Assembly: GCA_965223265.1 (NCBI GenBank)
Contig: OZ244999.1
Coordinates: forward strand, 5,952,001-6,016,000
From: Planctomycetota bacterium
GTDB lineage: Bacteria > Planctomycetota > UBA8108 > SXIK01
Direction: 5' to 3'
DNA length: 64,000 nt
This document shows positions 1 through 64,000 of this stretch, piece by piece. The position numbers and the translations under genes are program-made. The notes beneath the pieces are model-generated. The model worked only from the letters and a program-made list of their open reading frames with translations, made no database searches and was not told the DNA's origin. Position 1 is the first letter of the stretch. Every line of letters starts with the position of its first letter.

Positions 1-510
1 AGCTTAGTGGTCCTCGAGGACGTCGACCTGATCGCGAAGGACCGCGAATGGCGGGACAACGTCTGTAGCGAGGCACTCCTCAACAAACTGCTCAACGAGA
101 TGGATGGTCTCAGGCCGGACGCTGACGTCCTGTTCATCTTGACGACCAACAGGCCCGAATCCCTCGAAGCCGCCTTGGCGTCGAGGCCAGGACGCGTCGA
201 TCAAGCTATTGAGTTCCCTCTGCCCGACGACGAGGGACGAGCAAAACTGATTCGCCTCTATTCTCGTGGTCTCCCCCTCTCGGAAGAGCTCCTCGAGTCC
301 ACAGTGAAGAAGACGGAGAGCGTCAGCGCTTCCTTCATCAAAGAGCTGATGCGCCGTGCGGCCCAGTTTTTGATCGAACGCAACGCTGACCCCCCGGAAG
401 TCACCCCAGAAGACATCGAGAGTGCTCTGGAAGAACTCTTGGTCACCGGTGGATCGCTGAATCGAAAGCTCCTCGGCGCAGGGGCGAAAGACGACGGCGG
501 ATCGGGTTGA
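1..510 (+). CDS. AAA+ ATPase, C-terminal part (gene starts before the window)
   Basis: Walker B-like LVVLEDVD, LLNEMDG, TTNRPE sensor-1, RPGRVD arginine-finger region and IEFPLPD, typical of FtsH/Cdc48-type AAA domains. Confidence 0.9.
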   Translation, partial: SLVVLEDVDLIAKDREWRDNVCSEALLNKLLNEMDGLRPDADVLFILTTNRPESLEAALASRPGRVDQAIEFPLPDDEGRAKLIRLYSRGLPLSEELLESTVKKTESVSASFIKELMRRAAQFLIERNADPPEVTPEDIESALEELLVTGGSLNRKLLGAGAKDDGGSG

Positions 511-571
511 AATTCAACATCGAAGGGCTCGATTGGCAGGCTCTCGGAGTGTACCTATTGTTTTCTCTTCG

Positions 572-833
572 CTAGCCTCGAGTTTGGCCATTTCGCGCCG
601 GCCTGGCCGGACGAGTTTCGCGGGGGTTCCGAGGCCCTTTCGACTTTTTCGTACCCTGAGAACCCTTGTGCCCATTCAAAAACTCCTGTCCGGCCCTTCG
701 GGGAACGCCAGGAGCGCCGATGCCTGCGTCACTCCTCCGCCACGACCCGAGCGGGATCGCGCCCGAGTCGTTCCTTGGCCTCGACGCTCCTGGCGCTGGC
801 AGGCTCGACGCGAAATGGCCAAACTCGAGCTAG
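572..833. mobile_element. MITE/REPIN-like non-autonomous element
   Basis: Perfect 21-bp terminal inverted repeat CTCGAGTTTGGCCATTTCGCG (577-597 / 809-829), CTAG at both ends (572-575, 830-833), internal 11-bp IR CGCCAGGAGCG (706-716 / 785-795); lies between convergent genes. Confidence 0.65.
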
Positions 834-843
834 CGCTCAGCCT

Positions 844-1086
844 TCAACTGATGATCAATAGAGCCACGTAAGGCACGACATTGAACATCAGAAAGAAGAT
901 CTTGAAGAGGCCGAGAAACGAGTACATGACGACGTTGAAGGCGTCTCTCGAGAGAGGAAACCACTTGCTCTGGATGCGGTAGACGAGATCGGGTGCGAGC
1001 GCGAACGCCGTGATCCAGAGAACGAACATCGCCGCGTGAAGGATCGTGCACCACATAAAGAATCGAGTCAGCGTGTCAAGGTCCAT
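844..1086 (-). CDS. Small membrane protein (DUF6868-like)
   Basis: 80-aa hydrophobic ORF MDLDTLTRFFMWCTI...FNVVPYVALLII; GAAAGGAG RBS upstream of ATG 1086. Confidence 0.75.
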   Translation of the reverse strand: MDLDTLTRFFMWCTILHAAMFVLWITAFALAPDLVYRIQSKWFPLSRDAFNVVMYSFLGLFKIFFLMFNVVPYVALLIIS

Positions 1087-1346
1087 ATCGCTCCTTTCCA
1101 AACGGGTTTCTGAGTTCCTTGCTGCGCTACGCTGCACCGATCGGGCCGACCGTCGCCCTCGAGCGGACCAGTAACAGACAGGGCGGTGCGCACATGTCTT
1201 GATGTTGTGTCTCACACGAGGATTCAGCCACCACGAATCCGACTCTTCTCCGACTTATACCCTACACATCGCGTCGTACGGTGGAGGTGGGCCGGATAAC
1301 GCCAGAGGACTCAAGGAGCATCTGAGAACAATCCGATGTTACAGGC

Positions 1347-1928
1347 ATGATCCTTCCTCTCATCGGCTACGCCCTCCTCGCACTCGTTGGCCTCGGAGCG
1401 GTGCTCTGGATCGTGGGGGCTTTCAACGACCTGATCCGTCTTCGTGCCAAGACGCACCAAGAGTTCGCCAATATCGATGTAGTTCTCCGCCAGCGACACG
1501 ATGAGATTCCATCGCTCGTTGCCGTGTGCAAGGGATACATACAGCATGAAGCGGCCGTGCTTGAAAAAGTGACCGCGCTTCGAAGCGATTATCAACGCTC
1601 CGATGACATCAACGCGAAAGTACTCTTGGAAAACGAACTTCATCTGGCTCTCTTCGGGCTTGTCGGCATCGTCGAGAACTATCCAGACCTGAAGGCGAAC
1701 GAACAGTTCCTGCGACTTCAAAAGAGACTGACAGAACTCGAGACCACGATCGCTGATCGCCGCGAGCTCTACAATCAAGCCGTGACCTACTACAACACAG
1801 CAATCGAGCAGTTCCCGCAGCTGGTTCTCGCCTGGCTCTTCCGCTTTCGGCCGCTCGAGCTCTTTGCACTTGAGAGCCTGATTGAAGGTGAGGCAACGCA
1901 ACTCAACTTCGCAGGGTCACGGTCGTAA
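1347..1928 (+). CDS. lemA: LemA family protein
   Basis: N-terminal TM helix, NIDVVLRQRHDEIP, ENYPDLKANEQF, IADRRELYNQAVTYYN and FPQLVLA motifs. Confidence 0.92.
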   Translation: MILPLIGYALLALVGLGAVLWIVGAFNDLIRLRAKTHQEFANIDVVLRQRHDEIPSLVAVCKGYIQHEAAVLEKVTALRSDYQRSDDINAKVLLENELHLALFGLVGIVENYPDLKANEQFLRLQKRLTELETTIADRRELYNQAVTYYNTAIEQFPQLVLAWLFRFRPLELFALESLIEGEATQLNFAGSRS

Positions 1929-1936
1929 GGGGCACG

Positions 1937-4429
1937 ATGGCCAGACAGCGGGCAAGGTCGACGAGTTCAAACGCGCGGGCAGACAAGCGCGCTCAGTCGC
2001 CGCGAGCGCGACGCCATCCTTGGCGGCGCTTCCTGATCGCGCTGATTGCCACATCTACCATAGCGTTCGGCGCGCTCACTTTGTTCTTTCTGTCGACCGA
2101 TTGCTGGAACTCGCGTCGGTCTCTTCCGCTCGCAATCGACGATTTCTTTTTCGCGCTGCGAACGCTCGCCGCCGAGCAGTTCCGCGGGAATGTACCACCA
2201 TTCTCAGATGAGAACTATGACACCGTGATGAGTCACCTCGAGGACGAAGTCGACAGCTCCGTCCGTTCAGCGGCGCGCTGGCACTTGCAAGAGTGGGGAG
2301 CGCACGCAGCTCCTCGCCTCGTCCAGGAACTTTCCGGCCATGCTGGACGGTCGCGCCGCCTCGCGGCCATCGAAATTCTCGGGGCACACCGAGTTCGCGC
2401 GGCGATCCCGCCTGTCATCGAGAGACTGCGTAGCACGACGAGCTCTCTCGAGCGCGAAAGGATCTTAGATTTTCTCGACACACTCCGGGCACCAAGCGCG
2501 TTGCCCGCACTTGTCGAGCTCGCCGAGTCGATTCCGCACGATGACCGCGACTACGCTCGAGCCCTGGAGTCGATCGCGCACACCAGCGTTGGATCCGACT
2601 ATTTGCTCAGTCTCGTCAAATCGACACCTCTACCTCGCCCCGAGGTATTCTCCGCTTTGATCCTCAGCGGTGATCACCGCGGCGTGGAGTTCGTCGCCAC
2701 CTACCTCGACCATCCGGACTACTGGATTCGGCGAGGAGCCGCGTTTGCACTCTCCAACTCGACCGCGGCGGTTCCCCTTCTTCTCACACACCTTGCGTCG
2801 GAGCGGGACGATTTCCAACGCGAATTGCTGATCGACCCTGGGCTCAACAGTCCCACGGTCGCGAACGTGCGCGTCGCTGCTCAGCGCGTAGGAGCACTCA
2901 CGCAAGATCCGGTCGTGGGTGTCGCCGCCGTCAAGACACTGGCCGCGCACGATACGGCTTGGGCCATCGCCGAGCTTTGGAAGTGCCAAACTTGGCAAGA
3001 CCCATCGGATGTCATCGGCCGCCTAGACGCGGCGACAACGTACGGCCCGTCTCTCCTCGAAGCCCTATTGCGCCACCCACGACCGAATGTCCGCTCGGGT
3101 GCGATCCTATCTCTCGGTGAAATTCACTCGCCGATCTGCACGGCACTGATCCAACGTGCGGCGTATCGTGACCCGGACAAAAAAGTCAGAGCTGTCGCCC
3201 GCCGAGAGTTGCTCACCCAAGACAAGTTCCGCTTGCACGCATCGATGCGTCGATTCCAGGGCCTGCCTGAAAAGCGCTGGGACGACTGGAACCCACCTCT
3301 CGGGGACCTACCACGATTCGTACGCGGCCTGCACTTCATCGCGTGCGCGTTTGCCGCGTTGCTCGCCTGTGCCTTGATCTGCGGATGGGTCAAACCCTTC
3401 GAACCGGATCGATTTCGTTTCTTCGTCGCGTTCTTCCTCGTCGAGGGTCTCTTGGGTAATTTCATCGTCTTCGACGATAGCGTGGCTGCGTTCCGCGTTG
3501 CGGTGGGAATCCACACTCTGCTGCTGACAGGATTCCTCGTCCAAGATCGCGCGTTCGTGCGCCGACGTTTCGAACGACTCGCAGGAGCCAGTCTTTGGGC
3601 GCTGATCCCCTGCACGATGTACTGGGGAACCCCCGTCGTCGCGGACGCACTGCGTACGGCCGCCGGCGAGTTCTCATTCTTTCTTGCGCTCGTTCTGCTC
3701 CTACTGCTCGGCGTAGTTGCTGCGCTGCCGGTGTTCGTCTCTTGGCTTCACATCCCGGTGTGGCTGAAACGCGGGATCGTCTCGGGTGTCCTCAGTGCTT
3801 TCCTGGTCCTTTTCGGGATCGCTCTCACCTACTTTTCGAAGGTGGCGTGGCGACATGGGGCAGAAGCAGACACGGTAATCGCGGCGCTCTTACTCGTGCC
3901 GCTGACGCTCAAGCTTTTCGGTTTGCTCTCCGACGCTCATAGGGACCGCAAAGCGACGACACCAAAAATGCCCTCCAGCTCACAGGGGCGCCTTCGACTC
4001 TTCGACGTTGGCCCGACAACCACGCTGCGTCTGCCGCGAGGCCGCACTTGGAGCGCTGTGATCCTGGTGCTCCTCGGAGCCGCTCTGCTTGTTGGGCTCG
4101 GCTCTACTGTCGCAGAAGGGAGCCTTCGCTCCTGGGGAAGTGGACGGCTTGTGCTCACCTTCGTCTGCGGTGCGGTCGGCGCGCTGCTGGTAACGGCAGG
4201 CGCGTGTGCTCTCTTCTGTCGGCACGTCGTCCAGGTGCGGGACGGACTCGTGCGTCATGGCGTTGCGCTCTACGGCGTCGTCGTCTCGAGAACCTCCTGG
4301 AGACGTTCACCTCCTTACGATCTCGAGTTGACGACTGAAGAGAAACGATTCTTACGCCAACTGATCAGCAACTCGGTGCCCCACACGACGCCCCCGCACC
4401 AAAGAACAGTCGCAGGAACGGTCGTATGA
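1937..4429 (+). CDS. HEAT-repeat polytopic membrane protein
   Basis: N-terminal TM, HEAT/PBS-like repeats (IRRGAAFAL, VRSGAILSLG, DPDKKVRAVA), C-terminal half with about 10 hydrophobic segments; operonic with lemA. Confidence 0.75.
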   Translation: MARQRARSTSSNARADKRAQSPRARRHPWRRFLIALIATSTIAFGALTLFFLSTDCWNSRRSLPLAIDDFFFALRTLAAEQFRGNVPPFSDENYDTVMSHLEDEVDSSVRSAARWHLQEWGAHAAPRLVQELSGHAGRSRRLAAIEILGAHRVRAAIPPVIERLRSTTSSLERERILDFLDTLRAPSALPALVELAESIPHDDRDYARALESIAHTSVGSDYLLSLVKSTPLPRPEVFSALILSGDHRGVEFVATYLDHPDYWIRRGAAFALSNSTAAVPLLLTHLASERDDFQRELLIDPGLNSPTVANVRVAAQRVGALTQDPVVGVAAVKTLAAHDTAWAIAELWKCQTWQDPSDVIGRLDAATTYGPSLLEALLRHPRPNVRSGAILSLGEIHSPICTALIQRAAYRDPDKKVRAVARRELLTQDKFRLHASMRRFQGLPEKRWDDWNPPLGDLPRFVRGLHFIACAFAALLACALICGWVKPFEPDRFRFFVAFFLVEGLLGNFIVFDDSVAAFRVAVGIHTLLLTGFLVQDRAFVRRRFERLAGASLWALIPCTMYWGTPVVADALRTAAGEFSFFLALVLLLLLGVVAALPVFVSWLHIPVWLKRGIVSGVLSAFLVLFGIALTYFSKVAWRHGAEADTVIAALLLVPLTLKLFGLLSDAHRDRKATTPKMPSSSQGRLRLFDVGPTTTLRLPRGRTWSAVILVLLGAALLVGLGSTVAEGSLRSWGSGRLVLTFVCGAVGALLVTAGACALFCRHVVQVRDGLVRHGVALYGVVVSRTSWRRSPPYDLELTTEEKRFLRQLISNSVPHTTPPHQRTVAGTVV

Positions 4430-6258
4430 AGCTCACTTCGTCACTTCTTGTCGTGCTGATCCTTACGGGGGGCGCCGCCGCCAGAGCAGAGAACCCGCAG
4501 CCCGGAAACTGGGTCCGGATCCTGGAGAAGGGACCTCGCCAGGAATGGAGCGCCGCGATTGACTCTTTGCTGGCACTCAAGAAACTGCCGCCCCAGGCTG
4601 TCTCGACACTGGTGAGACGACTCGACGTGATGGATGTGGACGACCGCCGCCGGTTCGCCAAAGCACTGAACTGGAAAGTCCTCCGTCCAGAGACGCTGGA
4701 GGCCGCGATTCGTCTGCTGTCGGAGTCGGAGCCGGATACGAAGACGTCGAAGTACGCGCGAAGAGCGATTGCAAGCTGCGATCGAGAATTCGCCACGGAG
4801 ATCCTCATCAGCAACCTCTCAGGGTCCCAACCCCATCCACGCCTGGACTGGCTCGCACTTCTGCTCGCCGATCGCTGGCGCGAAGAGGAGGCAATGAGGC
4901 GACAAGTGGATTCCATTGACGCCGTAACAGTTCTCGACGACGTCGCAAAAGGATGTCGATTTCCCGTCTTCGATGTACTGTCGCCTCTTCTTTCGCACTC
5001 CGAGGCCAAAGTGCGTGAGGCCGCAGTGCGCTCTCTTTGGTACGTCGGGGACGTACGCGTTCACGACGCCGTCAAACCGCTGAGCAACGAAGCCGACCCA
5101 CTCGTCCGCCTCCCGGCGCTGCGCCTGTTGGCATCGCGCGGCGACCTTGAGGCTCTGGCGCCACTCCTCAAATGGGCCGACACCGAAGCGCCCGTTACGC
5201 GGCGCTGGCACCGCAACCGCCGGTTCGAGAGGGTCGGCTACGCCTTTGCTCACACCCACTTCGCCGAGCTTCTCGAGCTCTACCGAAGGGCAGCGAGCGA
5301 GTCGCAGAGGCTCGACTACGTCGCGCTCGTTGAGGGTGGGGTCAGCGCCAACATTTTGAGCAACGAAGCGACCCTCGCGGTCATGGAACGTTACACGTCA
5401 GATCCGGATGAATTCATCTCGAGCACCGCGAAGCGAATCCTTAGATGGAAAGATCGACGGAGCGCCCCGTCAGCGTCGGACGGTCTCAGCACATCACTCC
5501 TCGTCTGTGTGGCTCTTGCAGCTGCGCTTGTCGGCTTCGTCCTCTTCCATTGGGCGTTTCGCCTCCTTGGACTGCGGCGACTCTTTCGTAGCGCAACACC
5601 GACGCCGATTCGTTCACTCGCCCTGGGGCACGTCACGATCGAGGGAAAAGTCCGCGCGCGGGGCCCTCGCTTGACCCATCCCTACACCGGGGAGGCGTGC
5701 GTCTACTACCCTGGAGCCGACCGTCACCACCGGGCCGTCGAGTTCGCCGTCGAAGATGGCACTGGCGAGGTGATCGTCGACGCTCGGCAGCTCGTCACAC
5801 TCTCGGAGGATGGCATCGTCGAAGAAGGGGAAAGGGTCTTCCTCGTCGGCACTGCTCGGCGAAAAGGTCAGAGCATCGAGATCGCGAAAGACGAATCCCC
5901 ACGACCGATCTACGCCCGCTGCGTCCACTTCGTCGTTCGACACGTTCTCGGTCACGCTGCCAAAAGCGGTAGCGCTCGTCTTCTCTTCTCGGATCCGAGC
6001 CGCTGCTTCTGCGTTTGGGATGACCTTCACAACAGGCCGTTCGCCTGCTGGCGAGAAAGCGCCATAACGTTCGGATCGATCGCGCTGATCGGTGCGTGGG
6101 TCTGTGTGTTCGCGATAGCGGGGCTGGCGATCGTCGACCAGGAGCTGTCCGCGAAGCTTCGCACGTCGCTCCATGGTTTGTGGGAAACAACCGCGCACGC
6201 GGCGGCGACCGAAGACGTCAACACGCGGGGCGATTCTCGGCCAGATCCTGACGTGTAG
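4426..6258 (+). CDS. HEAT-repeat protein with TM-flanked GIDE-like domain
   Basis: Signal peptide, HEAT repeats (VREAAVRSLW, VRLPALRLL), TM, then TPIRSLALGHVTIEGKV...PYTGEACVYY...FAVEDGTGEVIVD, then TM; ATGA overlap with previous stop. Confidence 0.7.
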   Translation: MKLTSSLLVVLILTGGAAARAENPQPGNWVRILEKGPRQEWSAAIDSLLALKKLPPQAVSTLVRRLDVMDVDDRRRFAKALNWKVLRPETLEAAIRLLSESEPDTKTSKYARRAIASCDREFATEILISNLSGSQPHPRLDWLALLLADRWREEEAMRRQVDSIDAVTVLDDVAKGCRFPVFDVLSPLLSHSEAKVREAAVRSLWYVGDVRVHDAVKPLSNEADPLVRLPALRLLASRGDLEALAPLLKWADTEAPVTRRWHRNRRFERVGYAFAHTHFAELLELYRRAASESQRLDYVALVEGGVSANILSNEATLAVMERYTSDPDEFISSTAKRILRWKDRRSAPSASDGLSTSLLVCVALAAALVGFVLFHWAFRLLGLRRLFRSATPTPIRSLALGHVTIEGKVRARGPRLTHPYTGEACVYYPGADRHHRAVEFAVEDGTGEVIVDARQLVTLSEDGIVEEGERVFLVGTARRKGQSIEIAKDESPRPIYARCVHFVVRHVLGHAAKSGSARLLFSDPSRCFCVWDDLHNRPFACWRESAITFGSIALIGAWVCVFAIAGLAIVDQELSAKLRTSLHGLWETTAHAAATEDVNTRGDSRPDPDV

Positions 6259-6307
6259 CACGCGTCTGCGCAAAGAACAGAGGGCCTCGACGCCGCCGTC
6301 GAAGCAC

Positions 6308-7645
6308 CTACTTGCCGCTAGCGGCCAACAGAGCCTTCAGCTCTTGACCAAACCCCGTCAAGAATCGTTCGTCGCAGTAGACGTTGTAGGCAACACCTCG
6401 GGATCGATCGCCGCCTTGGCGCGATGCTCGCCGCGCGCTCCCGCTCACAAAGTCGCCCATGGGCTGGACCCCGTCCCGGAAGCGTCGAAAGAGCGCTTCA
6501 AACGCCGCGAACGAGTCGTCGATGCCGATCCACTTGCGGCCGAGCTCGTCCGCTGCATGCAGGCTCGTCCCCGAGCCGCAGAAAGGATCGAGGACGAGAT
6601 CCCCTTCATCAGTGCCCGATGCGACGATGGCCTTCAGCATGTGGAGATTCTTTTCGGTGGGATACCCGGTCACCTTAATGCTCTGGTGATGGGCATCACG
6701 AAAGTCCTCCCAGTAGTCTGTTCGCGGCGTGGTCTTGTTCGGCTCGAGCCAGACCTTGCGGCGTGGATTGCCGTTGCGTGACCAGTGAATGTCGCCTCGT
6801 GCGTCGAGCTCGTCGAGCGTGGACGGCCTAAGCTGCCAGTGCTTTCCCGGCGGCGGCTTCGTCCCACGCCATGGCTTGCCGCAGTCGCCGCGGCGTGTCC
6901 CGGGTGCGTGAATCGGCACCAACTTGAAGCGGCGACCACTGGCGGGATCGATCTTGGGGTATTCGCGCTCGATCCACTCTTGGCTGGGGCTCAAGCGAGG
7001 CTGGTGGAACTTGTAATTCTTAGTTTTTGAGTAGTAGAGCACGTAGTCGTGCAAGTTGGGGTACTGCTTCTTGGTGTAGTTCTTGCTGCTGCACTTGCGG
7101 CGCACGATCAGGTTGATGAACTGAGCCGGACCGAACACCTCGTCCATGACGACCTTCAGATGACACACCATCTGATGACCGATGTGAACGTAGATCGATC
7201 CGTTTTCGGCGAGGAGCTCGCGCATGAGAAACAGTCGGCGCCGCATGAACTCTATGTAGGGAGCCGGGGCAAGCAGATCCTTGTAGGCGTGCTCGAGCTG
7301 CCGCGACTGAAACTCCATGCCCGTCTGGAAAGGTGGGTCGGCGTAAATCAGCGACACGCTGCCGGCGTACTCAGAGAGGAGCGATTTCATGCCGCAAAAA
7401 TTGTCGCACAGGAGGAGGGCGTTCGGACTCAGCTTGCGAGCGCTACGAAAACAGCCTTTGGCGTAACGCAGCAGGGCGCGCCGCGGTGAGCTCGGCGTAA
7501 GAATCTGCTCTTCTGACAGCTTGCGATCAAACGCAAGACCGACGGCAGCAGAGTCGTCGGGCAAGGGATGCTGCTCGCGCCCGACCGACGCGCCTGAAAG
7601 CGAGTCTCTTCCGAGCTTCTCTCCCCTAACGATGCCGGTCGCCAC
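6308..7645 (-). CDS. Site-specific DNA methyltransferase (N6-A/N4-C, beta-class motif order)
   Basis: Catalytic motif IYADPPF precedes SAM-binding VLDPFCGSGT; YPTEK motif; GSIYVHI...LKVVMDEVFG. Confidence 0.92.
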   Translation of the reverse strand: MATGIVRGEKLGRDSLSGASVGREQHPLPDDSAAVGLAFDRKLSEEQILTPSSPRRALLRYAKGCFRSARKLSPNALLLCDNFCGMKSLLSEYAGSVSLIYADPPFQTGMEFQSRQLEHAYKDLLAPAPYIEFMRRRLFLMRELLAENGSIYVHIGHQMVCHLKVVMDEVFGPAQFINLIVRRKCSSKNYTKKQYPNLHDYVLYYSKTKNYKFHQPRLSPSQEWIEREYPKIDPASGRRFKLVPIHAPGTRRGDCGKPWRGTKPPPGKHWQLRPSTLDELDARGDIHWSRNGNPRRKVWLEPNKTTPRTDYWEDFRDAHHQSIKVTGYPTEKNLHMLKAIVASGTDEGDLVLDPFCGSGTSLHAADELGRKWIGIDDSFAAFEALFRRFRDGVQPMGDFVSGSARRASRQGGDRSRGVAYNVYCDERFLTGFGQELKALLAASGK

Positions 7646-8079
7646 GCTGGCAAGTCTCCTCGTGCTTCGGCTTCACTTCTGGTCGACGCGCGACCGCTAC
7701 ACGGCGATCTCCAAGTCTCCAGATCTCCAGGATCTTCAGTCCGCGATCTTTGGTCACACTCATCTCAAGAGACTTGAGCGCTGGCAAGTCTGATCAGAAA
7801 GGTGTCTTATGTCAACGCCGAACAACATGCCGGCGAACGTCTCGAGGACCGCGATTCTACGAGGACTCGGCACCGGTTCCTTTCCGCCGACACCTTCGTG
7901 CACCCAGGGAAAAACTCCGGCCAACTGCGAAGATACGACCACCCAGCGACCGAGGAAACAAAGAAAGACCTCAACGCCTGCAACAATGGCGAAAACAGCA
8001 AAAAGTTCAGTAATAACCTCTCTCGAGACGCGGCAGCAGACGGCGCGTCCATGCGCGTCGTCTCCCCCATCGCCAGCGC

Positions 8080-9042
8080 ATGGCTCACAGATCGCCAGCG
8101 CCTAGCTCACAGTTCGTACGCTGGCGGTGCGAACCCGAATCTGAGTTTCCCGTGCCCACAAACATTCGCCTCAAACTATTGAAGAAACTCCGCAGCCGTT
8201 CGCATCGGTACGGCCTCTATCGTCTGCTGACACAGTCGACGACGCTGGCGATCCTTTTCTTCGTGCCGCTCTCCGGCCTGGCTCGCTGCGACCTCTGGGG
8301 TGGGGAGCATCGTTCACTCTTTCGCTCCGTCAGCGCCTTCGATGGCTTTGTCGCAGTCAGCGTCGGGGTCGCAGTGCTCTACCTCATCACCTTCGTCGCC
8401 AATTTCCTCTGCGGTCGGCTGTTCTGCGGTTGGGGCTGTCCCGTCGCGCAGGTCTCACGCTTCGGCGAAGCGCTCGAGTCGGGCGGCTGGCGTGCGAGAC
8501 TTGAGGGCGGTGCGTTCGCGACGCTTCTCGTACTCGGAGTCATGCTCTGGTGGGTGAGCCCGCGGATCATCGTCGACGGTAGCCTCGGCGCTTGGGCGGT
8601 GGCGGGCGCCGCTTTCTTGACGCTGTTTGCGCTCACCTACGCCCACGCGAAGGTGTTCCGCTGGGGGTTCTGCAAGAAAGCATGCCCGATCGGGCTTTAC
8701 TACTCCGTCGTCGCCACCGAGCCATCACACGGCATCGTGTTCGAGCGAGAGCTCGAGACCTGCAAGGAGTGCAGCCTCTGCGATCACGTCTGCCCGGTCG
8801 ATCTACACCCGCGCGAGCTGTCGCAAGCGCGAGATGGCCTTGGCGGCTTAGCGTTCGACGGCTTGCCGGAAGACAATCACTGTCTGCGCTGCGGCGACTG
8901 CGTCGAGGCGTGCGAATATGTCTTCGCGAAGGAACCCGAAGACCGCGTGCCGCTGCGCTTCGGCTACGGCAGAAAAGGCGCGCCGCTCGAGCCTCGGCGC
9001 CGAGCCGAGGAAGGCGCTCGCGATGCGACCGAGGCGAGCTAA
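8080..9042 (+). CDS. Membrane-bound 4Fe-4S protein (CcoG/FixG/NapH-like)
   Basis: GRLFCGWGCP and FCKKACP motifs, two ferredoxin motifs CKECSLCDHVCP and CLRCGDCVEAC, several TMs; real start may be GTG 8152. Confidence 0.85.
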   Translation: MAHRSPAPSSQFVRWRCEPESEFPVPTNIRLKLLKKLRSRSHRYGLYRLLTQSTTLAILFFVPLSGLARCDLWGGEHRSLFRSVSAFDGFVAVSVGVAVLYLITFVANFLCGRLFCGWGCPVAQVSRFGEALESGGWRARLEGGAFATLLVLGVMLWWVSPRIIVDGSLGAWAVAGAAFLTLFALTYAHAKVFRWGFCKKACPIGLYYSVVATEPSHGIVFERELETCKECSLCDHVCPVDLHPRELSQARDGLGGLAFDGLPEDNHCLRCGDCVEACEYVFAKEPEDRVPLRFGYGRKGAPLEPRRRAEEGARDATEAS

Positions 9043-9359
9043 GCTAACCTCGAGTTGGACCCTGGATTGAGGTCAGCTTCGCAGTGAGGTAGCAGCCGGT
9101 TGCGACATTGTCCCCGGTGTGCGAGAACGCAGTGAGAATCTGATCGATGATTCGAAACAGGGCACTCAAGCGCGAAGACTTCTTGTGGCGCTCTTCGGCG
9201 AGAGTTAAGCTGAGCGTCGCACACACTCTTGGCGGTGGACTGCGCTCGTCTGGGCGCGGGTCGTGATGCGAACGGCGGCAGGTTTGACTCTGGTCTCAGT
9301 CGCGGCGGCGACGAGATCTCCCGAAGGCGTCAGCGAGCCGCACTCTGGGGGAACTCCTC

Positions 9360-10061
9360 ATGGCACTGCCGGACTCGACTTGCTGGATGCTGATCGAAGG
9401 AGCTGCTTCGGGGCGGAAAGAATGCCGGGACGATTTCGGCCGCCGCTATGAGCCGGTTGTGCGCGCGTACCTCGGCGCGCGTTGGCGTGATTCTGCACTC
9501 CGCCTCGATGTCGATGACGCCGTGCAGGAGGTCTTCCTCGAGTGCTTCCGTGAAGGAGGCGCGCTCGACCGCGTCGAGAAGGACCGCGCCGGAGGATTTC
9601 GTGCTTTTCTCTTCGGCGTCTCGCGCAACGTCGCGCTCCGAGTCGAACGCGCGCGTGGCCGTACTCGGGAAGCGCAGCACGCCGGCGTGCCCGATCCCGA
9701 CGACCTGGCGCGGCAAGAAGCGACTCTGTCGCGCCTCTTCGATCAGGCCTGGGCGAAATCGATCTTTCGTGAAGCCGCGGATCTCCAGCGCCAGCGGGCC
9801 ACCGAGCAAGACGGCGCGCCGCAGGTCGGGGTTGGGGCAGAGAAACGCGTCGAACTCCTCCACCTCCGATTCCACGAAGATCTGCCGATTCGAACGATCG
9901 CGGTGCGCTGGGGTGTCAATGCCGCCCTGCTGCACAAGGAGTACGCGCGCGCGCGCCAGGAGTTCAGGGCGGCCCTGCGCGAAATCGTCGCGTTCCACCA
10001 TGGGGGGTCTCCGCCAGAGATCGAACGAGAATGCAGTGAGCTACTGCATTTGCTGAGCTAG
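9360..10061 (+). CDS. ECF sigma-70 factor (planctomycete kinase-associated type)
   Basis: STCWMLI, DVDDAVQEVF, GGFRAFL (region 2) and C-terminal HTH (LPIRTIAVRWG); directly upstream of a Ser/Thr kinase. Confidence 0.85.
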   Translation: MALPDSTCWMLIEGAASGRKECRDDFGRRYEPVVRAYLGARWRDSALRLDVDDAVQEVFLECFREGGALDRVEKDRAGGFRAFLFGVSRNVALRVERARGRTREAQHAGVPDPDDLARQEATLSRLFDQAWAKSIFREAADLQRQRATEQDGAPQVGVGAEKRVELLHLRFHEDLPIRTIAVRWGVNAALLHKEYARARQEFRAALREIVAFHHGGSPPEIERECSELLHLLS

Positions 10062-10236
10062 GAGAAGGACACAAGTCTGAGCGTCGCCTGAAAAAGCGCT
10101 AAGGGAGATTCAGGCGAGAGTTGTTCTCCAGTTTTTTTCCTAATTCTCGAGGCGAAAAGGCGAGGTAACGCGAACCTGAGGTACGGGGTGTCCCCCCACG
10201 AGGGGTTGGTAGCAGGCGACGGGAGGTATTTCCGCC

Positions 10237-13200
10237 ATGACGGAGCACCGTTCGAGTCACGCGGCAGAGCAAGCGAGTCGGCCGATTCCGCAGACGAACG
10301 GCGGCTCGCTCGACGTAGGTCTCCGAGCTGCCTTCGGGCCCGCCTCGGAGACTCCCGACGGCCTCACCCCTTCGGTCGCCCAGGTGCTATCACGAAGGGT
10401 CGGCCCGCTCTCGCAGATCAGCCTGCGCGACGTCGAAGACGACAACAGCCCGATTCTCAGACCACGCAGCCGCTCGCTCGAGCAGAGAGTCCCCGGCAAC
10501 ATCGACCGCTTTCAGGTCGCTGGTGAGATCGCCCGCGGCGGCGTCGGCGCCGTTCTCAAAGCGCGCGACGTCGACCTTGGTCGCGACATCGCGCTGAAGG
10601 TGCTCCTCGACGAGTATCAGGACAACCCGGACATGATCCGGCGCTTCGTCGAGGAGGCCCAAATCGCTGGGCAGCTGCAGCATCCCGGCATCGTCGCGGT
10701 GCACGAGATGGGCCTCTTTGGCGGCAAGCGCCCCTACTTCGCCATGAAGCTCGTCAAAGGGCAGACGCTTTCTGCTCTCTTAAAGGAGCGACAGACACCA
10801 GGTGAGGATCGGCAGCGATTCCTTGGCGTCTTCGAGCAGGTATGCCAGACGCTGGCTTACGCGCACACCCGTGGTGTTATCCATCGCGACCTCAAGCCGT
10901 CGAATATCATGGTCGGCACCTTCGGCGAAGTGCAGGTGATGGACTGGGGGCTGGCCAAGGTGCTGTCGCACGGCGGTCTTTCGGACGACCGCTGGGCATC
11001 GAAGACGCGACCGGACGACAGCGCGGTCAAGACGGTGCGCAGCGCCAGCGGCGGCTCGGCGTCGCTCGCCGGCTCCGTTCTGGGAACGCCCGCGTACATG
11101 CCTCCGGAGCAGGCGCGCGGTGAAGTGGACGACCTCGACGAACGCTCCGATGTCTTCGGCCTCGGCGCGATTCTTTGCGAGGTTCTCACCGGTGACCCAC
11201 CCTACACCGGCAAAAACAGCGATGACGTCTTCCGCCGCGCCAAGAAGGCGCAGCTCGGCGAGGCGCTGACCCGGCTGGATGGGTGCGGCGCCGACGAAGA
11301 AGTGATCGGGCTAGCGAAAAGGTGCCTCGCAACTGCGCCACAAGACCGCCCGCCTAACGCCAAAGCGGTCACGAAACAGCTGAGCGACTACCTCGAGTCA
11401 CTTGAGGGACGAGCGCGCAAACTCGAGGTCGAGGCCGCCGAGGCGCGGGTCAAGGCGCTCGGCGAACGCCGGGCGCGACGATTGACGCTCGCCTTGGCGA
11501 TCATGGCGGTTGTGACGTTAGTTCTTTGTGGCGTTTACCTGGTGCGCGTTGCGACGAGAAACACCTTGGCTGAGACCGCCATCAAAGATGTCAGTAGTCT
11601 GTGGGAACGCGTGCAAGAGAAGAGCATTCACCCATCGTGGACGAGTGTGGCGCAGCACACGGATGACCAGAACTTTGTTGACGACCCGTTGAAAGACGCG
11701 CTGACAGCCGCGCAGCATGCCGTCGGGCTCGCCGAAGGCGCGCGCGTGCAGCTGCATCACAAGGCGCGCCAGTTGCGGGATGACATTCAGGTGGCGCTTT
11801 CGAAGCGCAGGGAGAACCGCGAGATGCTCCGGCGGCTCGATCGTCTGCCGGTGCCTTCACCCTCCTATTACGAAAAAGGAGAACGAGAACTCCTCAAGAC
11901 CTTCGAGCAGGCGTTCCGCGACTACGGCATCGACGTCGTCAATCTCGATCCTCAAACCGCTGCGGAGCGCATCAACGAGAGCGGCATCGCGGAGGAGTTG
12001 GCGCAGGCACTCGACGTTTGGATGGCGATGCAGAGCCGGCCGGTCGACGGGAATGAGACCGATGTGATGGAAAAGCTCTCTCAGATCGCCGACCGGGTCG
12101 ACCCCAACCCCTGGCAAAGACGGATGCGTCAGGCGGTGACTGAAAGAGACGTCGACGAGTTGCGCAAGTTGGCGGTCGCGGCCGATGCTGGTAGGAGTAG
12201 CGAACGAAGCCTTCTCTGCCTCGCGGCGCACCTCTTCCGTACCGACAGGGAAGCCAGTAAGAACCTGCTCAAGAGAGCCTGGGGGCACCACCCTGACAGT
12301 TTCTGGATCAACTATTGGCTCGGTGTCGTCCTGCGCATGGAGGGCTCCGCAGACAGCCGCGGACACTTGCGCGCTGCCGTGGCCCTGCGGCGAGAAAGCC
12401 CCTGGGTCCTGCGCGACATCGGCCGCGAGTTCTGCCGCCCGAGGGGAAAGGCGTCAGCGTGGGGACCCAACAACCCGTCGCCGACCGACTTCGAGATCGG
12501 CATCGACGCCTACACCGAGGCCATCCGGCTCGATCCGAGTCACTATTTCTCCTTCTACCAGGTGTCGTTGCGAGTCCTCCAGCGACCCGGCGTTCTCGAC
12601 CGTGGTCGAAGGAGTGCCGCCATCGAGCGGCTGATCCACCGCCTCGACGCAGTAGTTCGCTCGTCCGACCCGGTTCCCGACTACGCACGAAACGCCTTTC
12701 TCGCCGCCTGGTGCCTCAAACCGACGGTTGAACCGGTGTCGAACGTCCTCAGCGTAGCAATTCACGACGTCGAGGCGACGCAGCGCAAGGATCGCCGCGC
12801 GCTCAGTGTCATGGCGCATGTACTCTGGCACCGCGGCCAGCGTGAGGAAGCGATCCGTACGATGGAGGAGGCGCTCCGCCTGCACGGCGAGATTCCAACG
12901 AATGCCAAGGACTTGATCGAAGCTTGGCGCCGCGCGGAGCCGGATCTCCTGACGTACGCCTCCATCGACGCCGCCATGGACGATGCGGAAAAACTCGAGC
13001 GTTTCGTCGAACAGAGTGGGCCCGACGCGGCAGCGCGGCGAGCGTATCTCGACGGCCGTCGCCTGCAGCTAGCCGAGCAGCCGGTGGCTGCCGCCGAGAA
13101 GTTCAACGACGTCCTTGCGCTCGACGTCGCGCACGACCAGCCAGAGCCGTACCTTCGCCTCGCCGAGACCCTGCGGGACGCGGGAAGGAGTCAAGAAGCG

Positions 13201-13911
13201 GAAGAGCTCCTGCGAGATGCACTGACAAAGAGAAGATTCTCCTTCGCCGAGTTCTGGAATCTGTGGCTGACCATCTCAATGGTCGATCTCCGGCAGACTC
13301 CGGAGCAGCTTCTCGCTACGTTTCCGACCACACCGCAGCAAACTCAACCCGAAGAGAACCTGTTCGTGGTTGTCGACTATGCCAGCGATCTCCGCTGGCT
13401 TCTGGAGCGCTTGACAGCAAAAGAGCCTGTGCAGATCAATTGCGGCGGCACGAGACACAAAAGCGCGAGCGGCCGAATCTGGGAGAGTGATCGCTTCTAC
13501 ATCCGCGGGGAACTCCTCTACGCCGGGGTCAATCAGTTTCCTGGCGGCATCCACGGCACCGACGAGCCTCCTCTCTACGCCACCAACCGCTGGTTTCCGA
13601 CCATCGCCCTTCCTGCAGGCTACCGAATTCCATTGCCTCCAGGGTCGTACCGCGTGCGACTTCACTTCGCCGAAGTCTTCTACTCGGTCACCGGGCCAGG
13701 AATCCGCGTCTTCAACGTGTTGATCGAAGACGAGCCGGTGGAAGAACTGACAGGCTACGACATCATGGCAACAACCAAAGCCTTCGCGACGACAGACGTC
13801 CACGAAGTGGAAGCCGAAGTCACCGATGGGATCCTCGACATCGAATTCACCAACGTCGACCCGCGCCTAGGGAACCCCATCATCTGTGCGATCGAAGTGG
13901 AACAGAAATGA
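10237..13911 (+). CDS. Hanks-type Ser/Thr receptor kinase with TM, TPR-like repeats and C-terminal malectin domain
   Basis: IARGGVGAV, IALK, HRDLKPSN, DWGLAK, GTPAYMPPE, SDVFGLG; TM LTLALAIMAVVTLVLCGVYLV; malectin motifs INCGG, WESD, LYATNR, YRVRLHFAEV, RVFNV, DGILDIEF, ICAIEV. Confidence 0.92.
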   Translation: MTEHRSSHAAEQASRPIPQTNGGSLDVGLRAAFGPASETPDGLTPSVAQVLSRRVGPLSQISLRDVEDDNSPILRPRSRSLEQRVPGNIDRFQVAGEIARGGVGAVLKARDVDLGRDIALKVLLDEYQDNPDMIRRFVEEAQIAGQLQHPGIVAVHEMGLFGGKRPYFAMKLVKGQTLSALLKERQTPGEDRQRFLGVFEQVCQTLAYAHTRGVIHRDLKPSNIMVGTFGEVQVMDWGLAKVLSHGGLSDDRWASKTRPDDSAVKTVRSASGGSASLAGSVLGTPAYMPPEQARGEVDDLDERSDVFGLGAILCEVLTGDPPYTGKNSDDVFRRAKKAQLGEALTRLDGCGADEEVIGLAKRCLATAPQDRPPNAKAVTKQLSDYLESLEGRARKLEVEAAEARVKALGERRARRLTLALAIMAVVTLVLCGVYLVRVATRNTLAETAIKDVSSLWERVQEKSIHPSWTSVAQHTDDQNFVDDPLKDALTAAQHAVGLAEGARVQLHHKARQLRDDIQVALSKRRENREMLRRLDRLPVPSPSYYEKGERELLKTFEQAFRDYGIDVVNLDPQTAAERINESGIAEELAQALDVWMAMQSRPVDGNETDVMEKLSQIADRVDPNPWQRRMRQAVTERDVDELRKLAVAADAGRSSERSLLCLAAHLFRTDREASKNLLKRAWGHHPDSFWINYWLGVVLRMEGSADSRGHLRAAVALRRESPWVLRDIGREFCRPRGKASAWGPNNPSPTDFEIGIDAYTEAIRLDPSHYFSFYQVSLRVLQRPGVLDRGRRSAAIERLIHRLDAVVRSSDPVPDYARNAFLAAWCLKPTVEPVSNVLSVAIHDVEATQRKDRRALSVMAHVLWHRGQREEAIRTMEEALRLHGEIPTNAKDLIEAWRRAEPDLLTYASIDAAMDDAEKLERFVEQSGPDAAARRAYLDGRRLQLAEQPVAAAEKFNDVLALDVAHDQPEPYLRLAETLRDAGRSQEAEELLRDALTKRRFSFAEFWNLWLTISMVDLRQTPEQLLATFPTTPQQTQPEENLFVVVDYASDLRWLLERLTAKEPVQINCGGTRHKSASGRIWESDRFYIRGELLYAGVNQFPGGIHGTDEPPLYATNRWFPTIALPAGYRIPLPPGSYRVRLHFAEVFYSVTGPGIRVFNVLIEDEPVEELTGYDIMATTKAFATTDVHEVEAEVTDGILDIEFTNVDPRLGNPIICAIEVEQK

Positions 13912-14028
13912 TGGTGGGAGCAGTGGGAGATCGAGCCTCGAGAAGAGGGTGCAGAAACAGCGACGAAGAAGACTCGAACCAACGAAGCGGTAAACAACGA
14001 GAACGAATCGCTTAGAAAGGAGCCGAGT

Positions 14029-15552
14029 ATGTCTCAGAGACAGAGCTCGAGAGTTTCGATTGCGGCGCTTTTGACTGCGACCACCTTTGCGGTCGGAATC
14101 GCCCACGCCAATATCGACTACACCGACGACAGCGGTGACGTCAACGGCGACGGCATCGTCGACCTCGCCGACGCCGTCTTCCTACTCAACTGGCTCTTCG
14201 GCGATGCGGAGGGTCCGGCGCACCGCCCGTCCGATCCGGCCTGCCAAGTCGACCCGGAGGACGGAGAGCTATCGGGCGCAGGCATCACCCGCATGCCCGT
14301 CCGCAGAGTTCGAGACCTCCATACCTTCGTCGGCGCCTCGTGGCTCGTCCGCAGCGCCGACGGAGTCACGGCGCTGCTGCACTCAGACGACATTCCCACT
14401 GGTCACGCGGTGACGCTGTGGTGGGTCATCATCAACAACCCCGAAGAGTGCGTCGATGGCTGCGATGGAACGGACTTTCGGGTCGCAGCGACGAACTCCG
14501 ATCTACTCTACGCCGACGGTTTCGTCGTCGGTGATGGACACGTGAGCTTCGGAGCCCACTTGCAGGTCGGCGACATCGCTGAGTCCTACCGCGACCTCTG
14601 GAATTTGGAACCGATCGGACTTCTGGACCCTCTGAACGCCGAGATCCGCTTGTTCGTTCGCAGTCACGGACCAGTAACCCCAGAGAGCGATATCGCCGCG
14701 ATGATCGGGACGATGGACGCCGGTTGCGACAAGGAAAAAGCGATACCGCGCGGTGAAGTTCCCGACGAACCTGGCGAGTGTAGTGACATCCTCGCGAGTG
14801 GCCACATCGCAGGCGTCACTATGTCGGACTACGTTGTCGATGCTAACGTGCTCGACGGCGGCCGCGAGGTCGAGTTCGCTCTTGAGACTGGTGACGTCAA
14901 CGCGGACCGCAAAACGGACATCAGTGACGCTATCTATCTCCTCAGTGCACTCTTTCGAAGTGGCCCACAACCGGCCGAGTTTCTCTGCGAAACGAACCCG
15001 CTTGACGAGACTTCGGCGCGCGGCGGCATCAGCCGGATGCCGATCCAACCCGTCGGTGACGGGGAGAGCGTCGTCGGCTCCTCCTGGATCAGCCGCAACG
15101 AACGCGGCGTCACGGTGTTCGTCGCGCCGGCGGAAATCCCCGCCGGCCACGGCATCAGCCTCTGGTGGGGAATCTACAACAACCCGTCAGCCTGCGATGG
15201 CGATTGCGACGGCGCTGATCTGGCGAATCCGGCGGTCGAGGCCGACATCGTCTATGGGCGCAGCTTCGTTACTGGAACGGAGCATCCGAGCGCTGGTGAC
15301 CACCTTGGGCTCGATGAGACTTCTGGGTCCGTGAGGGCAAGCACTCTGGGCATGGAGCCCATCGGGCTCGTCGATCCCTTGAAGGCAGAGATTCACCTCA
15401 TCATCCGCGACTACGGCAAACTGCAGCCAGGTGATTCCATGGAGGTGCCAGCGCGCTTTGATGGCGAGTGCGAGCGCCTCCTGCTCCAGGGCGAGATGCC
15501 GAAGACCGCGGCGACTTGCTCGAGCCTGTTCACAGCACGGCATCGATCATAG
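14029..15552 (+). CDS. Secreted protein, two tandem [dockerin-like + unknown His/Cys domain] units
   Basis: GAAAGGAG RBS, signal peptide, GDVNGDGIVDLADAVFLL and GDVNADRKTDISDAIYLL, each followed by a GHAxTLWW..NNP..C..C domain. Confidence 0.8.
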   Translation: MSQRQSSRVSIAALLTATTFAVGIAHANIDYTDDSGDVNGDGIVDLADAVFLLNWLFGDAEGPAHRPSDPACQVDPEDGELSGAGITRMPVRRVRDLHTFVGASWLVRSADGVTALLHSDDIPTGHAVTLWWVIINNPEECVDGCDGTDFRVAATNSDLLYADGFVVGDGHVSFGAHLQVGDIAESYRDLWNLEPIGLLDPLNAEIRLFVRSHGPVTPESDIAAMIGTMDAGCDKEKAIPRGEVPDEPGECSDILASGHIAGVTMSDYVVDANVLDGGREVEFALETGDVNADRKTDISDAIYLLSALFRSGPQPAEFLCETNPLDETSARGGISRMPIQPVGDGESVVGSSWISRNERGVTVFVAPAEIPAGHGISLWWGIYNNPSACDGDCDGADLANPAVEADIVYGRSFVTGTEHPSAGDHLGLDETSGSVRASTLGMEPIGLVDPLKAEIHLIIRDYGKLQPGDSMEVPARFDGECERLLLQGEMPKTAATCSSLFTARHRS

Positions 15553-15631
15553 TTTCAACAAGCGATCTTCTCGCAAGTCACGCGGCGCTTTTTCGATTGT
15601 TCCGCGCGCAGCGTGAAGCCCCTAACGATAG

Positions 15632-15661
15632 AGAGCCGGCATTGGCCGGCTCTTTTTTTTT
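15632..15661 (+). terminator. Rho-independent terminator
   Basis: AGAGCCGGC-attg-GCCGGCTCT 9-bp stem followed by a long T run, 80 nt after the stop of the 14029 gene. Confidence 0.85.
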
Positions 15662-15931
15662 GGCGCGCAAACCCACCCCCCTCACCTCCACAGCGTCTCC
15701 CAAAAAGAATCCAACAAACCTGCGGGTGAAAACCTCTCGAGCGACGAACCAGGAATGTAGACGACGCCTGAGCTGACACCGAAAGCTTTCAGCGGCGTCA
15801 TGACTGATCTCCGGAGGCTGGTCAGGGACATTCGCCACGAACACGCGGCTGCCACCACAGCGAACACGCCGTGTTCAAACCTGCTCGTGTTGCAGGGGAT
15901 AACCAATTAGCTACGTGGGAGAATCTTTGCT

Positions 15932-16753
15932 ATGCGTAAACGAACGAACCCGATGAGATTGTTTTCGGCGGCGTTCGCGTTGAGTTGCCTTTGCCTCCTT
16001 CATACCTCAATCGCAGAGGCACAGTCAGCACCAGTCGCAACCCAAAATGGCGACGTCAACGGCGATGATCGCATCGATCTGGGGGATGCGATCTATCTCC
16101 TCAACTGGCAGTTCCTCGACGGGCCCAAGCCGGTGGAATTCGGATGTCCGGGCCCGTTCGCCGAGACTCTGGCGGCGATCGTCGACCAGTTAGATGACGG
16201 GGGCGGGGGCAGTGGCGGGGGCGTCAGCATGAGCGCCGCGGACGTCCACCCGTTCTATGCCCCCGGAGCGGTCGTCGGATCGTCGCACCTGCTCCGAAAC
16301 GGCAGCGGCGTGACGTCGACCTTACACACAACCGACGTTCTCCCGGGGCATGCGTTCACTCTCTGGTGGGTCGTCTTCAACAATCCGGCGGCGTGTGTTG
16401 ACGGGTGTAACGGCCCCGACTTAAGGAACCCGGAAGTCATGGCTGACGTGATGTATGCCACCGGGAACATCTCTGGCGACGCCGGGACACTCAACTTTGG
16501 AGCCCACCTGAGCGTCGGAGATACGTCTGGATCGATCATCGACGACCTCTTCGGGCTCGAGCCAATTGGCCTCATCGATCCGATGGGGGCCGAGATTCAC
16601 CAAATCATTCGCAGTCACGGCCCGGCGATTCCAGGTCAAGTTTCGGAGCAGATCACGACGTTCAACGGCGGCTGCACGATCATCCTACCGCGCCCGGAAA
16701 TCCCGGACGAGGAAGGAGAATGCGTCGACATCCAGTTCGCCGTCCACAGTTGA
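15932..16753 (+). CDS. Secreted protein, dockerin-like + one copy of the same unknown domain
   Basis: Signal peptide, GDVNGDDRIDLGDAIYLLNW, Gly linker, PGHAFTLWWVVFNNPAACVDGC...AEIHQIIRSHG. Confidence 0.82.
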   Translation: MRKRTNPMRLFSAAFALSCLCLLHTSIAEAQSAPVATQNGDVNGDDRIDLGDAIYLLNWQFLDGPKPVEFGCPGPFAETLAAIVDQLDDGGGGSGGGVSMSAADVHPFYAPGAVVGSSHLLRNGSGVTSTLHTTDVLPGHAFTLWWVVFNNPAACVDGCNGPDLRNPEVMADVMYATGNISGDAGTLNFGAHLSVGDTSGSIIDDLFGLEPIGLIDPMGAEIHQIIRSHGPAIPGQVSEQITTFNGGCTIILPRPEIPDEEGECVDIQFAVHS

Positions 16754-16967
16754 CGCGGGCCTATCCTTTCTAGGCGGTCGCTCGATTTCTCTCTCGCCGT
16801 GCTACCCACACGGCGGGAGAGAGTCGACGCCCGTTCCGCAGATCACATGCGTTCCGATGGGAGAGCAACCGCTTCGTCGTCGCGCAGGAGAGTCGCTTTG
16901 GTGAGGATTACCGTGATCGACTTGAAAGTCCTCGCGGAAGTACGCCGCAATCTCCGCCCCGTCAGAT

Positions 16968-17813
16968 CTAGCGAGAGGCTGCCGCGTCGATTGAGCGGAG
17001 GGCTCGAGCTGCGAGCTGTCGAACGAATGGATCGTTATCCTCGAGAGCGATCGTCAATTCGCGGCTTGCGATGGCGGCTCGATCGCCCAATCGAGTGAAC
17101 ATATGGGCTGCGGCCCATCGCTCCTGTCGTTCTCCTCGGGTCAAAGCGGTAGTGAGCGGCACAGCGATCGACTCATCGCCGTACTCCGCAGCGAGTCGGT
17201 CGAGCACCGACCACGCCAAATGCGGGTCGGTGCTGGCATACTGAGGGATGACTGCTAGGGCGCAATCCTGCGGGACCGATCGCATGCCCGCCAAGGCTCG
17301 GAGCGCCTCCAGACGAACGTCGCGGCAATGGCTCCGGAGAAGCTCGACGACGGCCGGTGCTTCCCTGGACGTCGCCGCCTCCATCTCGGAAAGGACGCCC
17401 CTGACGACACGGAACACGGCATCGTTCTCGGTGGCCAGCTGCGATATGACCGCCGGTCTGGCCGCCGCACCGATCCGGACGAGTGCTTGACTCGCGTAGC
17501 GAAACTGGACCCAAGCCCAGTGGGAATCCCCGACGCCACCGAACAGAAAGCGCTGTGGACTTGGGAAGCGCTCGGGGTCGCTGGTCACTTGATGGACGAG
17601 GAGATCGACCAGCGGTTGAACGGCTCTCTGCGATCGCATCGCCCCCAGCCGCTCTGCCGCCTCTCGCCTGATGTCGTCGTCCTCGACGTTCAATCGTGAC
17701 AGATACCAGAATTCGAGCGCGACGTTCTTGAGCAGGAAAACGACCACCACCAACACAATCGTTCCGCTCACTCCCGCGATCATCGCCAGACGTTTGCCAC
17801 GCTGCGCTTCCAT
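16968..17813 (-). CDS. Membrane-anchored HEAT-repeat protein
   Basis: GAGGAG RBS before ATG 17813, N-terminal TM, IRREAAERLG, VRLEALRAL, DNDPFVRQLAARAL. Confidence 0.75.
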   Translation of the reverse strand: MEAQRGKRLAMIAGVSGTIVLVVVVFLLKNVALEFWYLSRLNVEDDDIRREAAERLGAMRSQRAVQPLVDLLVHQVTSDPERFPSPQRFLFGGVGDSHWAWVQFRYASQALVRIGAAARPAVISQLATENDAVFRVVRGVLSEMEAATSREAPAVVELLRSHCRDVRLEALRALAGMRSVPQDCALAVIPQYASTDPHLAWSVLDRLAAEYGDESIAVPLTTALTRGERQERWAAAHMFTRLGDRAAIASRELTIALEDNDPFVRQLAARALRSIDAAASR

Positions 17814-17983
17814 CGGCGCTCCTCGGTACCTGCCGACCACCAAGGATATTCTATCGACCCGTTCTCCGCTCGCCCTGATCTTTCGGTCTGCAGCTGCCCC
17901 AGCCGACGCAGTCTCCTTGAGCTCTCGACGCTCGGGGGCGTAGAATCGATGGTGAGTACGAAGTGCGACGAGCGGAGACGCCA

Positions 17984-20293
17984 ATGAGCTGTCTGCAAAA
18001 CACCTGGATGATAATGATGCTCCTCATCGGCGCTCCGATAGCGGTCAGCACCGAAACGCTCGGTGATGCCCCTCGCGCGGAAGATCCATCGCCCAACAAC
18101 CTGCCGCCAGAATACTGGGCTTTTCAGCCAGTCAAGCGATCCGAAGTCCCCAGCGTCCAAAACAAACCGTGGGTGCGAAGCCCGATCGACGCCTTCGTCC
18201 TCGACAAACTTGAACGCGAGGGTCTCGAGCCGGCCGCCGACGCCGACAGGATCACACTCATCCGCCGCGCCAGCCTCGATCTGATCGGCTACCCGCCGGC
18301 GCCGGACGCGGTGCAGGCGTTTGTCGATGACCGATCGGACGCCGCCTTCGATGCAGTCGTCGATCGGCTCCTCGCATCGCCCCATTACGGCGAACGCATG
18401 GGCAGACACTGGCTCGACCTCGCCCGCTACGCAGAGAGCGCCGGTTTCGAAAAGGATGCCACACGCCCCAATGCCTGGCGCTACCGCGATTACGTCATCG
18501 ACGCCTTCAATCGCGACAAACCCTACAACCGTTTTGTGCGCGAGCAGATCGCCGGCGACGAACTCTGGCCGGACGATTTCACCGCTCGCATCGCAACGGC
18601 GTTCAATCGTCATTATCCCGAAGAAGGCAACAACAAAGACCTTCTCCTCGCGCGGCAGGAAATCCTCCACGACATCACCGACGTCGTCGGCGCGACGTTT
18701 CTAGGACTCACCTTCGGCTGTGCGCGCTGTCACGACCACAAGTACGACCCCATCTCACAGCGGGATTACTATCGTCTGCAGGCTTTCTTCGCCAACGTCG
18801 GTCACGATGACCGCTTCCCTCTTGTTTCGAAGAATCACCGACTGGAGTACGAACGCCGGCTCCGCCTTTGGGAGGAGAAGACACAAGCGATCTGGGACGA
18901 GATGGATGCGATCCTACAAACGAAGCGCGCGTTCACACCAGCGCAGCTGCTGGCGCGCTATCCGGACTACGTCATTGAAGCGATCCAAAAACCGGCCCAT
19001 GAGAGAAGTCCCATCGAGGCGCAGATGGCGTACCTCCTCAGCACCAAAAACTGTAACACCTGCCCGCTGAAGCCGAAGCCCTACCTCAATCCCAACTTCA
19101 GAAGGCCCGCCAAGAGTCTCGAAGGCACACTCAAGGCGCGCTACGAAGCGCTTGAACGCCAGCTCGAGACGTTCGTGCACTTGTTGCCGCCCGACGTACC
19201 GCGCGGCAGTGGAATCATCGACATCAGCAACGACGCACCGCCGACGTACGTGCTGGCAATCGGCATGTACACGGCGCCACTGGAAGAGGTGCAGCCGGGC
19301 TTTCCAGCGAGCATCGATCCGAGTTCACCCCGCATCGCGCCACTTCCCGAGATCGATTCGACAGGTCGCCGCTCGGCACTGGCGAACTGGCTCGCTGACG
19401 CACGCAATCCACTCACCGCGCGGGTGATGGTGAACCGCATCTGGCACTACCACTTCGGCCGCGGCATTGTCGCGACGCCGAGCGACTTCGGCACCCGGGG
19501 CGAAAACCCCACCCATCGCGCGCTGCTTGACTGGCTTGCCGCCGAGTTCGTCGAGAGCGGCTGGAGCGTCAAGCACATGCACCGCCTCATCATGACCTCG
19601 AGCGTCTACCGGCAAAACTCGTACGACCGCGAGGATGCCGGACGCATCGATCCCGCCAATCGTCTCCTGTGGCGATTTCCACCTCAGCGACTTGAAGCGG
19701 AGGCCATCCGAGACTCCGCGCTCGCTGTCAGCGGTCTCCTCAACCGAAAGCTGGGCGGACCGAGCGTCTTTCCGCCGCTGCCACCCGGCATGACGGAGCC
19801 AACCGGCGGTTGGCAGCTGACGGAAGCGATGGCAGATCACCAGAGGCGGAGCGTCTACATCTTTCTTCGCCGCAACAACCGTTATCCGCTCCTCAAGGTC
19901 TTCGACCTTCCCGACTCGCATGCAAGCTGCGCCCGGCGGAACACGACGACCACTCCGCCGCAGGCGATGGCGCTCCTCAACAGCGAGCTTTCGCGCCACT
20001 GGGCGCGGGCCTTCGCGGCCCGTGTTCTCAAAAGCGCCGGACCGGAACCCTCTCAACAAGTCGAGTGGGCCTTTCAGTTCGCTTATTCGCGAGCACCAGA
20101 CGCTTGGGAGAAAGAGACTTCACTCGCCTTTTTGCGACGACAGGCGAACCTGCTGAGGTCACACCAAGCCGACGCCAAGTCGCTGGTGCTGCCGCCGAAC
20201 CTGCTGCCGGACGTCGCCTCACATGACGCGGCGGCGCTGGTCGACTACTGTTTGATGCTGCTCAATGCCAATGAATTCGTCTATCGATTCTGA
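17984..20293 (+). CDS. DUF1549/DUF1553 planctomycete protein
   Basis: YWAFQP, PIDAF, YGERMGRHWLDLARYAES, CARCHDHKYDP, NPLTARVMVNRIW, LLDWLA, RLEAEAIRDS, RRSVY, PQAMALLN. Confidence 0.93.
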   Translation: MSCLQNTWMIMMLLIGAPIAVSTETLGDAPRAEDPSPNNLPPEYWAFQPVKRSEVPSVQNKPWVRSPIDAFVLDKLEREGLEPAADADRITLIRRASLDLIGYPPAPDAVQAFVDDRSDAAFDAVVDRLLASPHYGERMGRHWLDLARYAESAGFEKDATRPNAWRYRDYVIDAFNRDKPYNRFVREQIAGDELWPDDFTARIATAFNRHYPEEGNNKDLLLARQEILHDITDVVGATFLGLTFGCARCHDHKYDPISQRDYYRLQAFFANVGHDDRFPLVSKNHRLEYERRLRLWEEKTQAIWDEMDAILQTKRAFTPAQLLARYPDYVIEAIQKPAHERSPIEAQMAYLLSTKNCNTCPLKPKPYLNPNFRRPAKSLEGTLKARYEALERQLETFVHLLPPDVPRGSGIIDISNDAPPTYVLAIGMYTAPLEEVQPGFPASIDPSSPRIAPLPEIDSTGRRSALANWLADARNPLTARVMVNRIWHYHFGRGIVATPSDFGTRGENPTHRALLDWLAAEFVESGWSVKHMHRLIMTSSVYRQNSYDREDAGRIDPANRLLWRFPPQRLEAEAIRDSALAVSGLLNRKLGGPSVFPPLPPGMTEPTGGWQLTEAMADHQRRSVYIFLRRNNRYPLLKVFDLPDSHASCARRNTTTTPPQAMALLNSELSRHWARAFAARVLKSAGPEPSQQVEWAFQFAYSRAPDAWEKETSLAFLRRQANLLRSHQADAKSLVLPPNLLPDVASHDAAALVDYCLMLLNANEFVYRF

Positions 20294-21758
20294 TCACTCT
20301 CTGAGCCAACGGCGAGAGTTTTTCGCGCGCACCGCGAGCGGTCTGGGAGGCTTGGCGCTCGCGCACCTCCTGGCCAGGAGTGGCGACTTGCGCGCGGCAT
20401 CTCCTGACACCTCTGAGGACGCGCCGGCTGGGACGACACACGCGCCCCAACACCGACGGCCGCATCACGCGCCGAGAGCCAAGGCGGTGATCTGGCTCTT
20501 CATGGAGGGTGGTCCGAGTCACATCGATCTTTTCGATCCCAAGCCAGCGCTCGAGCGCCTTGCAGGCCAAAAGACGCCGGAGTCGTTCAAGCTGCCGGTC
20601 ACCAGCGCCACCGGCTCTCACCGCATGCCCATCGTGGCGTCGCGGCGCACGTGGAAGCGCCACGGAAAGAGTGGCCTCTGGGTGTCGGACTGGTATCCAC
20701 GCATCGCAGCGCACGTCGACGACTTGGCAGTGATCCGCTCGTGTTGGGCGGACGGGCTGAACCACGTCGGATCAGTGCGGCAGATGAACACCGGTGCGAT
20801 CTTGGCTGGTCGCCCGTCGATGGGGGCGTGGATCACGTACGGTCTCGGCACGGCGAACGACAACCTGCCGACGTTCGCCGTCCTGACGGACTACCGGACC
20901 GTGAGAGGAGGGCCGACGAATTGGGGCGCGGGATTCCTTCCCGCTGCCTACCAGGGGACGCCGCTCGAGCGGCAGGGTCCACCCATCTTGAACCTCAACC
21001 CGCCGGCGGAGGTCAGCGATCGACAACAGCGCAGTCGACTCGATCTACTCGGCGCGCTCAACCGCCACCACCGCCGACGCTGGCTTTCGATGAGCGAGCT
21101 CGACGCCAGAATCGAGTCGTACGAACTGGCCTACCGCATGCAAGCGGCGGCGCCCGAAGCTGTGGAGCTCGCGAGCGAGTCGGCTGCGACGCAGCGCCTC
21201 TATGGCATGGACAATCAAGTGACAGCGCGCTTCGGCACCAACTGTCTGCTGGCGCGCCGCCTGGTTGAACGCGGCGTGCGCTTCGTGGAAGTTTACTGCG
21301 GCAGCGGCAGCGGTTGGGATGCGCACTCCAAGCTCGAGGAGAACCACAGCAAGTGGTGCCGCGTCTCCGATCGACCGATTGCTGGGTTGCTGACGGACTT
21401 AAAGGCGCGAGGACTACTCGACGAAACGCTTGTGGTTTGGGGTGGGGAGTTCGGCCGCACGCCCTTCAGCGACACCAACAGCAGCGTCGCCGGACCGGGT
21501 GGCTACGGGCGCGACCACAATCCCTGGGGTTTCACGATGTGGATGGCGGGCGGCGGTGTTCAGGGGGGCCAGACGATCGGCGCGACGGATGCACTTGGCC
21601 TCCACGCGGTGGAACAGCCGTGCCACGTTCACGATCTGCACGCTACGATACTTCATCTCATGGGGCTTGACCATCTCCGCGTGATTTACCGCCACAACGG
21701 CCGTGACCAGCGCCCGACGGTCGATGGAGGCAACGTCATCCGGTCCGTATTGGCTTAG
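20265..21758 (+). CDS. DUF1501 family protein (Tat-exported)
   Basis: RREFF twin-arginine signal, GGPSHIDLFDPKP, LLARRLVERGVRFV, WDAH, WGGEFGRTP, GRDHNP, HDLHATIL. Confidence 0.93.
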   Translation: MPMNSSIDSDHSLSQRREFFARTASGLGGLALAHLLARSGDLRAASPDTSEDAPAGTTHAPQHRRPHHAPRAKAVIWLFMEGGPSHIDLFDPKPALERLAGQKTPESFKLPVTSATGSHRMPIVASRRTWKRHGKSGLWVSDWYPRIAAHVDDLAVIRSCWADGLNHVGSVRQMNTGAILAGRPSMGAWITYGLGTANDNLPTFAVLTDYRTVRGGPTNWGAGFLPAAYQGTPLERQGPPILNLNPPAEVSDRQQRSRLDLLGALNRHHRRRWLSMSELDARIESYELAYRMQAAAPEAVELASESAATQRLYGMDNQVTARFGTNCLLARRLVERGVRFVEVYCGSGSGWDAHSKLEENHSKWCRVSDRPIAGLLTDLKARGLLDETLVVWGGEFGRTPFSDTNSSVAGPGGYGRDHNPWGFTMWMAGGGVQGGQTIGATDALGLHAVEQPCHVHDLHATILHLMGLDHLRVIYRHNGRDQRPTVDGGNVIRSVLA

Positions 21759-21936
21759 CAGCCTGTTGAAAAAGTGCTTTGAGCTGAAAACTGGTCTCTT
21801 CGCGTCCAGATCGGCCGCGGCAAACGCAGGCAATCTTCGGGCCCTCTTCTTTCGATTCTGATGGCGAGTACTGACGCGGTAGAGCTGGGCGTGAAGAGGC
21901 CAGTTTCTTCGGCCGAATGACTTTTTCAACGGGCTG
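21759..21936. mobile_element. MITE derived from IS5/IS1182-like ends
   Basis: TIR CAGCCTGTTGAAAAAGT (21759-21775) / ACTTTTTCAACGGGCTG (21920-21936), flanked by TTAG direct repeats (21755-21758, 21937-21940); no transposase inside 178 bp. Confidence 0.75.
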
Positions 21937-21965
21937 TTAGCAGTTAGCTTTAGACTCGAGGCACT

Positions 21966-23426
21966 ATGAACGAACGGCATCGCTTGAGAGGATCAAAGCC
22001 CGTAGCGCTCAAGACCACTGCGGTTTTCGCATGCCTCCTCTTGCTTTCGGCTGCAGACGCGAGCGAGTGGGCGCGTTTCCGCGGCCCAAACGGAGAGGGA
22101 ATCTCACCTGCGACCGGGGTACCGACGACGTTCGACCGCGACAAAGGGACTCTCTGGCAGACGGTAGTTCCGTCGGGTCATTCGTCGCCCATCCTCTCGA
22201 AGGATCGACTCTTCCTCACCGCCTACGAAGAGAAGCGGCTTCTCTCTTTGGCTCTCGACCGTCAGACGGGAAAGATCCTCTGGCGCCGCGAAGCGCCGCG
22301 GCCGCGGGAGGGAAAGTTCCACCGACTGAACGGACCCGCGTCAGCGAGTCCAGTCACCGATGGTGAGTCGGTGTTCGTCTTCTTCGGGGACTTCGGCCTT
22401 GTCAGCTACGATCTCGATGGCAACTCTCTTTGGCAGCGGCCGCTCGGCCCTTTCTTGGTGGCGAGTGGACAGGGAAGCTCTCCGATTTTGGCGGGCGGGC
22501 ATCTTATCTTGCAGGTGGACCAGGATCGCGATTCCTATATCCTCGCGATGGATCCCAAAGATGGCTCCGACAACTGGAAAGTCGAACGGCCGGAAGCTAC
22601 CCACGGTTATTCAACACCGACCATCTTCACGCCCGAAGGCGGTGAGCCGCAGTTGATCGTCACCAGCTCATACCACACAGCATCGTACGCCTTGGATGAT
22701 GGCGAGAAGCTTTGGTGGGCCTACGGCAGCACCTGGCAGTCGAAGCCTTCGCCGGTGACGACGAGCGACACGGTCTTCGTCACAGGATCGGCGCCGGGCG
22801 GCGATCCGGGTCAGCAGGTGGAACTACCACCGTTTGCGGAGGCGATCGAGCGCGGCGACGCTGATGGCGATGGCAAGCTCTCCGAAGACGAAGTCAAGAC
22901 GAACGGCTGGCGGCATCGCGGCGGCTGGGGACTCATTGACTTAGACGACGACGGTCTCCTGGGCAGACGCGACTGGAAGTTCTTTCGTGCCCGCCGCAGC
23001 GCGCACAACACGACGCTGGCAATCCGCCCTAGCGCGCGCCGCGGCGACATCACCGAGAGCGCTGTCGTTTGGAGCTACCGCAGGGGAATCCCGGAAGTCC
23101 CCTGCCCCATCGTCCACGATGGCATTCTTTACGTCGTCAAGAACGGCGGCATCCTCACAGCACTGGACGGCGAGTCTGGAGAAGTGCTCAAACAGGCGCG
23201 CCTACCCGGCGCCACAGGACAGTACTACGCTTCGCCCATCATCGCCGACTCGAGGCTCTACTTTGTCAGCGAGGACGGCAAAGTGAGTGTCGTCCGACCA
23301 GGGGAAGACTGGGAGGTCATGGCGATGAGCGATCTGGGCGAGCACTGCTACGCCACCCCGGCGGTCGCCGACGGCGTCATGTATGTGCGCACCGAGACCC
23401 GCGTCTACGCTTTCGTGGCGAAGTGA
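21966..23426 (+). CDS. PQQ-binding-like (BamB-type) beta-propeller protein with EF-hand-like insert
   Basis: Signal peptide, WARFRGPNG, GHSSPI, SSPIL, YSTPTI, DADGDGKLSEDE and DLDDDGLL Ca-loops, YASPII, YATPAV. Confidence 0.9.
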   Translation: MNERHRLRGSKPVALKTTAVFACLLLLSAADASEWARFRGPNGEGISPATGVPTTFDRDKGTLWQTVVPSGHSSPILSKDRLFLTAYEEKRLLSLALDRQTGKILWRREAPRPREGKFHRLNGPASASPVTDGESVFVFFGDFGLVSYDLDGNSLWQRPLGPFLVASGQGSSPILAGGHLILQVDQDRDSYILAMDPKDGSDNWKVERPEATHGYSTPTIFTPEGGEPQLIVTSSYHTASYALDDGEKLWWAYGSTWQSKPSPVTTSDTVFVTGSAPGGDPGQQVELPPFAEAIERGDADGDGKLSEDEVKTNGWRHRGGWGLIDLDDDGLLGRRDWKFFRARRSAHNTTLAIRPSARRGDITESAVVWSYRRGIPEVPCPIVHDGILYVVKNGGILTALDGESGEVLKQARLPGATGQYYASPIIADSRLYFVSEDGKVSVVRPGEDWEVMAMSDLGEHCYATPAVADGVMYVRTETRVYAFVAK

Positions 23427-23511
23427 CCCGACTCGCTTGACAGTGACTCACACGCCTCGCCAGCTGAGTGGCGACGGTTGACTCTAAGACCGGCCGCAAG
23501 GAGTCGGAGCG
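23388..23511 (+). repeat. Direct repeat copy A (3' end of PQQ gene plus structured downstream region)
   Basis: About 124 bp nearly identical to 28251-28374. Confidence 0.9.
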
Positions 23512-23671
23512 TCGTGTCCAAAACGCTAAAAACTCTCTAAGAACTCCCGCTCAATCTCCTGGTCGATCGCCACGGACTCCTATACGCTGCAATGGCTCCA
23601 GCCGGATAACTTCCGGGGCGTAGACGTGCCGCCTCCCCATCGCGAATCGTGTCCCCACATGACTATTACCA

Positions 23672-23677
23672 TATAAT
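23672..23677 (+). promoter_or_regulatory. Candidate -10 element for the FG-GAP gene
   Basis: Perfect TATAAT in an AT-rich patch 90 nt upstream of ATG 23767; no clear -35. Confidence 0.35.
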
Positions 23678-23766
23678 AAATAGAGTCTCGCACTCCAAGG
23701 AGGCAACAAGCCGCTAGGCGTCGTTGCCGGGCGAAGCAGCTAGGCTCAATCACTGGAAAACGTTCC

Positions 23767-26700
23767 ATGAAGGTAAGAATCTTCGGCGGCATGTTTGCCC
23801 TATGGGGAGTTGTGTGCTCCTGCAACGATGGACACGCACAGTTCGCCGCCCCCCAGCAAGTCGTGCGTCCGCAATCATCCACGGAATTCGGAATAGTGCA
23901 CGCTGTCGCTCTCCTCGGTGATCGAGCGGCGATCATGGCAGCTCTTCGCAGCAGCTCTTCGGCTACGGTGTTCGTCTTTGAACGCAGCGATGAACACTGG
24001 GAGCTCGCAGCGGAATTTGCATGCCCACCTTATGGAGGAACGCAGTCTGGCCACTCATTGAGACTGACCGACAACTCCATCATCGCAGGGACTCCCGAGG
24101 GCACGGTCGTACTAGTTTTCGAAAACCGCGGCGATGGCTGGGCCGAAACACAGCGTTTACGAGCACCGGATTTTGCACCAGGTCAGAAGTTCGGCGCCAG
24201 TCTCGCGGTCGAGGAGAACACTTTGGTCATCGGCGCGCCGGTGTCGTCGAACGAGGGGCCGGCAAGTTCCGTGTACGTCTATACGCTAAGCGAAGAGGGG
24301 TGGACGTTTCAGCAAAAGTTACTTCCGGAAGAAGCGGGGTTCAGGAAATTCGGCGCTGCAGTTGCGATCAGTAACGGTGTGATCGCCGTGGGTGAGTCGC
24401 TTCCGTTCAACGATTCCGGTACCGTTTATTTGTTCGAAAACGATGCGGTCGAGTGGCAGTTGACGCAAGTGCTTCGACCGCCTGCCTTACCCGGTGATAG
24501 GAGGCGATTCGGTGAGTCCTTGAGCCTTATCGACGAGGTGTTAGTTGTCGGTGCGAGCCGTGATTCTCGACAGCAGGGAAGAGTTGGAGCGGCCTATGTG
24601 TATCGCCGTGACGGCGATGCTTGGGTCTTTCAGCAGGAACTCCGCGCTGCAGATGCGGTCGCAGAGGACCGTTTTGGCGAGAGTATCTCCGTAACCCCCG
24701 GGACGATTCTCGTCGGTGCACCATACCATGACGGCATCGCGCGTGATAGCGGTCTTGTCTATGTGTTCGAAGAGCAGGGTGGGAGCTGGACCGAGGCGCA
24801 GAGACTGACGTCTCGCGACGTCGAGATCAGTGAATTCGGGATTTCCGTCGTGTTCGATGGGCGCACAGTTCTCGTAGGTGCTTCATCCGCCATGTCGGGT
24901 GGAGCGGCCTTCTTCTACGACCACTGCGAAGGCAGCGGCGACTGTAACGAAAACGGTCTCGCCGACGACTGCGAAATCGCTGATGGATCCAGTCGCGACT
25001 GCGATGGAAATGGCGTGCTAGATGAATGTGATCTCGCCGCAGGCGCAGTCGACTGCGACGAAGATGGACTCCTTGATCGATGTGCTCTGAGTCTTGGTGT
25101 GCGTGTGGATTGTAATGGTAACGATGTCATCGACCGCTGCGAAGTACCCGTGGGTACGTCTTCTGACGTCAACGGAAACGGTATTCCGGACGCATGCGAA
25201 ACGTTTAACGAGCCTTTCTCTCGATGCCGTGAGTTGACCGGACTCCTGGACTGCGATAGGAGCGGGGTCGACGACCGGTGCGAAGTGTTCACAGGTGTGC
25301 TTGCGGATATCGACGCTAACGACATCCCGGATGTCTGCCAAGTAGATTGTGATGGCAGTGGAGTGCCGGATTCCTACGAACTGTCGACTGGGATGCTATT
25401 CGATTGTGACGGCAACGGTTTACCCGACGTGTGCGACACCGGTCCGACTCCGGTGAGTCTCCAAGCGACCGAGGCAATTCCGTTCGGCATTTCGAGCACC
25501 GGCGTGGTTCTCGGCGATTGGAACGCGGATAGTCTCATAGACCTAGCAGTTACCCACGACTCTGCGGGCGTGGTTTCGATCGCAATCGGCGAGAGCAACG
25601 GTGGGTTCACGGTCAACCGCAGTTATCCTGTGGGCGATGTACCGATCGGAATCGTGGCGGCAGACCTCGACGGCGACGGTACGGAGGACCTCGCCACCGC
25701 CAACCGCTCCGCCAACACGGTCTCCATTCTCTTCGGCCGCGGTGACGCGACGTTTCGTCCTGCCGGGAGCCTCCTCGTCGGGCAAGGTCCAGAACACATT
25801 GTCGCAAGTGATTTCAACAATGACGACGCGATGGATCTTGCCATCGCCGAAGTCACCTTTGGCACGATCTCAGTGCTTCTTGGTTACGGTGACGGCACGT
25901 TTCATTGGCCCGTGAGAATGGCGCTCGATGGTGCACCTACTGCGTTGCTTGCGACACGTCTCGATGATGATGATCACGTCGACCTGGTTGCGTCGGTCTC
26001 ACTGAGCGGTGTTTCATTATTCTCCGGCATCGGAGATGGAACGTTCGTACGACCCCGCAAAGTTGCCGTAGGAGGCACATTTTTTGGAGTCGTTGCGACA
26101 GATCTGGATCAGAACAGTATCGTGGATCTCGTCACTCTGGACGGCGAGAGCAACATCCATGCGTTTCTGGGTACTAGTGGTGGACTCTGTCAGCGTTCCG
26201 ATACGGCGCCGGCTGGCGAGCTGGCGGTCGACCTGACTTCCGGCGACTGGGATCAGGACGGAAACACAGAAATTGCAGTGCTGGCAGAGCGGAGCGCGGC
26301 TGTCTTCATGTTTGAATGGCTCGACGATCGATTTGTGTCTCTCGGGGATTTTCCCGCGGGCGCGAATCGTCGAGCCATCGCTTCTGCGGACGGAGCCACT
26401 GGAGCTGACCCTGTGGTGGCGACCATCGGCGCAGGGGGACTGGCGCCTGTGATGACGAACGATGAGGCTGGAAGATTGTCGCCGGTTCAGCGAGTGGATC
26501 TCGATGGAGCTGCCGACGTTGCGGTGATCCACCATCAAACAGGACCTCCCACCCTCGCAGTCGCTGATCGGGATCACGGCGCCGTTCATTTGGTTCCGAT
26601 CACCGGCCCCGAGACATTTGGTGCGCCGCAAACGATCTCTTTCGACGAAGGAACCGCCACAGAGATCGAATCTCTCCATGTCAACGCGGACGGTCTGGTC

Positions 26701-27831
26701 GACCTTGCGGTGCTCAGGACCCAACCGTCTCGCATCCTACTCCTTATGGCTGAGGAAAATCGAACTTTCACGGCCGGATTGGAGTTACCTGTCGACGGTA
26801 CGACTTCCCTCATCGCCACTGACTTGAGCAGCGACCGAATCGACGATCTCGTGGTCGCGAACCACTCCATGGACGACGTGTCGATTTACGTGTCGAGGGG
26901 AGATGGAACGTTCGAAACCGAGCTTCGAATCCCTGTCGGCCCGCAACCGGGTCGTCTTGTCGCGGGCGATCTCAACGGTGATGGACTCGTCGACTTGGTC
27001 GTGAGCCACGACAGTCGGAATGCTTTCTATGTTCTCGTCGGTGAAGGCCAAGGAAAGTTCCTCCCAGTCCAACGTATTCAAACGAACTCGAGTCGTCTGA
27101 CCGGAATCGCTGTAGGTGACTGGGATGGCGACGGCCTCGGCGATGTGATCACAACACATCAACGAGAGGGGGCAGAGATCTACTTCTACGTTGACGGTGG
27201 TGGCTTCGAGAGTCCAGGGCGAGTTTTCGAAGCTGAGCTCCATGTGATCGTACCAGCCGATGTCGATGGTGACGGTCAACTTGACGTCGTCGGTTCGGGA
27301 GCAAATGATGTGTTCATAGCGCTTGGAAGAGGCGATGGCCGATTTCTTCCTCCGCAGCACTTTATCGTCGGGCAGCGGGTTCTTGGATTGGTCACGGATG
27401 ATCTCGATGACGACGATCGAGTGGACATCGTCACCGCGAACTCTGCCTTTCAGATCGCAGAGATCAATGTGCTGCGCAACCACACGGTTCGGAACGACAG
27501 CCCACTCTTGAATTCTTGCGCGGACGGCGCACAACTTGTGGGGGACTGCACGCAGGATGCCGTCCTGGACATCTCCGATGGCATCTGCGTGCTCGGAGTT
27601 CTCTTTTCAGGTGAACCAGTGTCGTTTCCGTGTGACGATGGGCTCGGTAATTCGCCTGGGAATCTCGCCTTGCTTGACATTCAGCCAGACGGTGACGTGG
27701 ACATTTCAGATGCGATCTCTCTTTTCCAGTTCTTATTCGTAGGCTCAGCAGGGGAGACAGAAGTGGTTAGACTTGATAACGGATGTGAAAGGATCGTTGG
27801 CTGTCCAAACAACATTGCTTGCGGGCAATGA
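23767..27831 (+). CDS. Large secreted FG-GAP/VCBS repeat protein with DCxxNG Cys/Asp repeats and C-terminal dockerin-like domain
   Basis: Signal peptide; FGASLAV/FGAAVAI/FGESLS...VGA blades; repeated DCNENGLADDC-type motifs; DLDGDGxxDL repeats; GDCTQDAVLDISD tail; visibly lower GC than neighbours. Confidence 0.88.
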   Translation: MKVRIFGGMFALWGVVCSCNDGHAQFAAPQQVVRPQSSTEFGIVHAVALLGDRAAIMAALRSSSSATVFVFERSDEHWELAAEFACPPYGGTQSGHSLRLTDNSIIAGTPEGTVVLVFENRGDGWAETQRLRAPDFAPGQKFGASLAVEENTLVIGAPVSSNEGPASSVYVYTLSEEGWTFQQKLLPEEAGFRKFGAAVAISNGVIAVGESLPFNDSGTVYLFENDAVEWQLTQVLRPPALPGDRRRFGESLSLIDEVLVVGASRDSRQQGRVGAAYVYRRDGDAWVFQQELRAADAVAEDRFGESISVTPGTILVGAPYHDGIARDSGLVYVFEEQGGSWTEAQRLTSRDVEISEFGISVVFDGRTVLVGASSAMSGGAAFFYDHCEGSGDCNENGLADDCEIADGSSRDCDGNGVLDECDLAAGAVDCDEDGLLDRCALSLGVRVDCNGNDVIDRCEVPVGTSSDVNGNGIPDACETFNEPFSRCRELTGLLDCDRSGVDDRCEVFTGVLADIDANDIPDVCQVDCDGSGVPDSYELSTGMLFDCDGNGLPDVCDTGPTPVSLQATEAIPFGISSTGVVLGDWNADSLIDLAVTHDSAGVVSIAIGESNGGFTVNRSYPVGDVPIGIVAADLDGDGTEDLATANRSANTVSILFGRGDATFRPAGSLLVGQGPEHIVASDFNNDDAMDLAIAEVTFGTISVLLGYGDGTFHWPVRMALDGAPTALLATRLDDDDHVDLVASVSLSGVSLFSGIGDGTFVRPRKVAVGGTFFGVVATDLDQNSIVDLVTLDGESNIHAFLGTSGGLCQRSDTAPAGELAVDLTSGDWDQDGNTEIAVLAERSAAVFMFEWLDDRFVSLGDFPAGANRRAIASADGATGADPVVATIGAGGLAPVMTNDEAGRLSPVQRVDLDGAADVAVIHHQTGPPTLAVADRDHGAVHLVPITGPETFGAPQTISFDEGTATEIESLHVNADGLVDLAVLRTQPSRILLLMAEENRTFTAGLELPVDGTTSLIATDLSSDRIDDLVVANHSMDDVSIYVSRGDGTFETELRIPVGPQPGRLVAGDLNGDGLVDLVVSHDSRNAFYVLVGEGQGKFLPVQRIQTNSSRLTGIAVGDWDGDGLGDVITTHQREGAEIYFYVDGGGFESPGRVFEAELHVIVPADVDGDGQLDVVGSGANDVFIALGRGDGRFLPPQHFIVGQRVLGLVTDDLDDDDRVDIVTANSAFQIAEINVLRNHTVRNDSPLLNSCADGAQLVGDCTQDAVLDISDGICVLGVLFSGEPVSFPCDDGLGNSPGNLALLDIQPDGDVDISDAISLFQFLFVGSAGETEVVRLDNGCERIVGCPNNIACGQ

Positions 27832-27989
27832 GTCCCGGCGATGCGTCGCGGGATACTGGGCTCGATCGTGATCGTCCCATCGGTAGAATCTACGATCGCT
27901 TTCTGGTCGCAAGTCTAATTTACGAGACTAAAGAAGACAGGCGTGGGCGCTATCGCTGCAACGAGTGCCGGAACACCGCGTTCGGCAAC

Positions 27990-28289
27990 GAACACCTTCG
28001 GCAGCGGCTCAAGCAGACAAGTGGACGCGTTTCCGCGGCCCGAACGGAGAGGGTATTTCGCCCGCGACGGGGGTCCCGACGACGTTCGACCCCGACAGAG
28101 GAGCTCTCCGGCAGGCGGCGGTTCCGTCGGGTCATTCGTCACCCATCCTCTCGAAAGATCGACTCTTCCTCACCGCCTACGAAGAGAAACGGCTTCTCTC
28201 TATAGCTCTCGACCGTCAGACGGGAAAGATCCTCTGGCGCCGCGAAGCGCCGCACCGACTCCCGCGTCTACGCTTTCGTGGCGAATTGA
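27990..28289 (+). pseudogene. Internally deleted paralog of the PQQ-propeller gene
   Basis: 28020-28253 matches 22066-22299 (WxRFRGPNG...WRREAP) and is joined directly to the match of the gene's last codons (23388-23426); about 1.09 kb missing. Confidence 0.85.
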
Positions 28290-28374
28290 TCCGACTCGGT
28301 TGACAGTGACTCACACGCCTCGCCAGCTGAGTGGTGACGGTTTACTCTAAGACCGGCCGCAAGGAGTCGGAGCG
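28251..28374 (+). repeat. Direct repeat copy B
   Basis: Near-identical to 23388-23511. Confidence 0.9.
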
Positions 28375-28383
28375 CTGCATACC

Positions 28384-28938
28384 ATGTGCCTGCCGAAGAA
28401 GAACGCTCGCAGAAGACTCATCGTCGGAGCAGTCGTCTTCCTGCTTCTCGCCGTCGTTCTCGCTCAAAGATTTCGGTCGTCGCATGTCTTTACCGTGGAA
28501 TTCTGCACGCGATGCGGCCTGCGTTGCGAGGTTGATACGGCTCGCAGCCCAGCAGAGCAGCAGGAAGAGACTTCGGTGAGTCAATGGTACGAAAGGTATA
28601 TTTCGCAGCCACACAAACATCGGTGGAAGATCATTCGGAGTCACGGTGAGAAGCACGGGTTTTTCGTAACGCACTCTTGGGTACGCCACAATTGGGATTA
28701 CGAGCCGTTCTTGGCGGGGGAAGAAGTGATCGGTTTTCTGGAGCTGCTCAGAGAGCATGGTCTCAGCGCACATTACTTTCAACTGTTGAGCGGTGACGAC
28801 CGCGATGCGCGGCTCAAAGCTTGGCAGGTGACGCAAGTTCTTGGGCATCCCGAGTCGGACGAGGTCAAGGCCTGGTGGTCGAAGCTCGAGGCGGTTTTAG
28901 CGCAACGAGCGCCACAGAGTGCGGACTCGTCGCGGTGA
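28384..28938 (+). CDS. Hypothetical membrane-anchored protein
   Basis: Basic N-terminus plus TM, CTRCG motif, PHKHRW; 184 aa. Confidence 0.6.
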   Translation: MCLPKKNARRRLIVGAVVFLLLAVVLAQRFRSSHVFTVEFCTRCGLRCEVDTARSPAEQQEETSVSQWYERYISQPHKHRWKIIRSHGEKHGFFVTHSWVRHNWDYEPFLAGEEVIGFLELLREHGLSAHYFQLLSGDDRDARLKAWQVTQVLGHPESDEVKAWWSKLEAVLAQRAPQSADSSR

Positions 28939-29272
28939 CACGGTCCGCCGCATCCAGGGGCACGAGCTATGAGCCGCGGCGGCGGCTCAAACCCGCGCTT
29001 TGCTTGCCGAGACAAGTACAGGCGCATTGAGCTTCTCCGGAGCTACAAGGAGTTCCTTGGAGAAAACCGGTTCGCGTTGAGGAGTTTCTGCGAGGGACTT
29101 CGAGAGCTGCAGGTCCATGAACCTGGAGTGGCCGCGATCGAGGCTGGGGCCGCCGAGCCGGGTTCGGACGACAGAAGATTTTGCTACGGCGTAAGAGGGC
29201 AACGGACTTTGCAGGCCCTACTCCGTGCGTGATAGAATCCCAGCAGAACTCATCCCGTATACCAGAGGGAGA

Positions 29273-30685
29273 ATGAACGTCTGCGCCGCCAGCTCCATTG
29301 ACCGCCGCGAGTTTCTACGAGCAGGACTGACCGGATTCACGACCCTCAGCCTTGCCGGGCTGTACCGACTCCGCGCGCAGGAGTCGGCGTCGCGTCTGGC
29401 GACCCAACCGAGCGAGCCGACAGCCGTGATCCTGGTTTGGCTGCGTGGCGGCGCGAGTCACTTGGAGACGTTCGATCCGAAACCGGAGGCTCCACGCGAG
29501 ATTCGAGGACCTTACCGGGCGATCAACACGAACGTCTCCGGCATCCGAATTTGCGAATTGCTGCCCCGCCTCGCCAAGATTGCGGACAAATATGCCCTGC
29601 TGCGTTCGATGGCGCACAACGCGGGCGGTCACCCGGCCGGATCGCTTCAGATCTTGTCAGGAGATGCGGACTCTGCTGACAAACCGCGCCCAGTGTATCC
29701 TGACTGGATGACTGTCGCGAATTCCCTGCGCCCTAGTTCCCGCACGGGTCTACCCAACTACGTAGCGGTGAACCCGGTCGACCGGTACGACAACTTCGTC
29801 ATCGCCGGGCCTGCCTATCTTGGTCCTGCGTACGCACCATTCAAGGTAGTCGGAGATCCGAATCGACCGCACTTCGAGATTCCCAACATTGCGCTCAAGG
29901 ACGAGGCGCGCGCGCTCCGGTTGCGCAGGCGCGTCAGCCTGAGATCGAGTCTCGACCGGCTCGCTCGCGACATCGAACAAGTCGAAGACACCGCTCGCAT
30001 GAAGGCGTTCGACGAGTACGAGGCGCAGGCGCTGGCCTTACTAACCAGCCGCGAGGCTCGCGAGGCATTCGATTTGACGCGAGAGCCCGAGGGTCTGCGC
30101 GAGCGGTATGGACGAAACCAATGGGGACAGCAATGTCTCATGGCACGGCGCCTCGTCGAAGCGGGTGTAGATATCGTCGCCACCGAGTTCGACGGACCCC
30201 TCTGCGGTAGGGTTGCCAACTGGGATGACCATGCAGTCAACCACCATGTCTTCGAGGCGATAAGGTACCGGGCACCGTTTTTCGATCAGGCAGTCTCCGC
30301 ACTGATTGAAGATATCTACGAGCGCGGTCTAGATCGGCGGGTCCTCGTCGTCGTCACCGGAGAGTTCGGCCGCACGCCCCGCATCTCATACGTCGCGAGC
30401 AGCGGAGGGGGTGAAGCGAGTCGTCCAAAGGGAGTGGTTCAGCCGGGTCGAGATCATTGGCCTCGTGCGAATTCGATGCTCTTCGCCGGTGGGGGCATTC
30501 GGACCGGTCAGGTGATCGGCGCCACAGATCCGCTCGGTGAAGATCCCGTCGAGCACCGGGTTGGACCGCACGATTTCTTGGCGACAATCTATCGACACCT
30601 GGGTGTCGACTTCAATCACGTCGCGCTGAGCAATCTCGCGGGGCGGCCAATCCCCATAGTCCACGAGGGGAAGCCAATATTGTAG
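29273..30685 (+). CDS. DUF1501 family protein (second subfamily, Tat-exported)
   Basis: DRREFL, GGASHLETFDPKP, CLMARRLVEAGV, WDDH, GEFGRTP, GRDHWP. Confidence 0.92.
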   Translation: MNVCAASSIDRREFLRAGLTGFTTLSLAGLYRLRAQESASRLATQPSEPTAVILVWLRGGASHLETFDPKPEAPREIRGPYRAINTNVSGIRICELLPRLAKIADKYALLRSMAHNAGGHPAGSLQILSGDADSADKPRPVYPDWMTVANSLRPSSRTGLPNYVAVNPVDRYDNFVIAGPAYLGPAYAPFKVVGDPNRPHFEIPNIALKDEARALRLRRRVSLRSSLDRLARDIEQVEDTARMKAFDEYEAQALALLTSREAREAFDLTREPEGLRERYGRNQWGQQCLMARRLVEAGVDIVATEFDGPLCGRVANWDDHAVNHHVFEAIRYRAPFFDQAVSALIEDIYERGLDRRVLVVVTGEFGRTPRISYVASSGGGEASRPKGVVQPGRDHWPRANSMLFAGGGIRTGQVIGATDPLGEDPVEHRVGPHDFLATIYRHLGVDFNHVALSNLAGRPIPIVHEGKPIL

Positions 30686-30704
30686 CCGATCCGTGAAGGC
30701 GCAA

Positions 30705-30764
30705 AACGAACCTGGGTCGGGAGTCGGCGGGGGTGGAAGAACGAACCTGGGTCGGAAGTCGGCG
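30705..30764 (+). repeat. Two 25-bp direct repeats, 10-bp spacer
   Basis: AACGAACCTGGGTCGG(G/A)AGTCGGCG at 30705-30729 and 30740-30764. Confidence 0.8.
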
Positions 30765-31043
30765 AATCCGACGCGCGCAGCGAGCGCTACGATGAGCCCT
30801 CAGAAGAGCGTGCTGGGGACGACCTTTCGACGTGCACAGCCCGCCCTGCCTTCTCGTCATGAGGCGAAAACTGCAAAAGGCACGTGAAGCTCAACCAGAC
30901 AAGTCGTGAACGCGCTCAGAGGGGAAGGTCGAACAGAACAACGCGACGAAAGAATAGCGCTGATGATCCAACCGGGACGAGACTTCGCTGGCTGCGACGG
31001 TATCATCGACTGCACTGATAGAATCTCGAGCTGGGAGTCGCCG

Positions 31044-32453
31044 ATGCGCTTCGTTTCGTGTTCCTTCACACTCGCGCTGTTCCTGCCGTGGGCCGGCGAT
31101 CTACGTTCGGCCCCGGTCACCATCGCCCCAGCCGCGCCGCGACTCGCCGTGGCGTGGAACGGTCCGCTGGGAAGTTCTGGGCTTCTCGCGAGCATGACGA
31201 CCGAGTCGCCCTGGGAGTTCGTCACGGCTCCTCTCGAGATCGGCCGCAATGCGGTTCTTAGCTTCGCGCGTGACCGTCTCTACGCGGTCAGTCGTCCAGC
31301 CGGCACAATTACGATCGTCCGGCCTGATAGCTGGAGCATCGAACGCGTGCACTCTCTCGGAGAGGGGAGCGAGCCCCTGGACATCGCCGTGGTCAGCGCC
31401 GAGAAGGCCTACGTGACGCGCGCCACCGCCAACCACCTCTTACGACTCAATCTGGTTTCTGGCGCGAGCGAAGACGTCGTGGATCTCTCAGCGTTCGCCG
31501 ATCGCGACGGCGTGGCGGATCTTGGCCGGATGATCCTGCATGAGGGCCGCCTGTTTGTGCAGATCCGGCGGATCAATTTCGACGAGCCCGGCGTCTTCGC
31601 GCCGCCGGCCTACCTGGCGGTCATCGACGTCGCCAGTGAAACGCTGATCGACGTCGATCCGGGGACACCCGGCATCCAGGCGATCCAGCTCATGGGTACC
31701 TGGCCTAAGCTGAGGATGCAGATCGTGCCTGAGTCGCGACGTCTCTTCCTGAGCGCCACTGGCACGTCGTTCGATGCTGGCGGCATCGAGGTGATCGATC
31801 TCGACGCACTCGCATCGACGGGCCTGATGATTCAAGAGCGAGCTGGTTTCACCGGAGCGGATCTCGGCCCGTTCGTCATGGTCACCCCGGAGCGTGGCTA
31901 CCTCGTCTACACGACGGATTTCACGATCTCCTCCCACATGCAGGGCTTTTCCGAGTTAGGCGGCGTCGATCCTCTGCCCCAGGTTTACGGCGTCGTCGAC
32001 TACTTCGCCCCGGCGCTCGAGTGGAACCCGCAGACAGGCACGTTCTTTTTCCCGAGTAGCGGCAGCGGCGGCGATGGCATTCGCGTCTTCGACGTCGATA
32101 CGGACGCCCAGCTCACACGTGATCCCATCCCGACGACAGGGCCGCCGACGGATTTCCTCCTCTACACCGACACCGCAGCTCGCTTCGTGCGCGGCGACGC
32201 CAATGTCTCAGGGGAAATCGACATCAGCGATGCGATCTTCATCTTAATCTACCTCTTCGGCGGCGTCCCCGAAGTCACCTGCCTCGACGCAGCCGACGTC
32301 GACGACGTCGAAGAGGTTGATCTCAGCGACGCGATCTACCTCCTGATGTCTCTCTTCAAGAACGGGCCCGGGCCGGCGGAGCCGTTGGACTGCGGTACCG
32401 ACCCGTCCCTCGACGACCTCACGTGTACGTCGTTTTCGGCCTGCAGTGAGTGA
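31044..32453 (+). CDS. Secreted YncE-like beta-propeller protein with C-terminal dockerin-like domain
   Basis: Signal peptide after ATG 31044, PLDIAVVSAEKAYVT, propeller-like strands, FVRGDANVSGEIDISDAI...CLDAADVDD...CGTDP tail. Confidence 0.75.
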   Translation: MRFVSCSFTLALFLPWAGDLRSAPVTIAPAAPRLAVAWNGPLGSSGLLASMTTESPWEFVTAPLEIGRNAVLSFARDRLYAVSRPAGTITIVRPDSWSIERVHSLGEGSEPLDIAVVSAEKAYVTRATANHLLRLNLVSGASEDVVDLSAFADRDGVADLGRMILHEGRLFVQIRRINFDEPGVFAPPAYLAVIDVASETLIDVDPGTPGIQAIQLMGTWPKLRMQIVPESRRLFLSATGTSFDAGGIEVIDLDALASTGLMIQERAGFTGADLGPFVMVTPERGYLVYTTDFTISSHMQGFSELGGVDPLPQVYGVVDYFAPALEWNPQTGTFFFPSSGSGGDGIRVFDVDTDAQLTRDPIPTTGPPTDFLLYTDTAARFVRGDANVSGEIDISDAIFILIYLFGGVPEVTCLDAADVDDVEEVDLSDAIYLLMSLFKNGPGPAEPLDCGTDPSLDDLTCTSFSACSE

Positions 32454-32615
32454 AGTCGACGAGGCAGCCTTGGCGCATCAGCGGTCTTGATTCTCACGCC
32501 GGAACGCATGTCGTCGCCTCGCTCGCGCCTGCCGACACGATTGTGCTCAGATGCTCGGAGACGTTCGCGTAGAATGGCGGCCGAGCACTCGCCGGCTGTT
32601 TTCAGGAGACGCGAC

Positions 32616-35600
32616 GTGAAGGTTCTCGGACGACTCGACGGCAAAGCACTTCACGTTATTCTCGTCACTGTCATTTCGCTTTCGCTGCTCGCACCGGAGC
32701 GATTGCGAGCCGTCGACTGTAACGGGAACGGCAACGAAGACGCCGCCGACATCGAGAGTGACTTCAGCGCTGACTGTAATAGCAACCAGGTCCCGGACGA
32801 GTGCGACACGCGCCCTCTGACGTTCGAGACCAGCGACGAAAGCCTGGCGGTCGCGAAGTTTCCACGATTCGTCCGAAGCGCTGACCTCAACGGTGATGGC
32901 GATCTCGATCTGATCACCGGCAATCAGAGCGCCAGCGGTGCGTCGACCGTCTCCATCTTGTTGGGCGCCGGCGACGGCGCCTTTCTCGATGCGATCGACT
33001 TCGACGCCGGTCAGCGCCTCGCGAGCTTCACGCTGGCCGATATGGATCGCGACGGAGATCTCGACCTCGTCACCGCGAACGATACGTCAGCTAGGGTCCT
33101 TCTCAACGACGGCGAAGCGCAGTTCAGTGCATTCACCGCCTTGACGGTGGCAGCCTCAGCAGTCTTCGTGGCTGCGGCCGACGTCAACGATGATGGTCAC
33201 CTCGACTTGGTGACGGCGCACTCGGATGCCGACATGATCTCGGTGCGCGTCCAGAGCGGCGGCGGTGGCTTCGGCCCGCCAGCCCAATTGCCAACGGGGG
33301 ACCATCCGAATTCCGTAGCAGCGAGCGACTTCGACGCAGGCGGCGATGTCGATTTGGCCGTCTGTAACCGAAATACCGGCACGGTATCGATCCTGCCCGG
33401 ACGTGGGGACGGCACCTTTGAAGACGCCATCGAAATCGAGACCGGCACGAGTCGCCCGTTCGCTGTGCTTGCCGCGGATTTGAACGGCGATGGAAATGTG
33501 GACCTTGCCGTCGGCAGCCCCACGAGCACGGCGGTGCTCGCGGGCCAAGGCGGCCACGCGTTCAGTGAACCGCTTCGCTTCGACTACGTCGGTGCGGCGA
33601 ATTCTCTCATCAGCGACGATATCGACGACGATGGCAGCATCGATCTCATCGTCGGATTCAAAGACATCGACAAAGTAACGCTGATTCGCAACCACCTCAC
33701 GACGTCGTTCTCGTTTCGGGCCGCCGTCGAGAACCAGGCACGCATGCTGAAGTCGAGCTCCGTCGCCGCAGGCGACCTGAACGCAGATGGTGCGACAGAC
33801 CTAGCGCTGATCGCTGGAAGCAACGTCGCGATCGCTTGGAACATCGAAGGTGAGATCGGCTCGGCCCTCTTCGACGACCAAGCGTTTCTCGCTCTGGGGA
33901 ACCCCCACACCATCGCCCTCGGCGATCTCGATGGAGACGAGGATCTCGACGTCGTCACCGGCAATCATGTCGCCGGGACTAGGATCTCGGTGCTCAAGAA
34001 CCGTGGCGACGGCACATTCGCCGATATTGCGACGTATGACACGCGAGGCTTCTCGTTTTCCGTAGAAGTGGCTGACCTCGATGGCGACGGCGACCTCGAC
34101 ATCGCCTCAGCGTATCCGGAATCAAGCGCTGTCCAGATCATCAACAACGATGGTCAAGGCGTCTTCGCCGAAGGTGCCAACCAGCGGGTCGGCGGCAGAC
34201 CGCACGACGTCGCCGTCGGAGATCTCGATGGCGATCGCGATATCGATGTTATCAGCGCCAATCTTTCGAGCAACACCGTCAGCCTGCTCTTCAACCGTGG
34301 CGATGGCACATTCGAGACGTGGATCGATCTCGCTTCTGGCAGCGCGCCAGTTGCGGCGCAGCTTGCTGATCTGAATGGCGACGGGGATCTCGACATCGCG
34401 GTGGCCAACTCAGGTTCCTTCGACGTGTGGGTCTTCGCCAATCGTGGCGATGGGAGTTTTGCGCCCGGCATCCCTCATGACCTCGTCGGAGGACCGACGT
34501 TTGTGGCTGTAGGCGATCTCGATCTCGACGGCCATCTCGACGTGGTGACGGCGAACGAGTCGGCGCAGACGGTTTCGGTTCTGTGGAATCTTGGCGTCGC
34601 GGGTGAAGCCCCGAGCTTCGCGGTGCCCGTCGACATCGCGGTTGGTGCCAATCCACACTCGGTCTTAACCGCCGACCTCACCGGCAGCGGACGCCTCGAT
34701 GTCGTCACCGCGAACCAAATCCACAACACTCTTTCCGTCCTCTTCAACGACGGTGGGCGTTCGTTCGCGCCGGCGACGTCTGTTCCCGTAGGAACCCAGC
34801 CGCGCTTCGCAGCCGCCGGTGACCTAGACCTCGATGGTGACATGGATCTCATCAGCGCCAATCGTCTTTCGGAGGACATCACGGTTCTGCTCAACCGAAC
34901 TGCCGCGTCCGGCGCTGACTACCTCGAGCGCATCTGCACCGAGGCCGACTTCTACGCCATTTCAAGAAGCACATCATCCGGTCGGGTGACCAAATACATT
35001 CTGCCAGCACGTGAAGATCCCGATCTGCTCCCGACGCTTTATCAAAACGTGCGCCGCTTCAGCCTTCACGAGGACTTCCTCGCCGGCGCTTTTCCGGAGA
35101 GGTTCCCGACGCGGCCCAGCGGCGAAGAGTACGATCAGCTCGTCGGCCGACGGGCAAGCCGCGATTATTACATCGGCGTGCTGTCCAGCTGGCGCACCAC
35201 CGACGGCCTCGTCTATACCTTCACGGTCGTCGCAGATACTGGTTTCGATCCTGCTGAAGTGCTGATGCAAGACGAAATCAGCGGGGTCTACGATTCCCTG
35301 AAACAATCCTTCACGCTCGAAACGCTCGCCTACTGGCCCGACGATCAACTCGCTCGAGAACAAGCGGATAGCTGGAAGGTTCCTGACTTTCCGATCTTCC
35401 TGCCGGAGGAAAGCGGCCGCCCCGGCGTCGACTTCGAAGCCTACACGCTGGGAACTGGCTACGGACGCGTCCGTCTTTTCACCCTCGAAGAATTCGAGGC
35501 AGCGAGCGCCAGCGGCCATTTCACTTTTCAGGATATCGTCGTCGTCGATGCGGCACCGCGGGACATCGAAGGCATCGTAGCGGGCGTCGTCACCGGAGCG

Positions 35601-38048
35601 ATTCAGGGACCTCTCAGCCACGTCGCGATCCGTACGGCGCGCCGCGGCACACCGAACGCCTTTGTCGAGGGTGCACTGGAAGAGTTCGCGAAATACGCAG
35701 GCGACCTGGTTCGTCTCGACGTCACCGCTACCGGCTACTCGGTTGTTCCTGCAGAAATCGACGAAGCTGAGGAGTTCTGGAGAGAGAGCCGCCCCGATCT
35801 GCCGCAGCTCCCCGACTTCGACCCAGACTACGCCCGCCTCGATGCCCTGGCAGAGATCGATCTCAGCGGCGAGCTGAACCCAGTGGCGCGCTTCGGCGGC
35901 AAGGCAACCAACCTTGCTCGACTGCAGAGTCTCCTCACGGGAGAGTTCGTGCGCTACCGCGAGCAGGGTTTCGCGATCCCCATGCACTATTACTTGGAGT
36001 TCATGCGAACGAATCGAATCCTGGTCGAAGGCAGGGGCGAGATGACCTTTGAGCAGCGTCTCGAAGAACTGCTCGCGGCAATCGATTTCCAGAGCGACTC
36101 CGTCCTCCGCGCTGCGGCGCTCGAAGAGTTTCGCAAGACGATGCGCGAGCGCGGCGTTGTCAGCCCAGAGCTCGTCGAAAATCTCGCGCGCCGCATTGAG
36201 ACCATCTTTGGCTCGACGCAGCTAATGGTGCGTTTTCGGTCGAGCTCGAACACCGAAGACGCTCTCGAGTTCAATGGTGCCGGTCTCTACGAATCGACCT
36301 CCGTCTGCGCCGCCGATAGTCTCGATCCCGCCAGACGCGAAGGCTCACACTGCGATGTGAGCAGATCCACAGAGCGGACGATCGAACGCGCACTCGCGAA
36401 GGTCTGGGCCAGTCTGTGGACGTTCCGCGCCCACGAGGAGCGGACGTTCTTCCAGATTCCGCCAGAACGTGCAGCGATGGGACTCCTGGTGACGCGCGCG
36501 TTCTTGGATGAGAAGGCGAACGGCGTCGCGTTCACCGGCAACCCACAGAACGTACGTGACCGCCGTTACCTCATCACGGCACAGATCGGGGAAGAGAGTG
36601 TCGTCAGTCCCGCGCCAGGAACATCCGTCGAGAGAAACTTGCTCGAAGTGGTGGAAGGTGGCGAGGTGGTCCGCATCATCCGCGACCGCCGCTCGTCGCT
36701 TGTCGCAGTGGATGAAGTAGTGCTCTCCGATGAGCATCTGCGCGAGCTCGCGCGGCTCTTGTGGCACGTCGATCAGAACTTCCCACTTGAGCTCGAGGGG
36801 CATCCGCGCGAGCAAGTTCTCCTCGACTTCGAGTTCAAGATCGAACCTGACGACTCCCTCGCAGTGAAGCAGGTGCGGCCGTTTCTGATTCCAGACAGCG
36901 CACCGCCATCGCCAGACTTCGAACTTGTGGTGCCGGAGGGCACCGAGGTGTGCGGCGTCTTCTCAAAGGAGCGTGTTGGTCGCGAGCCGGGAGTCGAATA
37001 TGAAACCAAGAGCACGATCCGCCTGCTCTCCGGAACGTACCCGCTCTCAAGCTCGGCCGACAGCTTCGCGGCGGAGCTCATCGAAGAAGTGCGCTTCGGG
37101 CCTGAGCAGGCGATCGCGACGCCGGAGGCGCCGGGTCTCTTCCGCGTCGCGCGCTTGGGCGCGACGGGAGGTGAGACAACGTACCGGTTCAACTACGAAC
37201 AAAACTTCACGCTCCCGGGAGGGGAGAGCTTTGTCGTTAAGCTGTTTGGCCTGCGTTTTACTGGACGCGGAGCACTCGCTGTGGAGAAGAGTCTGGTGCT
37301 CGACGAGGACTATTTGACCTTTGGGCTCGCGATGCAGGGATTCCTTGCTGACGAGCCGGTTGTCGGGTATTCGTCGTGCTCGCACGCAGTGCTCCCGCGC
37401 TGGGAGATCGCCGTCGATTTCGGGGCGGACTCTCAAATTCGTTTGGTCGAGAGATTCTTGCCGTCCGAACTCCAGATCTCGACGGGACCCGCTAGCCTGC
37501 GGCGCGCAGAGGTTGAGCTTGAAGGCCAGGAGCAGGTGGTGAGCGACTACTGGCGCCTCGTCTACGCCGCCAGGCGCCATAACGTCGACGTCCGCTACTG
37601 GGTCGTCCTCGAGCCGGCGCTGCGCTTGCCTTCGCTCGCCGCTGCGGTCCGCGTCGTAGAGATCGCTGCACCTGGCATGACGCATCCGACAGGCACGGTA
37701 AGCCTCCTTGACGAGAGCTTCCAGCTGCTGTCACAGCAAAACATCGCCAGTTTCGTGACGCGTCAGATCCAAGAGGCGAACTTCGTGCGCGGCGACGTCG
37801 ATGTCGATGGAGAGCTCAATCTCGCCGACGCACTAGCGATCTTAGGCCATCTTTTCCAGCGTCGCGCAGCACCGACGTGCGCCAAGGCTGCGGACGTCAA
37901 CGACGACGGCCGGCTGAACGTGAGCGATGCGATCGTGGTCCTTCTGCGGCTCTTCGCTGGCGGCTCCCCCCTCGCCGAGCCGTCGAGCTGCGGCACCGAC
38001 GCGACCGCAGACGCCCTCAGCTGCGCATCCTACTCAGGATGCGAGTAG
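32616..38048 (+). CDS. Secreted FG-GAP propeller / phospho-His swivel / ATP-grasp dikinase / dockerin-like protein
   Basis: AGGAG RBS plus GTG 32616 and signal peptide; about 14 DLDGDGDLD repeats; VVTGAIQGPLSHVAIRTARRGTPN; FGGKATNL, GFAIP, RSSSNTED..FNGAGLYES, VWASLW, GVAFT, KQVRP; FVRGDVDVDGELNLAD tail. Confidence 0.88.
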   Translation: MKVLGRLDGKALHVILVTVISLSLLAPERLRAVDCNGNGNEDAADIESDFSADCNSNQVPDECDTRPLTFETSDESLAVAKFPRFVRSADLNGDGDLDLITGNQSASGASTVSILLGAGDGAFLDAIDFDAGQRLASFTLADMDRDGDLDLVTANDTSARVLLNDGEAQFSAFTALTVAASAVFVAAADVNDDGHLDLVTAHSDADMISVRVQSGGGGFGPPAQLPTGDHPNSVAASDFDAGGDVDLAVCNRNTGTVSILPGRGDGTFEDAIEIETGTSRPFAVLAADLNGDGNVDLAVGSPTSTAVLAGQGGHAFSEPLRFDYVGAANSLISDDIDDDGSIDLIVGFKDIDKVTLIRNHLTTSFSFRAAVENQARMLKSSSVAAGDLNADGATDLALIAGSNVAIAWNIEGEIGSALFDDQAFLALGNPHTIALGDLDGDEDLDVVTGNHVAGTRISVLKNRGDGTFADIATYDTRGFSFSVEVADLDGDGDLDIASAYPESSAVQIINNDGQGVFAEGANQRVGGRPHDVAVGDLDGDRDIDVISANLSSNTVSLLFNRGDGTFETWIDLASGSAPVAAQLADLNGDGDLDIAVANSGSFDVWVFANRGDGSFAPGIPHDLVGGPTFVAVGDLDLDGHLDVVTANESAQTVSVLWNLGVAGEAPSFAVPVDIAVGANPHSVLTADLTGSGRLDVVTANQIHNTLSVLFNDGGRSFAPATSVPVGTQPRFAAAGDLDLDGDMDLISANRLSEDITVLLNRTAASGADYLERICTEADFYAISRSTSSGRVTKYILPAREDPDLLPTLYQNVRRFSLHEDFLAGAFPERFPTRPSGEEYDQLVGRRASRDYYIGVLSSWRTTDGLVYTFTVVADTGFDPAEVLMQDEISGVYDSLKQSFTLETLAYWPDDQLAREQADSWKVPDFPIFLPEESGRPGVDFEAYTLGTGYGRVRLFTLEEFEAASASGHFTFQDIVVVDAAPRDIEGIVAGVVTGAIQGPLSHVAIRTARRGTPNAFVEGALEEFAKYAGDLVRLDVTATGYSVVPAEIDEAEEFWRESRPDLPQLPDFDPDYARLDALAEIDLSGELNPVARFGGKATNLARLQSLLTGEFVRYREQGFAIPMHYYLEFMRTNRILVEGRGEMTFEQRLEELLAAIDFQSDSVLRAAALEEFRKTMRERGVVSPELVENLARRIETIFGSTQLMVRFRSSSNTEDALEFNGAGLYESTSVCAADSLDPARREGSHCDVSRSTERTIERALAKVWASLWTFRAHEERTFFQIPPERAAMGLLVTRAFLDEKANGVAFTGNPQNVRDRRYLITAQIGEESVVSPAPGTSVERNLLEVVEGGEVVRIIRDRRSSLVAVDEVVLSDEHLRELARLLWHVDQNFPLELEGHPREQVLLDFEFKIEPDDSLAVKQVRPFLIPDSAPPSPDFELVVPEGTEVCGVFSKERVGREPGVEYETKSTIRLLSGTYPLSSSADSFAAELIEEVRFGPEQAIATPEAPGLFRVARLGATGGETTYRFNYEQNFTLPGGESFVVKLFGLRFTGRGALAVEKSLVLDEDYLTFGLAMQGFLADEPVVGYSSCSHAVLPRWEIAVDFGADSQIRLVERFLPSELQISTGPASLRRAEVELEGQEQVVSDYWRLVYAARRHNVDVRYWVVLEPALRLPSLAAAVRVVEIAAPGMTHPTGTVSLLDESFQLLSQQNIASFVTRQIQEANFVRGDVDVDGELNLADALAILGHLFQRRAAPTCAKAADVNDDGRLNVSDAIVVLLRLFAGGSPLAEPSSCGTDATADALSCASYSGCE

Positions 38049-38086
38049 CAGCACAAGAGGACTGACGGCCTCTCGGGAGCCGCCGA

Positions 38087-38107
38087 GAGTCCAAAGGCTT
38101 TGGACTC
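38087..38107. terminator. Hairpin between convergent genes
   Basis: GAGTCCAAA-ggc-TTTGGACTC perfect 9-bp stem; no U tract. Confidence 0.4.
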
Positions 38108-38210
38108 GTCCGGCGCGTCAAAACAAGACGGAGCGGGGCCGGGCGACTGCGCGATTCGGCAGCGGCGACCCCACTCCGCCCGGGCGATCAAAAACGTCGC
38201 AGCGAACGCC

Positions 38211-39185
38211 TCACTTCTTCTGGGCTGTCTCCACCGCCGCGCTCGCGGCGGCGTACTCTGGGTTCATCGTCCGCATCGTCTTGGTGACGCCGCCGAGTAC
38301 GACGCGCGCTTCGTCAAGAAGCGCCGCCTGAAGCTGAAAGGCGCGGTGCGCTTCTTGGGAAATGGAGCCCATGAACTCCGGGTTCGCCTGCGCCCACGCC
38401 ATCATCTCGCGCCCGTTGGCGGCAAGCTTCTCCAGCCCGGACGAAAGCGCCATGACGCTCTGCGGTATCAGCGCGACCGCCTGGTGGCTCTCCGCCAGCG
38501 AACCGAAGCCGGCGAGAATCTTCTGCTTTTGCTCCGCACTCAAGGCTCCTGCTTCTGTTTGCGCGGCGCTCCATGATGCCTTGAGCTCACCCAGACGCGC
38601 AGCGACGCGGATCGGGCACGTCTTCCCGCCAGCCGCCGCCTCTTTGGCGCAGCTCTTCGACTTGCCTCCTGCCGCTACAGCAGTCTTGGTCTCCTTGGCA
38701 CACTGCTTCGCGGCGCAGCAGCCCTCGTCGGCGCCGCAGCAGGCGCCGGCCGCGTAGCTCGCGAGCTGGTGGAGATCACCGATGAGCTTCGTGCGAGCCT
38801 CTTTCAGCTTGAGGCCTTCGGCGCGTGCCGCGGCGTCGAGCGCCTTCTTGGCCTCCGCGCTCTCGAGCGGACAATGCTTGGCGTTTTCCTGCGCGCAGCT
38901 GACGACCGTGGCAAGAGAGTCGCGCACGGTGCCGAGAGTCGAACCGAGGCGCGATCCGACCGGGCACTCTTTCGCTACCGAAGCGATGCGCTGCTTCTGC
39001 TGCTCATTCAGCGGTTTCGCGTCTTTGGTCGCCGCCTTCCAGCTGGCAAGAAGCGACGGGATGCTCGCCTCAGAAGCAGCTGCGCCGGCGTCCTTGGCAG
39101 GTCCGGCGACGACGGAAACGGCGGCGAAACAAAAGGGAAGAGCGACGGCGAAGAGAGCGAATCGACGAAACGTTCTTGTCGACAT
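38211..39185 (-). CDS. Secreted Ala/Cys-rich helical hypothetical protein with internal duplication
   Basis: GAGGAA RBS, signal peptide MSTRTFRRFALFAVAL..., 10 Cys in the mature part (CP x3, CC x2), repeated LxASWxAA...LxxxQKQxI. Confidence 0.75.
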   Translation of the reverse strand: MSTRTFRRFALFAVALPFCFAAVSVVAGPAKDAGAAASEASIPSLLASWKAATKDAKPLNEQQKQRIASVAKECPVGSRLGSTLGTVRDSLATVVSCAQENAKHCPLESAEAKKALDAAARAEGLKLKEARTKLIGDLHQLASYAAGACCGADEGCCAAKQCAKETKTAVAAGGKSKSCAKEAAAGGKTCPIRVAARLGELKASWSAAQTEAGALSAEQKQKILAGFGSLAESHQAVALIPQSVMALSSGLEKLAANGREMMAWAQANPEFMGSISQEAHRAFQLQAALLDEARVVLGGVTKTMRTMNPEYAAASAAVETAQKK

Positions 39186-39409
39186 GTGATGGAATTCCTC
39201 AGAATTCACTCGAGATCGAGGACGTCAGCAGACGAAGCCTCGGTCTCGAGCATTTGTCCAACTCGTTCGCCGCGTCACGCCGACCCACCCGGTAGCCTCT
39301 GGGCGTCAGCGCTGTCGCGGCGGACCTTTTCACTGCAAATGCTCGATTAGCTCGGTTAGGTGGCGCACCTCCTTTTCTGCGGCGGCTGAACCGCTCAGCG
39401 GCCGCCTTG

Positions 39410-39435
39410 AAACAAACCGACTAGTTGGTATGTTT
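39410..39435. promoter_or_regulatory. TetR operator (palindrome) upstream of the Cys-rich gene
   Basis: AAACAAACCGACTAGTTGGTATGTTT, 22/26 self-complementary; related to the site at 40078-40093. Confidence 0.65.
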
Positions 39436-39454
39436 CCCTTGCCAAAGAAACACC

Positions 39455-40054
39455 TTATCGCCCATAGAGCGACTGAACGTATTGCTTGAAGTGAACTAGG
39501 TTCTGCGCCAAAGCAGCGCGCTCGCCGGTCGTCTTGAGAAGAAGCATCGACCCCTGGGCCAGAGACAAAAAACACGTGCCGAGACTCGCGGCATCAAAAC
39601 TCGCCTCCGGAGCGTGGAGCGCCTTCGCAGCCGCGAACGCCTCCCCCATTCCCGCCGCGAAACGTTCGAAACTGCACTGGCAGACCGCGCGCAACTCGGG
39701 ATGCGTCTCGGAAATCTCCTGCGCGAACGTGCCCACCAGGCAGCCCTTCATGTCTGGATTGCGGAAGCTCTCGATGGCGCAGTCGATCATGCAGTAGATC
39801 CGATCGAGTGGATCCTCAATCGCTGCGCAGGCCTCGGCGAATGCTCCCTCCTGCTTGCGGGCAAACCGCTCGAGGAGCACCTTGCCGAGTTCTTCTTTAC
39901 TGCGGAAGTAGTGGAAGAAGCTGCCCTTGGTGACACCGGCGGCGCTACAGATCTCGTCCACGGTCGCGGCGACGTAGCCCTTGGCGAGCATGATCTCCTC
40001 CGCAGCGTTGAGTAGCTGGTTGCGGGTCGGAGGGTCGGGATCTTTCGTGCGCAT
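39455..40054 (-). CDS. TetR/AcrR family regulator, NemR-like
   Basis: HTH GYVAATVDEIC..AGVTKGSFFHYFRSKEEL; C-terminal KGCLVGTFAQE resembles the NemR GCL motif; several Cys. Confidence 0.9.
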   Translation of the reverse strand: MRTKDPDPPTRNQLLNAAEEIMLAKGYVAATVDEICSAAGVTKGSFFHYFRSKEELGKVLLERFARKQEGAFAEACAAIEDPLDRIYCMIDCAIESFRNPDMKGCLVGTFAQEISETHPELRAVCQCSFERFAAGMGEAFAAAKALHAPEASFDAASLGTCFLSLAQGSMLLLKTTGERAALAQNLVHFKQYVQSLYGR

Positions 40055-40077
40055 GAATCTGTCGTCAGGCTTTCGGA

Positions 40078-40123
40078 TACATACCAGTCGGTATAAGAAT
40101 AACCGGGCAGCGCCCAGCGTCAA
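40078..40123 (-). promoter_or_regulatory. sigma70-type promoter of tetR with overlapping autoregulatory operator
   Basis: Minus strand TTGACG-N16-TATTCT followed by TACCGACTGGTATGTA (12/16 identical to the 39410 site), about 25 nt before ATG 40054. Confidence 0.6.
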
Positions 40124-40263
40124 GCCGGAAATCCAGTGAAGGCGCGAGATTCCGGAGAATCGGCCAGATTCTCGGTCCTGAGAGAGCGACCGGATGCGGA
40201 TGAGCGATGCATGACGGCGATCTTCCTCGCCGGAGCTCGTCCCCGCCAACAAGGAGTCCCGAG

Positions 40264-42894
40264 ATGCCGAAGTCTCACCGCCCCCATCGCGGCCATATCG
40301 CCGCCGCAAACTCGCGCGCCTCGATTTGTGGTCTGGCACTGATCGCCGGCGCCGTCGTGCTCACCCCCGCGGCACTACGATCGCAGAGCGCGCGCTTCGA
40401 GCGCGGCGACGCCAACGCCGACACCGCGATCGACATCAGCGACCCCATCAACACACTGGCTTACCTCTTTTCGGAAGACGTCGATAGCGTTCCATGTGAA
40501 GACGCCGCCGACGCTAACGACAGCGGCGACATCGACCTTTCCGATGCGATCTTTACCCTCAACTTCCTCTTCGTGGCCGGAGCCGAGCCGCCCGCGCCCT
40601 ATGAGGTGTGCGGCGCCGATCCAACAGACGACAACCTCAGCTGCGCCGAGTTTGCGCCGTGCCCGCCGCCCACGATCGACGCGTTCGTCGTCAACTCGAC
40701 GGCCGACCTCGTCGACGCGAGGCCGGGCGACGGCACCTGCGACACGGGCAATCTCATCGCGCTCGGCGAAGAGATCGTACCCGAGTGCACCCTCCGCGCT
40801 GCGCTCGACGAGGCCAACGCGCTCGAAGGCACGAACGAGATCGAGTTCCACAAGGCGCTGACACCCGACGAAAACGGCGGCATAAGATTCACCCCGAAGG
40901 AGCAACTCTCGATCACTGACCCGCTGATTCTCGACGGCTACACAGCGAGCGGGTACGACACAGAGAGTCCCGCGCAGAACCCAGTGGTTCACCTTTACGG
41001 TGCGTTTGGCGTTACCGGCGTTTCGGGGCTGCTGATCTCGCCAGACGCGCGTGGCACGATCGTGCGCGGAGTCGCGATTCATGGTTTCCCTCGCCACGGC
41101 ATGTACATCTTGGCAGACGATGTCATCGTTCAAGGCTGCCACATCGGTTTGCGCGACGGAGCCATCGTCGACGGCAACATCATCGACGGGATCTTCGTGG
41201 ATGGCGCGACCCGATTGGCCATCGGCATGTCGATCGCCAATGACGGTGCGCTTCTCGGCCGGCCGAACGTCATCTCCGGCAACGGCGCTTTTGGACTCAG
41301 AATGAACGAAGGCGGCAGCGTGGTCGTCGGTAATCTCATTGGCGTGGAGGTGTCGGGGCGAGCCGCGGAGAGCGTTGGCAGCGCGACCGGCAATCGCGAC
41401 GGAGTCTACCTGAGCGACGACAATTTCAGCCAGACGCTCGTCAGTCACAACGTGATCTCGGGAAACCTCCAGCAGGGAGTGGAAATCGAGGGCGCACTCG
41501 GCCACAAAATCGTCAACAACTACATCGGCACTTCGATCGATGGAGATGCAGGGCTGGGTGGGCTCGGAAACGGTTGCCACGGAGTGTACATCTTCGAAAG
41601 TAGTGAGCTGGAGATTTCCGGCAATGTCGTTTCGGGGAACGGATGCGGCGGAATCTCCATCGATCGAGCGGCAAACACCGAGGTCGCAGGCAACCGCATC
41701 GGCGTCACCGCGGACGGAGCTTCTGTTCTCGCCAACGATCACTACGGTATTTACGTTTTCTCGAGAAGCGGAGCCTACATAATCCGCGACAACGTGATCG
41801 GTGGGAACGGTGCCACCGGTCTCCTTTTGGAAGCGGCGGAGGTGCAGGTGACCGGCAATTGGATTGGCACAAACGACGCGGGAGCCAACCTCGGCAACCA
41901 GGGAAGCGGCATCGAGTTTCTAACCACCGAAGGCCAAATCCTGCGCGGTGGCCGGATCGGCGGACCGGAGCCTGACGACGGCAACATCATAGGTTTCAAC
42001 GCACAAAGCGGCATCGCTCTGACCGCCGACGTCGAGACTGTGCAGATCTTCGGCAACCACATCGGCACCGACGCAAGCGGCCGCGACCTCGGAAACGGCG
42101 AGCACGGGATCATCCTCGGCGGCAACGCCCACACGCTAGGGAGCGCCGACGCGCCCAATGTCATCGGGTTCAACGACGGCGATGGCGTCCACGTTCGCGG
42201 CGACCGCCACCGAATCATCGGCAACTACATCGGCACGAACGACCGCGCCGAAGACCTCGGCAACGACGGCGACGGGATCGAACTCGCAACGAGACCTCTC
42301 AACGGCGTCGGCAGCAGCGGCAACGTCATCGGTGCGGCTCTCTCCACGCCGGAGGAGCTCGTAGCCGAGCAGGGAAACACGATCGCCTACAACGCCGGAC
42401 AGGGGATCGAGCTCGCAGCGTCGATCCCCATACTCGCCGAGGTCAAAGAGAACTGCCTGCGTGCCAACTCTATCTACGCCAACGGCTCGATCGGCATCGA
42501 TCTCGCTCCGATCGGCCTGACCGCAAACGACCCCGATGATGCTGACACCGGTACCAACGGCGGGCAAAACACCCCCGTTCTCGATCCCGCGCCGTTTTGG
42601 AACGAGACTGGCGGTACACTGTTCATCCACTTCACCGTGCCATCCGCCCCAACGGAATCCAGCTATCCTCTGCACGTCGACTTCTATCTCGCCGACGCCG
42701 ATGCTGAGGAAGGGAAGACCTACATTGGCACGGCGATGTACGAGGAACGCGACGCCGGCTCGCAAGTCACCACGCAGCTCGAAGCACCGCCGGAACTCGA
42801 AGTGAACAGCCGCCTCGTTGCCACGGCCACCGACTCGGCAGGCAGCGGCAACACCAGCGAGTTCAGCGCCTCAATCGCCGTAGCGTCACGTTGA
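40264..42894 (+). CDS. Secreted dockerin-like / CSLREA / right-handed beta-helix protein
   Basis: AAGGAG RBS, signal, FERGDANADTAIDISD, VVNSTAD..DGTC..CTLRAAL, many GNxIG/NVISGN repeats, GNTSEFS end motif. Confidence 0.85.
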   Translation: MPKSHRPHRGHIAAANSRASICGLALIAGAVVLTPAALRSQSARFERGDANADTAIDISDPINTLAYLFSEDVDSVPCEDAADANDSGDIDLSDAIFTLNFLFVAGAEPPAPYEVCGADPTDDNLSCAEFAPCPPPTIDAFVVNSTADLVDARPGDGTCDTGNLIALGEEIVPECTLRAALDEANALEGTNEIEFHKALTPDENGGIRFTPKEQLSITDPLILDGYTASGYDTESPAQNPVVHLYGAFGVTGVSGLLISPDARGTIVRGVAIHGFPRHGMYILADDVIVQGCHIGLRDGAIVDGNIIDGIFVDGATRLAIGMSIANDGALLGRPNVISGNGAFGLRMNEGGSVVVGNLIGVEVSGRAAESVGSATGNRDGVYLSDDNFSQTLVSHNVISGNLQQGVEIEGALGHKIVNNYIGTSIDGDAGLGGLGNGCHGVYIFESSELEISGNVVSGNGCGGISIDRAANTEVAGNRIGVTADGASVLANDHYGIYVFSRSGAYIIRDNVIGGNGATGLLLEAAEVQVTGNWIGTNDAGANLGNQGSGIEFLTTEGQILRGGRIGGPEPDDGNIIGFNAQSGIALTADVETVQIFGNHIGTDASGRDLGNGEHGIILGGNAHTLGSADAPNVIGFNDGDGVHVRGDRHRIIGNYIGTNDRAEDLGNDGDGIELATRPLNGVGSSGNVIGAALSTPEELVAEQGNTIAYNAGQGIELAASIPILAEVKENCLRANSIYANGSIGIDLAPIGLTANDPDDADTGTNGGQNTPVLDPAPFWNETGGTLFIHFTVPSAPTESSYPLHVDFYLADADAEEGKTYIGTAMYEERDAGSQVTTQLEAPPELEVNSRLVATATDSAGSGNTSEFSASIAVASR

Positions 42895-43371
42895 TAGCAC
42901 GCAATAACAACCTGAGACGCCTGCGACGGCTCGACGGGACCACTACTGCGGAGAAGGTGTGTGAGCGATGACCTGAGGACATGCAGAGCATAAGTCGCGG
43001 CGGCGGGAGGCAGCCCTCCGACAACTCACCCCGCGGGTTATCCGCGGGCAGGTCGGCGTTCACAGCACGCACATCGAAGCGGGAGCTGTTCTCCTGACCG
43101 CCGCGGCGGTTTTGTTCACCCCCCATACATCATGTGCCTGTCGCGCTTCTGCGCCGCCACGAATACGTCGTGCGACCGACTCGCCCAGCCCGACCTGGCC
43201 CGATTCCCTCACCCCGCGCTCTTCCGGAAACCTTTTCCCGCGCAGCAATGCTGGACGCCACCACACTTGCTGTGAAAAAATGGAGGCTCACTGACGGGAT
43301 AAAGAACGACTCGAGTTAGCCCGACCACTGAACGGGCAGCCGCCGGCGCGGGAGGGAGCGGACGACTTGGC

Positions 43372-46300
43372 ATGATCCAGAGCGATTCTGACCATCCAAG
43401 AAGACCGCGCCGCGGCGAACATCCGGCCGCTGCGAAAACGCCACCACCCGGGCATGGCGGCGGCGAAGAGGCTGAAGAGACGGGCCTCTTTGGACTGCCG
43501 GAGCGTATCTCACCCAACACACTCCTCGCAGATCGCTACCGCGTCGCCGAACTCCTCGGCAAGGGCGGCATGGGAGAAGTCTTTCGCGGCCACGACCAAC
43601 GGCTCGACCGCGACGTGGCGATCAAGGTTTTGCCCGAGCACCGCGCCTTGGACCCCGACGCGCTCAAGCGCTTCGAACGCGAGATCAAGGCAGTCGCAGC
43701 GCTGTCTCATCCCCACGTCATGGCGATCCACGACATCGGGGTGCATGAAAAAATCCCCTTCGCGGTGATGGAGCTGCTGAAGGGCGAGACGCTGCGCATT
43801 CTGCTGACAGGGCACCCACTTGCCGTAGATCAAGTACGCCGCATCGGTCAAGGAGTCGCTGCGGGGCTCGCTGCGGCGCACGCGCGGGAAATCATCCACC
43901 GTGACATCAAGCCCGAAAACGTCATGGTGAACCTTGAAGGTCACGTCAAGATCCTGGACTTTGGTCTTGCACGACGCACGCTCCCAAGAACGACGCCTGG
44001 CGACAGTTCGACAGCTCGCTTGACACTCTCCGGCGTCACTCCCGGCACAGTCCCGTACATGTCGCCGGAACAAGTCACGGGCGAATCGCTGACTGCAGCC
44101 ACGGACATCTTCTCGTTCGGTGTCGTCCTTTACGAAACCGCCACCGGACGTAACCCTTACCGCGCTGACACTCACTTCGAAACCTTCGAGCGCATCGTCT
44201 GGCAGCGACCAGAGCCACCGTCGCATGCTGCTCCCGAGCTCCCCGCGGCGCTCGACGCACTGATTATGCGTATGCTCGAGCGCAACCCCGTGCAGCGCCC
44301 TGGCGCGCAGGAAATCGAGGCGGCTCTGTCGAAATCCGGCGGCGGCACACCGCCTTCCACCTTCTCCGTCAGGCAAGAGACCGCGCCGCGACACACGGTT
44401 GGTCGGCAGACGCAACTCGACGAGCTCCGCACAAGACTCCAGAACGCCGCCGACCGGCGCGGATCGATGCTCTGCATCGCGGGTGAAGCAGGCATCGGCA
44501 AGACGACGCTCGTCGAAGACTTCCTCCACGAACTCGAAAGTGCTGGCCATCACGGCACCGTGGTTGCACGCGGGCGTTGTTCTGAACGCCTAGCGGGCTC
44601 CGACGGCTATCTCCCGTTTCTCGAGGCGCTTGAATCTCTGCTCAAACACGATCGACACGCTGGCGTTCATCGTCTCCTGCAACAGTACGCACCCGCATGG
44701 TATGTACAAATCGCCACGAGCTCCGGCGGCGAGTCTCTGGGCGACGCTGCACTCGCAGACGCGCGTTCCGCCTCGCAGGAGAGGATGAAACGCGAGCTCG
44801 CCGTCTTCCTCGGCGAGCTCGGACGCCTTGGCCCCGTCGTGCTCTTTCTCGACGACATCCACTGGGTCGATGTGTCGACAGCAGACCTCCTGGCTTACCT
44901 GGGCTCAAAGTGCGGCAATCTGCGCCTCCTTCTCGTCGTCAGTTTTCGCCCCACTGAGTTGTCGTTAAGTCGCAGCCCGTTCGTCGACGCAAAACTCGAA
45001 CTCCAAGGGCGCGGTCTGTGTAAGGAGATCGCACTCGAATTCCTGGGCCGCGAGGACATCCGAACGTATCTCGATCTCGAGTTCCCCGCGCATGCCTTCC
45101 CCGAAGAATTCGCCGGACTCATTCACGCGCGCACTGAAGGCAGCCCTCTGTTCATGGTCGACCTGCTGCGCTACTTGAAGGACGAAGGCGTCATCGCGCA
45201 GCAAGACGGACGCTGGGCTCTGGCGCGCAGCGTGCCCGAGATGCAGCGGGATCTGCCGGAGTCGGTGCGCAGCATGATCCAGAAAAAAATCGGCCAACTC
45301 AGTGACTCCGAGCGGCAGATCCTCGTCGCTGCGAGCGTTCAAGGCTACGAGTTTCACGCCGCCGTGATCGCCCGAGCACTGGACCGCGACGAAGCTGAAG
45401 TCGAAGAGTGCCTGGAACACCTCGACCGCGTTCACTATCTCGTGCGCAACCTCGAGGAGGAAGAGTTCCCCGACCGCACGCTGACCGTCAAATACACCTT
45501 TGTTCACGTCCTCTACCAGAACGCGCTCTACGACACACTCACGCCAGCACGAAAAGCGAAGCTCGCTGCGTCGGTGGCTCAAGTTCTCGAGGCGACACGC
45601 GAACACGAGCAGGCGGACATCGCTCTGGAGTTGGCCCTCCTTTGGGAAGTCGCGCGCGACTTTGACAAAGCGTCAGACTTTTTTCTTAAAGCGGCGGAAA
45701 ACGACGCCAAGCTCTACGCCAACCACGAAGCGATCGCGCTGGCTGGACGAGCGATGCAGACCGCGGAGAAGCTCTCAGAGAGCGGCGGACGACGCGAACG
45801 CGTTCTGCGCGTCGCCTTCTTCATGGCTCAGCTCTATCAAACGCTCGGCAAGTATCATGACGGCATTGCGAGCTTCGAGCTCGCCGAGCGCGTCGCGCAA
45901 GAGCTCGAGCGCGTCGATGCGGTCGTCGAAGCGGTGTGCGGCATGGCCAACTGCGCCTTCTATCTCAAGCAGATGGGAGACGCACAGAAGCATGGCGCAC
46001 GGGCCCTCGAATTGGCGCGACGACACAATCTGCAGCTCGGCGTTGCCCAGGCCGAGTCGGTGATCGCCCTGGAGCGGCTGTGCATGGGCGAGTTCGAGAC
46101 GGCGGAGCGCTTCTATGATCGTGCCATCCCCGTGCTGAAGGCCGAAGGGCGGCCGATTCAAGCCATGGACGCGGTCAGCTTCCGACTACTGCTCCACGCC
46201 TGGCGTCTCGAGTATCGGGAGCTCGATGCCAAGGCGAGCTGGTGGGTGGAAATGGCACGCGAGTTCGGTGCCAACATCGTGCAAATGCACTTTTGGCGCA

Positions 46301-47055
46301 GCATGGCGCTCGGCAATCAAGGTCGGCTTTCCGAGGCGCTCGAAACAGTTCGTGAAGGACGCCGCTTGGCAGAGCTCAACGACGACCCGTACCACATCAC
46401 GCGCCTACCCAACATCGAAGGCTGGCTCCATCGAGAGCTTCAAGACTTCGACACTGCCGTTGAGCTCGACAGCCAAAGTCTCGCACTCGGCATGGAGCTT
46501 GGATTCGAAGAGGCGGCCGCGAACGCCCATGTCAACTTGGGACACAACTACACGCTTCTGGGTGAACATGAGCGCGCCCACGAACAGCTGCACGCGGCGG
46601 AGCGTCTCTTCAATCAAGACCCGTGGTTTCGATGGCGCTACAACATCCGCTTGCAAGCGGAGTTTGCCAGCCACTGGATCGCGCGCGGCGACCTCACGGT
46701 GGCGACGTCGCACGCGAAAAAATCTCTGGAGCTGGCCCAGAAGTCTTTGTCGCGAAAGCACATCGCTTGGGCGTACAAACTGCTTGCGGATATTGCAGCG
46801 CTGGAGGACCGCGTCGACGAGGCTGCACATCACTTCGACCAGGCACTCAAGACCTTCGATGGCTATCCTTGTCCGACGATCGAGTGGAAGGTGCTCAAGG
46901 CGATGCTGCACTTGGCTCGTCAGCGGCGAGACAACGACGCGATCGATCAACTCGAGCGCCGGGCGCGCCAGCTCACGGAGTCGCTCGCCAGGCAGATCGG
47001 CGACGACAAGTTGCGCCAGGTGTTTCTGCAGTCGCGGGCGATTCGGGAACTTTAG
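43372..47055 (+). CDS. Ser/Thr kinase - STAND-like AAA ATPase - TPR protein (cytoplasmic)
   Basis: LGKGGMGEV, HRDIKPEN, DFGLA, GTVPYMSPE; Walker A GEAGIGKT, Walker B LFLDDIHW, TEGSPLF; helical TPR-like C-terminus; no TM. Confidence 0.92.
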   Translation: MIQSDSDHPRRPRRGEHPAAAKTPPPGHGGGEEAEETGLFGLPERISPNTLLADRYRVAELLGKGGMGEVFRGHDQRLDRDVAIKVLPEHRALDPDALKRFEREIKAVAALSHPHVMAIHDIGVHEKIPFAVMELLKGETLRILLTGHPLAVDQVRRIGQGVAAGLAAAHAREIIHRDIKPENVMVNLEGHVKILDFGLARRTLPRTTPGDSSTARLTLSGVTPGTVPYMSPEQVTGESLTAATDIFSFGVVLYETATGRNPYRADTHFETFERIVWQRPEPPSHAAPELPAALDALIMRMLERNPVQRPGAQEIEAALSKSGGGTPPSTFSVRQETAPRHTVGRQTQLDELRTRLQNAADRRGSMLCIAGEAGIGKTTLVEDFLHELESAGHHGTVVARGRCSERLAGSDGYLPFLEALESLLKHDRHAGVHRLLQQYAPAWYVQIATSSGGESLGDAALADARSASQERMKRELAVFLGELGRLGPVVLFLDDIHWVDVSTADLLAYLGSKCGNLRLLLVVSFRPTELSLSRSPFVDAKLELQGRGLCKEIALEFLGREDIRTYLDLEFPAHAFPEEFAGLIHARTEGSPLFMVDLLRYLKDEGVIAQQDGRWALARSVPEMQRDLPESVRSMIQKKIGQLSDSERQILVAASVQGYEFHAAVIARALDRDEAEVEECLEHLDRVHYLVRNLEEEEFPDRTLTVKYTFVHVLYQNALYDTLTPARKAKLAASVAQVLEATREHEQADIALELALLWEVARDFDKASDFFLKAAENDAKLYANHEAIALAGRAMQTAEKLSESGGRRERVLRVAFFMAQLYQTLGKYHDGIASFELAERVAQELERVDAVVEAVCGMANCAFYLKQMGDAQKHGARALELARRHNLQLGVAQAESVIALERLCMGEFETAERFYDRAIPVLKAEGRPIQAMDAVSFRLLLHAWRLEYRELDAKASWWVEMAREFGANIVQMHFWRSMALGNQGRLSEALETVREGRRLAELNDDPYHITRLPNIEGWLHRELQDFDTAVELDSQSLALGMELGFEEAAANAHVNLGHNYTLLGEHERAHEQLHAAERLFNQDPWFRWRYNIRLQAEFASHWIARGDLTVATSHAKKSLELAQKSLSRKHIAWAYKLLADIAALEDRVDEAAHHFDQALKTFDGYPCPTIEWKVLKAMLHLARQRRDNDAIDQLERRARQLTESLARQIGDDKLRQVFLQSRAIREL

Positions 47056-47219
47056 TGCGTCGCTACCGCGTGCGGGTTCCCCACCCTTTCGAGGCCTCTC
47101 ACCACGGAGGACCCGGGTCTCTGAACAAGGGGCTCCTCGCTCTCACTCCTTTTCGCGCGACTCCGGGGGCGAACTTTGCGGTGAAAGTCTCTGTCTGAAA
47201 GAGCTTCGACTCCGAGGCG

Positions 47220-47960
47220 CTAGCCGTCAACCCGGCGGCGGTTGGCCCTGTCTCCCAGCCAGGTCTCTCCGAGGACGCTCGGGACGCGCTCGAGCATCGA
47301 CTTGAGGCGCTCGAGCGCGCGGGCGTACCGTTTACTCGCCGCCGCCTCGCCGATGCCGAGTTCCTGCGCCACTTCGGCGTTCGACAGATGCTCGAAGTGC
47401 CGGAGGACAAGGACCTCGCGGTCGTCTTGCCCCATAGATTCAATCGTCTCGCGCACGAACCGGCTCGTCTCGGCGTCGATCATGGCGCGCACCGGTGTGC
47501 CGGCACCCAGCAGCTTGTCCGTGAGCCACACGGCATCCGCAGCGCCGCCCGCTGACGTCGTGGCCACTTCACGTCTCACGTCGCGCGTCTGCGCGCCGAT
47601 GTGCTTGCGATGGAGATCGATCACCTTCTGCGTCGCGAGTGTGCGCAGCCAAACGAAGAAAGGCATACGGAGGTCCTTGAGATAACTCTCGAGACGGCGC
47701 GATGCCTCCATGTAGACGTCCTGGATCACGTCACCGACGTCGACGCGGTTCCACATGCGATAGTCGAGCCGAAAGCGAACCATCTTCTCGAGGCGAGCAC
47801 GATGGCGGGAGAAGAGGCGCTGCAGCGCTTCCTGGTCGCCTGACTTCGTCAAACGAACGAGCTCGTCCGTCTCGGCGCTCCAAGCGGAGGCGTCGCCTCC
47901 TGGCGGCGAGTCGGCGGCGGGCTGATGCGGTTCGCGCGGCGGCTCAAACGATCCGGACAT
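47220..47960 (-). CDS. ECF sigma-70 factor (Planctomycetaceae-specific subfamily)
   Basis: GDQEALQRLF, RVDVGDVIQD, FFVWLR, HRKHIGAQTRDVRRE, DREVLVLRHFEHLSNAEVAQELG..AASKRYARAL. Confidence 0.9.
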   Translation of the reverse strand: MSGSFEPPREPHQPAADSPPGGDASAWSAETDELVRLTKSGDQEALQRLFSRHRARLEKMVRFRLDYRMWNRVDVGDVIQDVYMEASRRLESYLKDLRMPFFVWLRTLATQKVIDLHRKHIGAQTRDVRREVATTSAGGAADAVWLTDKLLGAGTPVRAMIDAETSRFVRETIESMGQDDREVLVLRHFEHLSNAEVAQELGIGEAAASKRYARALERLKSMLERVPSVLGETWLGDRANRRRVDG

Positions 47961-48248
47961 GAATCCCAGTTTGCAAACGCGTCACGGTGAAAAATCCGTC
48001 ATGCCGCTGCAGGTCAAGCGCAACCTTCAACACATTCTTCCTGCGGTTGCCGAGCGGCGGCGTCTCATACTGTATCTCACCCGCCACGCAACTTTCATCC
48101 CGAAACAGCAGACCAAACCCCCAAGGCGCGGCAGACGTTCAGAGCTCAGAGCAAGACTGACGCAACGGTTCGTAGCGTCCAACGCGCGCAACCGAAGCAG
48201 CGGCAACAACCGCTCGCCCTCAAGAGGCGCCGACATGCACGGCACGAA

Positions 48249-49307
48249 TCAGTCTCGGTACTCCTTGTGGCACTGGTGACACGACACCCCCAGCGTCTCG
48301 AAAGCGGTGGTCGCAGAAGCCTTGTCACCGCGTTTGAGCGCAGCCTCAAGATCGCGAGCGCTCTTCTCGGCGCCAGTCAACCACGTGCGCATCTCACTCG
48401 TGGCAACATCCGTCAGCGCACGACGAGACTCGTAGAGGCCCTCCCAAAGTAAGAGCGCTTCATGCGCCGGAACGAGATCGGGATGCGTCTTCGGTGTTGC
48501 CCAGCGTGCGTCCCGGCAGATCACAAGGTTGGCGTAAGCACGGTCAACAAGCCCCATGGCGGCGGCAGCGGTGTCGACTTCGGCCACTTCGACTAGTTCC
48601 GGTAGGTCGCGATTGTCAAACGTCGGCTCGTAAGAGCGGACGGCGCGCCACAAGCCGACGTAGTCTCGACTCGTACCGGCGAGGCGCAGGATCTCCACGG
48701 CGTCGTCCCGGCTAGTGTCACCGATGGTGACTGCGGCCACGGCCGCAGCAGCTGGCGCGCGGTGAAGACCGTGGTGGCAGTGAACGTAGAGCGGCGCCTC
48801 GGCGTCGCGGACAAGCCGCGCGATGGAGCGCCGCGCGTGCTCGTCGACGCCGTCATAACCGATGGGGATGTGCACGTAGCGAAGACCGTGGCGCCTAGCA
48901 GCGTGAACGCGCGGCTGAGCGACGTCGACGCTGACGATCGTGCGGATACCAAGGCGCGCGAGCTCGGCAAAGGAATCGCGCTGCTTCGGCTCGCCACCGC
49001 AGTAGATCTGGCGCGATGCGTGCAGCAGGTTGGGCAGGGCAGGATGATCGATGGTGTAAGGCGTCGAGGACTCCACGGCGCCGCGGCCGCCACCTTGAGG
49101 CACAGCGTCGCAACTGGAGACCAACAGCAGAATCGCCAAAAGCGAAGCGGCGCAATACGTGCTAACTTCGCCCACGCCGCGAGCAGAAAGAAGCGCGTTG
49201 ATCCGCTCAAGACGACGCTTCGTGACCTGCGCTGCAGAGCGACTTGCAGAGCATGGTCGCGGTGGAGCAGGACTCGTAGGGAGCAATCGGTATGTTAGCG
49301 TTCTCAC
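48249..49307 (-). CDS. Exported CX5R phosphatase/sulfurtransferase-like domain fused to cytochrome c'-like domain
   Basis: Lipoprotein-like LLLVSSC, GIRTIVSVD, YVHIPIGY, VHCHHGLHR (CX5R), C-terminal helical region ending CHQCHKEYRD; true start probably downstream of 49307. Confidence 0.75.
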   Translation of the reverse strand: MRTLTYRLLPTSPAPPRPCSASRSAAQVTKRRLERINALLSARGVGEVSTYCAASLLAILLLVSSCDAVPQGGGRGAVESSTPYTIDHPALPNLLHASRQIYCGGEPKQRDSFAELARLGIRTIVSVDVAQPRVHAARRHGLRYVHIPIGYDGVDEHARRSIARLVRDAEAPLYVHCHHGLHRAPAAAAVAAVTIGDTSRDDAVEILRLAGTSRDYVGLWRAVRSYEPTFDNRDLPELVEVAEVDTAAAAMGLVDRAYANLVICRDARWATPKTHPDLVPAHEALLLWEGLYESRRALTDVATSEMRTWLTGAEKSARDLEAALKRGDKASATTAFETLGVSCHQCHKEYRD

Positions 49308-49388
49308 CGAGCTCCTTCGTGGCTGCCGAACACTGTCTTCATCTTGGGGCTCTTGGCTCGCTTCACTCTTTGACGTAGACTCACGTTC

Positions 49389-50255
49389 ATGAATGACGCA
49401 GGGCCGACAAAACCGAAAATCGCTCCATGGCGGGAAACGCTACACGAAGTCATTTTTGAGGCCGACACACCTGCTGGCAAGGCATTCGACGTTTTTCTTC
49501 TCATCGCGATCCTGATCAGCGTCGTCACGGTGAGCCTCGAGACGGTCGAGAGCCTCGCCGGACATGACGCTGCTTTCATGGCGATCGAGTGGTGTCTAAC
49601 GATCTTGTTCACCGTCGAGTACGTCCTCAGACTGATCTGCGTCCGCCAGCCGCTACGCTATGCTACAAGTTTCTTTGGCATCGTCGATTTGCTCGCGCTT
49701 TTGCCGACATATCTCAGCCTCTTTCTACCAGGGGCGCAGTCACTCGCCGTCATCCGCTCGCTGCGCTTTCTGCGGGCGTTTCGCATCTTCAAGCTGGCGC
49801 GCATGCTGCGAGAGGCTTCGGCGCTACGCAGAGCCATTTGGGATTCGCGGGGTAAGATCGTCGTATTTCTCACAACCGTACTGACTGCGGTAACGATTGC
49901 AGGACCGGCGATGTATTGGGTCGAGAATCTGCCACCGATGCCCTGGGAGGAACCAGCAGCAGAAGCCGCGGCAGAAAGTCAGTTCACCTCGATCCCGGTG
50001 GCGATGTATTGGGCCGTGGTGACGATGACGACCGTTGGGTATGGCGACGTGGTACCGCAGACCGTCTTAGGGAAGCTCTTCTCGTCCATCCTGATCATGC
50101 TCGGCTACTCGCTCATCATTGTGCCGACTGGATTTGTGTCGGCGGAGCTCGTCGGCCTCAAGCTCAAGGTGTCGACGCAGTCGTGCCCTCACTGTATGGC
50201 GGAAGGTCATGATGTTGGAGCCAAGTTTTGCAATCAGTGTGGGAACGAGCTGTGA
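49389..50255 (+). CDS. Voltage-gated-type potassium channel (ion transporter) with C-terminal zinc ribbon
   Basis: S4-like RSLRFLRAFRIFKLAR, selectivity filter TTVGYGD, CPHC..CNQCG tail. Confidence 0.93.
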   Translation: MNDAGPTKPKIAPWRETLHEVIFEADTPAGKAFDVFLLIAILISVVTVSLETVESLAGHDAAFMAIEWCLTILFTVEYVLRLICVRQPLRYATSFFGIVDLLALLPTYLSLFLPGAQSLAVIRSLRFLRAFRIFKLARMLREASALRRAIWDSRGKIVVFLTTVLTAVTIAGPAMYWVENLPPMPWEEPAAEAAAESQFTSIPVAMYWAVVTMTTVGYGDVVPQTVLGKLFSSILIMLGYSLIIVPTGFVSAELVGLKLKVSTQSCPHCMAEGHDVGAKFCNQCGNEL

Positions 50256-50342
50256 ACAGAGTCGCTCACTAGGGCGAGAACAGTTGCCGAACCTGCGGTC
50301 GGCGACCAGACGCGACGATCAAACGAAATCGTCGCGCGAGGT

Positions 50343-50783
50343 TCACACGATCGAATCGCCGCGTAAGAATCGTTCGATCGCGTCCTCACGTAGGAGTCCC
50401 AACTGCGCAAAAAGGCCGACGAAGTCCCAATGGTTGTAGGCTTCCCCGAGCTTGCCGTCGACGACGCGCCCGAGCACGCTGCCGGTGATTGTCACGGTCT
50501 CGCCACCAGCGCGCGGCGTCGCCCGAAGGGTGCAAAGCGCGGAGATCCACTCTCCTTCCTCGACGCTCTTGTCGATCGCAATTTCGATCGCCGAGAAAAG
50601 ACCGCAGACAGCACGGTGAAATGCCTTGAACGCCTCCGGCCCGACGAGAACGTTCCCGCCAAGGCCGCGGGCGTCCGCATCGGGCCGAAGCAATTCGTCG
50701 ATCGCGTCCTCGCTGCGCTCGTGCCAGACGCGTTGGAACCAGGTTTCGAGGACGGTTCGGGGGCTTGGATTCATAAGTTTCAC
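50343..50783 (-). CDS. SnoaL-like / ester cyclase (NTF2 fold) protein
   Basis: WFQRVW, AIDELL, GPEAFKAFH, VEEGE, VDGKLGEAYNHWDF..LFAQLG. Confidence 0.8.
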   Translation of the reverse strand: MKLMNPSPRTVLETWFQRVWHERSEDAIDELLRPDADARGLGGNVLVGPEAFKAFHRAVCGLFSAIEIAIDKSVEEGEWISALCTLRATPRAGGETVTITGSVLGRVVDGKLGEAYNHWDFVGLFAQLGLLREDAIERFLRGDSIV

Positions 50784-51389
50784 CAGCAGAGGACGGTCTA
50801 AGAAATCATATCACTTGCCAGCATGCGGCATGTCGCCGATCATTCCAGAGCGGCAAAGTTGACGCGGGATGTCACTCAAGCCGCCAGTGGCGAGTTTTTC
50901 TTTCGCAGTCGCAGTTGGAGGTGTCTTGGTGAGAAGGCTACCATCCGTCGCGATCCGGGTCTGTGCCGATCACCAATCCGTTCCGCCATGTCAGCGGCGG
51001 CAACTTCTCGCCCGTGACGTGGACTTTTCTCAAAGATTCTACGGCACCTCAAAGGCCGTATGCACAGCTACAATTGCTCCAACTGACCTACACGGATTCG
51101 TCGAACAAGTTGGTCCTCTTCGTGGAACTGAGCGAAAGGTGACGTGGGAAGAACTGAGCGGGATTCTTTCTGCCGCGCTTCTTGCTTCCAGGGCTGAGTC
51201 TCTATTCGCGAAGAAAAAAATCCCGCCCCAAGCTTGCCAGATGCGCACCAGAAGAGGTGAGGTTTCGTGCGAGGCTGTACGACAGCTCTCTTGGTAGCGT
51301 GATGCAGCGCGACGAACGAATGAACGATCGCTGAGATTATCTGTCCAACGGCCCGCAGTAGAAATCTGATGAGAAACGCGGGCTACAAC

Positions 51390-51944
51390 TCACTCTTCGA
51401 TCAGCTCTCGACTGCGCTCATAGACGTTCGGGAACTCTTCCTTAAGTGACGGCAGCCGCAGGAAGCAAGCGGACAGAAACCCCTTGTACTCCTTTAGAGC
51501 GGCCTCGGCGCGCTGCATGGAGTCGCGCGCTGAACTCGGAGCTGGTTCCATCGTCTCAGGGTCGTCGTACAGCGCACGCTCCATCTCAGGAAGTCCGATG
51601 CAGAATTGATATAGCTGACTTCCGCCAGGACCTTCCACGGGGTGGCACCCCTCCGTGGTGCACGCCATGCTGCGGGTGAAAACCACATTCGTGAGCCACG
51701 GCTCCTTGAGTTCGGCGAGGCGGATGCGAAGGGCACGACCGTCATGCGCTCGCTCTAGCTGCGCTCCAGGCGCAAGCTGTTCGACAGAATCGGCCGCGGC
51801 GCGTCGGAACTCCAGCGTCAACTCGCCTTCGATCACGTCAAGCGCGAACGCGAGCCTCCTGGCTGCGTCGTCCGCGCGCTCAGACGAGGTTTTCTCGCGA
51901 CAACTGTTCGACTGGCGATTCTTCATGCGACTGGCCCTCGGCAC
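51390..51944 (-). CDS. Hypothetical protein
   Basis: 184-aa ORF with protein-like composition, co-directional with neighbours; no family recognised. Confidence 0.5.
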   Translation of the reverse strand: MPRASRMKNRQSNSCREKTSSERADDAARRLAFALDVIEGELTLEFRRAAADSVEQLAPGAQLERAHDGRALRIRLAELKEPWLTNVVFTRSMACTTEGCHPVEGPGGSQLYQFCIGLPEMERALYDDPETMEPAPSSARDSMQRAEAALKEYKGFLSACFLRLPSLKEEFPNVYERSRELIEE

Positions 51945-51998
51945 TCATAGTTTTAGCGCTAGCGGTCGACCAGGGTGGACAAGGAATATCGTCACTCC

Positions 51999-52643
51999 TC
52001 AAAGTTTCGGTCGCCTGACGAGAATGTAGCAGCGTCGGCTCGCATGCTCAACGTCCGGATAGGGTTCTCGCTCGATGGTCTCGTCGATTTCGAACCCGGT
52101 GTCGCGGAGAAAGCTTGTCATCTCGTCGACACTGAAGAAGAAGAATTCCACGCAGACTTTGTGCCCCCACCATTCGTCCAAACGCATCGTCTCGTCGCCA
52201 ATGTGGAAAGCCAGCAGCAACAATCCCCCAGGCCTCAGGACCCGCCAAAGTTCACCGAGCGCTTGCGCCATATCGCCGCGCGGTATGTGGATGAGGGAGT
52301 AGAACGCCACGAGGCCGGCCCAGGCTCCGACGGAAGCTTCCAGCTCCATCATGTTGCCCTGCTGGAACTCGATGCGGGGATTCAAGCGCTTCGCTCGCTC
52401 CACCATGGCGGGCGACAGGTCGACACCACAGACATCCACGTCCCGCTCCTGCAGGTAGCGCGCGACGTGCCCAGGCCCGCATCCGATGTCGCAGACAGGG
52501 CCAGCGTCACGCATGGCTTCCGCGAAGCGATCGAGCAGCTTTCGGTCGAGTGGCTTGTGCCGCAATTCCTCGAAGATGCGCCGGGCGTATTCGTCCGCCA
52601 CTCGGTCGTAAGTGTCTTGACAGTCTTCCGGAGTCATGGTCAT
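51999..52643 (-). CDS. Class I SAM-dependent methyltransferase
   Basis: YDRVADEY, VCDIGCGPG, GVDLSPAM, FYSLIH, RVLRPGG. Confidence 0.9.
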   Translation of the reverse strand: MTMTPEDCQDTYDRVADEYARRIFEELRHKPLDRKLLDRFAEAMRDAGPVCDIGCGPGHVARYLQERDVDVCGVDLSPAMVERAKRLNPRIEFQQGNMMELEASVGAWAGLVAFYSLIHIPRGDMAQALGELWRVLRPGGLLLLAFHIGDETMRLDEWWGHKVCVEFFFFSVDEMTSFLRDTGFEIDETIEREPYPDVEHASRRCYILVRRPKL

Positions 52644-52683
52644 GTGCCGGAAACGGGTCCAGTTCGTATCAAACTGCGGGCGC

Positions 52684-53376
52684 CTACCAAACGAACGGCA
52701 CGAGACGGAATCGAACTCTCGCTGCATACTCCCCGTATCCCGTCAGTTCCTCAAGGAGTGTTTCGTCTTCAAGCTTCGTCCTCACGACAAAGAGCGATGC
52801 AACCAGCAACACTGGTACGAACGTCCAAATCGAGCCGAACATCAACGGCACGGATAGCCCGCCGCCAATCGCTGCGACGTATCCGGGGTGGCGGACAAAT
52901 CGGTAGGGGCCGGTGGTGACGACGCGGTGACGTCGGTCATGCTGAACACGCACGAATTGTTCGAAGTGCTCATTCTCCAACATGGCCCAGGTACCGAAGG
53001 CTGTCGCGCAGGTGAGCACCGCCACGCCAACATAGAACCAAGACCATGGCAACACGGACCATCCGAATCGGACAGCGTCGAACCCCGCAACAACAGCCGT
53101 GACGATCCCCGAGAAAAGCCAGAGAATCGCGAAGACCATGTCGAATCTTTTGACGTCTGCGTGGCTGGACCCGCGCTGATTCAGCGTGTTCGACGAAAAA
53201 AACGCGAGCAGACATAGAGTGCAAGCCTCAGCGATGAACATGGTCGCGATGGTCACCCAGCCGCGCAACCAGTCGACTGTGCCACTTGCAAGGAAGAGCA
53301 GGACTGCAAAGAAGGCCAAGAGCCCAAGGCGCTGGCCAATGTATCGAGCACCCTGGAGTGACACTGTTCCCGGCAC
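52684..53376 (-). CDS. Isoprenylcysteine carboxyl methyltransferase (ICMT/PEMT) family membrane protein
   Basis: Multiple TMs, VVTTGPYRFVRHPGY, RTKLEDETL, GYGEY, RLVPFVW; start taken at GTG 53376. Confidence 0.88.
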   Translation of the reverse strand: MPGTVSLQGARYIGQRLGLLAFFAVLLFLASGTVDWLRGWVTIATMFIAEACTLCLLAFFSSNTLNQRGSSHADVKRFDMVFAILWLFSGIVTAVVAGFDAVRFGWSVLPWSWFYVGVAVLTCATAFGTWAMLENEHFEQFVRVQHDRRHRVVTTGPYRFVRHPGYVAAIGGGLSVPLMFGSIWTFVPVLLVASLFVVRTKLEDETLLEELTGYGEYAARVRFRLVPFVW

Positions 53377-53635
53377 GGGCCTCCGTCCTCGACACGGGCC
53401 GACGTGGACGCGATCCACGCAAACTGCGAAGAGCCGACGCTTTGAAGAAAGCATCTCACGTCGAGGCTCCTCAGACGCTCTGATTGTACTCGAACATGCC
53501 AACTGACCGTGAAGCCCTACTGACCAGTTGACCACAGGTTGCTGCTGTTCAAAGTCTTCCCCGAGTCTGTGGCCTTTCTCCCTCGGACCTTCAACGCTCG
53601 ACTTGAATACTACTCAACAGAGAGACCCACATAGC

Positions 53636-56600
53636 TCACGGATCCTCCTGATTCACCGGATCCGCCAACTGGCGCGCAAGAAACTCCTCGGCAGCGCTCC
53701 TTGCAACGCCGGGGTATCTATGGCCGCCCTCATGGTGCAACCAGCCGATGCGTTCGCGGGCGCCGAAGATTTCGTAGACCGGAAGTGCAGCCTCGATGTG
53801 ACTCCAGCTCCGTGCATCGTCGGCACCGCCGCCCGCCAAGAGGAGAAACCCGCGCGGCGCGATGAGAGCGAGGTTCTCGTGATGCTGCAGATCAAAGCCC
53901 GGCTTTCGGATCGAAGGGCCAAGATACCATTCGGCCTCCCAATTGCTGAACTCGAGTCCAATGCCTCCTTCACTGAACACCGCGGCCTGGATGCGCTCGT
54001 CAAACGCGGCGGCATAGAGGACTTGCTTAGCGCCGAGTGAATGTCCGATCGCGCCGATGCGGCCCGAGTCCACGATGGTTAGAGATTCGAGGTAATCGAC
54101 TGCGCGCTGTGCGTCGAGCAGCATGCGCGTCATTCCCTTCCACTCAGGATGTCGCGCCAGCACCTTGCGCGTGTTGTTCGCGTAGGTCTCTACACCCACA
54201 CTGCGAAAAAAATCGTCCTCATCTTGGGTCTCAGGATCGTCTGCAAAGATGTACGAGCGCGGGCAGAGGACGACGTAGCCGAGCTCCGCGAGCTGGACTC
54301 CGATCATGAGCGACGGCTCGATTTGGTCCACGCCGGCCGCCTGCTTGGCGTGGGTTCCGATCGTTTGATGGAAGACGACGACAGCAGGGAGCGTTCCCTC
54401 GGCCGGCGGGTCGATGAACTTGGGAACGAGCAGGTAGGCGTCAGTGGTGACGCCTTCTTCGATGCGGTAGCGCACGAGCGTGCGCGTGAACAGCGGCAGC
54501 TCTTCGCGACTCACCTCTTGAGAGTCGAGATGCCCACGCTCGGTGGGGAGCTCACCGAGAAAACTCTTCCACCTCGACAAAACCTCCGCACGACGCGTCT
54601 CCCACGCAGCCTGCTGCGCCTCGGACGCTGCATTTGGCAAGGAGACGAGAGGCGAAAGCGACGGAAGACTCGGAGGCGCTGGATCTGGTGGCGTTCGCGC
54701 GTCACGCAGCACGGTGACGCGGCGGAGCGCGCGACTTGCCTCACGGCGCACCTCTTCGTCCGGGTCGTCGGTGCGTCGCCGGAGCGCCGCGGCGGCCGAT
54801 TCCGCGGCAGGCCCGATCCGTCCTAAGACGCGTGCGGCGCGAGCGCGGAGAATGACGTCGGATGACTCCAAGCACTCTGTCAGGGCGCCGACGGCGGGTC
54901 GGCCGATGCGTTCGAGCACGACCGTCGCGACGTCCCCCTTGTGGTAGTTACCGAGGAGGTTCACGAGGGACGGAACCGCAGCGCTCGCTCGAGGGCCAAG
55001 CTCGGCGAGCAGGTTCGGGACTCCGAACAAGAGCATCGTGGACTTGAGATGTCGATTGAAGCTTTCGATTGCGAACGGGATAAAACTCTGATCAATTTTC
55101 CAAAGCGCTTCGGCGCCTGCAGGGTACCAAACCTTTTCATCTTCGATCGCCTTTCGGATCGCGGGGATTGCACCGTTGGTTGTCGTCCCCAGTTTGGCAA
55201 GGCTCCTGACCGCTGCTGTGCTGAGCAGGTCATTCGGGGTGGATAAAGAGTGGATGGACAAAACAGGAGCGTGGAAATCCTCTGGGTCAACACGACTCGC
55301 CTCATCGAACCAACGCAGCAAATCGGGAAGAATCTCGGCACGTCGGTTCTCCATGGCGCCGAGCGCTCTGATCGCCTCAACTCTGAGTGGACGGTCGACT
55401 CTCGTATCCGAGGCAATGTCGATCAGATCACGGCCGACAGTTTCGTTCTCCGGCCAAATCGCACCGAGTGCGCCAGCGCAGCTCTCGCGAATCCATGCAT
55501 TCTCGTTCGAGTCATTTAGGCGCTCCAGGAGAAACGGAACAGCTGCAGCCGCCCGCTTACCGAAGTGACTCAAGGACCAAATCACATCCGAAGTATCGAT
55601 GACTCTGCGGTTGAGAAGGTCGACGATCTCAGGGATCGCCTCCACCGCTCGAAGGCGGCAAAGAGCGACTGCAGCTTCTGTCTGCGGAGTTGCACTGCGT
55701 TGGCGAAATTCTTTGAGTAGAAGGGGAATCGTCCCTTCCACTTTCACCCCGACGCGCCCCAACGTTAAGACACAACCTATACGCACGAGGCGGCTGCTAT
55801 GTGGGAGCTTCTGGGTGACCGCGCTAGCGATGCGAGCCCAAGAAGCGTCTCCCCTCGGGAGAAATAGCCGCGATAGAGAATTCACAGCTCTATTCTGAAC
55901 GTCCTCAACCGGATCGTGGAGAGCCCTGATGAGACCATCAACCGCTGCGTCGAAGTCGCTCCGGCTCAGGACTCTGATCGCCTGATAACGGACCCTCGCA
56001 TCCGAATGTTCGAGTGCCGCAACGATCGCTGGCAGCGCCACTCCTGGATTGGCGACATCGAGCGCCCAAAGCAAAAGTGTGGTGTCATGGCTCCTCAGCG
56101 CACGACGAACTCCTTCCCGTGTCCGCGGGTCACCGGGTTGCCGCCCAAAAAGCAAACAGGCGGCAGCGTTTCGGACTCTCTCATTCGGATCGCTGAGCGC
56201 TTGCGCAACTTCCAGGATGGTGTCGAAATCACGTCGACCACGAAGGCAATAAAGCGCCCAAAAACGCACCGACGCGTCGCTGCTGCCAAAGTAGACCGGG
56301 AGTTGCGCCCGGACCTCACCGCTGATGAGATGCGCCACAGCGTCTCGGGCCTCCGGGGCGCACTCTCGAAAGAAACGCCCCAGCGCCTCTGGTCCCATGC
56401 GGAGTAACCCGCGGAGCGCTTCACGTGCGAGACCTACGTTAGGTTCGTCGTCGCTGTCGAATTCAAGGCTACCCAGATCGCCGACGTGGGGAGCGACGAT
56501 CGATGCGAACTCCGGTAGCGCTCGCAGCGACTTCATGTCGACAAGCCTGCGGAGGGCGACCGACCGCTCGACCGGTTCGCTCGACGACAACTGATGGAGC

Positions 56601-56695
56601 CACCAGGCTTCAACGCCGCGGTTCCACAACAGACACACACCGGCGACGACGACGATCACTGTGAGGAGAGAGATCGCCTGAAGAATTCTCCGCAT
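53636..56695 (-). CDS. Membrane-anchored HEAT-repeat protein fused to a dienelactone-hydrolase-like alpha/beta hydrolase
   Basis: N-terminal TM, many HEAT repeats, Pro linker, then AYLLVP, PAVVVFHQT, GYVVLCP, nucleophile GHSLG, C-terminal GGHRY. Confidence 0.85.
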   Translation of the reverse strand: MRRILQAISLLTVIVVVAGVCLLWNRGVEAWWLHQLSSSEPVERSVALRRLVDMKSLRALPEFASIVAPHVGDLGSLEFDSDDEPNVGLAREALRGLLRMGPEALGRFFRECAPEARDAVAHLISGEVRAQLPVYFGSSDASVRFWALYCLRGRRDFDTILEVAQALSDPNERVRNAAACLLFGRQPGDPRTREGVRRALRSHDTTLLLWALDVANPGVALPAIVAALEHSDARVRYQAIRVLSRSDFDAAVDGLIRALHDPVEDVQNRAVNSLSRLFLPRGDASWARIASAVTQKLPHSSRLVRIGCVLTLGRVGVKVEGTIPLLLKEFRQRSATPQTEAAVALCRLRAVEAIPEIVDLLNRRVIDTSDVIWSLSHFGKRAAAAVPFLLERLNDSNENAWIRESCAGALGAIWPENETVGRDLIDIASDTRVDRPLRVEAIRALGAMENRRAEILPDLLRWFDEASRVDPEDFHAPVLSIHSLSTPNDLLSTAAVRSLAKLGTTTNGAIPAIRKAIEDEKVWYPAGAEALWKIDQSFIPFAIESFNRHLKSTMLLFGVPNLLAELGPRASAAVPSLVNLLGNYHKGDVATVVLERIGRPAVGALTECLESSDVILRARAARVLGRIGPAAESAAAALRRRTDDPDEEVRREASRALRRVTVLRDARTPPDPAPPSLPSLSPLVSLPNAASEAQQAAWETRRAEVLSRWKSFLGELPTERGHLDSQEVSREELPLFTRTLVRYRIEEGVTTDAYLLVPKFIDPPAEGTLPAVVVFHQTIGTHAKQAAGVDQIEPSLMIGVQLAELGYVVLCPRSYIFADDPETQDEDDFFRSVGVETYANNTRKVLARHPEWKGMTRMLLDAQRAVDYLESLTIVDSGRIGAIGHSLGAKQVLYAAAFDERIQAAVFSEGGIGLEFSNWEAEWYLGPSIRKPGFDLQHHENLALIAPRGFLLLAGGGADDARSWSHIEAALPVYEIFGARERIGWLHHEGGHRYPGVARSAAEEFLARQLADPVNQEDP

Positions 56696-56982
56696 GCGGG
56701 GCAACAGATTATCTCTCCTACTTCGAGTTTGGTCCTTCGGTGCACCAAGGTGGCGTGCCTGCCACTCATGCGGCTGGACCAAAGGAGCAGGCACACTTCG
56801 CGTATCGGCCGCTCTGGTCTCAGACTACGGCACGCGAAGCGTGCCTGCTACGTTTCCGGGCAGGAATTTTCGAACCCGTACAAACTTTTTCGGGGCGGGA
56901 GCAAAGAATGCGAAGAGGCTCTGAATCAAGGTGAACCCGTCGGTCGTAGCCCTCTTCGGCATCGCGCACAGACAGACTGACT

Positions 56983-59628
56983 CTACTCTGCCGCACAAGC
57001 GCGCCGGCAAAGAGGGCCGCCGATGTCGACGCAGGCACCGCCGAGCGCATGCGGCGGGCCGCCGCGAAAGAGGTGGCCGATCAGCGCCACAGCATCGGAG
57101 AGATCGATCGCGCCGCCGTCGCCGTTGAAGTCGAGAAGTGTCTGGCCGACCGCGGTCGGCCGCTGCTCGGCGTCGACGAAACAGGGCTCGAGGGGCTGGC
57201 CGCGGAAGAGCCAGTTCAGCAGCGTGATCACATCCGAAAGGTCCAGCAGGGCGTCGCGGTTGAAATCGCCGGGCCGATGCCCTTCAGCCTCCCGCTCCGG
57301 CGTCAACCGGATCTCGAGACCGTCGGCTCCGGTGATCGGGACGGAGTCCGTGCCATTGTCGTCACTCGTCTGAAAGCGCATCCAAAAAGCCCAGACGCCG
57401 CCGTAGAAGAGTTCGATCTCATTCCAGATTCCGACGAGGACCGTGTTCTCGCCAGGACGGAGAAAGATAGGACGCGTTTCGTCGATAGGACTCGTCGGAT
57501 AATCCACGCTCTGCGGCACGATCGTCAGCGCCGGATTGCGAGCCCCCCTGCACGCGGACTCGCGAGCTGCGCAATCGTCTCGGCAGTAGGTTCGCTGCAC
57601 CACCGTCTCGCCGTTTAGCTGGAGGAAGAAGTCTTGGGACGCTTCGCTCTTGATGAAAACGGGCATCTCCGCGCCCGAGCGATTGTAGACGTAGCACTGA
57701 AGGTAGGTCATGCCGCTAACTATGTGCGGCCCGAAAACCTCAGTCTGAAAATCAATGTAACTATCGCCGTTGTGATGCGCGAAGACGGTGGGCACTCCAC
57801 CCGGGTTGAGGTCGCGGTCGAGCGAAGTCGGATGGAGCCCACTTGCCGGCGACCGAGCCGGGAGCGGCGACTGTCCAGGCGCCGGCTCCATCCCGACCGG
57901 ACTGAAAGCAGTGTTGACCACGAGTCCAGGCTCCCACGGAAGTGCCCACGGCGGGATTCCGTCCGCGATGCCGTCGTCGTCGAAATCCGCCGCGGCAAAG
58001 TCAGCTTCAAGATTCTCGAACGTCGGCCCGTCACTTTGCCCCGGACCGTTGCACGTGAACGGACAATACGGATTGCGATACGGCCCCAGCACGTTCCACG
58101 AGGTGATGCCGCCGCAAACAGGATCAAATCCAGTCGCCGGTGCCACCCGCTCAGAACTCACGAGCACGGTCGGCTGGCTGCCTGTCGCTTCCGCGTACGA
58201 TAGGAGGAACTTGAAATCTCGTGCAGCAGGATTCCCCTCCGGGACCCCCGTGGCTACGCTGTAGCTGAGCTCCAGGTCGCCGCCCGCGATGTCCGCCGGC
58301 GCCAGATTCCATTCGACCGCGAACGGCTCGGTCGCGGGATCGCCCGGGGCGATGACGCGGCCAGAGGCACTTGGCACGCCGACGACAGTGAACCCAAGAG
58401 GCAACGTACTTCTCACGTTCGTGCTGGCGATTGGGCATGCCGGCTCGCGGCGCGGCGACGTAACGTCCACGTGCACCGCAAACCGCTGCGGCACGAGGAA
58501 GTCACCAACCTCGCCGCGCTGCAGGCCGACGAATCGATGCGCGAACGTCGCCGGCGCGGGGGCGAGGTCGCAATCGCCCGGAATGTTCTCGATCTCGATT
58601 TCGTGCAGGTAGTTGCCAGCGTCGCGGCCTCCCGTCGACGCCGCCGCGATCACATAGCCGTCAAAAGGCGTCAAGCCCGGTAGCCGTGTCTCAGCGATGC
58701 GGCCAAAGTCGATGCCTTGGTCCACCAGATTCAGTTCCATGGCCGCCATCTCACCGCGCACGAGCGCGGTCATCTCGATGCGATTGGGGATGAGTCCCTC
58801 GCTGCCAACGTCGTTTCTCATGTGCAGCAAAACCCCCGCCGGGAGCTGGACCGTCACACCAATTCCGTGCGAGGGAGGGAGGGCCTGGGCGCCGTCCGGG
58901 ATGTAATAGATGCCGACGTGATCTTCGCGATCGCTATCGCGTTTGCGAAGATCACCTGGCTCGTGCCCAAGATTGTAGTCGGCCTCAAAAATGATCTGCT
59001 GACCACCATCGCGCACGCCGTCGCCATTGCCGTCGTTCTCCGGACACGGTAGCGTTGCGCCTTCCGGACAGACGTACCCGGTGAGACCGTTCCCGCCCCC
59101 GGGCATGCCGGCGCCAGGAGGGTCCTGCAGCTCGACGAGAGTGATCCCGAAACCTTCGGCCGGGTTATCGAACCGGCAACCGCCGTCGGCGCTGAAGATC
59201 ACCCGGATGCGCAGGTTGTCGATCGAAACCTTCTGCGGCAGGAAGATGTTTCCATGCTGCCCCCTGCCGTGTGTCAGCGCCACAAAACCGAACGTGCTCA
59301 CCTCTCCTCCGACCGCTTCGACGTCTTCCTGGCTCCAGACTGTGCATGGATACACCGTTGGCGGGCCGCAGAAGGAGGCGCTCGAAACACGGTCATCGAA
59401 GTACACGAACGGGCCGTCGCCAAACTCATTTGCGCAAAGAGGTGAACCTGGCGCGATCCAATGCGCGGCAAGATCCGCTGGTGTTCCGCTGCGCCCCCAC
59501 CGCGCTTGCGGTGAACTGAACGGGTCGGTCGAGAAGTCGTCGAACACCGGCAGCTGCGCGAAAGTCGCTGCTGGCGTAAAGATCACACTGCACATCCCCA
59601 CGACGACGAGCAATCCGCGGATCGACAT
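56983..59628 (-). CDS. Secreted multidomain protein with L-type lectin-like domain and C-terminal dockerin-like domain
   Basis: Signal peptide, PAEGFG...FEADY...DHVGI...FDGYVIAAASTGG (ConA/legume-lectin-like), ITSWNVLGPY domain, RPGDFNRDALLDLSD tail. Confidence 0.7.
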   Translation of the reverse strand: MSIRGLLVVVGMCSVIFTPAATFAQLPVFDDFSTDPFSSPQARWGRSGTPADLAAHWIAPGSPLCANEFGDGPFVYFDDRVSSASFCGPPTVYPCTVWSQEDVEAVGGEVSTFGFVALTHGRGQHGNIFLPQKVSIDNLRIRVIFSADGGCRFDNPAEGFGITLVELQDPPGAGMPGGGNGLTGYVCPEGATLPCPENDGNGDGVRDGGQQIIFEADYNLGHEPGDLRKRDSDREDHVGIYYIPDGAQALPPSHGIGVTVQLPAGVLLHMRNDVGSEGLIPNRIEMTALVRGEMAAMELNLVDQGIDFGRIAETRLPGLTPFDGYVIAAASTGGRDAGNYLHEIEIENIPGDCDLAPAPATFAHRFVGLQRGEVGDFLVPQRFAVHVDVTSPRREPACPIASTNVRSTLPLGFTVVGVPSASGRVIAPGDPATEPFAVEWNLAPADIAGGDLELSYSVATGVPEGNPAARDFKFLLSYAEATGSQPTVLVSSERVAPATGFDPVCGGITSWNVLGPYRNPYCPFTCNGPGQSDGPTFENLEADFAAADFDDDGIADGIPPWALPWEPGLVVNTAFSPVGMEPAPGQSPLPARSPASGLHPTSLDRDLNPGGVPTVFAHHNGDSYIDFQTEVFGPHIVSGMTYLQCYVYNRSGAEMPVFIKSEASQDFFLQLNGETVVQRTYCRDDCAARESACRGARNPALTIVPQSVDYPTSPIDETRPIFLRPGENTVLVGIWNEIELFYGGVWAFWMRFQTSDDNGTDSVPITGADGLEIRLTPEREAEGHRPGDFNRDALLDLSDVITLLNWLFRGQPLEPCFVDAEQRPTAVGQTLLDFNGDGGAIDLSDAVALIGHLFRGGPPHALGGACVDIGGPLCRRACAAE

Positions 59629-59804
59629 CGGTTGACCCTTTCCGCATTCTGGTGGAACGCTGCCAAGAACCACAGGTGGCTCAGCACCCTGTCTTTAGAT
59701 TACGTGTGCCGGAAGCAGAACTTAAGCGAAATCCGCGGACACGTGCTGGCTTGTTCGCCCACCATTTCCACGCCAAAGCCCACATCATTGCTCGTTTCCA
59801 GAAT

Positions 59805-60977
59805 CTACGTTCGACCCTCGTCGGTCACGGGCGAAGTGTCATTCTCCAAGCCGTACAAAGACCGAGAGTTCTCCGAGAGGATGCGCCGCGCGCCGTCGAT
59901 CGCTTCGTCCTCCGTCAGCCAGCCGCGCCTTGTTAGAGACGAAAGCGCAGCCGTGATTTCCGACCTGGCAACGTTCGCTCCCCACGCGAAGAGCTCCGGG
60001 CCGACGCTGGCGTCGGAGCCATACATGAGCTTTGCGATGGGGGCCTGCTCGAGCAGCTCGAGAAGCAGACCCCGCACGCCGTGCGCGATCAGAGGTATGG
60101 ACAACGACAGATCCACAAACGCGTTCGGGTAGAGACCCGCCAGCAGAGCAGCGCTCCGAACGAACGGGTAGCCACTGTGAAGGAGAACAATCGGCACACT
60201 TGCGAACCGTCCGTCCTCGAAGAGAGGTCGTAGGAGCAGTGGGTCCGACGAACACGGATCGAGATCACGATCTCCGAATCCGGTGTGAACCTGGAGAGGC
60301 CAAGAACGCTGTGCAGCGACGTCGAACGCCGTCTCGACGATGGATCGGATCACTGCTGGTTCCGTTAGGCGCGCGGTTCCTGTTGTCTCGACGCGGTGGC
60401 GCTCCCGCTTGAAGGCGTCGCGGGCTGACTCCGCAGACCGCCAAAACGAGAGCCCGCATCTGTAGGCCGCGATCGTCTTAAGGGCAACGACGCGCTGACG
60501 ATCACACGCGAGCAGATGGCCGCGCAAATCCTCCAGCAAAGAGTCGAGCGAATCGACCCGTGGCAGGATACATTCGGCAACCGTCTCTAATCTGAGCACC
60601 TCTCGGCACGGCACGCCAAGAACATCTTCACAATCTCCGAGCGTCAGCGAGTTCTTCGGGTAGCCGGTGTCAAGAAGGATGCAGCGAACGTTCTCAGGTT
60701 GAAGAATGCGCTGCGCGTAGTCCCTGAGGCCATGCTTGTTTCGGTAGGCGACGATTGCGGCCGCGGTCGCTTCAACGCCGAGACGCCTCGCAAGAAAACG
60801 GATCGCCGCCATCATCGTCACGGTCGACGGGGAATACAAAGTGAGCTGCGTCTCGTCGGCAGACTCGGAAAAGGAAGCGGTGAAGTCTTGCAGCGAGACC
60901 ACATCTCCGGCGACACACGGGTGCGCGTGTCCGTCGATGATCTCCAGAGCAGCGATCGTCTCGGCGAGTGAACTCAC
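59805..60977 (-). CDS. Amidohydrolase family protein (FluG N-terminal domain-like)
   Basis: IIDGHAH, ALKTIAAYRCGL, LQVHTGFGD, LLHSGYPF, YGSDA, PELF; GTG start 60977. Confidence 0.88.
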   Translation of the reverse strand: MSSLAETIAALEIIDGHAHPCVAGDVVSLQDFTASFSESADETQLTLYSPSTVTMMAAIRFLARRLGVEATAAAIVAYRNKHGLRDYAQRILQPENVRCILLDTGYPKNSLTLGDCEDVLGVPCREVLRLETVAECILPRVDSLDSLLEDLRGHLLACDRQRVVALKTIAAYRCGLSFWRSAESARDAFKRERHRVETTGTARLTEPAVIRSIVETAFDVAAQRSWPLQVHTGFGDRDLDPCSSDPLLLRPLFEDGRFASVPIVLLHSGYPFVRSAALLAGLYPNAFVDLSLSIPLIAHGVRGLLLELLEQAPIAKLMYGSDASVGPELFAWGANVARSEITAALSSLTRRGWLTEDEAIDGARRILSENSRSLYGLENDTSPVTDEGRT

Positions 60978-61030
60978 GCCTTGTGATTCACCTTTCCAGC
61001 GCGACAGCGCGCCGCAAGAGATCAAAACCG
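60951..61030. repeat. 80-bp direct repeat, left copy
   Basis: Identical to 61960-62039. Confidence 0.95.
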
Positions 61031-61124
61031 GCGATTGGAAGAGTCGATACGGTTTTGATAGACCTGTTCAGGACATCCGTTCCAAGAACGGGGAGCGTTT
61101 CGACACGAGTCGCCGATTGCCTTT

Positions 61125-61457
61125 CTACAAGAACTCGACGTGATGTCCCATCTCTTCGGCGGACAGAGCTTGACGGATGAGCATCAACCCTCGGATGACG
61201 TCACCGACCGAAGTACCCTGTCGGGCGAAGACAATCCCGGCATGAGGCACACCCTCCGCGTGAAGGCGGAGAAAATCCGCATCCTGAGTGAAGACCACGC
61301 GTCTCTCCTGGTGTGCCCGCTCGATGTGCTTGCGGTCGCTTGCTCCCAGCAGGCCTGCCTCGCGCACCGTCAGAACGTCTGCACCACGCTCACGAAGCCC
61401 GCGGATCACAGCCCTCGCCACATGCTCGTCCGCGTAGAACTTAATCTCCTCCGGCAT
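61125..61457 (-). CDS. DUF5615 PIN-like toxin (VapC45-like)
   Basis: KFYADEHV, LRERGADV, GASD, RVVFTQDADF, HAGIV; overlaps the antitoxin stop. Confidence 0.85.
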   Translation of the reverse strand: MPEEIKFYADEHVARAVIRGLRERGADVLTVREAGLLGASDRKHIERAHQERRVVFTQDADFLRLHAEGVPHAGIVFARQGTSVGDVIRGLMLIRQALSAEEMGHHVEFL

Positions 61458-61752
61458 CGAGCTTTTGACGAACCTTCGACGGGCATTGGCGCTGCATGGC
61501 CTCGACGAAAACGACGCCTTCTCCGATCTCTCGATCGACCTCCTGTCGGTGCGCGAAGTAGTAAGCCAACGCCGCGTACACCTCGACCAGGGTCAGGTCG
61601 TATTCGGTTGCGATCTCATCGGCGCTCATTCCAAAGCGCTCATGCCAGAGCGCGACGTCGGCCACCGTGATCCGATGTCCCGCGATCCGAGCCCTTCCAC
61701 CCGCCACACCGGGAGTCTTCTCAATATATTGGTCGAGAGTCTTCGTTGTCAT
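61441..61752 (-). CDS. DUF433 antitoxin (VapB45-like)
   Basis: TPGVAGGRARIAGHRITV, GMSADEIATEYDLT, VYAALAYY. Confidence 0.9.
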   Translation of the reverse strand: MTTKTLDQYIEKTPGVAGGRARIAGHRITVADVALWHERFGMSADEIATEYDLTLVEVYAALAYYFAHRQEVDREIGEGVVFVEAMQRQCPSKVRQKLDAGGD

Positions 61753-61959
61753 GAAAATCCTTCGTCACCACCGTCCGAATCCTATTGTAACCAGGTCCCT
61801 GCCTCACCCGCCACCTGTTCTTCGAAACTGCCGAAGGGGTAATCCGATCTCCGTCCGAGTCCCCGTCGGAGCCGGTGTTACGGGACATGCGTCTCGTTCA
61901 CCAGGCTCACCCGGGCGCAAAAGAATCTTGAGGCGCGTGCCCGTCGACGGTTTGAGAGG

Positions 61960-62039
61960 AGCGATCGTCTCGGCGAGTGAACTCACGCCTTGTGATTCAC
62001 CTTTCCAGCGCGACAGCGCGCCGCAAGAGATCAAAACCG
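61960..62039. repeat. 80-bp direct repeat, right copy
   Basis: Identical to 60951-61030; includes the last 9 nt of the GS-like gene. Confidence 0.95.
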
Positions 62040-63380
62040 AAACTTATAAGCGAGCTCTTCAGCCGTCTCTTCGGGAAGAGACTCGATCGCTGAGATTTCA
62101 GCGCGCTTCATGGTCACGTAGTCGCGAACGCGGCGGTCGCCGAGCTGCCGGGACAGGACACTGTTTTGTTCAAGTGCCGAGACCGCGTCCCCGAGACTCG
62201 ACGGATACGGCAAGAGATTCCGTTTCGCCCGCTCCGCGGCTGAAAGGAGTGCAGGATCGGTCAGCACGGGCGATCCCGGATCGACCTTTTGATCGATGCC
62301 ATGCATTCCGGCGCAGAGGATGCCGCTGAGCGCGAGGTACGGGTTGCAGGTGGGGTCCGCCGGCTTGTACTCGAGGTTGAGCGTTGCCTCCTCGCGACCG
62401 CGGTAGCACGACGGCACGCGCACACTCGCCTCGCGGTTGTCAGGCCCCCAAGACGTATAGCAAGAGCTCCAGCAGCGCTCAACGAATCGCTTGTAGGAGT
62501 TCGTAGTGGGCGCTGTGAGCGCCAAAAGCGATGGCAGGTGCGCGAGAATCCCGCCGATGAAATGGCGTGCCGTCTGCGACAGCGAGTGTTCGCGCGAAGC
62601 ATCGTAGAAGATGTTCGTTCCATCCTTCCACAAGCTCAGATGGACATGACAGCCGTTCCCTGCGGCATTGGGATCCGGCTTCGGCATGAAGGAGACGCGA
62701 AAGCCAAGGTCGTGCGCCACGCCGCGAACCGTCTCGCGAAACACGACCTGCTGGTCGGCGGCCGCAAGGCCGCTCTGATGGCGAACAGGGATCTCCTGCT
62801 GGCCACCGCCGGCCTCCGGAAAGTACTTCTCGACGAAGATGCCCTGTTGCTCGAGGGCATCGATGATTGGCAGGACGTACTCGCTGGCGATATCCATCGC
62901 GGCAGAGCTGAAGCAGTTGAGCGCATCGATGGGTCGCCAAACGCCATCTTCATCCGCCGTGTAAATCGTGAACTCGTTTTCGAACACCGCCTCGACGCTC
63001 CAGCCACGACTCTCGACGTCGGCGAGAACCGACTTGAGCAGGCTACGCGGGCAAAGCTCCCACGGCTCGCCGTCGAGGGTTTCGAGATCGCTAAGGAGTC
63101 GCGCGTGTCCCGGCAGATACGGCAGCAGCTGGAACGTTGCCAGGTCGGGGCAAATGCGCACCTCGCCCACGGGCTGAAAGGCACTGTGGGGCGGTAGGGC
63201 GTCGAAGACCGTCACCGATGCTTGCGCCTGCGTCAGTCCAATACCACTCTCAACCGCGTCTCTGAAGTACCGACGCGGCACCGCCTTGCCGCGCGTGATG
63301 CCGTCCGGCCCTGCGTAGATGCAGCGGACGAGTGCGATGTTATGGTCTTCGAGAGCTTTCTCGATCTTGCCGAGTTGCAT
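62031..63380 (-). CDS. Glutamine synthetase-like gamma-glutamyl ligase (FluG/NodGS C-terminal type)
   Basis: GITRGK, CPRS, ENEF, EAGGGQQEI, FMPKP..GNGCHVHLSL, NSYKR, WGPDNRE, LEYKPADPTCNPYL. Confidence 0.9.
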   Translation of the reverse strand: MQLGKIEKALEDHNIALVRCIYAGPDGITRGKAVPRRYFRDAVESGIGLTQAQASVTVFDALPPHSAFQPVGEVRICPDLATFQLLPYLPGHARLLSDLETLDGEPWELCPRSLLKSVLADVESRGWSVEAVFENEFTIYTADEDGVWRPIDALNCFSSAAMDIASEYVLPIIDALEQQGIFVEKYFPEAGGGQQEIPVRHQSGLAAADQQVVFRETVRGVAHDLGFRVSFMPKPDPNAAGNGCHVHLSLWKDGTNIFYDASREHSLSQTARHFIGGILAHLPSLLALTAPTTNSYKRFVERCWSSCYTSWGPDNREASVRVPSCYRGREEATLNLEYKPADPTCNPYLALSGILCAGMHGIDQKVDPGSPVLTDPALLSAAERAKRNLLPYPSSLGDAVSALEQNSVLSRQLGDRRVRDYVTMKRAEISAIESLPEETAEELAYKFRF

Positions 63381-63439
63381 TGGCATGCATCCTGAAACAC
63401 GCAAAGTTCATCGCTGCCGCAGCACATTCGCCACGAGTG

Positions 63440-63973
63440 TTACTCCGACTCTCGTTCATTGAGCCGACGCACGATCGAGACTCGATCGCGCTCATAGTTG
63501 TCGCGATGCATTCGATATCGAGTGGCTGCCACCACCCCACATATCCCTACAGCGACCGCCCCGACGACGAAGAGGATCGGAATGATCCAAACGTGACCCG
63601 GCGTGCCGATTCGCTGGGCAGAGTTGATCCAATAGATTCCAAACCCGAGCGCAACACAGATTCCCACGACACTTCCGATGACCGACGGGACCTTGTACAC
63701 GTTGTCGTTACCACGGACCATCAATTTTTGCTTCCGCTCCACCCACTCGCGGTCGAGACGTGCGAGATCATTCTGCAGCTTAATCGTCTCGACGTCGTCG
63801 GCGATCCTCTCAGTCCGTTCGTCAATCGCCTCGAGAACCTCGGTATAGACCGCACCGCTCTCGGATCTTACGGCCAGCTTCGAGGAGCAGTACTGGTAGG
63901 TCAGAAAGCGCACCTTCTGCGGCACCTCGAGTGGCGAGCCGCAGTGGTTGCACGTCAGACTGACGATCTTCAT
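63440..63973 (-). CDS. Zinc-ribbon / coiled-coil / 2-TM hypothetical protein
   Basis: CNHCGSPL...YQYC, helical ELxRLDREW-type segment, two C-terminal TMs. Confidence 0.75.
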   Translation of the reverse strand: MKIVSLTCNHCGSPLEVPQKVRFLTYQYCSSKLAVRSESGAVYTEVLEAIDERTERIADDVETIKLQNDLARLDREWVERKQKLMVRGNDNVYKVPSVIGSVVGICVALGFGIYWINSAQRIGTPGHVWIIPILFVVGAVAVGICGVVAATRYRMHRDNYERDRVSIVRRLNERESE

Positions 63974-64000
63974 AACCTGTTTATAACTGACGCGGCGACG

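Follow-up and report, generated by a model that had tools for sequence, protein, structure and literature searches.

Described histidine-swivel dikinases

To our knowledge, the characterised histidine-swivel dikinases (PPDK, PEP synthase, RPH, and GWD/PWD) all operate where ATP is abundant. Neither the periplasm nor the exterior of bacterial cells is known to contain a free ATP pool, and an exported dikinase family poses a puzzle, since ATP would be expected only in the cytoplasm. Our literature search returned no description of an exported propeller-linked dikinase family; the single passages of two preprints that mention 'dikinase' concern another context.

In the rifampin phosphotransferase RPH, the ATP-grasp domain is followed by the rifampin-binding domain and then by the His domain. 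In StGWD1, the His domain (residues 931-1050) precedes the ATP domain (residues 1069-1387), and a short helix begins with H992 (PMC13553574).

Organization of the locus

The window, i.e., the whole stretch of 64,000 nucleotides that was analysed, comes from a Planctomycetota bacterium. The ORF at 32487..38048 (+) contains an intact single gene at 32616-38048. The modules of its 1,810-aa product are, in order, a predicted signal peptide, a Cys/Asp motif, 14 FG-GAP blades, an N-domain, a His domain, a PPDK_N ATP-grasp, an all-beta C-domain, and a dockerin-like Cys tail. The features are as follows (window positions, strand, description).

32603..32608, +, Shine-Dalgarno-like AGGAGA, 7 nt upstream of the GTG start at 32616
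32616..38048, +, complete coding sequence (1,810 aa and stop codon)
32616..32711, +, predicted signal peptide (residues 1-32) with a basic n-region, a 16-aa hydrophobic core, and a cleavage-like site between LRA and VD
32712..32813, +, residues 33-66, rich in Cys and Asp, motif DCNGNG..D..D...DCN.N..PDEC, including C35, C54, and C63
32814..34940, +, variable module (residues 67-775) of 14 FG-GAP blades, their Ca loops being of the Dx[DN]xDG type
34941..35423, +, N-domain (residues 776-936), alpha/beta, ~160 aa, family-specific
35424..35795, +, phosphohistidine swivel domain (residues 937-1060), by structure match, with GWD1_pHisD at 14.8 bits (below cut-off)
35619..35621, +, codon of H1002, which is predicted to accept the phosphate and with which a short helix begins (model helix 227-235)
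35883..36890, +, PPDK_N ATP-grasp nucleotide-binding domain (residues 1090-1425), Pfam 76.6 bits, with the C1231...C1246 loop
36897..37760, +, C-domain (residues 1428-1715), all-beta, ~290 aa, AF2 pLDDT 94.7
37761..38045, +, dockerin-like double EF-hand and four-Cys tail with C1755, C1792, C1803, and C1809

The reading that we prefer, with moderate confidence, is a Sec-exported, disulfide-stabilised, Ca-binding modular protein, in which a variable double FG-GAP propeller would be directed to a target and a constant histidine-swivel dikinase would do the chemistry.

Predicted export and integrity of the gene

The protein starts with MKVLGRLDGK-ALHVILVTVISLSLLA-PERLRA, followed across the cleavage-like site by VDCNGNG, with n, h, and c regions visible by eye. 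In 33 of 33 long paralogs from the same genome a hydrophobic segment is located immediately N-terminal of the DCNxN motif. Among 172 homologues starting with M, 144 had a hydrophobic 11-mer at the N-terminus, compared to 3-19 of 172 for internal control windows. Signal or lipoprotein peptides were predicted throughout the whole family. The putative signal peptide claimed in the first-pass annotation follows a strong ribosome binding site, and a signal-like segment recurs in the long paralogs and is enriched in homologues.

Of the 13 cysteines in the 1,810 aa, 12 are conserved in 33-35 of the 35 paralogs. They include C35, C54, and C63, kept in 33-34 of 35, in the Cys/Asp-rich motif (residues 33-66; mean pairwise identity 0.56), for which no Pfam match was found, and the tail cysteines C1755, C1792, C1803, and C1809, kept in 34-35 of 35. 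C1446 and C1588 co-vary among 69 homologues: both are present in 47, both are absent in 19, and a single one is present in 3. From this conservation we infer disulfides. Family-wide predicted signal peptides, conserved co-varying cysteines, Ca-binding propellers, and a dockerin all point to the extracytoplasmic location that had been proposed.

We also considered that the N-terminus might be mispredicted and the enzyme cytoplasmic, or that a propeller gene and a dikinase gene might have been joined in the assembly. Export is predicted from sequence, and a genome so rich in paralogs could invite misassembly. However, an independent contig of 8,102 nt, present in two runs, covered 32000-36446 with 0 differences, and a second one covered 36419-38600, also with 0 differences (all four runs belong to one study and may be from the source sample). 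The first contig runs unbroken from the signal peptide to residue 1277 in the ATP-grasp. Identical architecture was observed in 33 paralogs and in many homologues from other genomes. The ribosome binding site and the predicted signal peptide, the cysteine pattern, and the Ca-binding FG-GAP and dockerin modules suit an exported protein. We regard both variants of this alternative as extremely improbable, and the propeller and dikinase domains as parts of one real gene.

The ATP-grasp domain

Pfam PPDK_N (PF01326) matched residues 1092-1423, i.e., 35889-36884, with 76.6 bits against a cut-off of 27, in agreement with the ATP-grasp placed earlier at about 35890-36880. The GGK, RxRSSSNxED, DxExK, and KQxRP motifs align with those of the PEP synthase of the same genome. 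K1096, R1206, R1208, E1214, D1215, D1404, E1406, K1408, K1418, Q1419, and R1421 are invariant in 35 of 35 paralogs and in 46 of 46 homologues; by the PPDK literature we take the conserved residues to bind nucleotide and Mg. The C1231/C1246 pair in a family-specific loop was found in 35 of 35 paralogs and in 69 of 69 short forms. When the family profile was compared with the PDB, PEP synthase 8a8e was matched at 9.8e-10, with no match in the His domain and no GWD entry. The search of the PDB with the single protein sequence gave a weak PEPS match alone.

PEP synthase and PPDK share with this protein a homologous ATP-grasp with the same motifs and the fold of the swivel domain. They differ in the order of the His and ATP-grasp domains, which is reversed here, in the TIM barrel, and, for PEPS, in the family-specific Cys-pair loop. 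The first-pass annotation had recognised no PEP/pyruvate TIM barrel, and the barrel family had no match at E<=1 in the Pfam search of the 1,810-aa protein. With the PEPS equivalog at 38.9 bits compared to a cut-off of 598 (NCBIfam), the missing barrel, and the reversed order, the identity as PEP synthase or PPDK was rejected.

The phosphohistidine swivel domain

The His motif GPLSHVAIRTARRGTPN carries H1002 at codon 35619. This residue is invariant in 35 of 35 paralogs and in all rows of two homologue alignments (70/70 and 46/46). In the AF2 model of the N-domain together with the His domain (pLDDT 92.5), H1002 opens a short exposed helix, as the catalytic His of GWD1 does. The structure comparison that had been suggested was run for this domain. 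VIA-align gave RPH as the best match (5hv1_A, Z 11.5, rmsd 2.3 A, 100 aa, 27% identity), followed by EI (2wqd, Z 10.4) and PPDK (1vbg, Z 8.2). In the Foldseek search, RPH and PPDK were found at E 7e-5 to 6e-4 with probability 1.0, RPH being at 7e-5. The swivel claimed from the motif therefore stands, with an invariant His and a fold on which the model and both comparisons agree. Together, the PPDK_N domain, the nucleotide/Mg motifs, and the His at the N-terminus of a helix are the features of the histidine-swivel dikinase superfamily, and the protein is predicted to have the corresponding activity.

With RPH (Listeria monocytogenes, 5HV1/5FBT), the family shares, besides this best structural match, a three-site logic of ATP-grasp, swivel His, and separate acceptor-binding domain. 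In RPH, however, the His domain lies at the C-terminal end of the chain (residues 753-867), while here it precedes the ATP-grasp, and RPH is cytoplasmic. Identity as a rifampin phosphotransferase was rejected on this order and on NCBIfam NF041857 (18.4 bits compared to a cut-off of 999).

The profile GWD1_pHisD (PF22973), a lead that came from ESM Atlas searches with the C-domain and the N-domain, matched 27 of the 35 paralogs, all below the curated cut-off: the 1,810-aa protein scored 14.8 bits (E 0.12) and the best paralog 24.4 bits against a cut-off of 27. PEP-utilizers matched a single paralog of the 35, at noise level only. Among 46 other members of the family, the numbers of matches were 15, again below cut-off, for GWD1_pHisD and 0 for PEP-utilizers. 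The canonical PEPS, PPDK, and EI genes of the genome had 0 GWD1_pHisD matches but were matched by PEP-utilizers.

The comparison with GWD was made from the published description and the Pfam profile. As in GWD1/PWD (EC 2.7.9.4/2.7.9.5), the His domain is directly N-terminal of a C-terminal-type PPDK_N ATP-grasp (here 937-1060 and then 1090-1425), and a family-specific domain is fused directly upstream of it. The profile that matches the His domain, below cut-off, is GWD1_pHisD rather than PEP-utilizers. On the other hand, no CBM45/CBM20 is present (Pfam gave no CBM hit at E<=1), and the domain before the His domain is modelled as a 160-aa alpha/beta domain, compared to the 444-aa all-helical domain of 20 helices (residues 483-926) in StGWD1. 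The all-beta C-domain, the propellers, and the dockerin are extra, and the protein is predicted to be exported, while GWD is plastidial. Of the GWD-like architecture in the first-pass annotation, the domain order held, and the His-domain profile matches lean towards GWD at scores below cut-off. The CBM modules and the central domain of GWD had no counterpart, and identity as a GWD was rejected. The family would resemble a GWD/RPH-type dikinase in its working, yet it is no GWD.

Propellers and conservation among paralogs

About 14 FG-GAP repeats had been reported. Residues 67-775 consist of ~50-aa repeats that contain Dx[DN]xDG Ca loops, matched by FG-GAP_3 at 2.3e-83 over 12 stretches and by FG-GAP at 4.9e-32 (Pfam). 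A regular expression found 13 Ca-loop motifs 47-53 aa apart; the 14th loop, DLDGDRDID at about residue 537, was read from the sequence by eye, which bears out the earlier count. The 14 blades probably make two 7-bladed propellers.

The genome has 35 paralogs that occupy 189 kb, or 2.06% of its length, and 33 of them share the full long architecture. Mean identity among paralogs was 0.58-0.62 in the His and ATP-grasp domains, the most conserved part, compared to a mean pairwise identity of 0.31 in the propellers.

These figures bear on whether the protein could be a non-catalytic adhesin, with the dikinase-like part serving as a pseudoenzyme scaffold or a nucleotide-sensing module. Activity is so far predicted, and an adhesion-type propeller makes up the largest share of the protein. 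Still, the enzyme module is what is conserved most, the catalytic His and the nucleotide/Mg residues are invariant in the 35 paralogs and in 46-70 distant homologues, and minimal members of the family (below) are the enzyme module alone. We consider an adhesin very unlikely.

The N-domain, the C-domain, and the dockerin-like tail

In the N-domain, H818, R846, and R849 are invariant among the paralogs and in the homologue alignments. VIA-align of the two-domain model gave no PDB match for this domain; the best was 2okf with Z 4.8, the hit list being filled by the His domain. An ESM Atlas search gave scores below 0.8. Judging by the invariant residues and by the domains that the minimal forms retain, the N-domain is a candidate acceptor or phosphotransfer site.

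The C-domain corresponds to what had been described as an uncharacterised domain of ~300 aa, and, with a model at pLDDT 94.7, it is all-beta with no clear relative. It is apparently built of two barrel-like halves. Foldseek returned no match at E<=1e-3, ESM Atlas scores were below 0.8, and VIA-align found generic 8-stranded barrels only (avidins, OmpA-like, AttH 2ich, pericyclases; Z<=7.5), with no nameable relative among them. R1613, Y1645, Y1650, H1655, and N1656 are invariant among paralogs. The C-domain would be accessory, since the minimal forms are complete without it.

The dockerin-like tail seen earlier was recovered by Pfam Dockerin_1 (PF00404) at residues 1726-1775, with 25.9 bits against a cut-off of 22.9, and the family profile matched solved dockerins at E 1e-4 to 1e-5. 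Like enzymes of clostridial-type cellulosomes, the protein has a C-terminal double EF-hand type I dockerin above the Pfam cut-off; unlike in these enzymes, the cargo is kinase-type, not a hydrolase, and a four-Cys tail follows the dockerin. At least 109 dockerin matches were counted in the same genome, along with three cohesin-like matches above cut-off. A complex prediction that paired the tail with one of the genome's cohesin-like domains (score 0.13, mark 0.34) speaks neither for nor against a partnership.

Distribution of the family and genome context

We found 567 relatives in species-representative genomes and 803 clusters at E<=1e-30. They span Planctomycetota, Verrucomicrobiota, Omnitrophota, Chloroflexota, and Myxococcota, the latter including the cultured Paraliomyxa miuraensis. 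Minimal forms are complete at ~700 aa with N-domain, His domain, and ATP-grasp, and end directly after KQxRPF. They bear predicted lipoprotein-type signals, and two of them, of 748 and 744 aa, are in Paraliomyxa miuraensis, whose homologues open the question of activity to direct testing. That bacteria have relatives with a GWD-like His domain is also relevant to how the starch dikinases of plants arose.

The search for a conserved neighbour gene gave flanking ORF clusters linked solely via dockerin, FG-GAP, DUF1501, and PSD1-type families. No neighbour was conserved outside these widespread families, and no donor-supplying gene was linked to the locus. The upstream 515-aa gene has no paralog in the genome.

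The distribution and the neighbours matter for the possibility of a trans-acting effector or toxin. The protein would be secreted, its propellers would bind a prey or a competitor, and the dikinase would act in the target cytoplasm, phosphorylating a target or draining ATP to AMP and 2 Pi. The ATP problem would vanish, as the target cytoplasm is ATP-rich, and a constant enzyme with variable binders in many paralogs is reminiscent of polymorphic weapon families. Members are present in Myxococcota and Omnitrophota, phyla that include predators. Nevertheless, Pfam and NCBIfam showed neither a translocation domain nor a marker of a secretion system, and there is no conserved immunity-like neighbour, the upstream gene being unique in the genome. 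The dockerin tail and the lipoprotein anchors suit retention on the producer over release, and the conserved disulfide-type cysteines are ill-suited to a reducing cytoplasm. We find an effector unlikely.

Possible mechanism and phosphate donor

In the preferred reading, that of an exported dikinase acting outside the cytoplasm of its producer, a nucleoside triphosphate would dock in the ATP-grasp. The beta-phosphate would move to H1002 of the swivel domain, and the gamma-phosphate would leave as Pi. The His domain would then swing off and pass the phosphate to an acceptor. The family-specific N-domain (H818, R846, R849) may be the main site that holds this acceptor, and the C-terminal beta-domain of the long forms (R1613, H1655, N1656) may help. 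Anchoring at the cell surface would be the task of the dockerin-like tail, and the 35 paralogs would carry one chemistry to many extracytoplasmic targets. The first-pass annotation had likewise proposed that a polymer or small molecule would be phosphorylated, that the dockerin would display the enzyme, and that a source of ATP or polyphosphate would be needed outside the cytoplasm; all three are hypotheses.

The protein could also be extracytoplasmic and yet not be an ATP-consuming polymer kinase. It might use another donor (NTP, PPi, or polyphosphate), work as a water dikinase stripping dissolved nucleotides, or run the reverse reaction on phosphorylated substrates. All evidence for export applies to it equally, Pfam revealed no acceptor-binding domain of a known kind (a CBM, for instance), and PPDK-type chemistry is reversible. 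However, all nucleotide and Mg residues of the PEPS/PPDK type are conserved, which points to a nucleotide as the donor; scavenging is already served by simpler phosphatases; and the invariant N-domain residues argue for a specific acceptor site. This group of explanations seems doubtful to us.

A bolder version of the preferred reading is a surface 'phospho-tagging' arsenal, in which a GWD-type engine recombined onto more than 30 propeller specificities would use scavenged extracellular nucleotides to add phosphate to insoluble polymers or to the surfaces of foreign cells. We offer it tentatively, as rather unlikely. If true, it would be the first dikinase to act outside the cytoplasm and, in bacteria, the first counterpart of starch phosphorylation for loosening recalcitrant substrates.

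The family is large, multi-phylum, and by its predicted signals consistently exported, with a complete and strictly conserved catalytic apparatus. If it is active, either a usable nucleotide exists outside cells or the chemistry departs from the textbook. Either outcome would alter the view of extracellular polymer processing or of microbial conflict.

Tandem paralogs

In three tandem groups of paralogs, the 3' 3.08-3.11 kb, which code for the enzyme module, were identical at the level of 97-98.5% in DNA, while the 5' propeller parts shared 46-52% identity. The breakpoints are located at residues 792-826, the boundary between the propeller and the N-domain. One tandem pair from a related genome was compared as well and showed no near-identical 3' module. 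The paralogs of the genome described here are cassette-like: one enzyme module is kept and the propellers are varied. One module on diverged propellers makes a natural specificity library.

Gene frame and domain composition

The gene at window 32616..38048 (+) lay in one uninterrupted open frame (32487..38048, +), and GC content was even over the gene region (0.60-0.66). AGGAGA stood 7 nt upstream of the GTG start at 32616, and the protein had 1,810 aa. All coordinates of the first-pass annotation were found correct. The motif GPLSHVAIRTARRGTPN placed the histidine at residue 1002 (codon 35619).

The series of about 14 FG-GAP repeats reported earlier was recovered by FG-GAP_3 (2.3e-83 over 12 stretches) and FG-GAP (4.9e-32), and by 14 Ca-loop motifs with a spacing of 47-53 aa over residues 90-744; 13 of these loops were found by a regular expression and the last, DLDGDRDID, by reading the sequence. 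The ATP-grasp dikinase domain and the dockerin-like tail, both claimed previously, corresponded to PPDK_N (residues 1092-1423, 76.6 bits vs a cut-off of 27) and Dockerin_1 (residues 1726-1775, 25.9 bits vs 22.9). At E<=1 Pfam detected neither a PEP/pyruvate barrel, as the annotation had said, nor a carbohydrate-binding module. NCBIfam produced only PEP synthase (38.9 bits vs 598) and rifampin phosphotransferase (RPH; 18.4 vs 999), both far below threshold.

Separately assembled contigs from public runs covered the gene with 0 differences each: one of 8,102 nt, present in two runs, spanned 32000-36446, and another spanned 36419-38600. They join in a 32-nt word within the conserved ATP-grasp. 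The independent support from these contigs is weak because all four contig-bearing runs came from one study, which may be that of the source sample. The architecture recurs in 33 full-length paralogs of this genome as well as in numerous homologues outside it, which is stronger support for a real gene.

Probable export

The signal peptide noted in the first pass is probable: the N-terminus shows a basic n-region, a hydrophobic core of 16 residues and an LRA|VD site. This layout was common to 33 of 33 long paralogs, directly ahead of a conserved DCNxN motif; both short paralogs also opened with hydrophobic leaders, and the minimal forms (about 700 aa) carried lipoprotein-type ones. A survey of homologues for signal peptides, suggested earlier, was made on 172 proteins starting with M and with the His motif lying deep within the sequence. 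In 144/172 a hydrophobic 11-mer (Kyte-Doolittle mean >=2.0) occurred N-terminally, compared to 3-19/172 when internal stretches of these proteins served as control windows. Many of the 28 homologues lacking it were truncated gene calls or fell barely below the threshold.

The window protein had 13 cysteines only, of which 12 were kept in 33-35 of the 35 intact paralogs. C1231 and C1246, kept in 69/69 short forms, lie in a loop particular to the family and missing from the genome's PEP synthase. For C1446/C1588, 47 short forms had both, 19 neither and 3 a single one. Together with the leaders, this pattern looks like that of disulfide-bonded extracytoplasmic proteins. Next to it and to the recurrent architecture, it is hardly credible that the enzyme is cytoplasmic or the gene a chimera of the assembly.

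The mature N-terminus (window 32712-32813), as in all long paralogs, showed a conserved double motif, DCNGNGxxDxxD...DCNxNxxPDEC, with no Pfam match; it resembles Ca-binding thrombospondin type 3-like repeats.

Predicted catalytic residues and folds

The ATP-grasp matched the genome's own PEP synthase motif for motif (GGK, RxRSSSNxED, GAG, W/FASL, ANGVAFT, DxExK, KQxRP). Over 46 diverse members, K1096, R1206, R1208, S1209, E1214, D1215, D1404, E1406, K1408, K1418, Q1419 and R1421 were invariant, as were H1002, R1010 and, in the domain ahead of the His domain (N-domain, 776-936), H818 and R849. The same residues, except D1404, E1406 and K1408, which lay outside the paralog check, were invariant in 35/35 paralogs; the histidine of the phosphohistidine motif proposed in the first pass was conserved in both sets. 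The roles of the ATP-grasp residues are assumed here from the PPDK literature. Mean pairwise paralog identity fell from 0.62 in the ATP-grasp and 0.58 in the His domain to 0.47 (N-domain), 0.40 (C-domain) and 0.31 (propellers); conservation within the protein is highest in the enzyme module. A pseudoenzyme serving as an adhesin would have to keep all these residues, and we regard it as very improbable.

Residues 776-1090 were modeled by AlphaFold2 with an alignment of 69 natural short-form homologues (pLDDT 92.5). The model predicts residues ~937-1060 to be a swivel phosphohistidine domain. Its best VIA-align match was 5hv1_A, a rifampin phosphotransferase (Z 11.5; 27% identity over 100 residues at rmsd 2.3 A). 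Further matches were a pyruvate kinase's PEP-utiliser-like C-domain (Z 10.8), PTS enzyme I (EI; Z 10.4), maize PPDK (Z 8.2) and the isolated PPDK carrier domain (Z 8.0). Foldseek, the comparison recommended earlier for this region, agreed on the fold (E 7e-5 to 6e-4, probability 1.0). In the model H1002 opens a short helix, and the N-domain is mixed alpha/beta. No structural match to the N-domain was seen in the search with the two-domain model, where the His domain filled the hit list, hence no new fold is claimed. The ~300-aa domain that the annotation had left unnamed (C-domain, 1425-1725) was modeled as all-beta, with about 25 strands (pLDDT 94.7); Foldseek gave no match at E<=1e-3, and VIA-align gave generic barrels only (Z<=7.5).

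Relation to glucan,water dikinases

In the available part of PMC13553574, StGWD1 is laid out as CBM45, CBM45, an all-helical central domain (483-926), a His domain (931-1050) and an ATP domain (1069-1387). The GWD-like order claimed for the window protein, His domain before ATP-grasp, is therefore that of StGWD1. Its H992 occupies the same place as H1002 here, at the start of a short helix (PMC13553574 section 13, a 2026 study, as far as available). According to the accessible part of a 2026 review, no high-resolution structure of GWD or phosphoglucan,water dikinase (PWD) existed; consistently, our PDB search found no GWD entry.

PF22973 (GWD1_pHisD), reached via an Atlas lead, was run over the whole 9.18-Mb genome. 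All 27 matches fell within paralog His domains (27/27) and none in the canonical PEP synthase, PPDK or EI genes; the best paralog reached 24.4 bits (cut-off 27), the window gene 14.8 bits (E 0.12). Conversely, the six strong PEP-utilizers matches were ordinary enzymes (71-103 bits), and one paralog only was hit, at 12 bits. Among the 46 diverse members, GWD1_pHisD matched 15 and PEP-utilizers 0. Because of the domain order and this pattern, the family appears tied to GWD, with each single score sub-threshold.

Membership in GWD itself was rejected, since two defining features failed. CBM45 and CBM20 were both absent from the window protein (Pfam, E<=1), and the position of the 20-helix central domain is taken by a predicted 160-aa alpha/beta fold. 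The C-domain, propellers and dockerin are foreign to GWD as well.

Distribution and minimal core

Searched with phmmer, 1.84 billion cluster representatives yielded 2,557 matches at E<=1e-3, of which 803 reached E<=1e-30; the lengths grouped near 1,800, 1,400, 1,070 and 700 aa. The source names were 'hypothetical', 'PEP/pyruvate-binding domain-containing' and 'FG-GAP-like repeat-containing'; further N-terminal fusions included LTD, DUF1566 and BNR. Of 301 sampled genomes of the phylum, 19 (the window's genome counted) had a match at E<=1e-30, including 2/2 of the window's own family and 1/1 and 4/4 of two sister families of its order. Species-representative genomes held at least 567 relatives. 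Titles among the matches listed named Planctomycetota, Verrucomicrobiales, Kiritimatiellae, Omnitrophota, Myxococcales, Nannocystis, Anaeromyxobacteraceae, Sumerlaeia and Anaerolineae. The cultured Paraliomyxa miuraensis SMH-27-4, also among the matches listed, has two copies (748 and 744 aa) with lipoprotein leaders, ending right past the ATP-grasp.

Since complete minimal forms (~700 aa) lack the C-domain, the sequences indicate a functional core of N-domain, His domain and ATP-grasp, with the C-domain accessory. A more distant second clade (about 770-820 aa) has, besides PPDK_N and a His motif reading PLSHVNLRA, a signal peptide, EF-hands and a variant N-domain, so export is probably a trait of the wider superfamily. 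Members of this clade (loci L097-L101 in genomes G303, G023, G081 and G157) had paired EF-hands, and the His domain preceded the ATP-grasp.

In the parts of the literature available, no description of the family was found, and in two preprints the word 'dikinase', as far as available, referred to another context. We rate the family as a new, exported branch of swivel dikinases.

Proposed mechanism

We lean, somewhat beyond even chances, to a swivel dikinase that is exported and catalytically active. NTP would bind to the ATP-grasp, the beta-phosphate would pass onto H1002, the His domain would pivot, and the phosphate would be delivered to an acceptor at the N-domain, assisted in long forms by the C-domain. 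The candidate acceptor site is placed mainly in the N-domain because minimal forms keep it and drop the C-domain. The propellers would serve for targeting and the dockerin tail as a tether.

The ATP supply outside the cytoplasm is the step with which established knowledge is at odds. Exported ATP-dependent enzymes have a precedent in the periplasmic Lig E-type DNA ligases. With the supply of ATP at issue, the protein could be an effector acting within another cell, which we think unlikely; another donor, or a reaction run differently, is likewise given little weight.

Paralogs and cassette structure

PF01326 matched the genome in 38 places. BLAST of residues 820-1725 detected 33 full-length copies, with frames of 1,794-1,917 aa and 45-64% identity. 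It also found two short ones of 1,074 and 1,098 aa, and a broken one. The 35 intact frames sum to 189,156 nt, or 2.06% of the genome. The broken copy, outside the window (contig C1 of the source genome, 8069380-8072029), consisted of two neighbouring frames on the minus strand (462 and 384 aa), matching portions of the enzyme half at 43% identity over 113 aa and 27% over 216 aa, with a dockerin match at 8071484-8071645.

Three tandem groups (4.62-4.64 Mb, 2.31-2.32 Mb, 8.27 Mb) showed a cassette pattern: in tandem pairs the 3' 3.08-3.11 kb had 97-98.5% DNA identity, compared to only 46-52% in the 5' 2.4 kb. Identity switched at residues 792-826, the junction of the last propeller blade and the N-domain. 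Either gene conversion homogenises the enzyme module, or the module was recombined onto old diverged propellers. From either origin it follows that specificity would vary with the propeller, the dikinase being the effector part that stays constant. The window gene lay outside such near-identical pairs (nearest paralog 64% identical over the enzyme half), and in a related genome (G200) the single tandem pair looked at lacked the pattern.

Gene neighbourhood and dockerin content

The genes around it were of the exported or envelope kinds usual in planctomycetes: DUF1501, PSD1/PSCyt2, an FG-GAP protein, a beta-helix protein carrying its dockerin-like module N-terminally, and a TetR regulator. The flanks of the 35 paralogs held no conserved neighbour beyond these widespread families.

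Features near the gene (window coordinates)
17963-21758, +, PSCyt2/PSD1 protein, then DUF1501 protein
29225-30685, +, another DUF1501 gene, two genes ahead of the window gene
30906-32453, +, 515-aa protein directly upstream; C-terminal dockerin-like plus Cys tail as in the window protein
40207-42894, +, 895-aa right-handed beta-helix (NosD-like) protein; dockerin-like plus Cys module N-terminal, not C-terminal
43372-47055, +, 1,227-aa fusion of Ser/Thr protein kinase, AAA_16 ATPase and TPR repeats

Outside its tail, the 515-aa protein matched no Pfam family, and the genome has no paralog of it. For 6-7 of the 35 paralogs, DUF1501 or PSD1-type genes lay <=8 kb away; chance could account for this, such families being common in these genomes.

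The genome (e.g. loci C1:9018731-9020668 (-) and C1:2392477-2393733 (-)) had at least 109 dockerin matches (150 scored of 481 first-look candidates) and three cohesin-like matches above cut-off. Two cohesin-like proteins carried dockerin-like modules at both ends. This planctomycete may therefore have a network of cohesins and dockerins.
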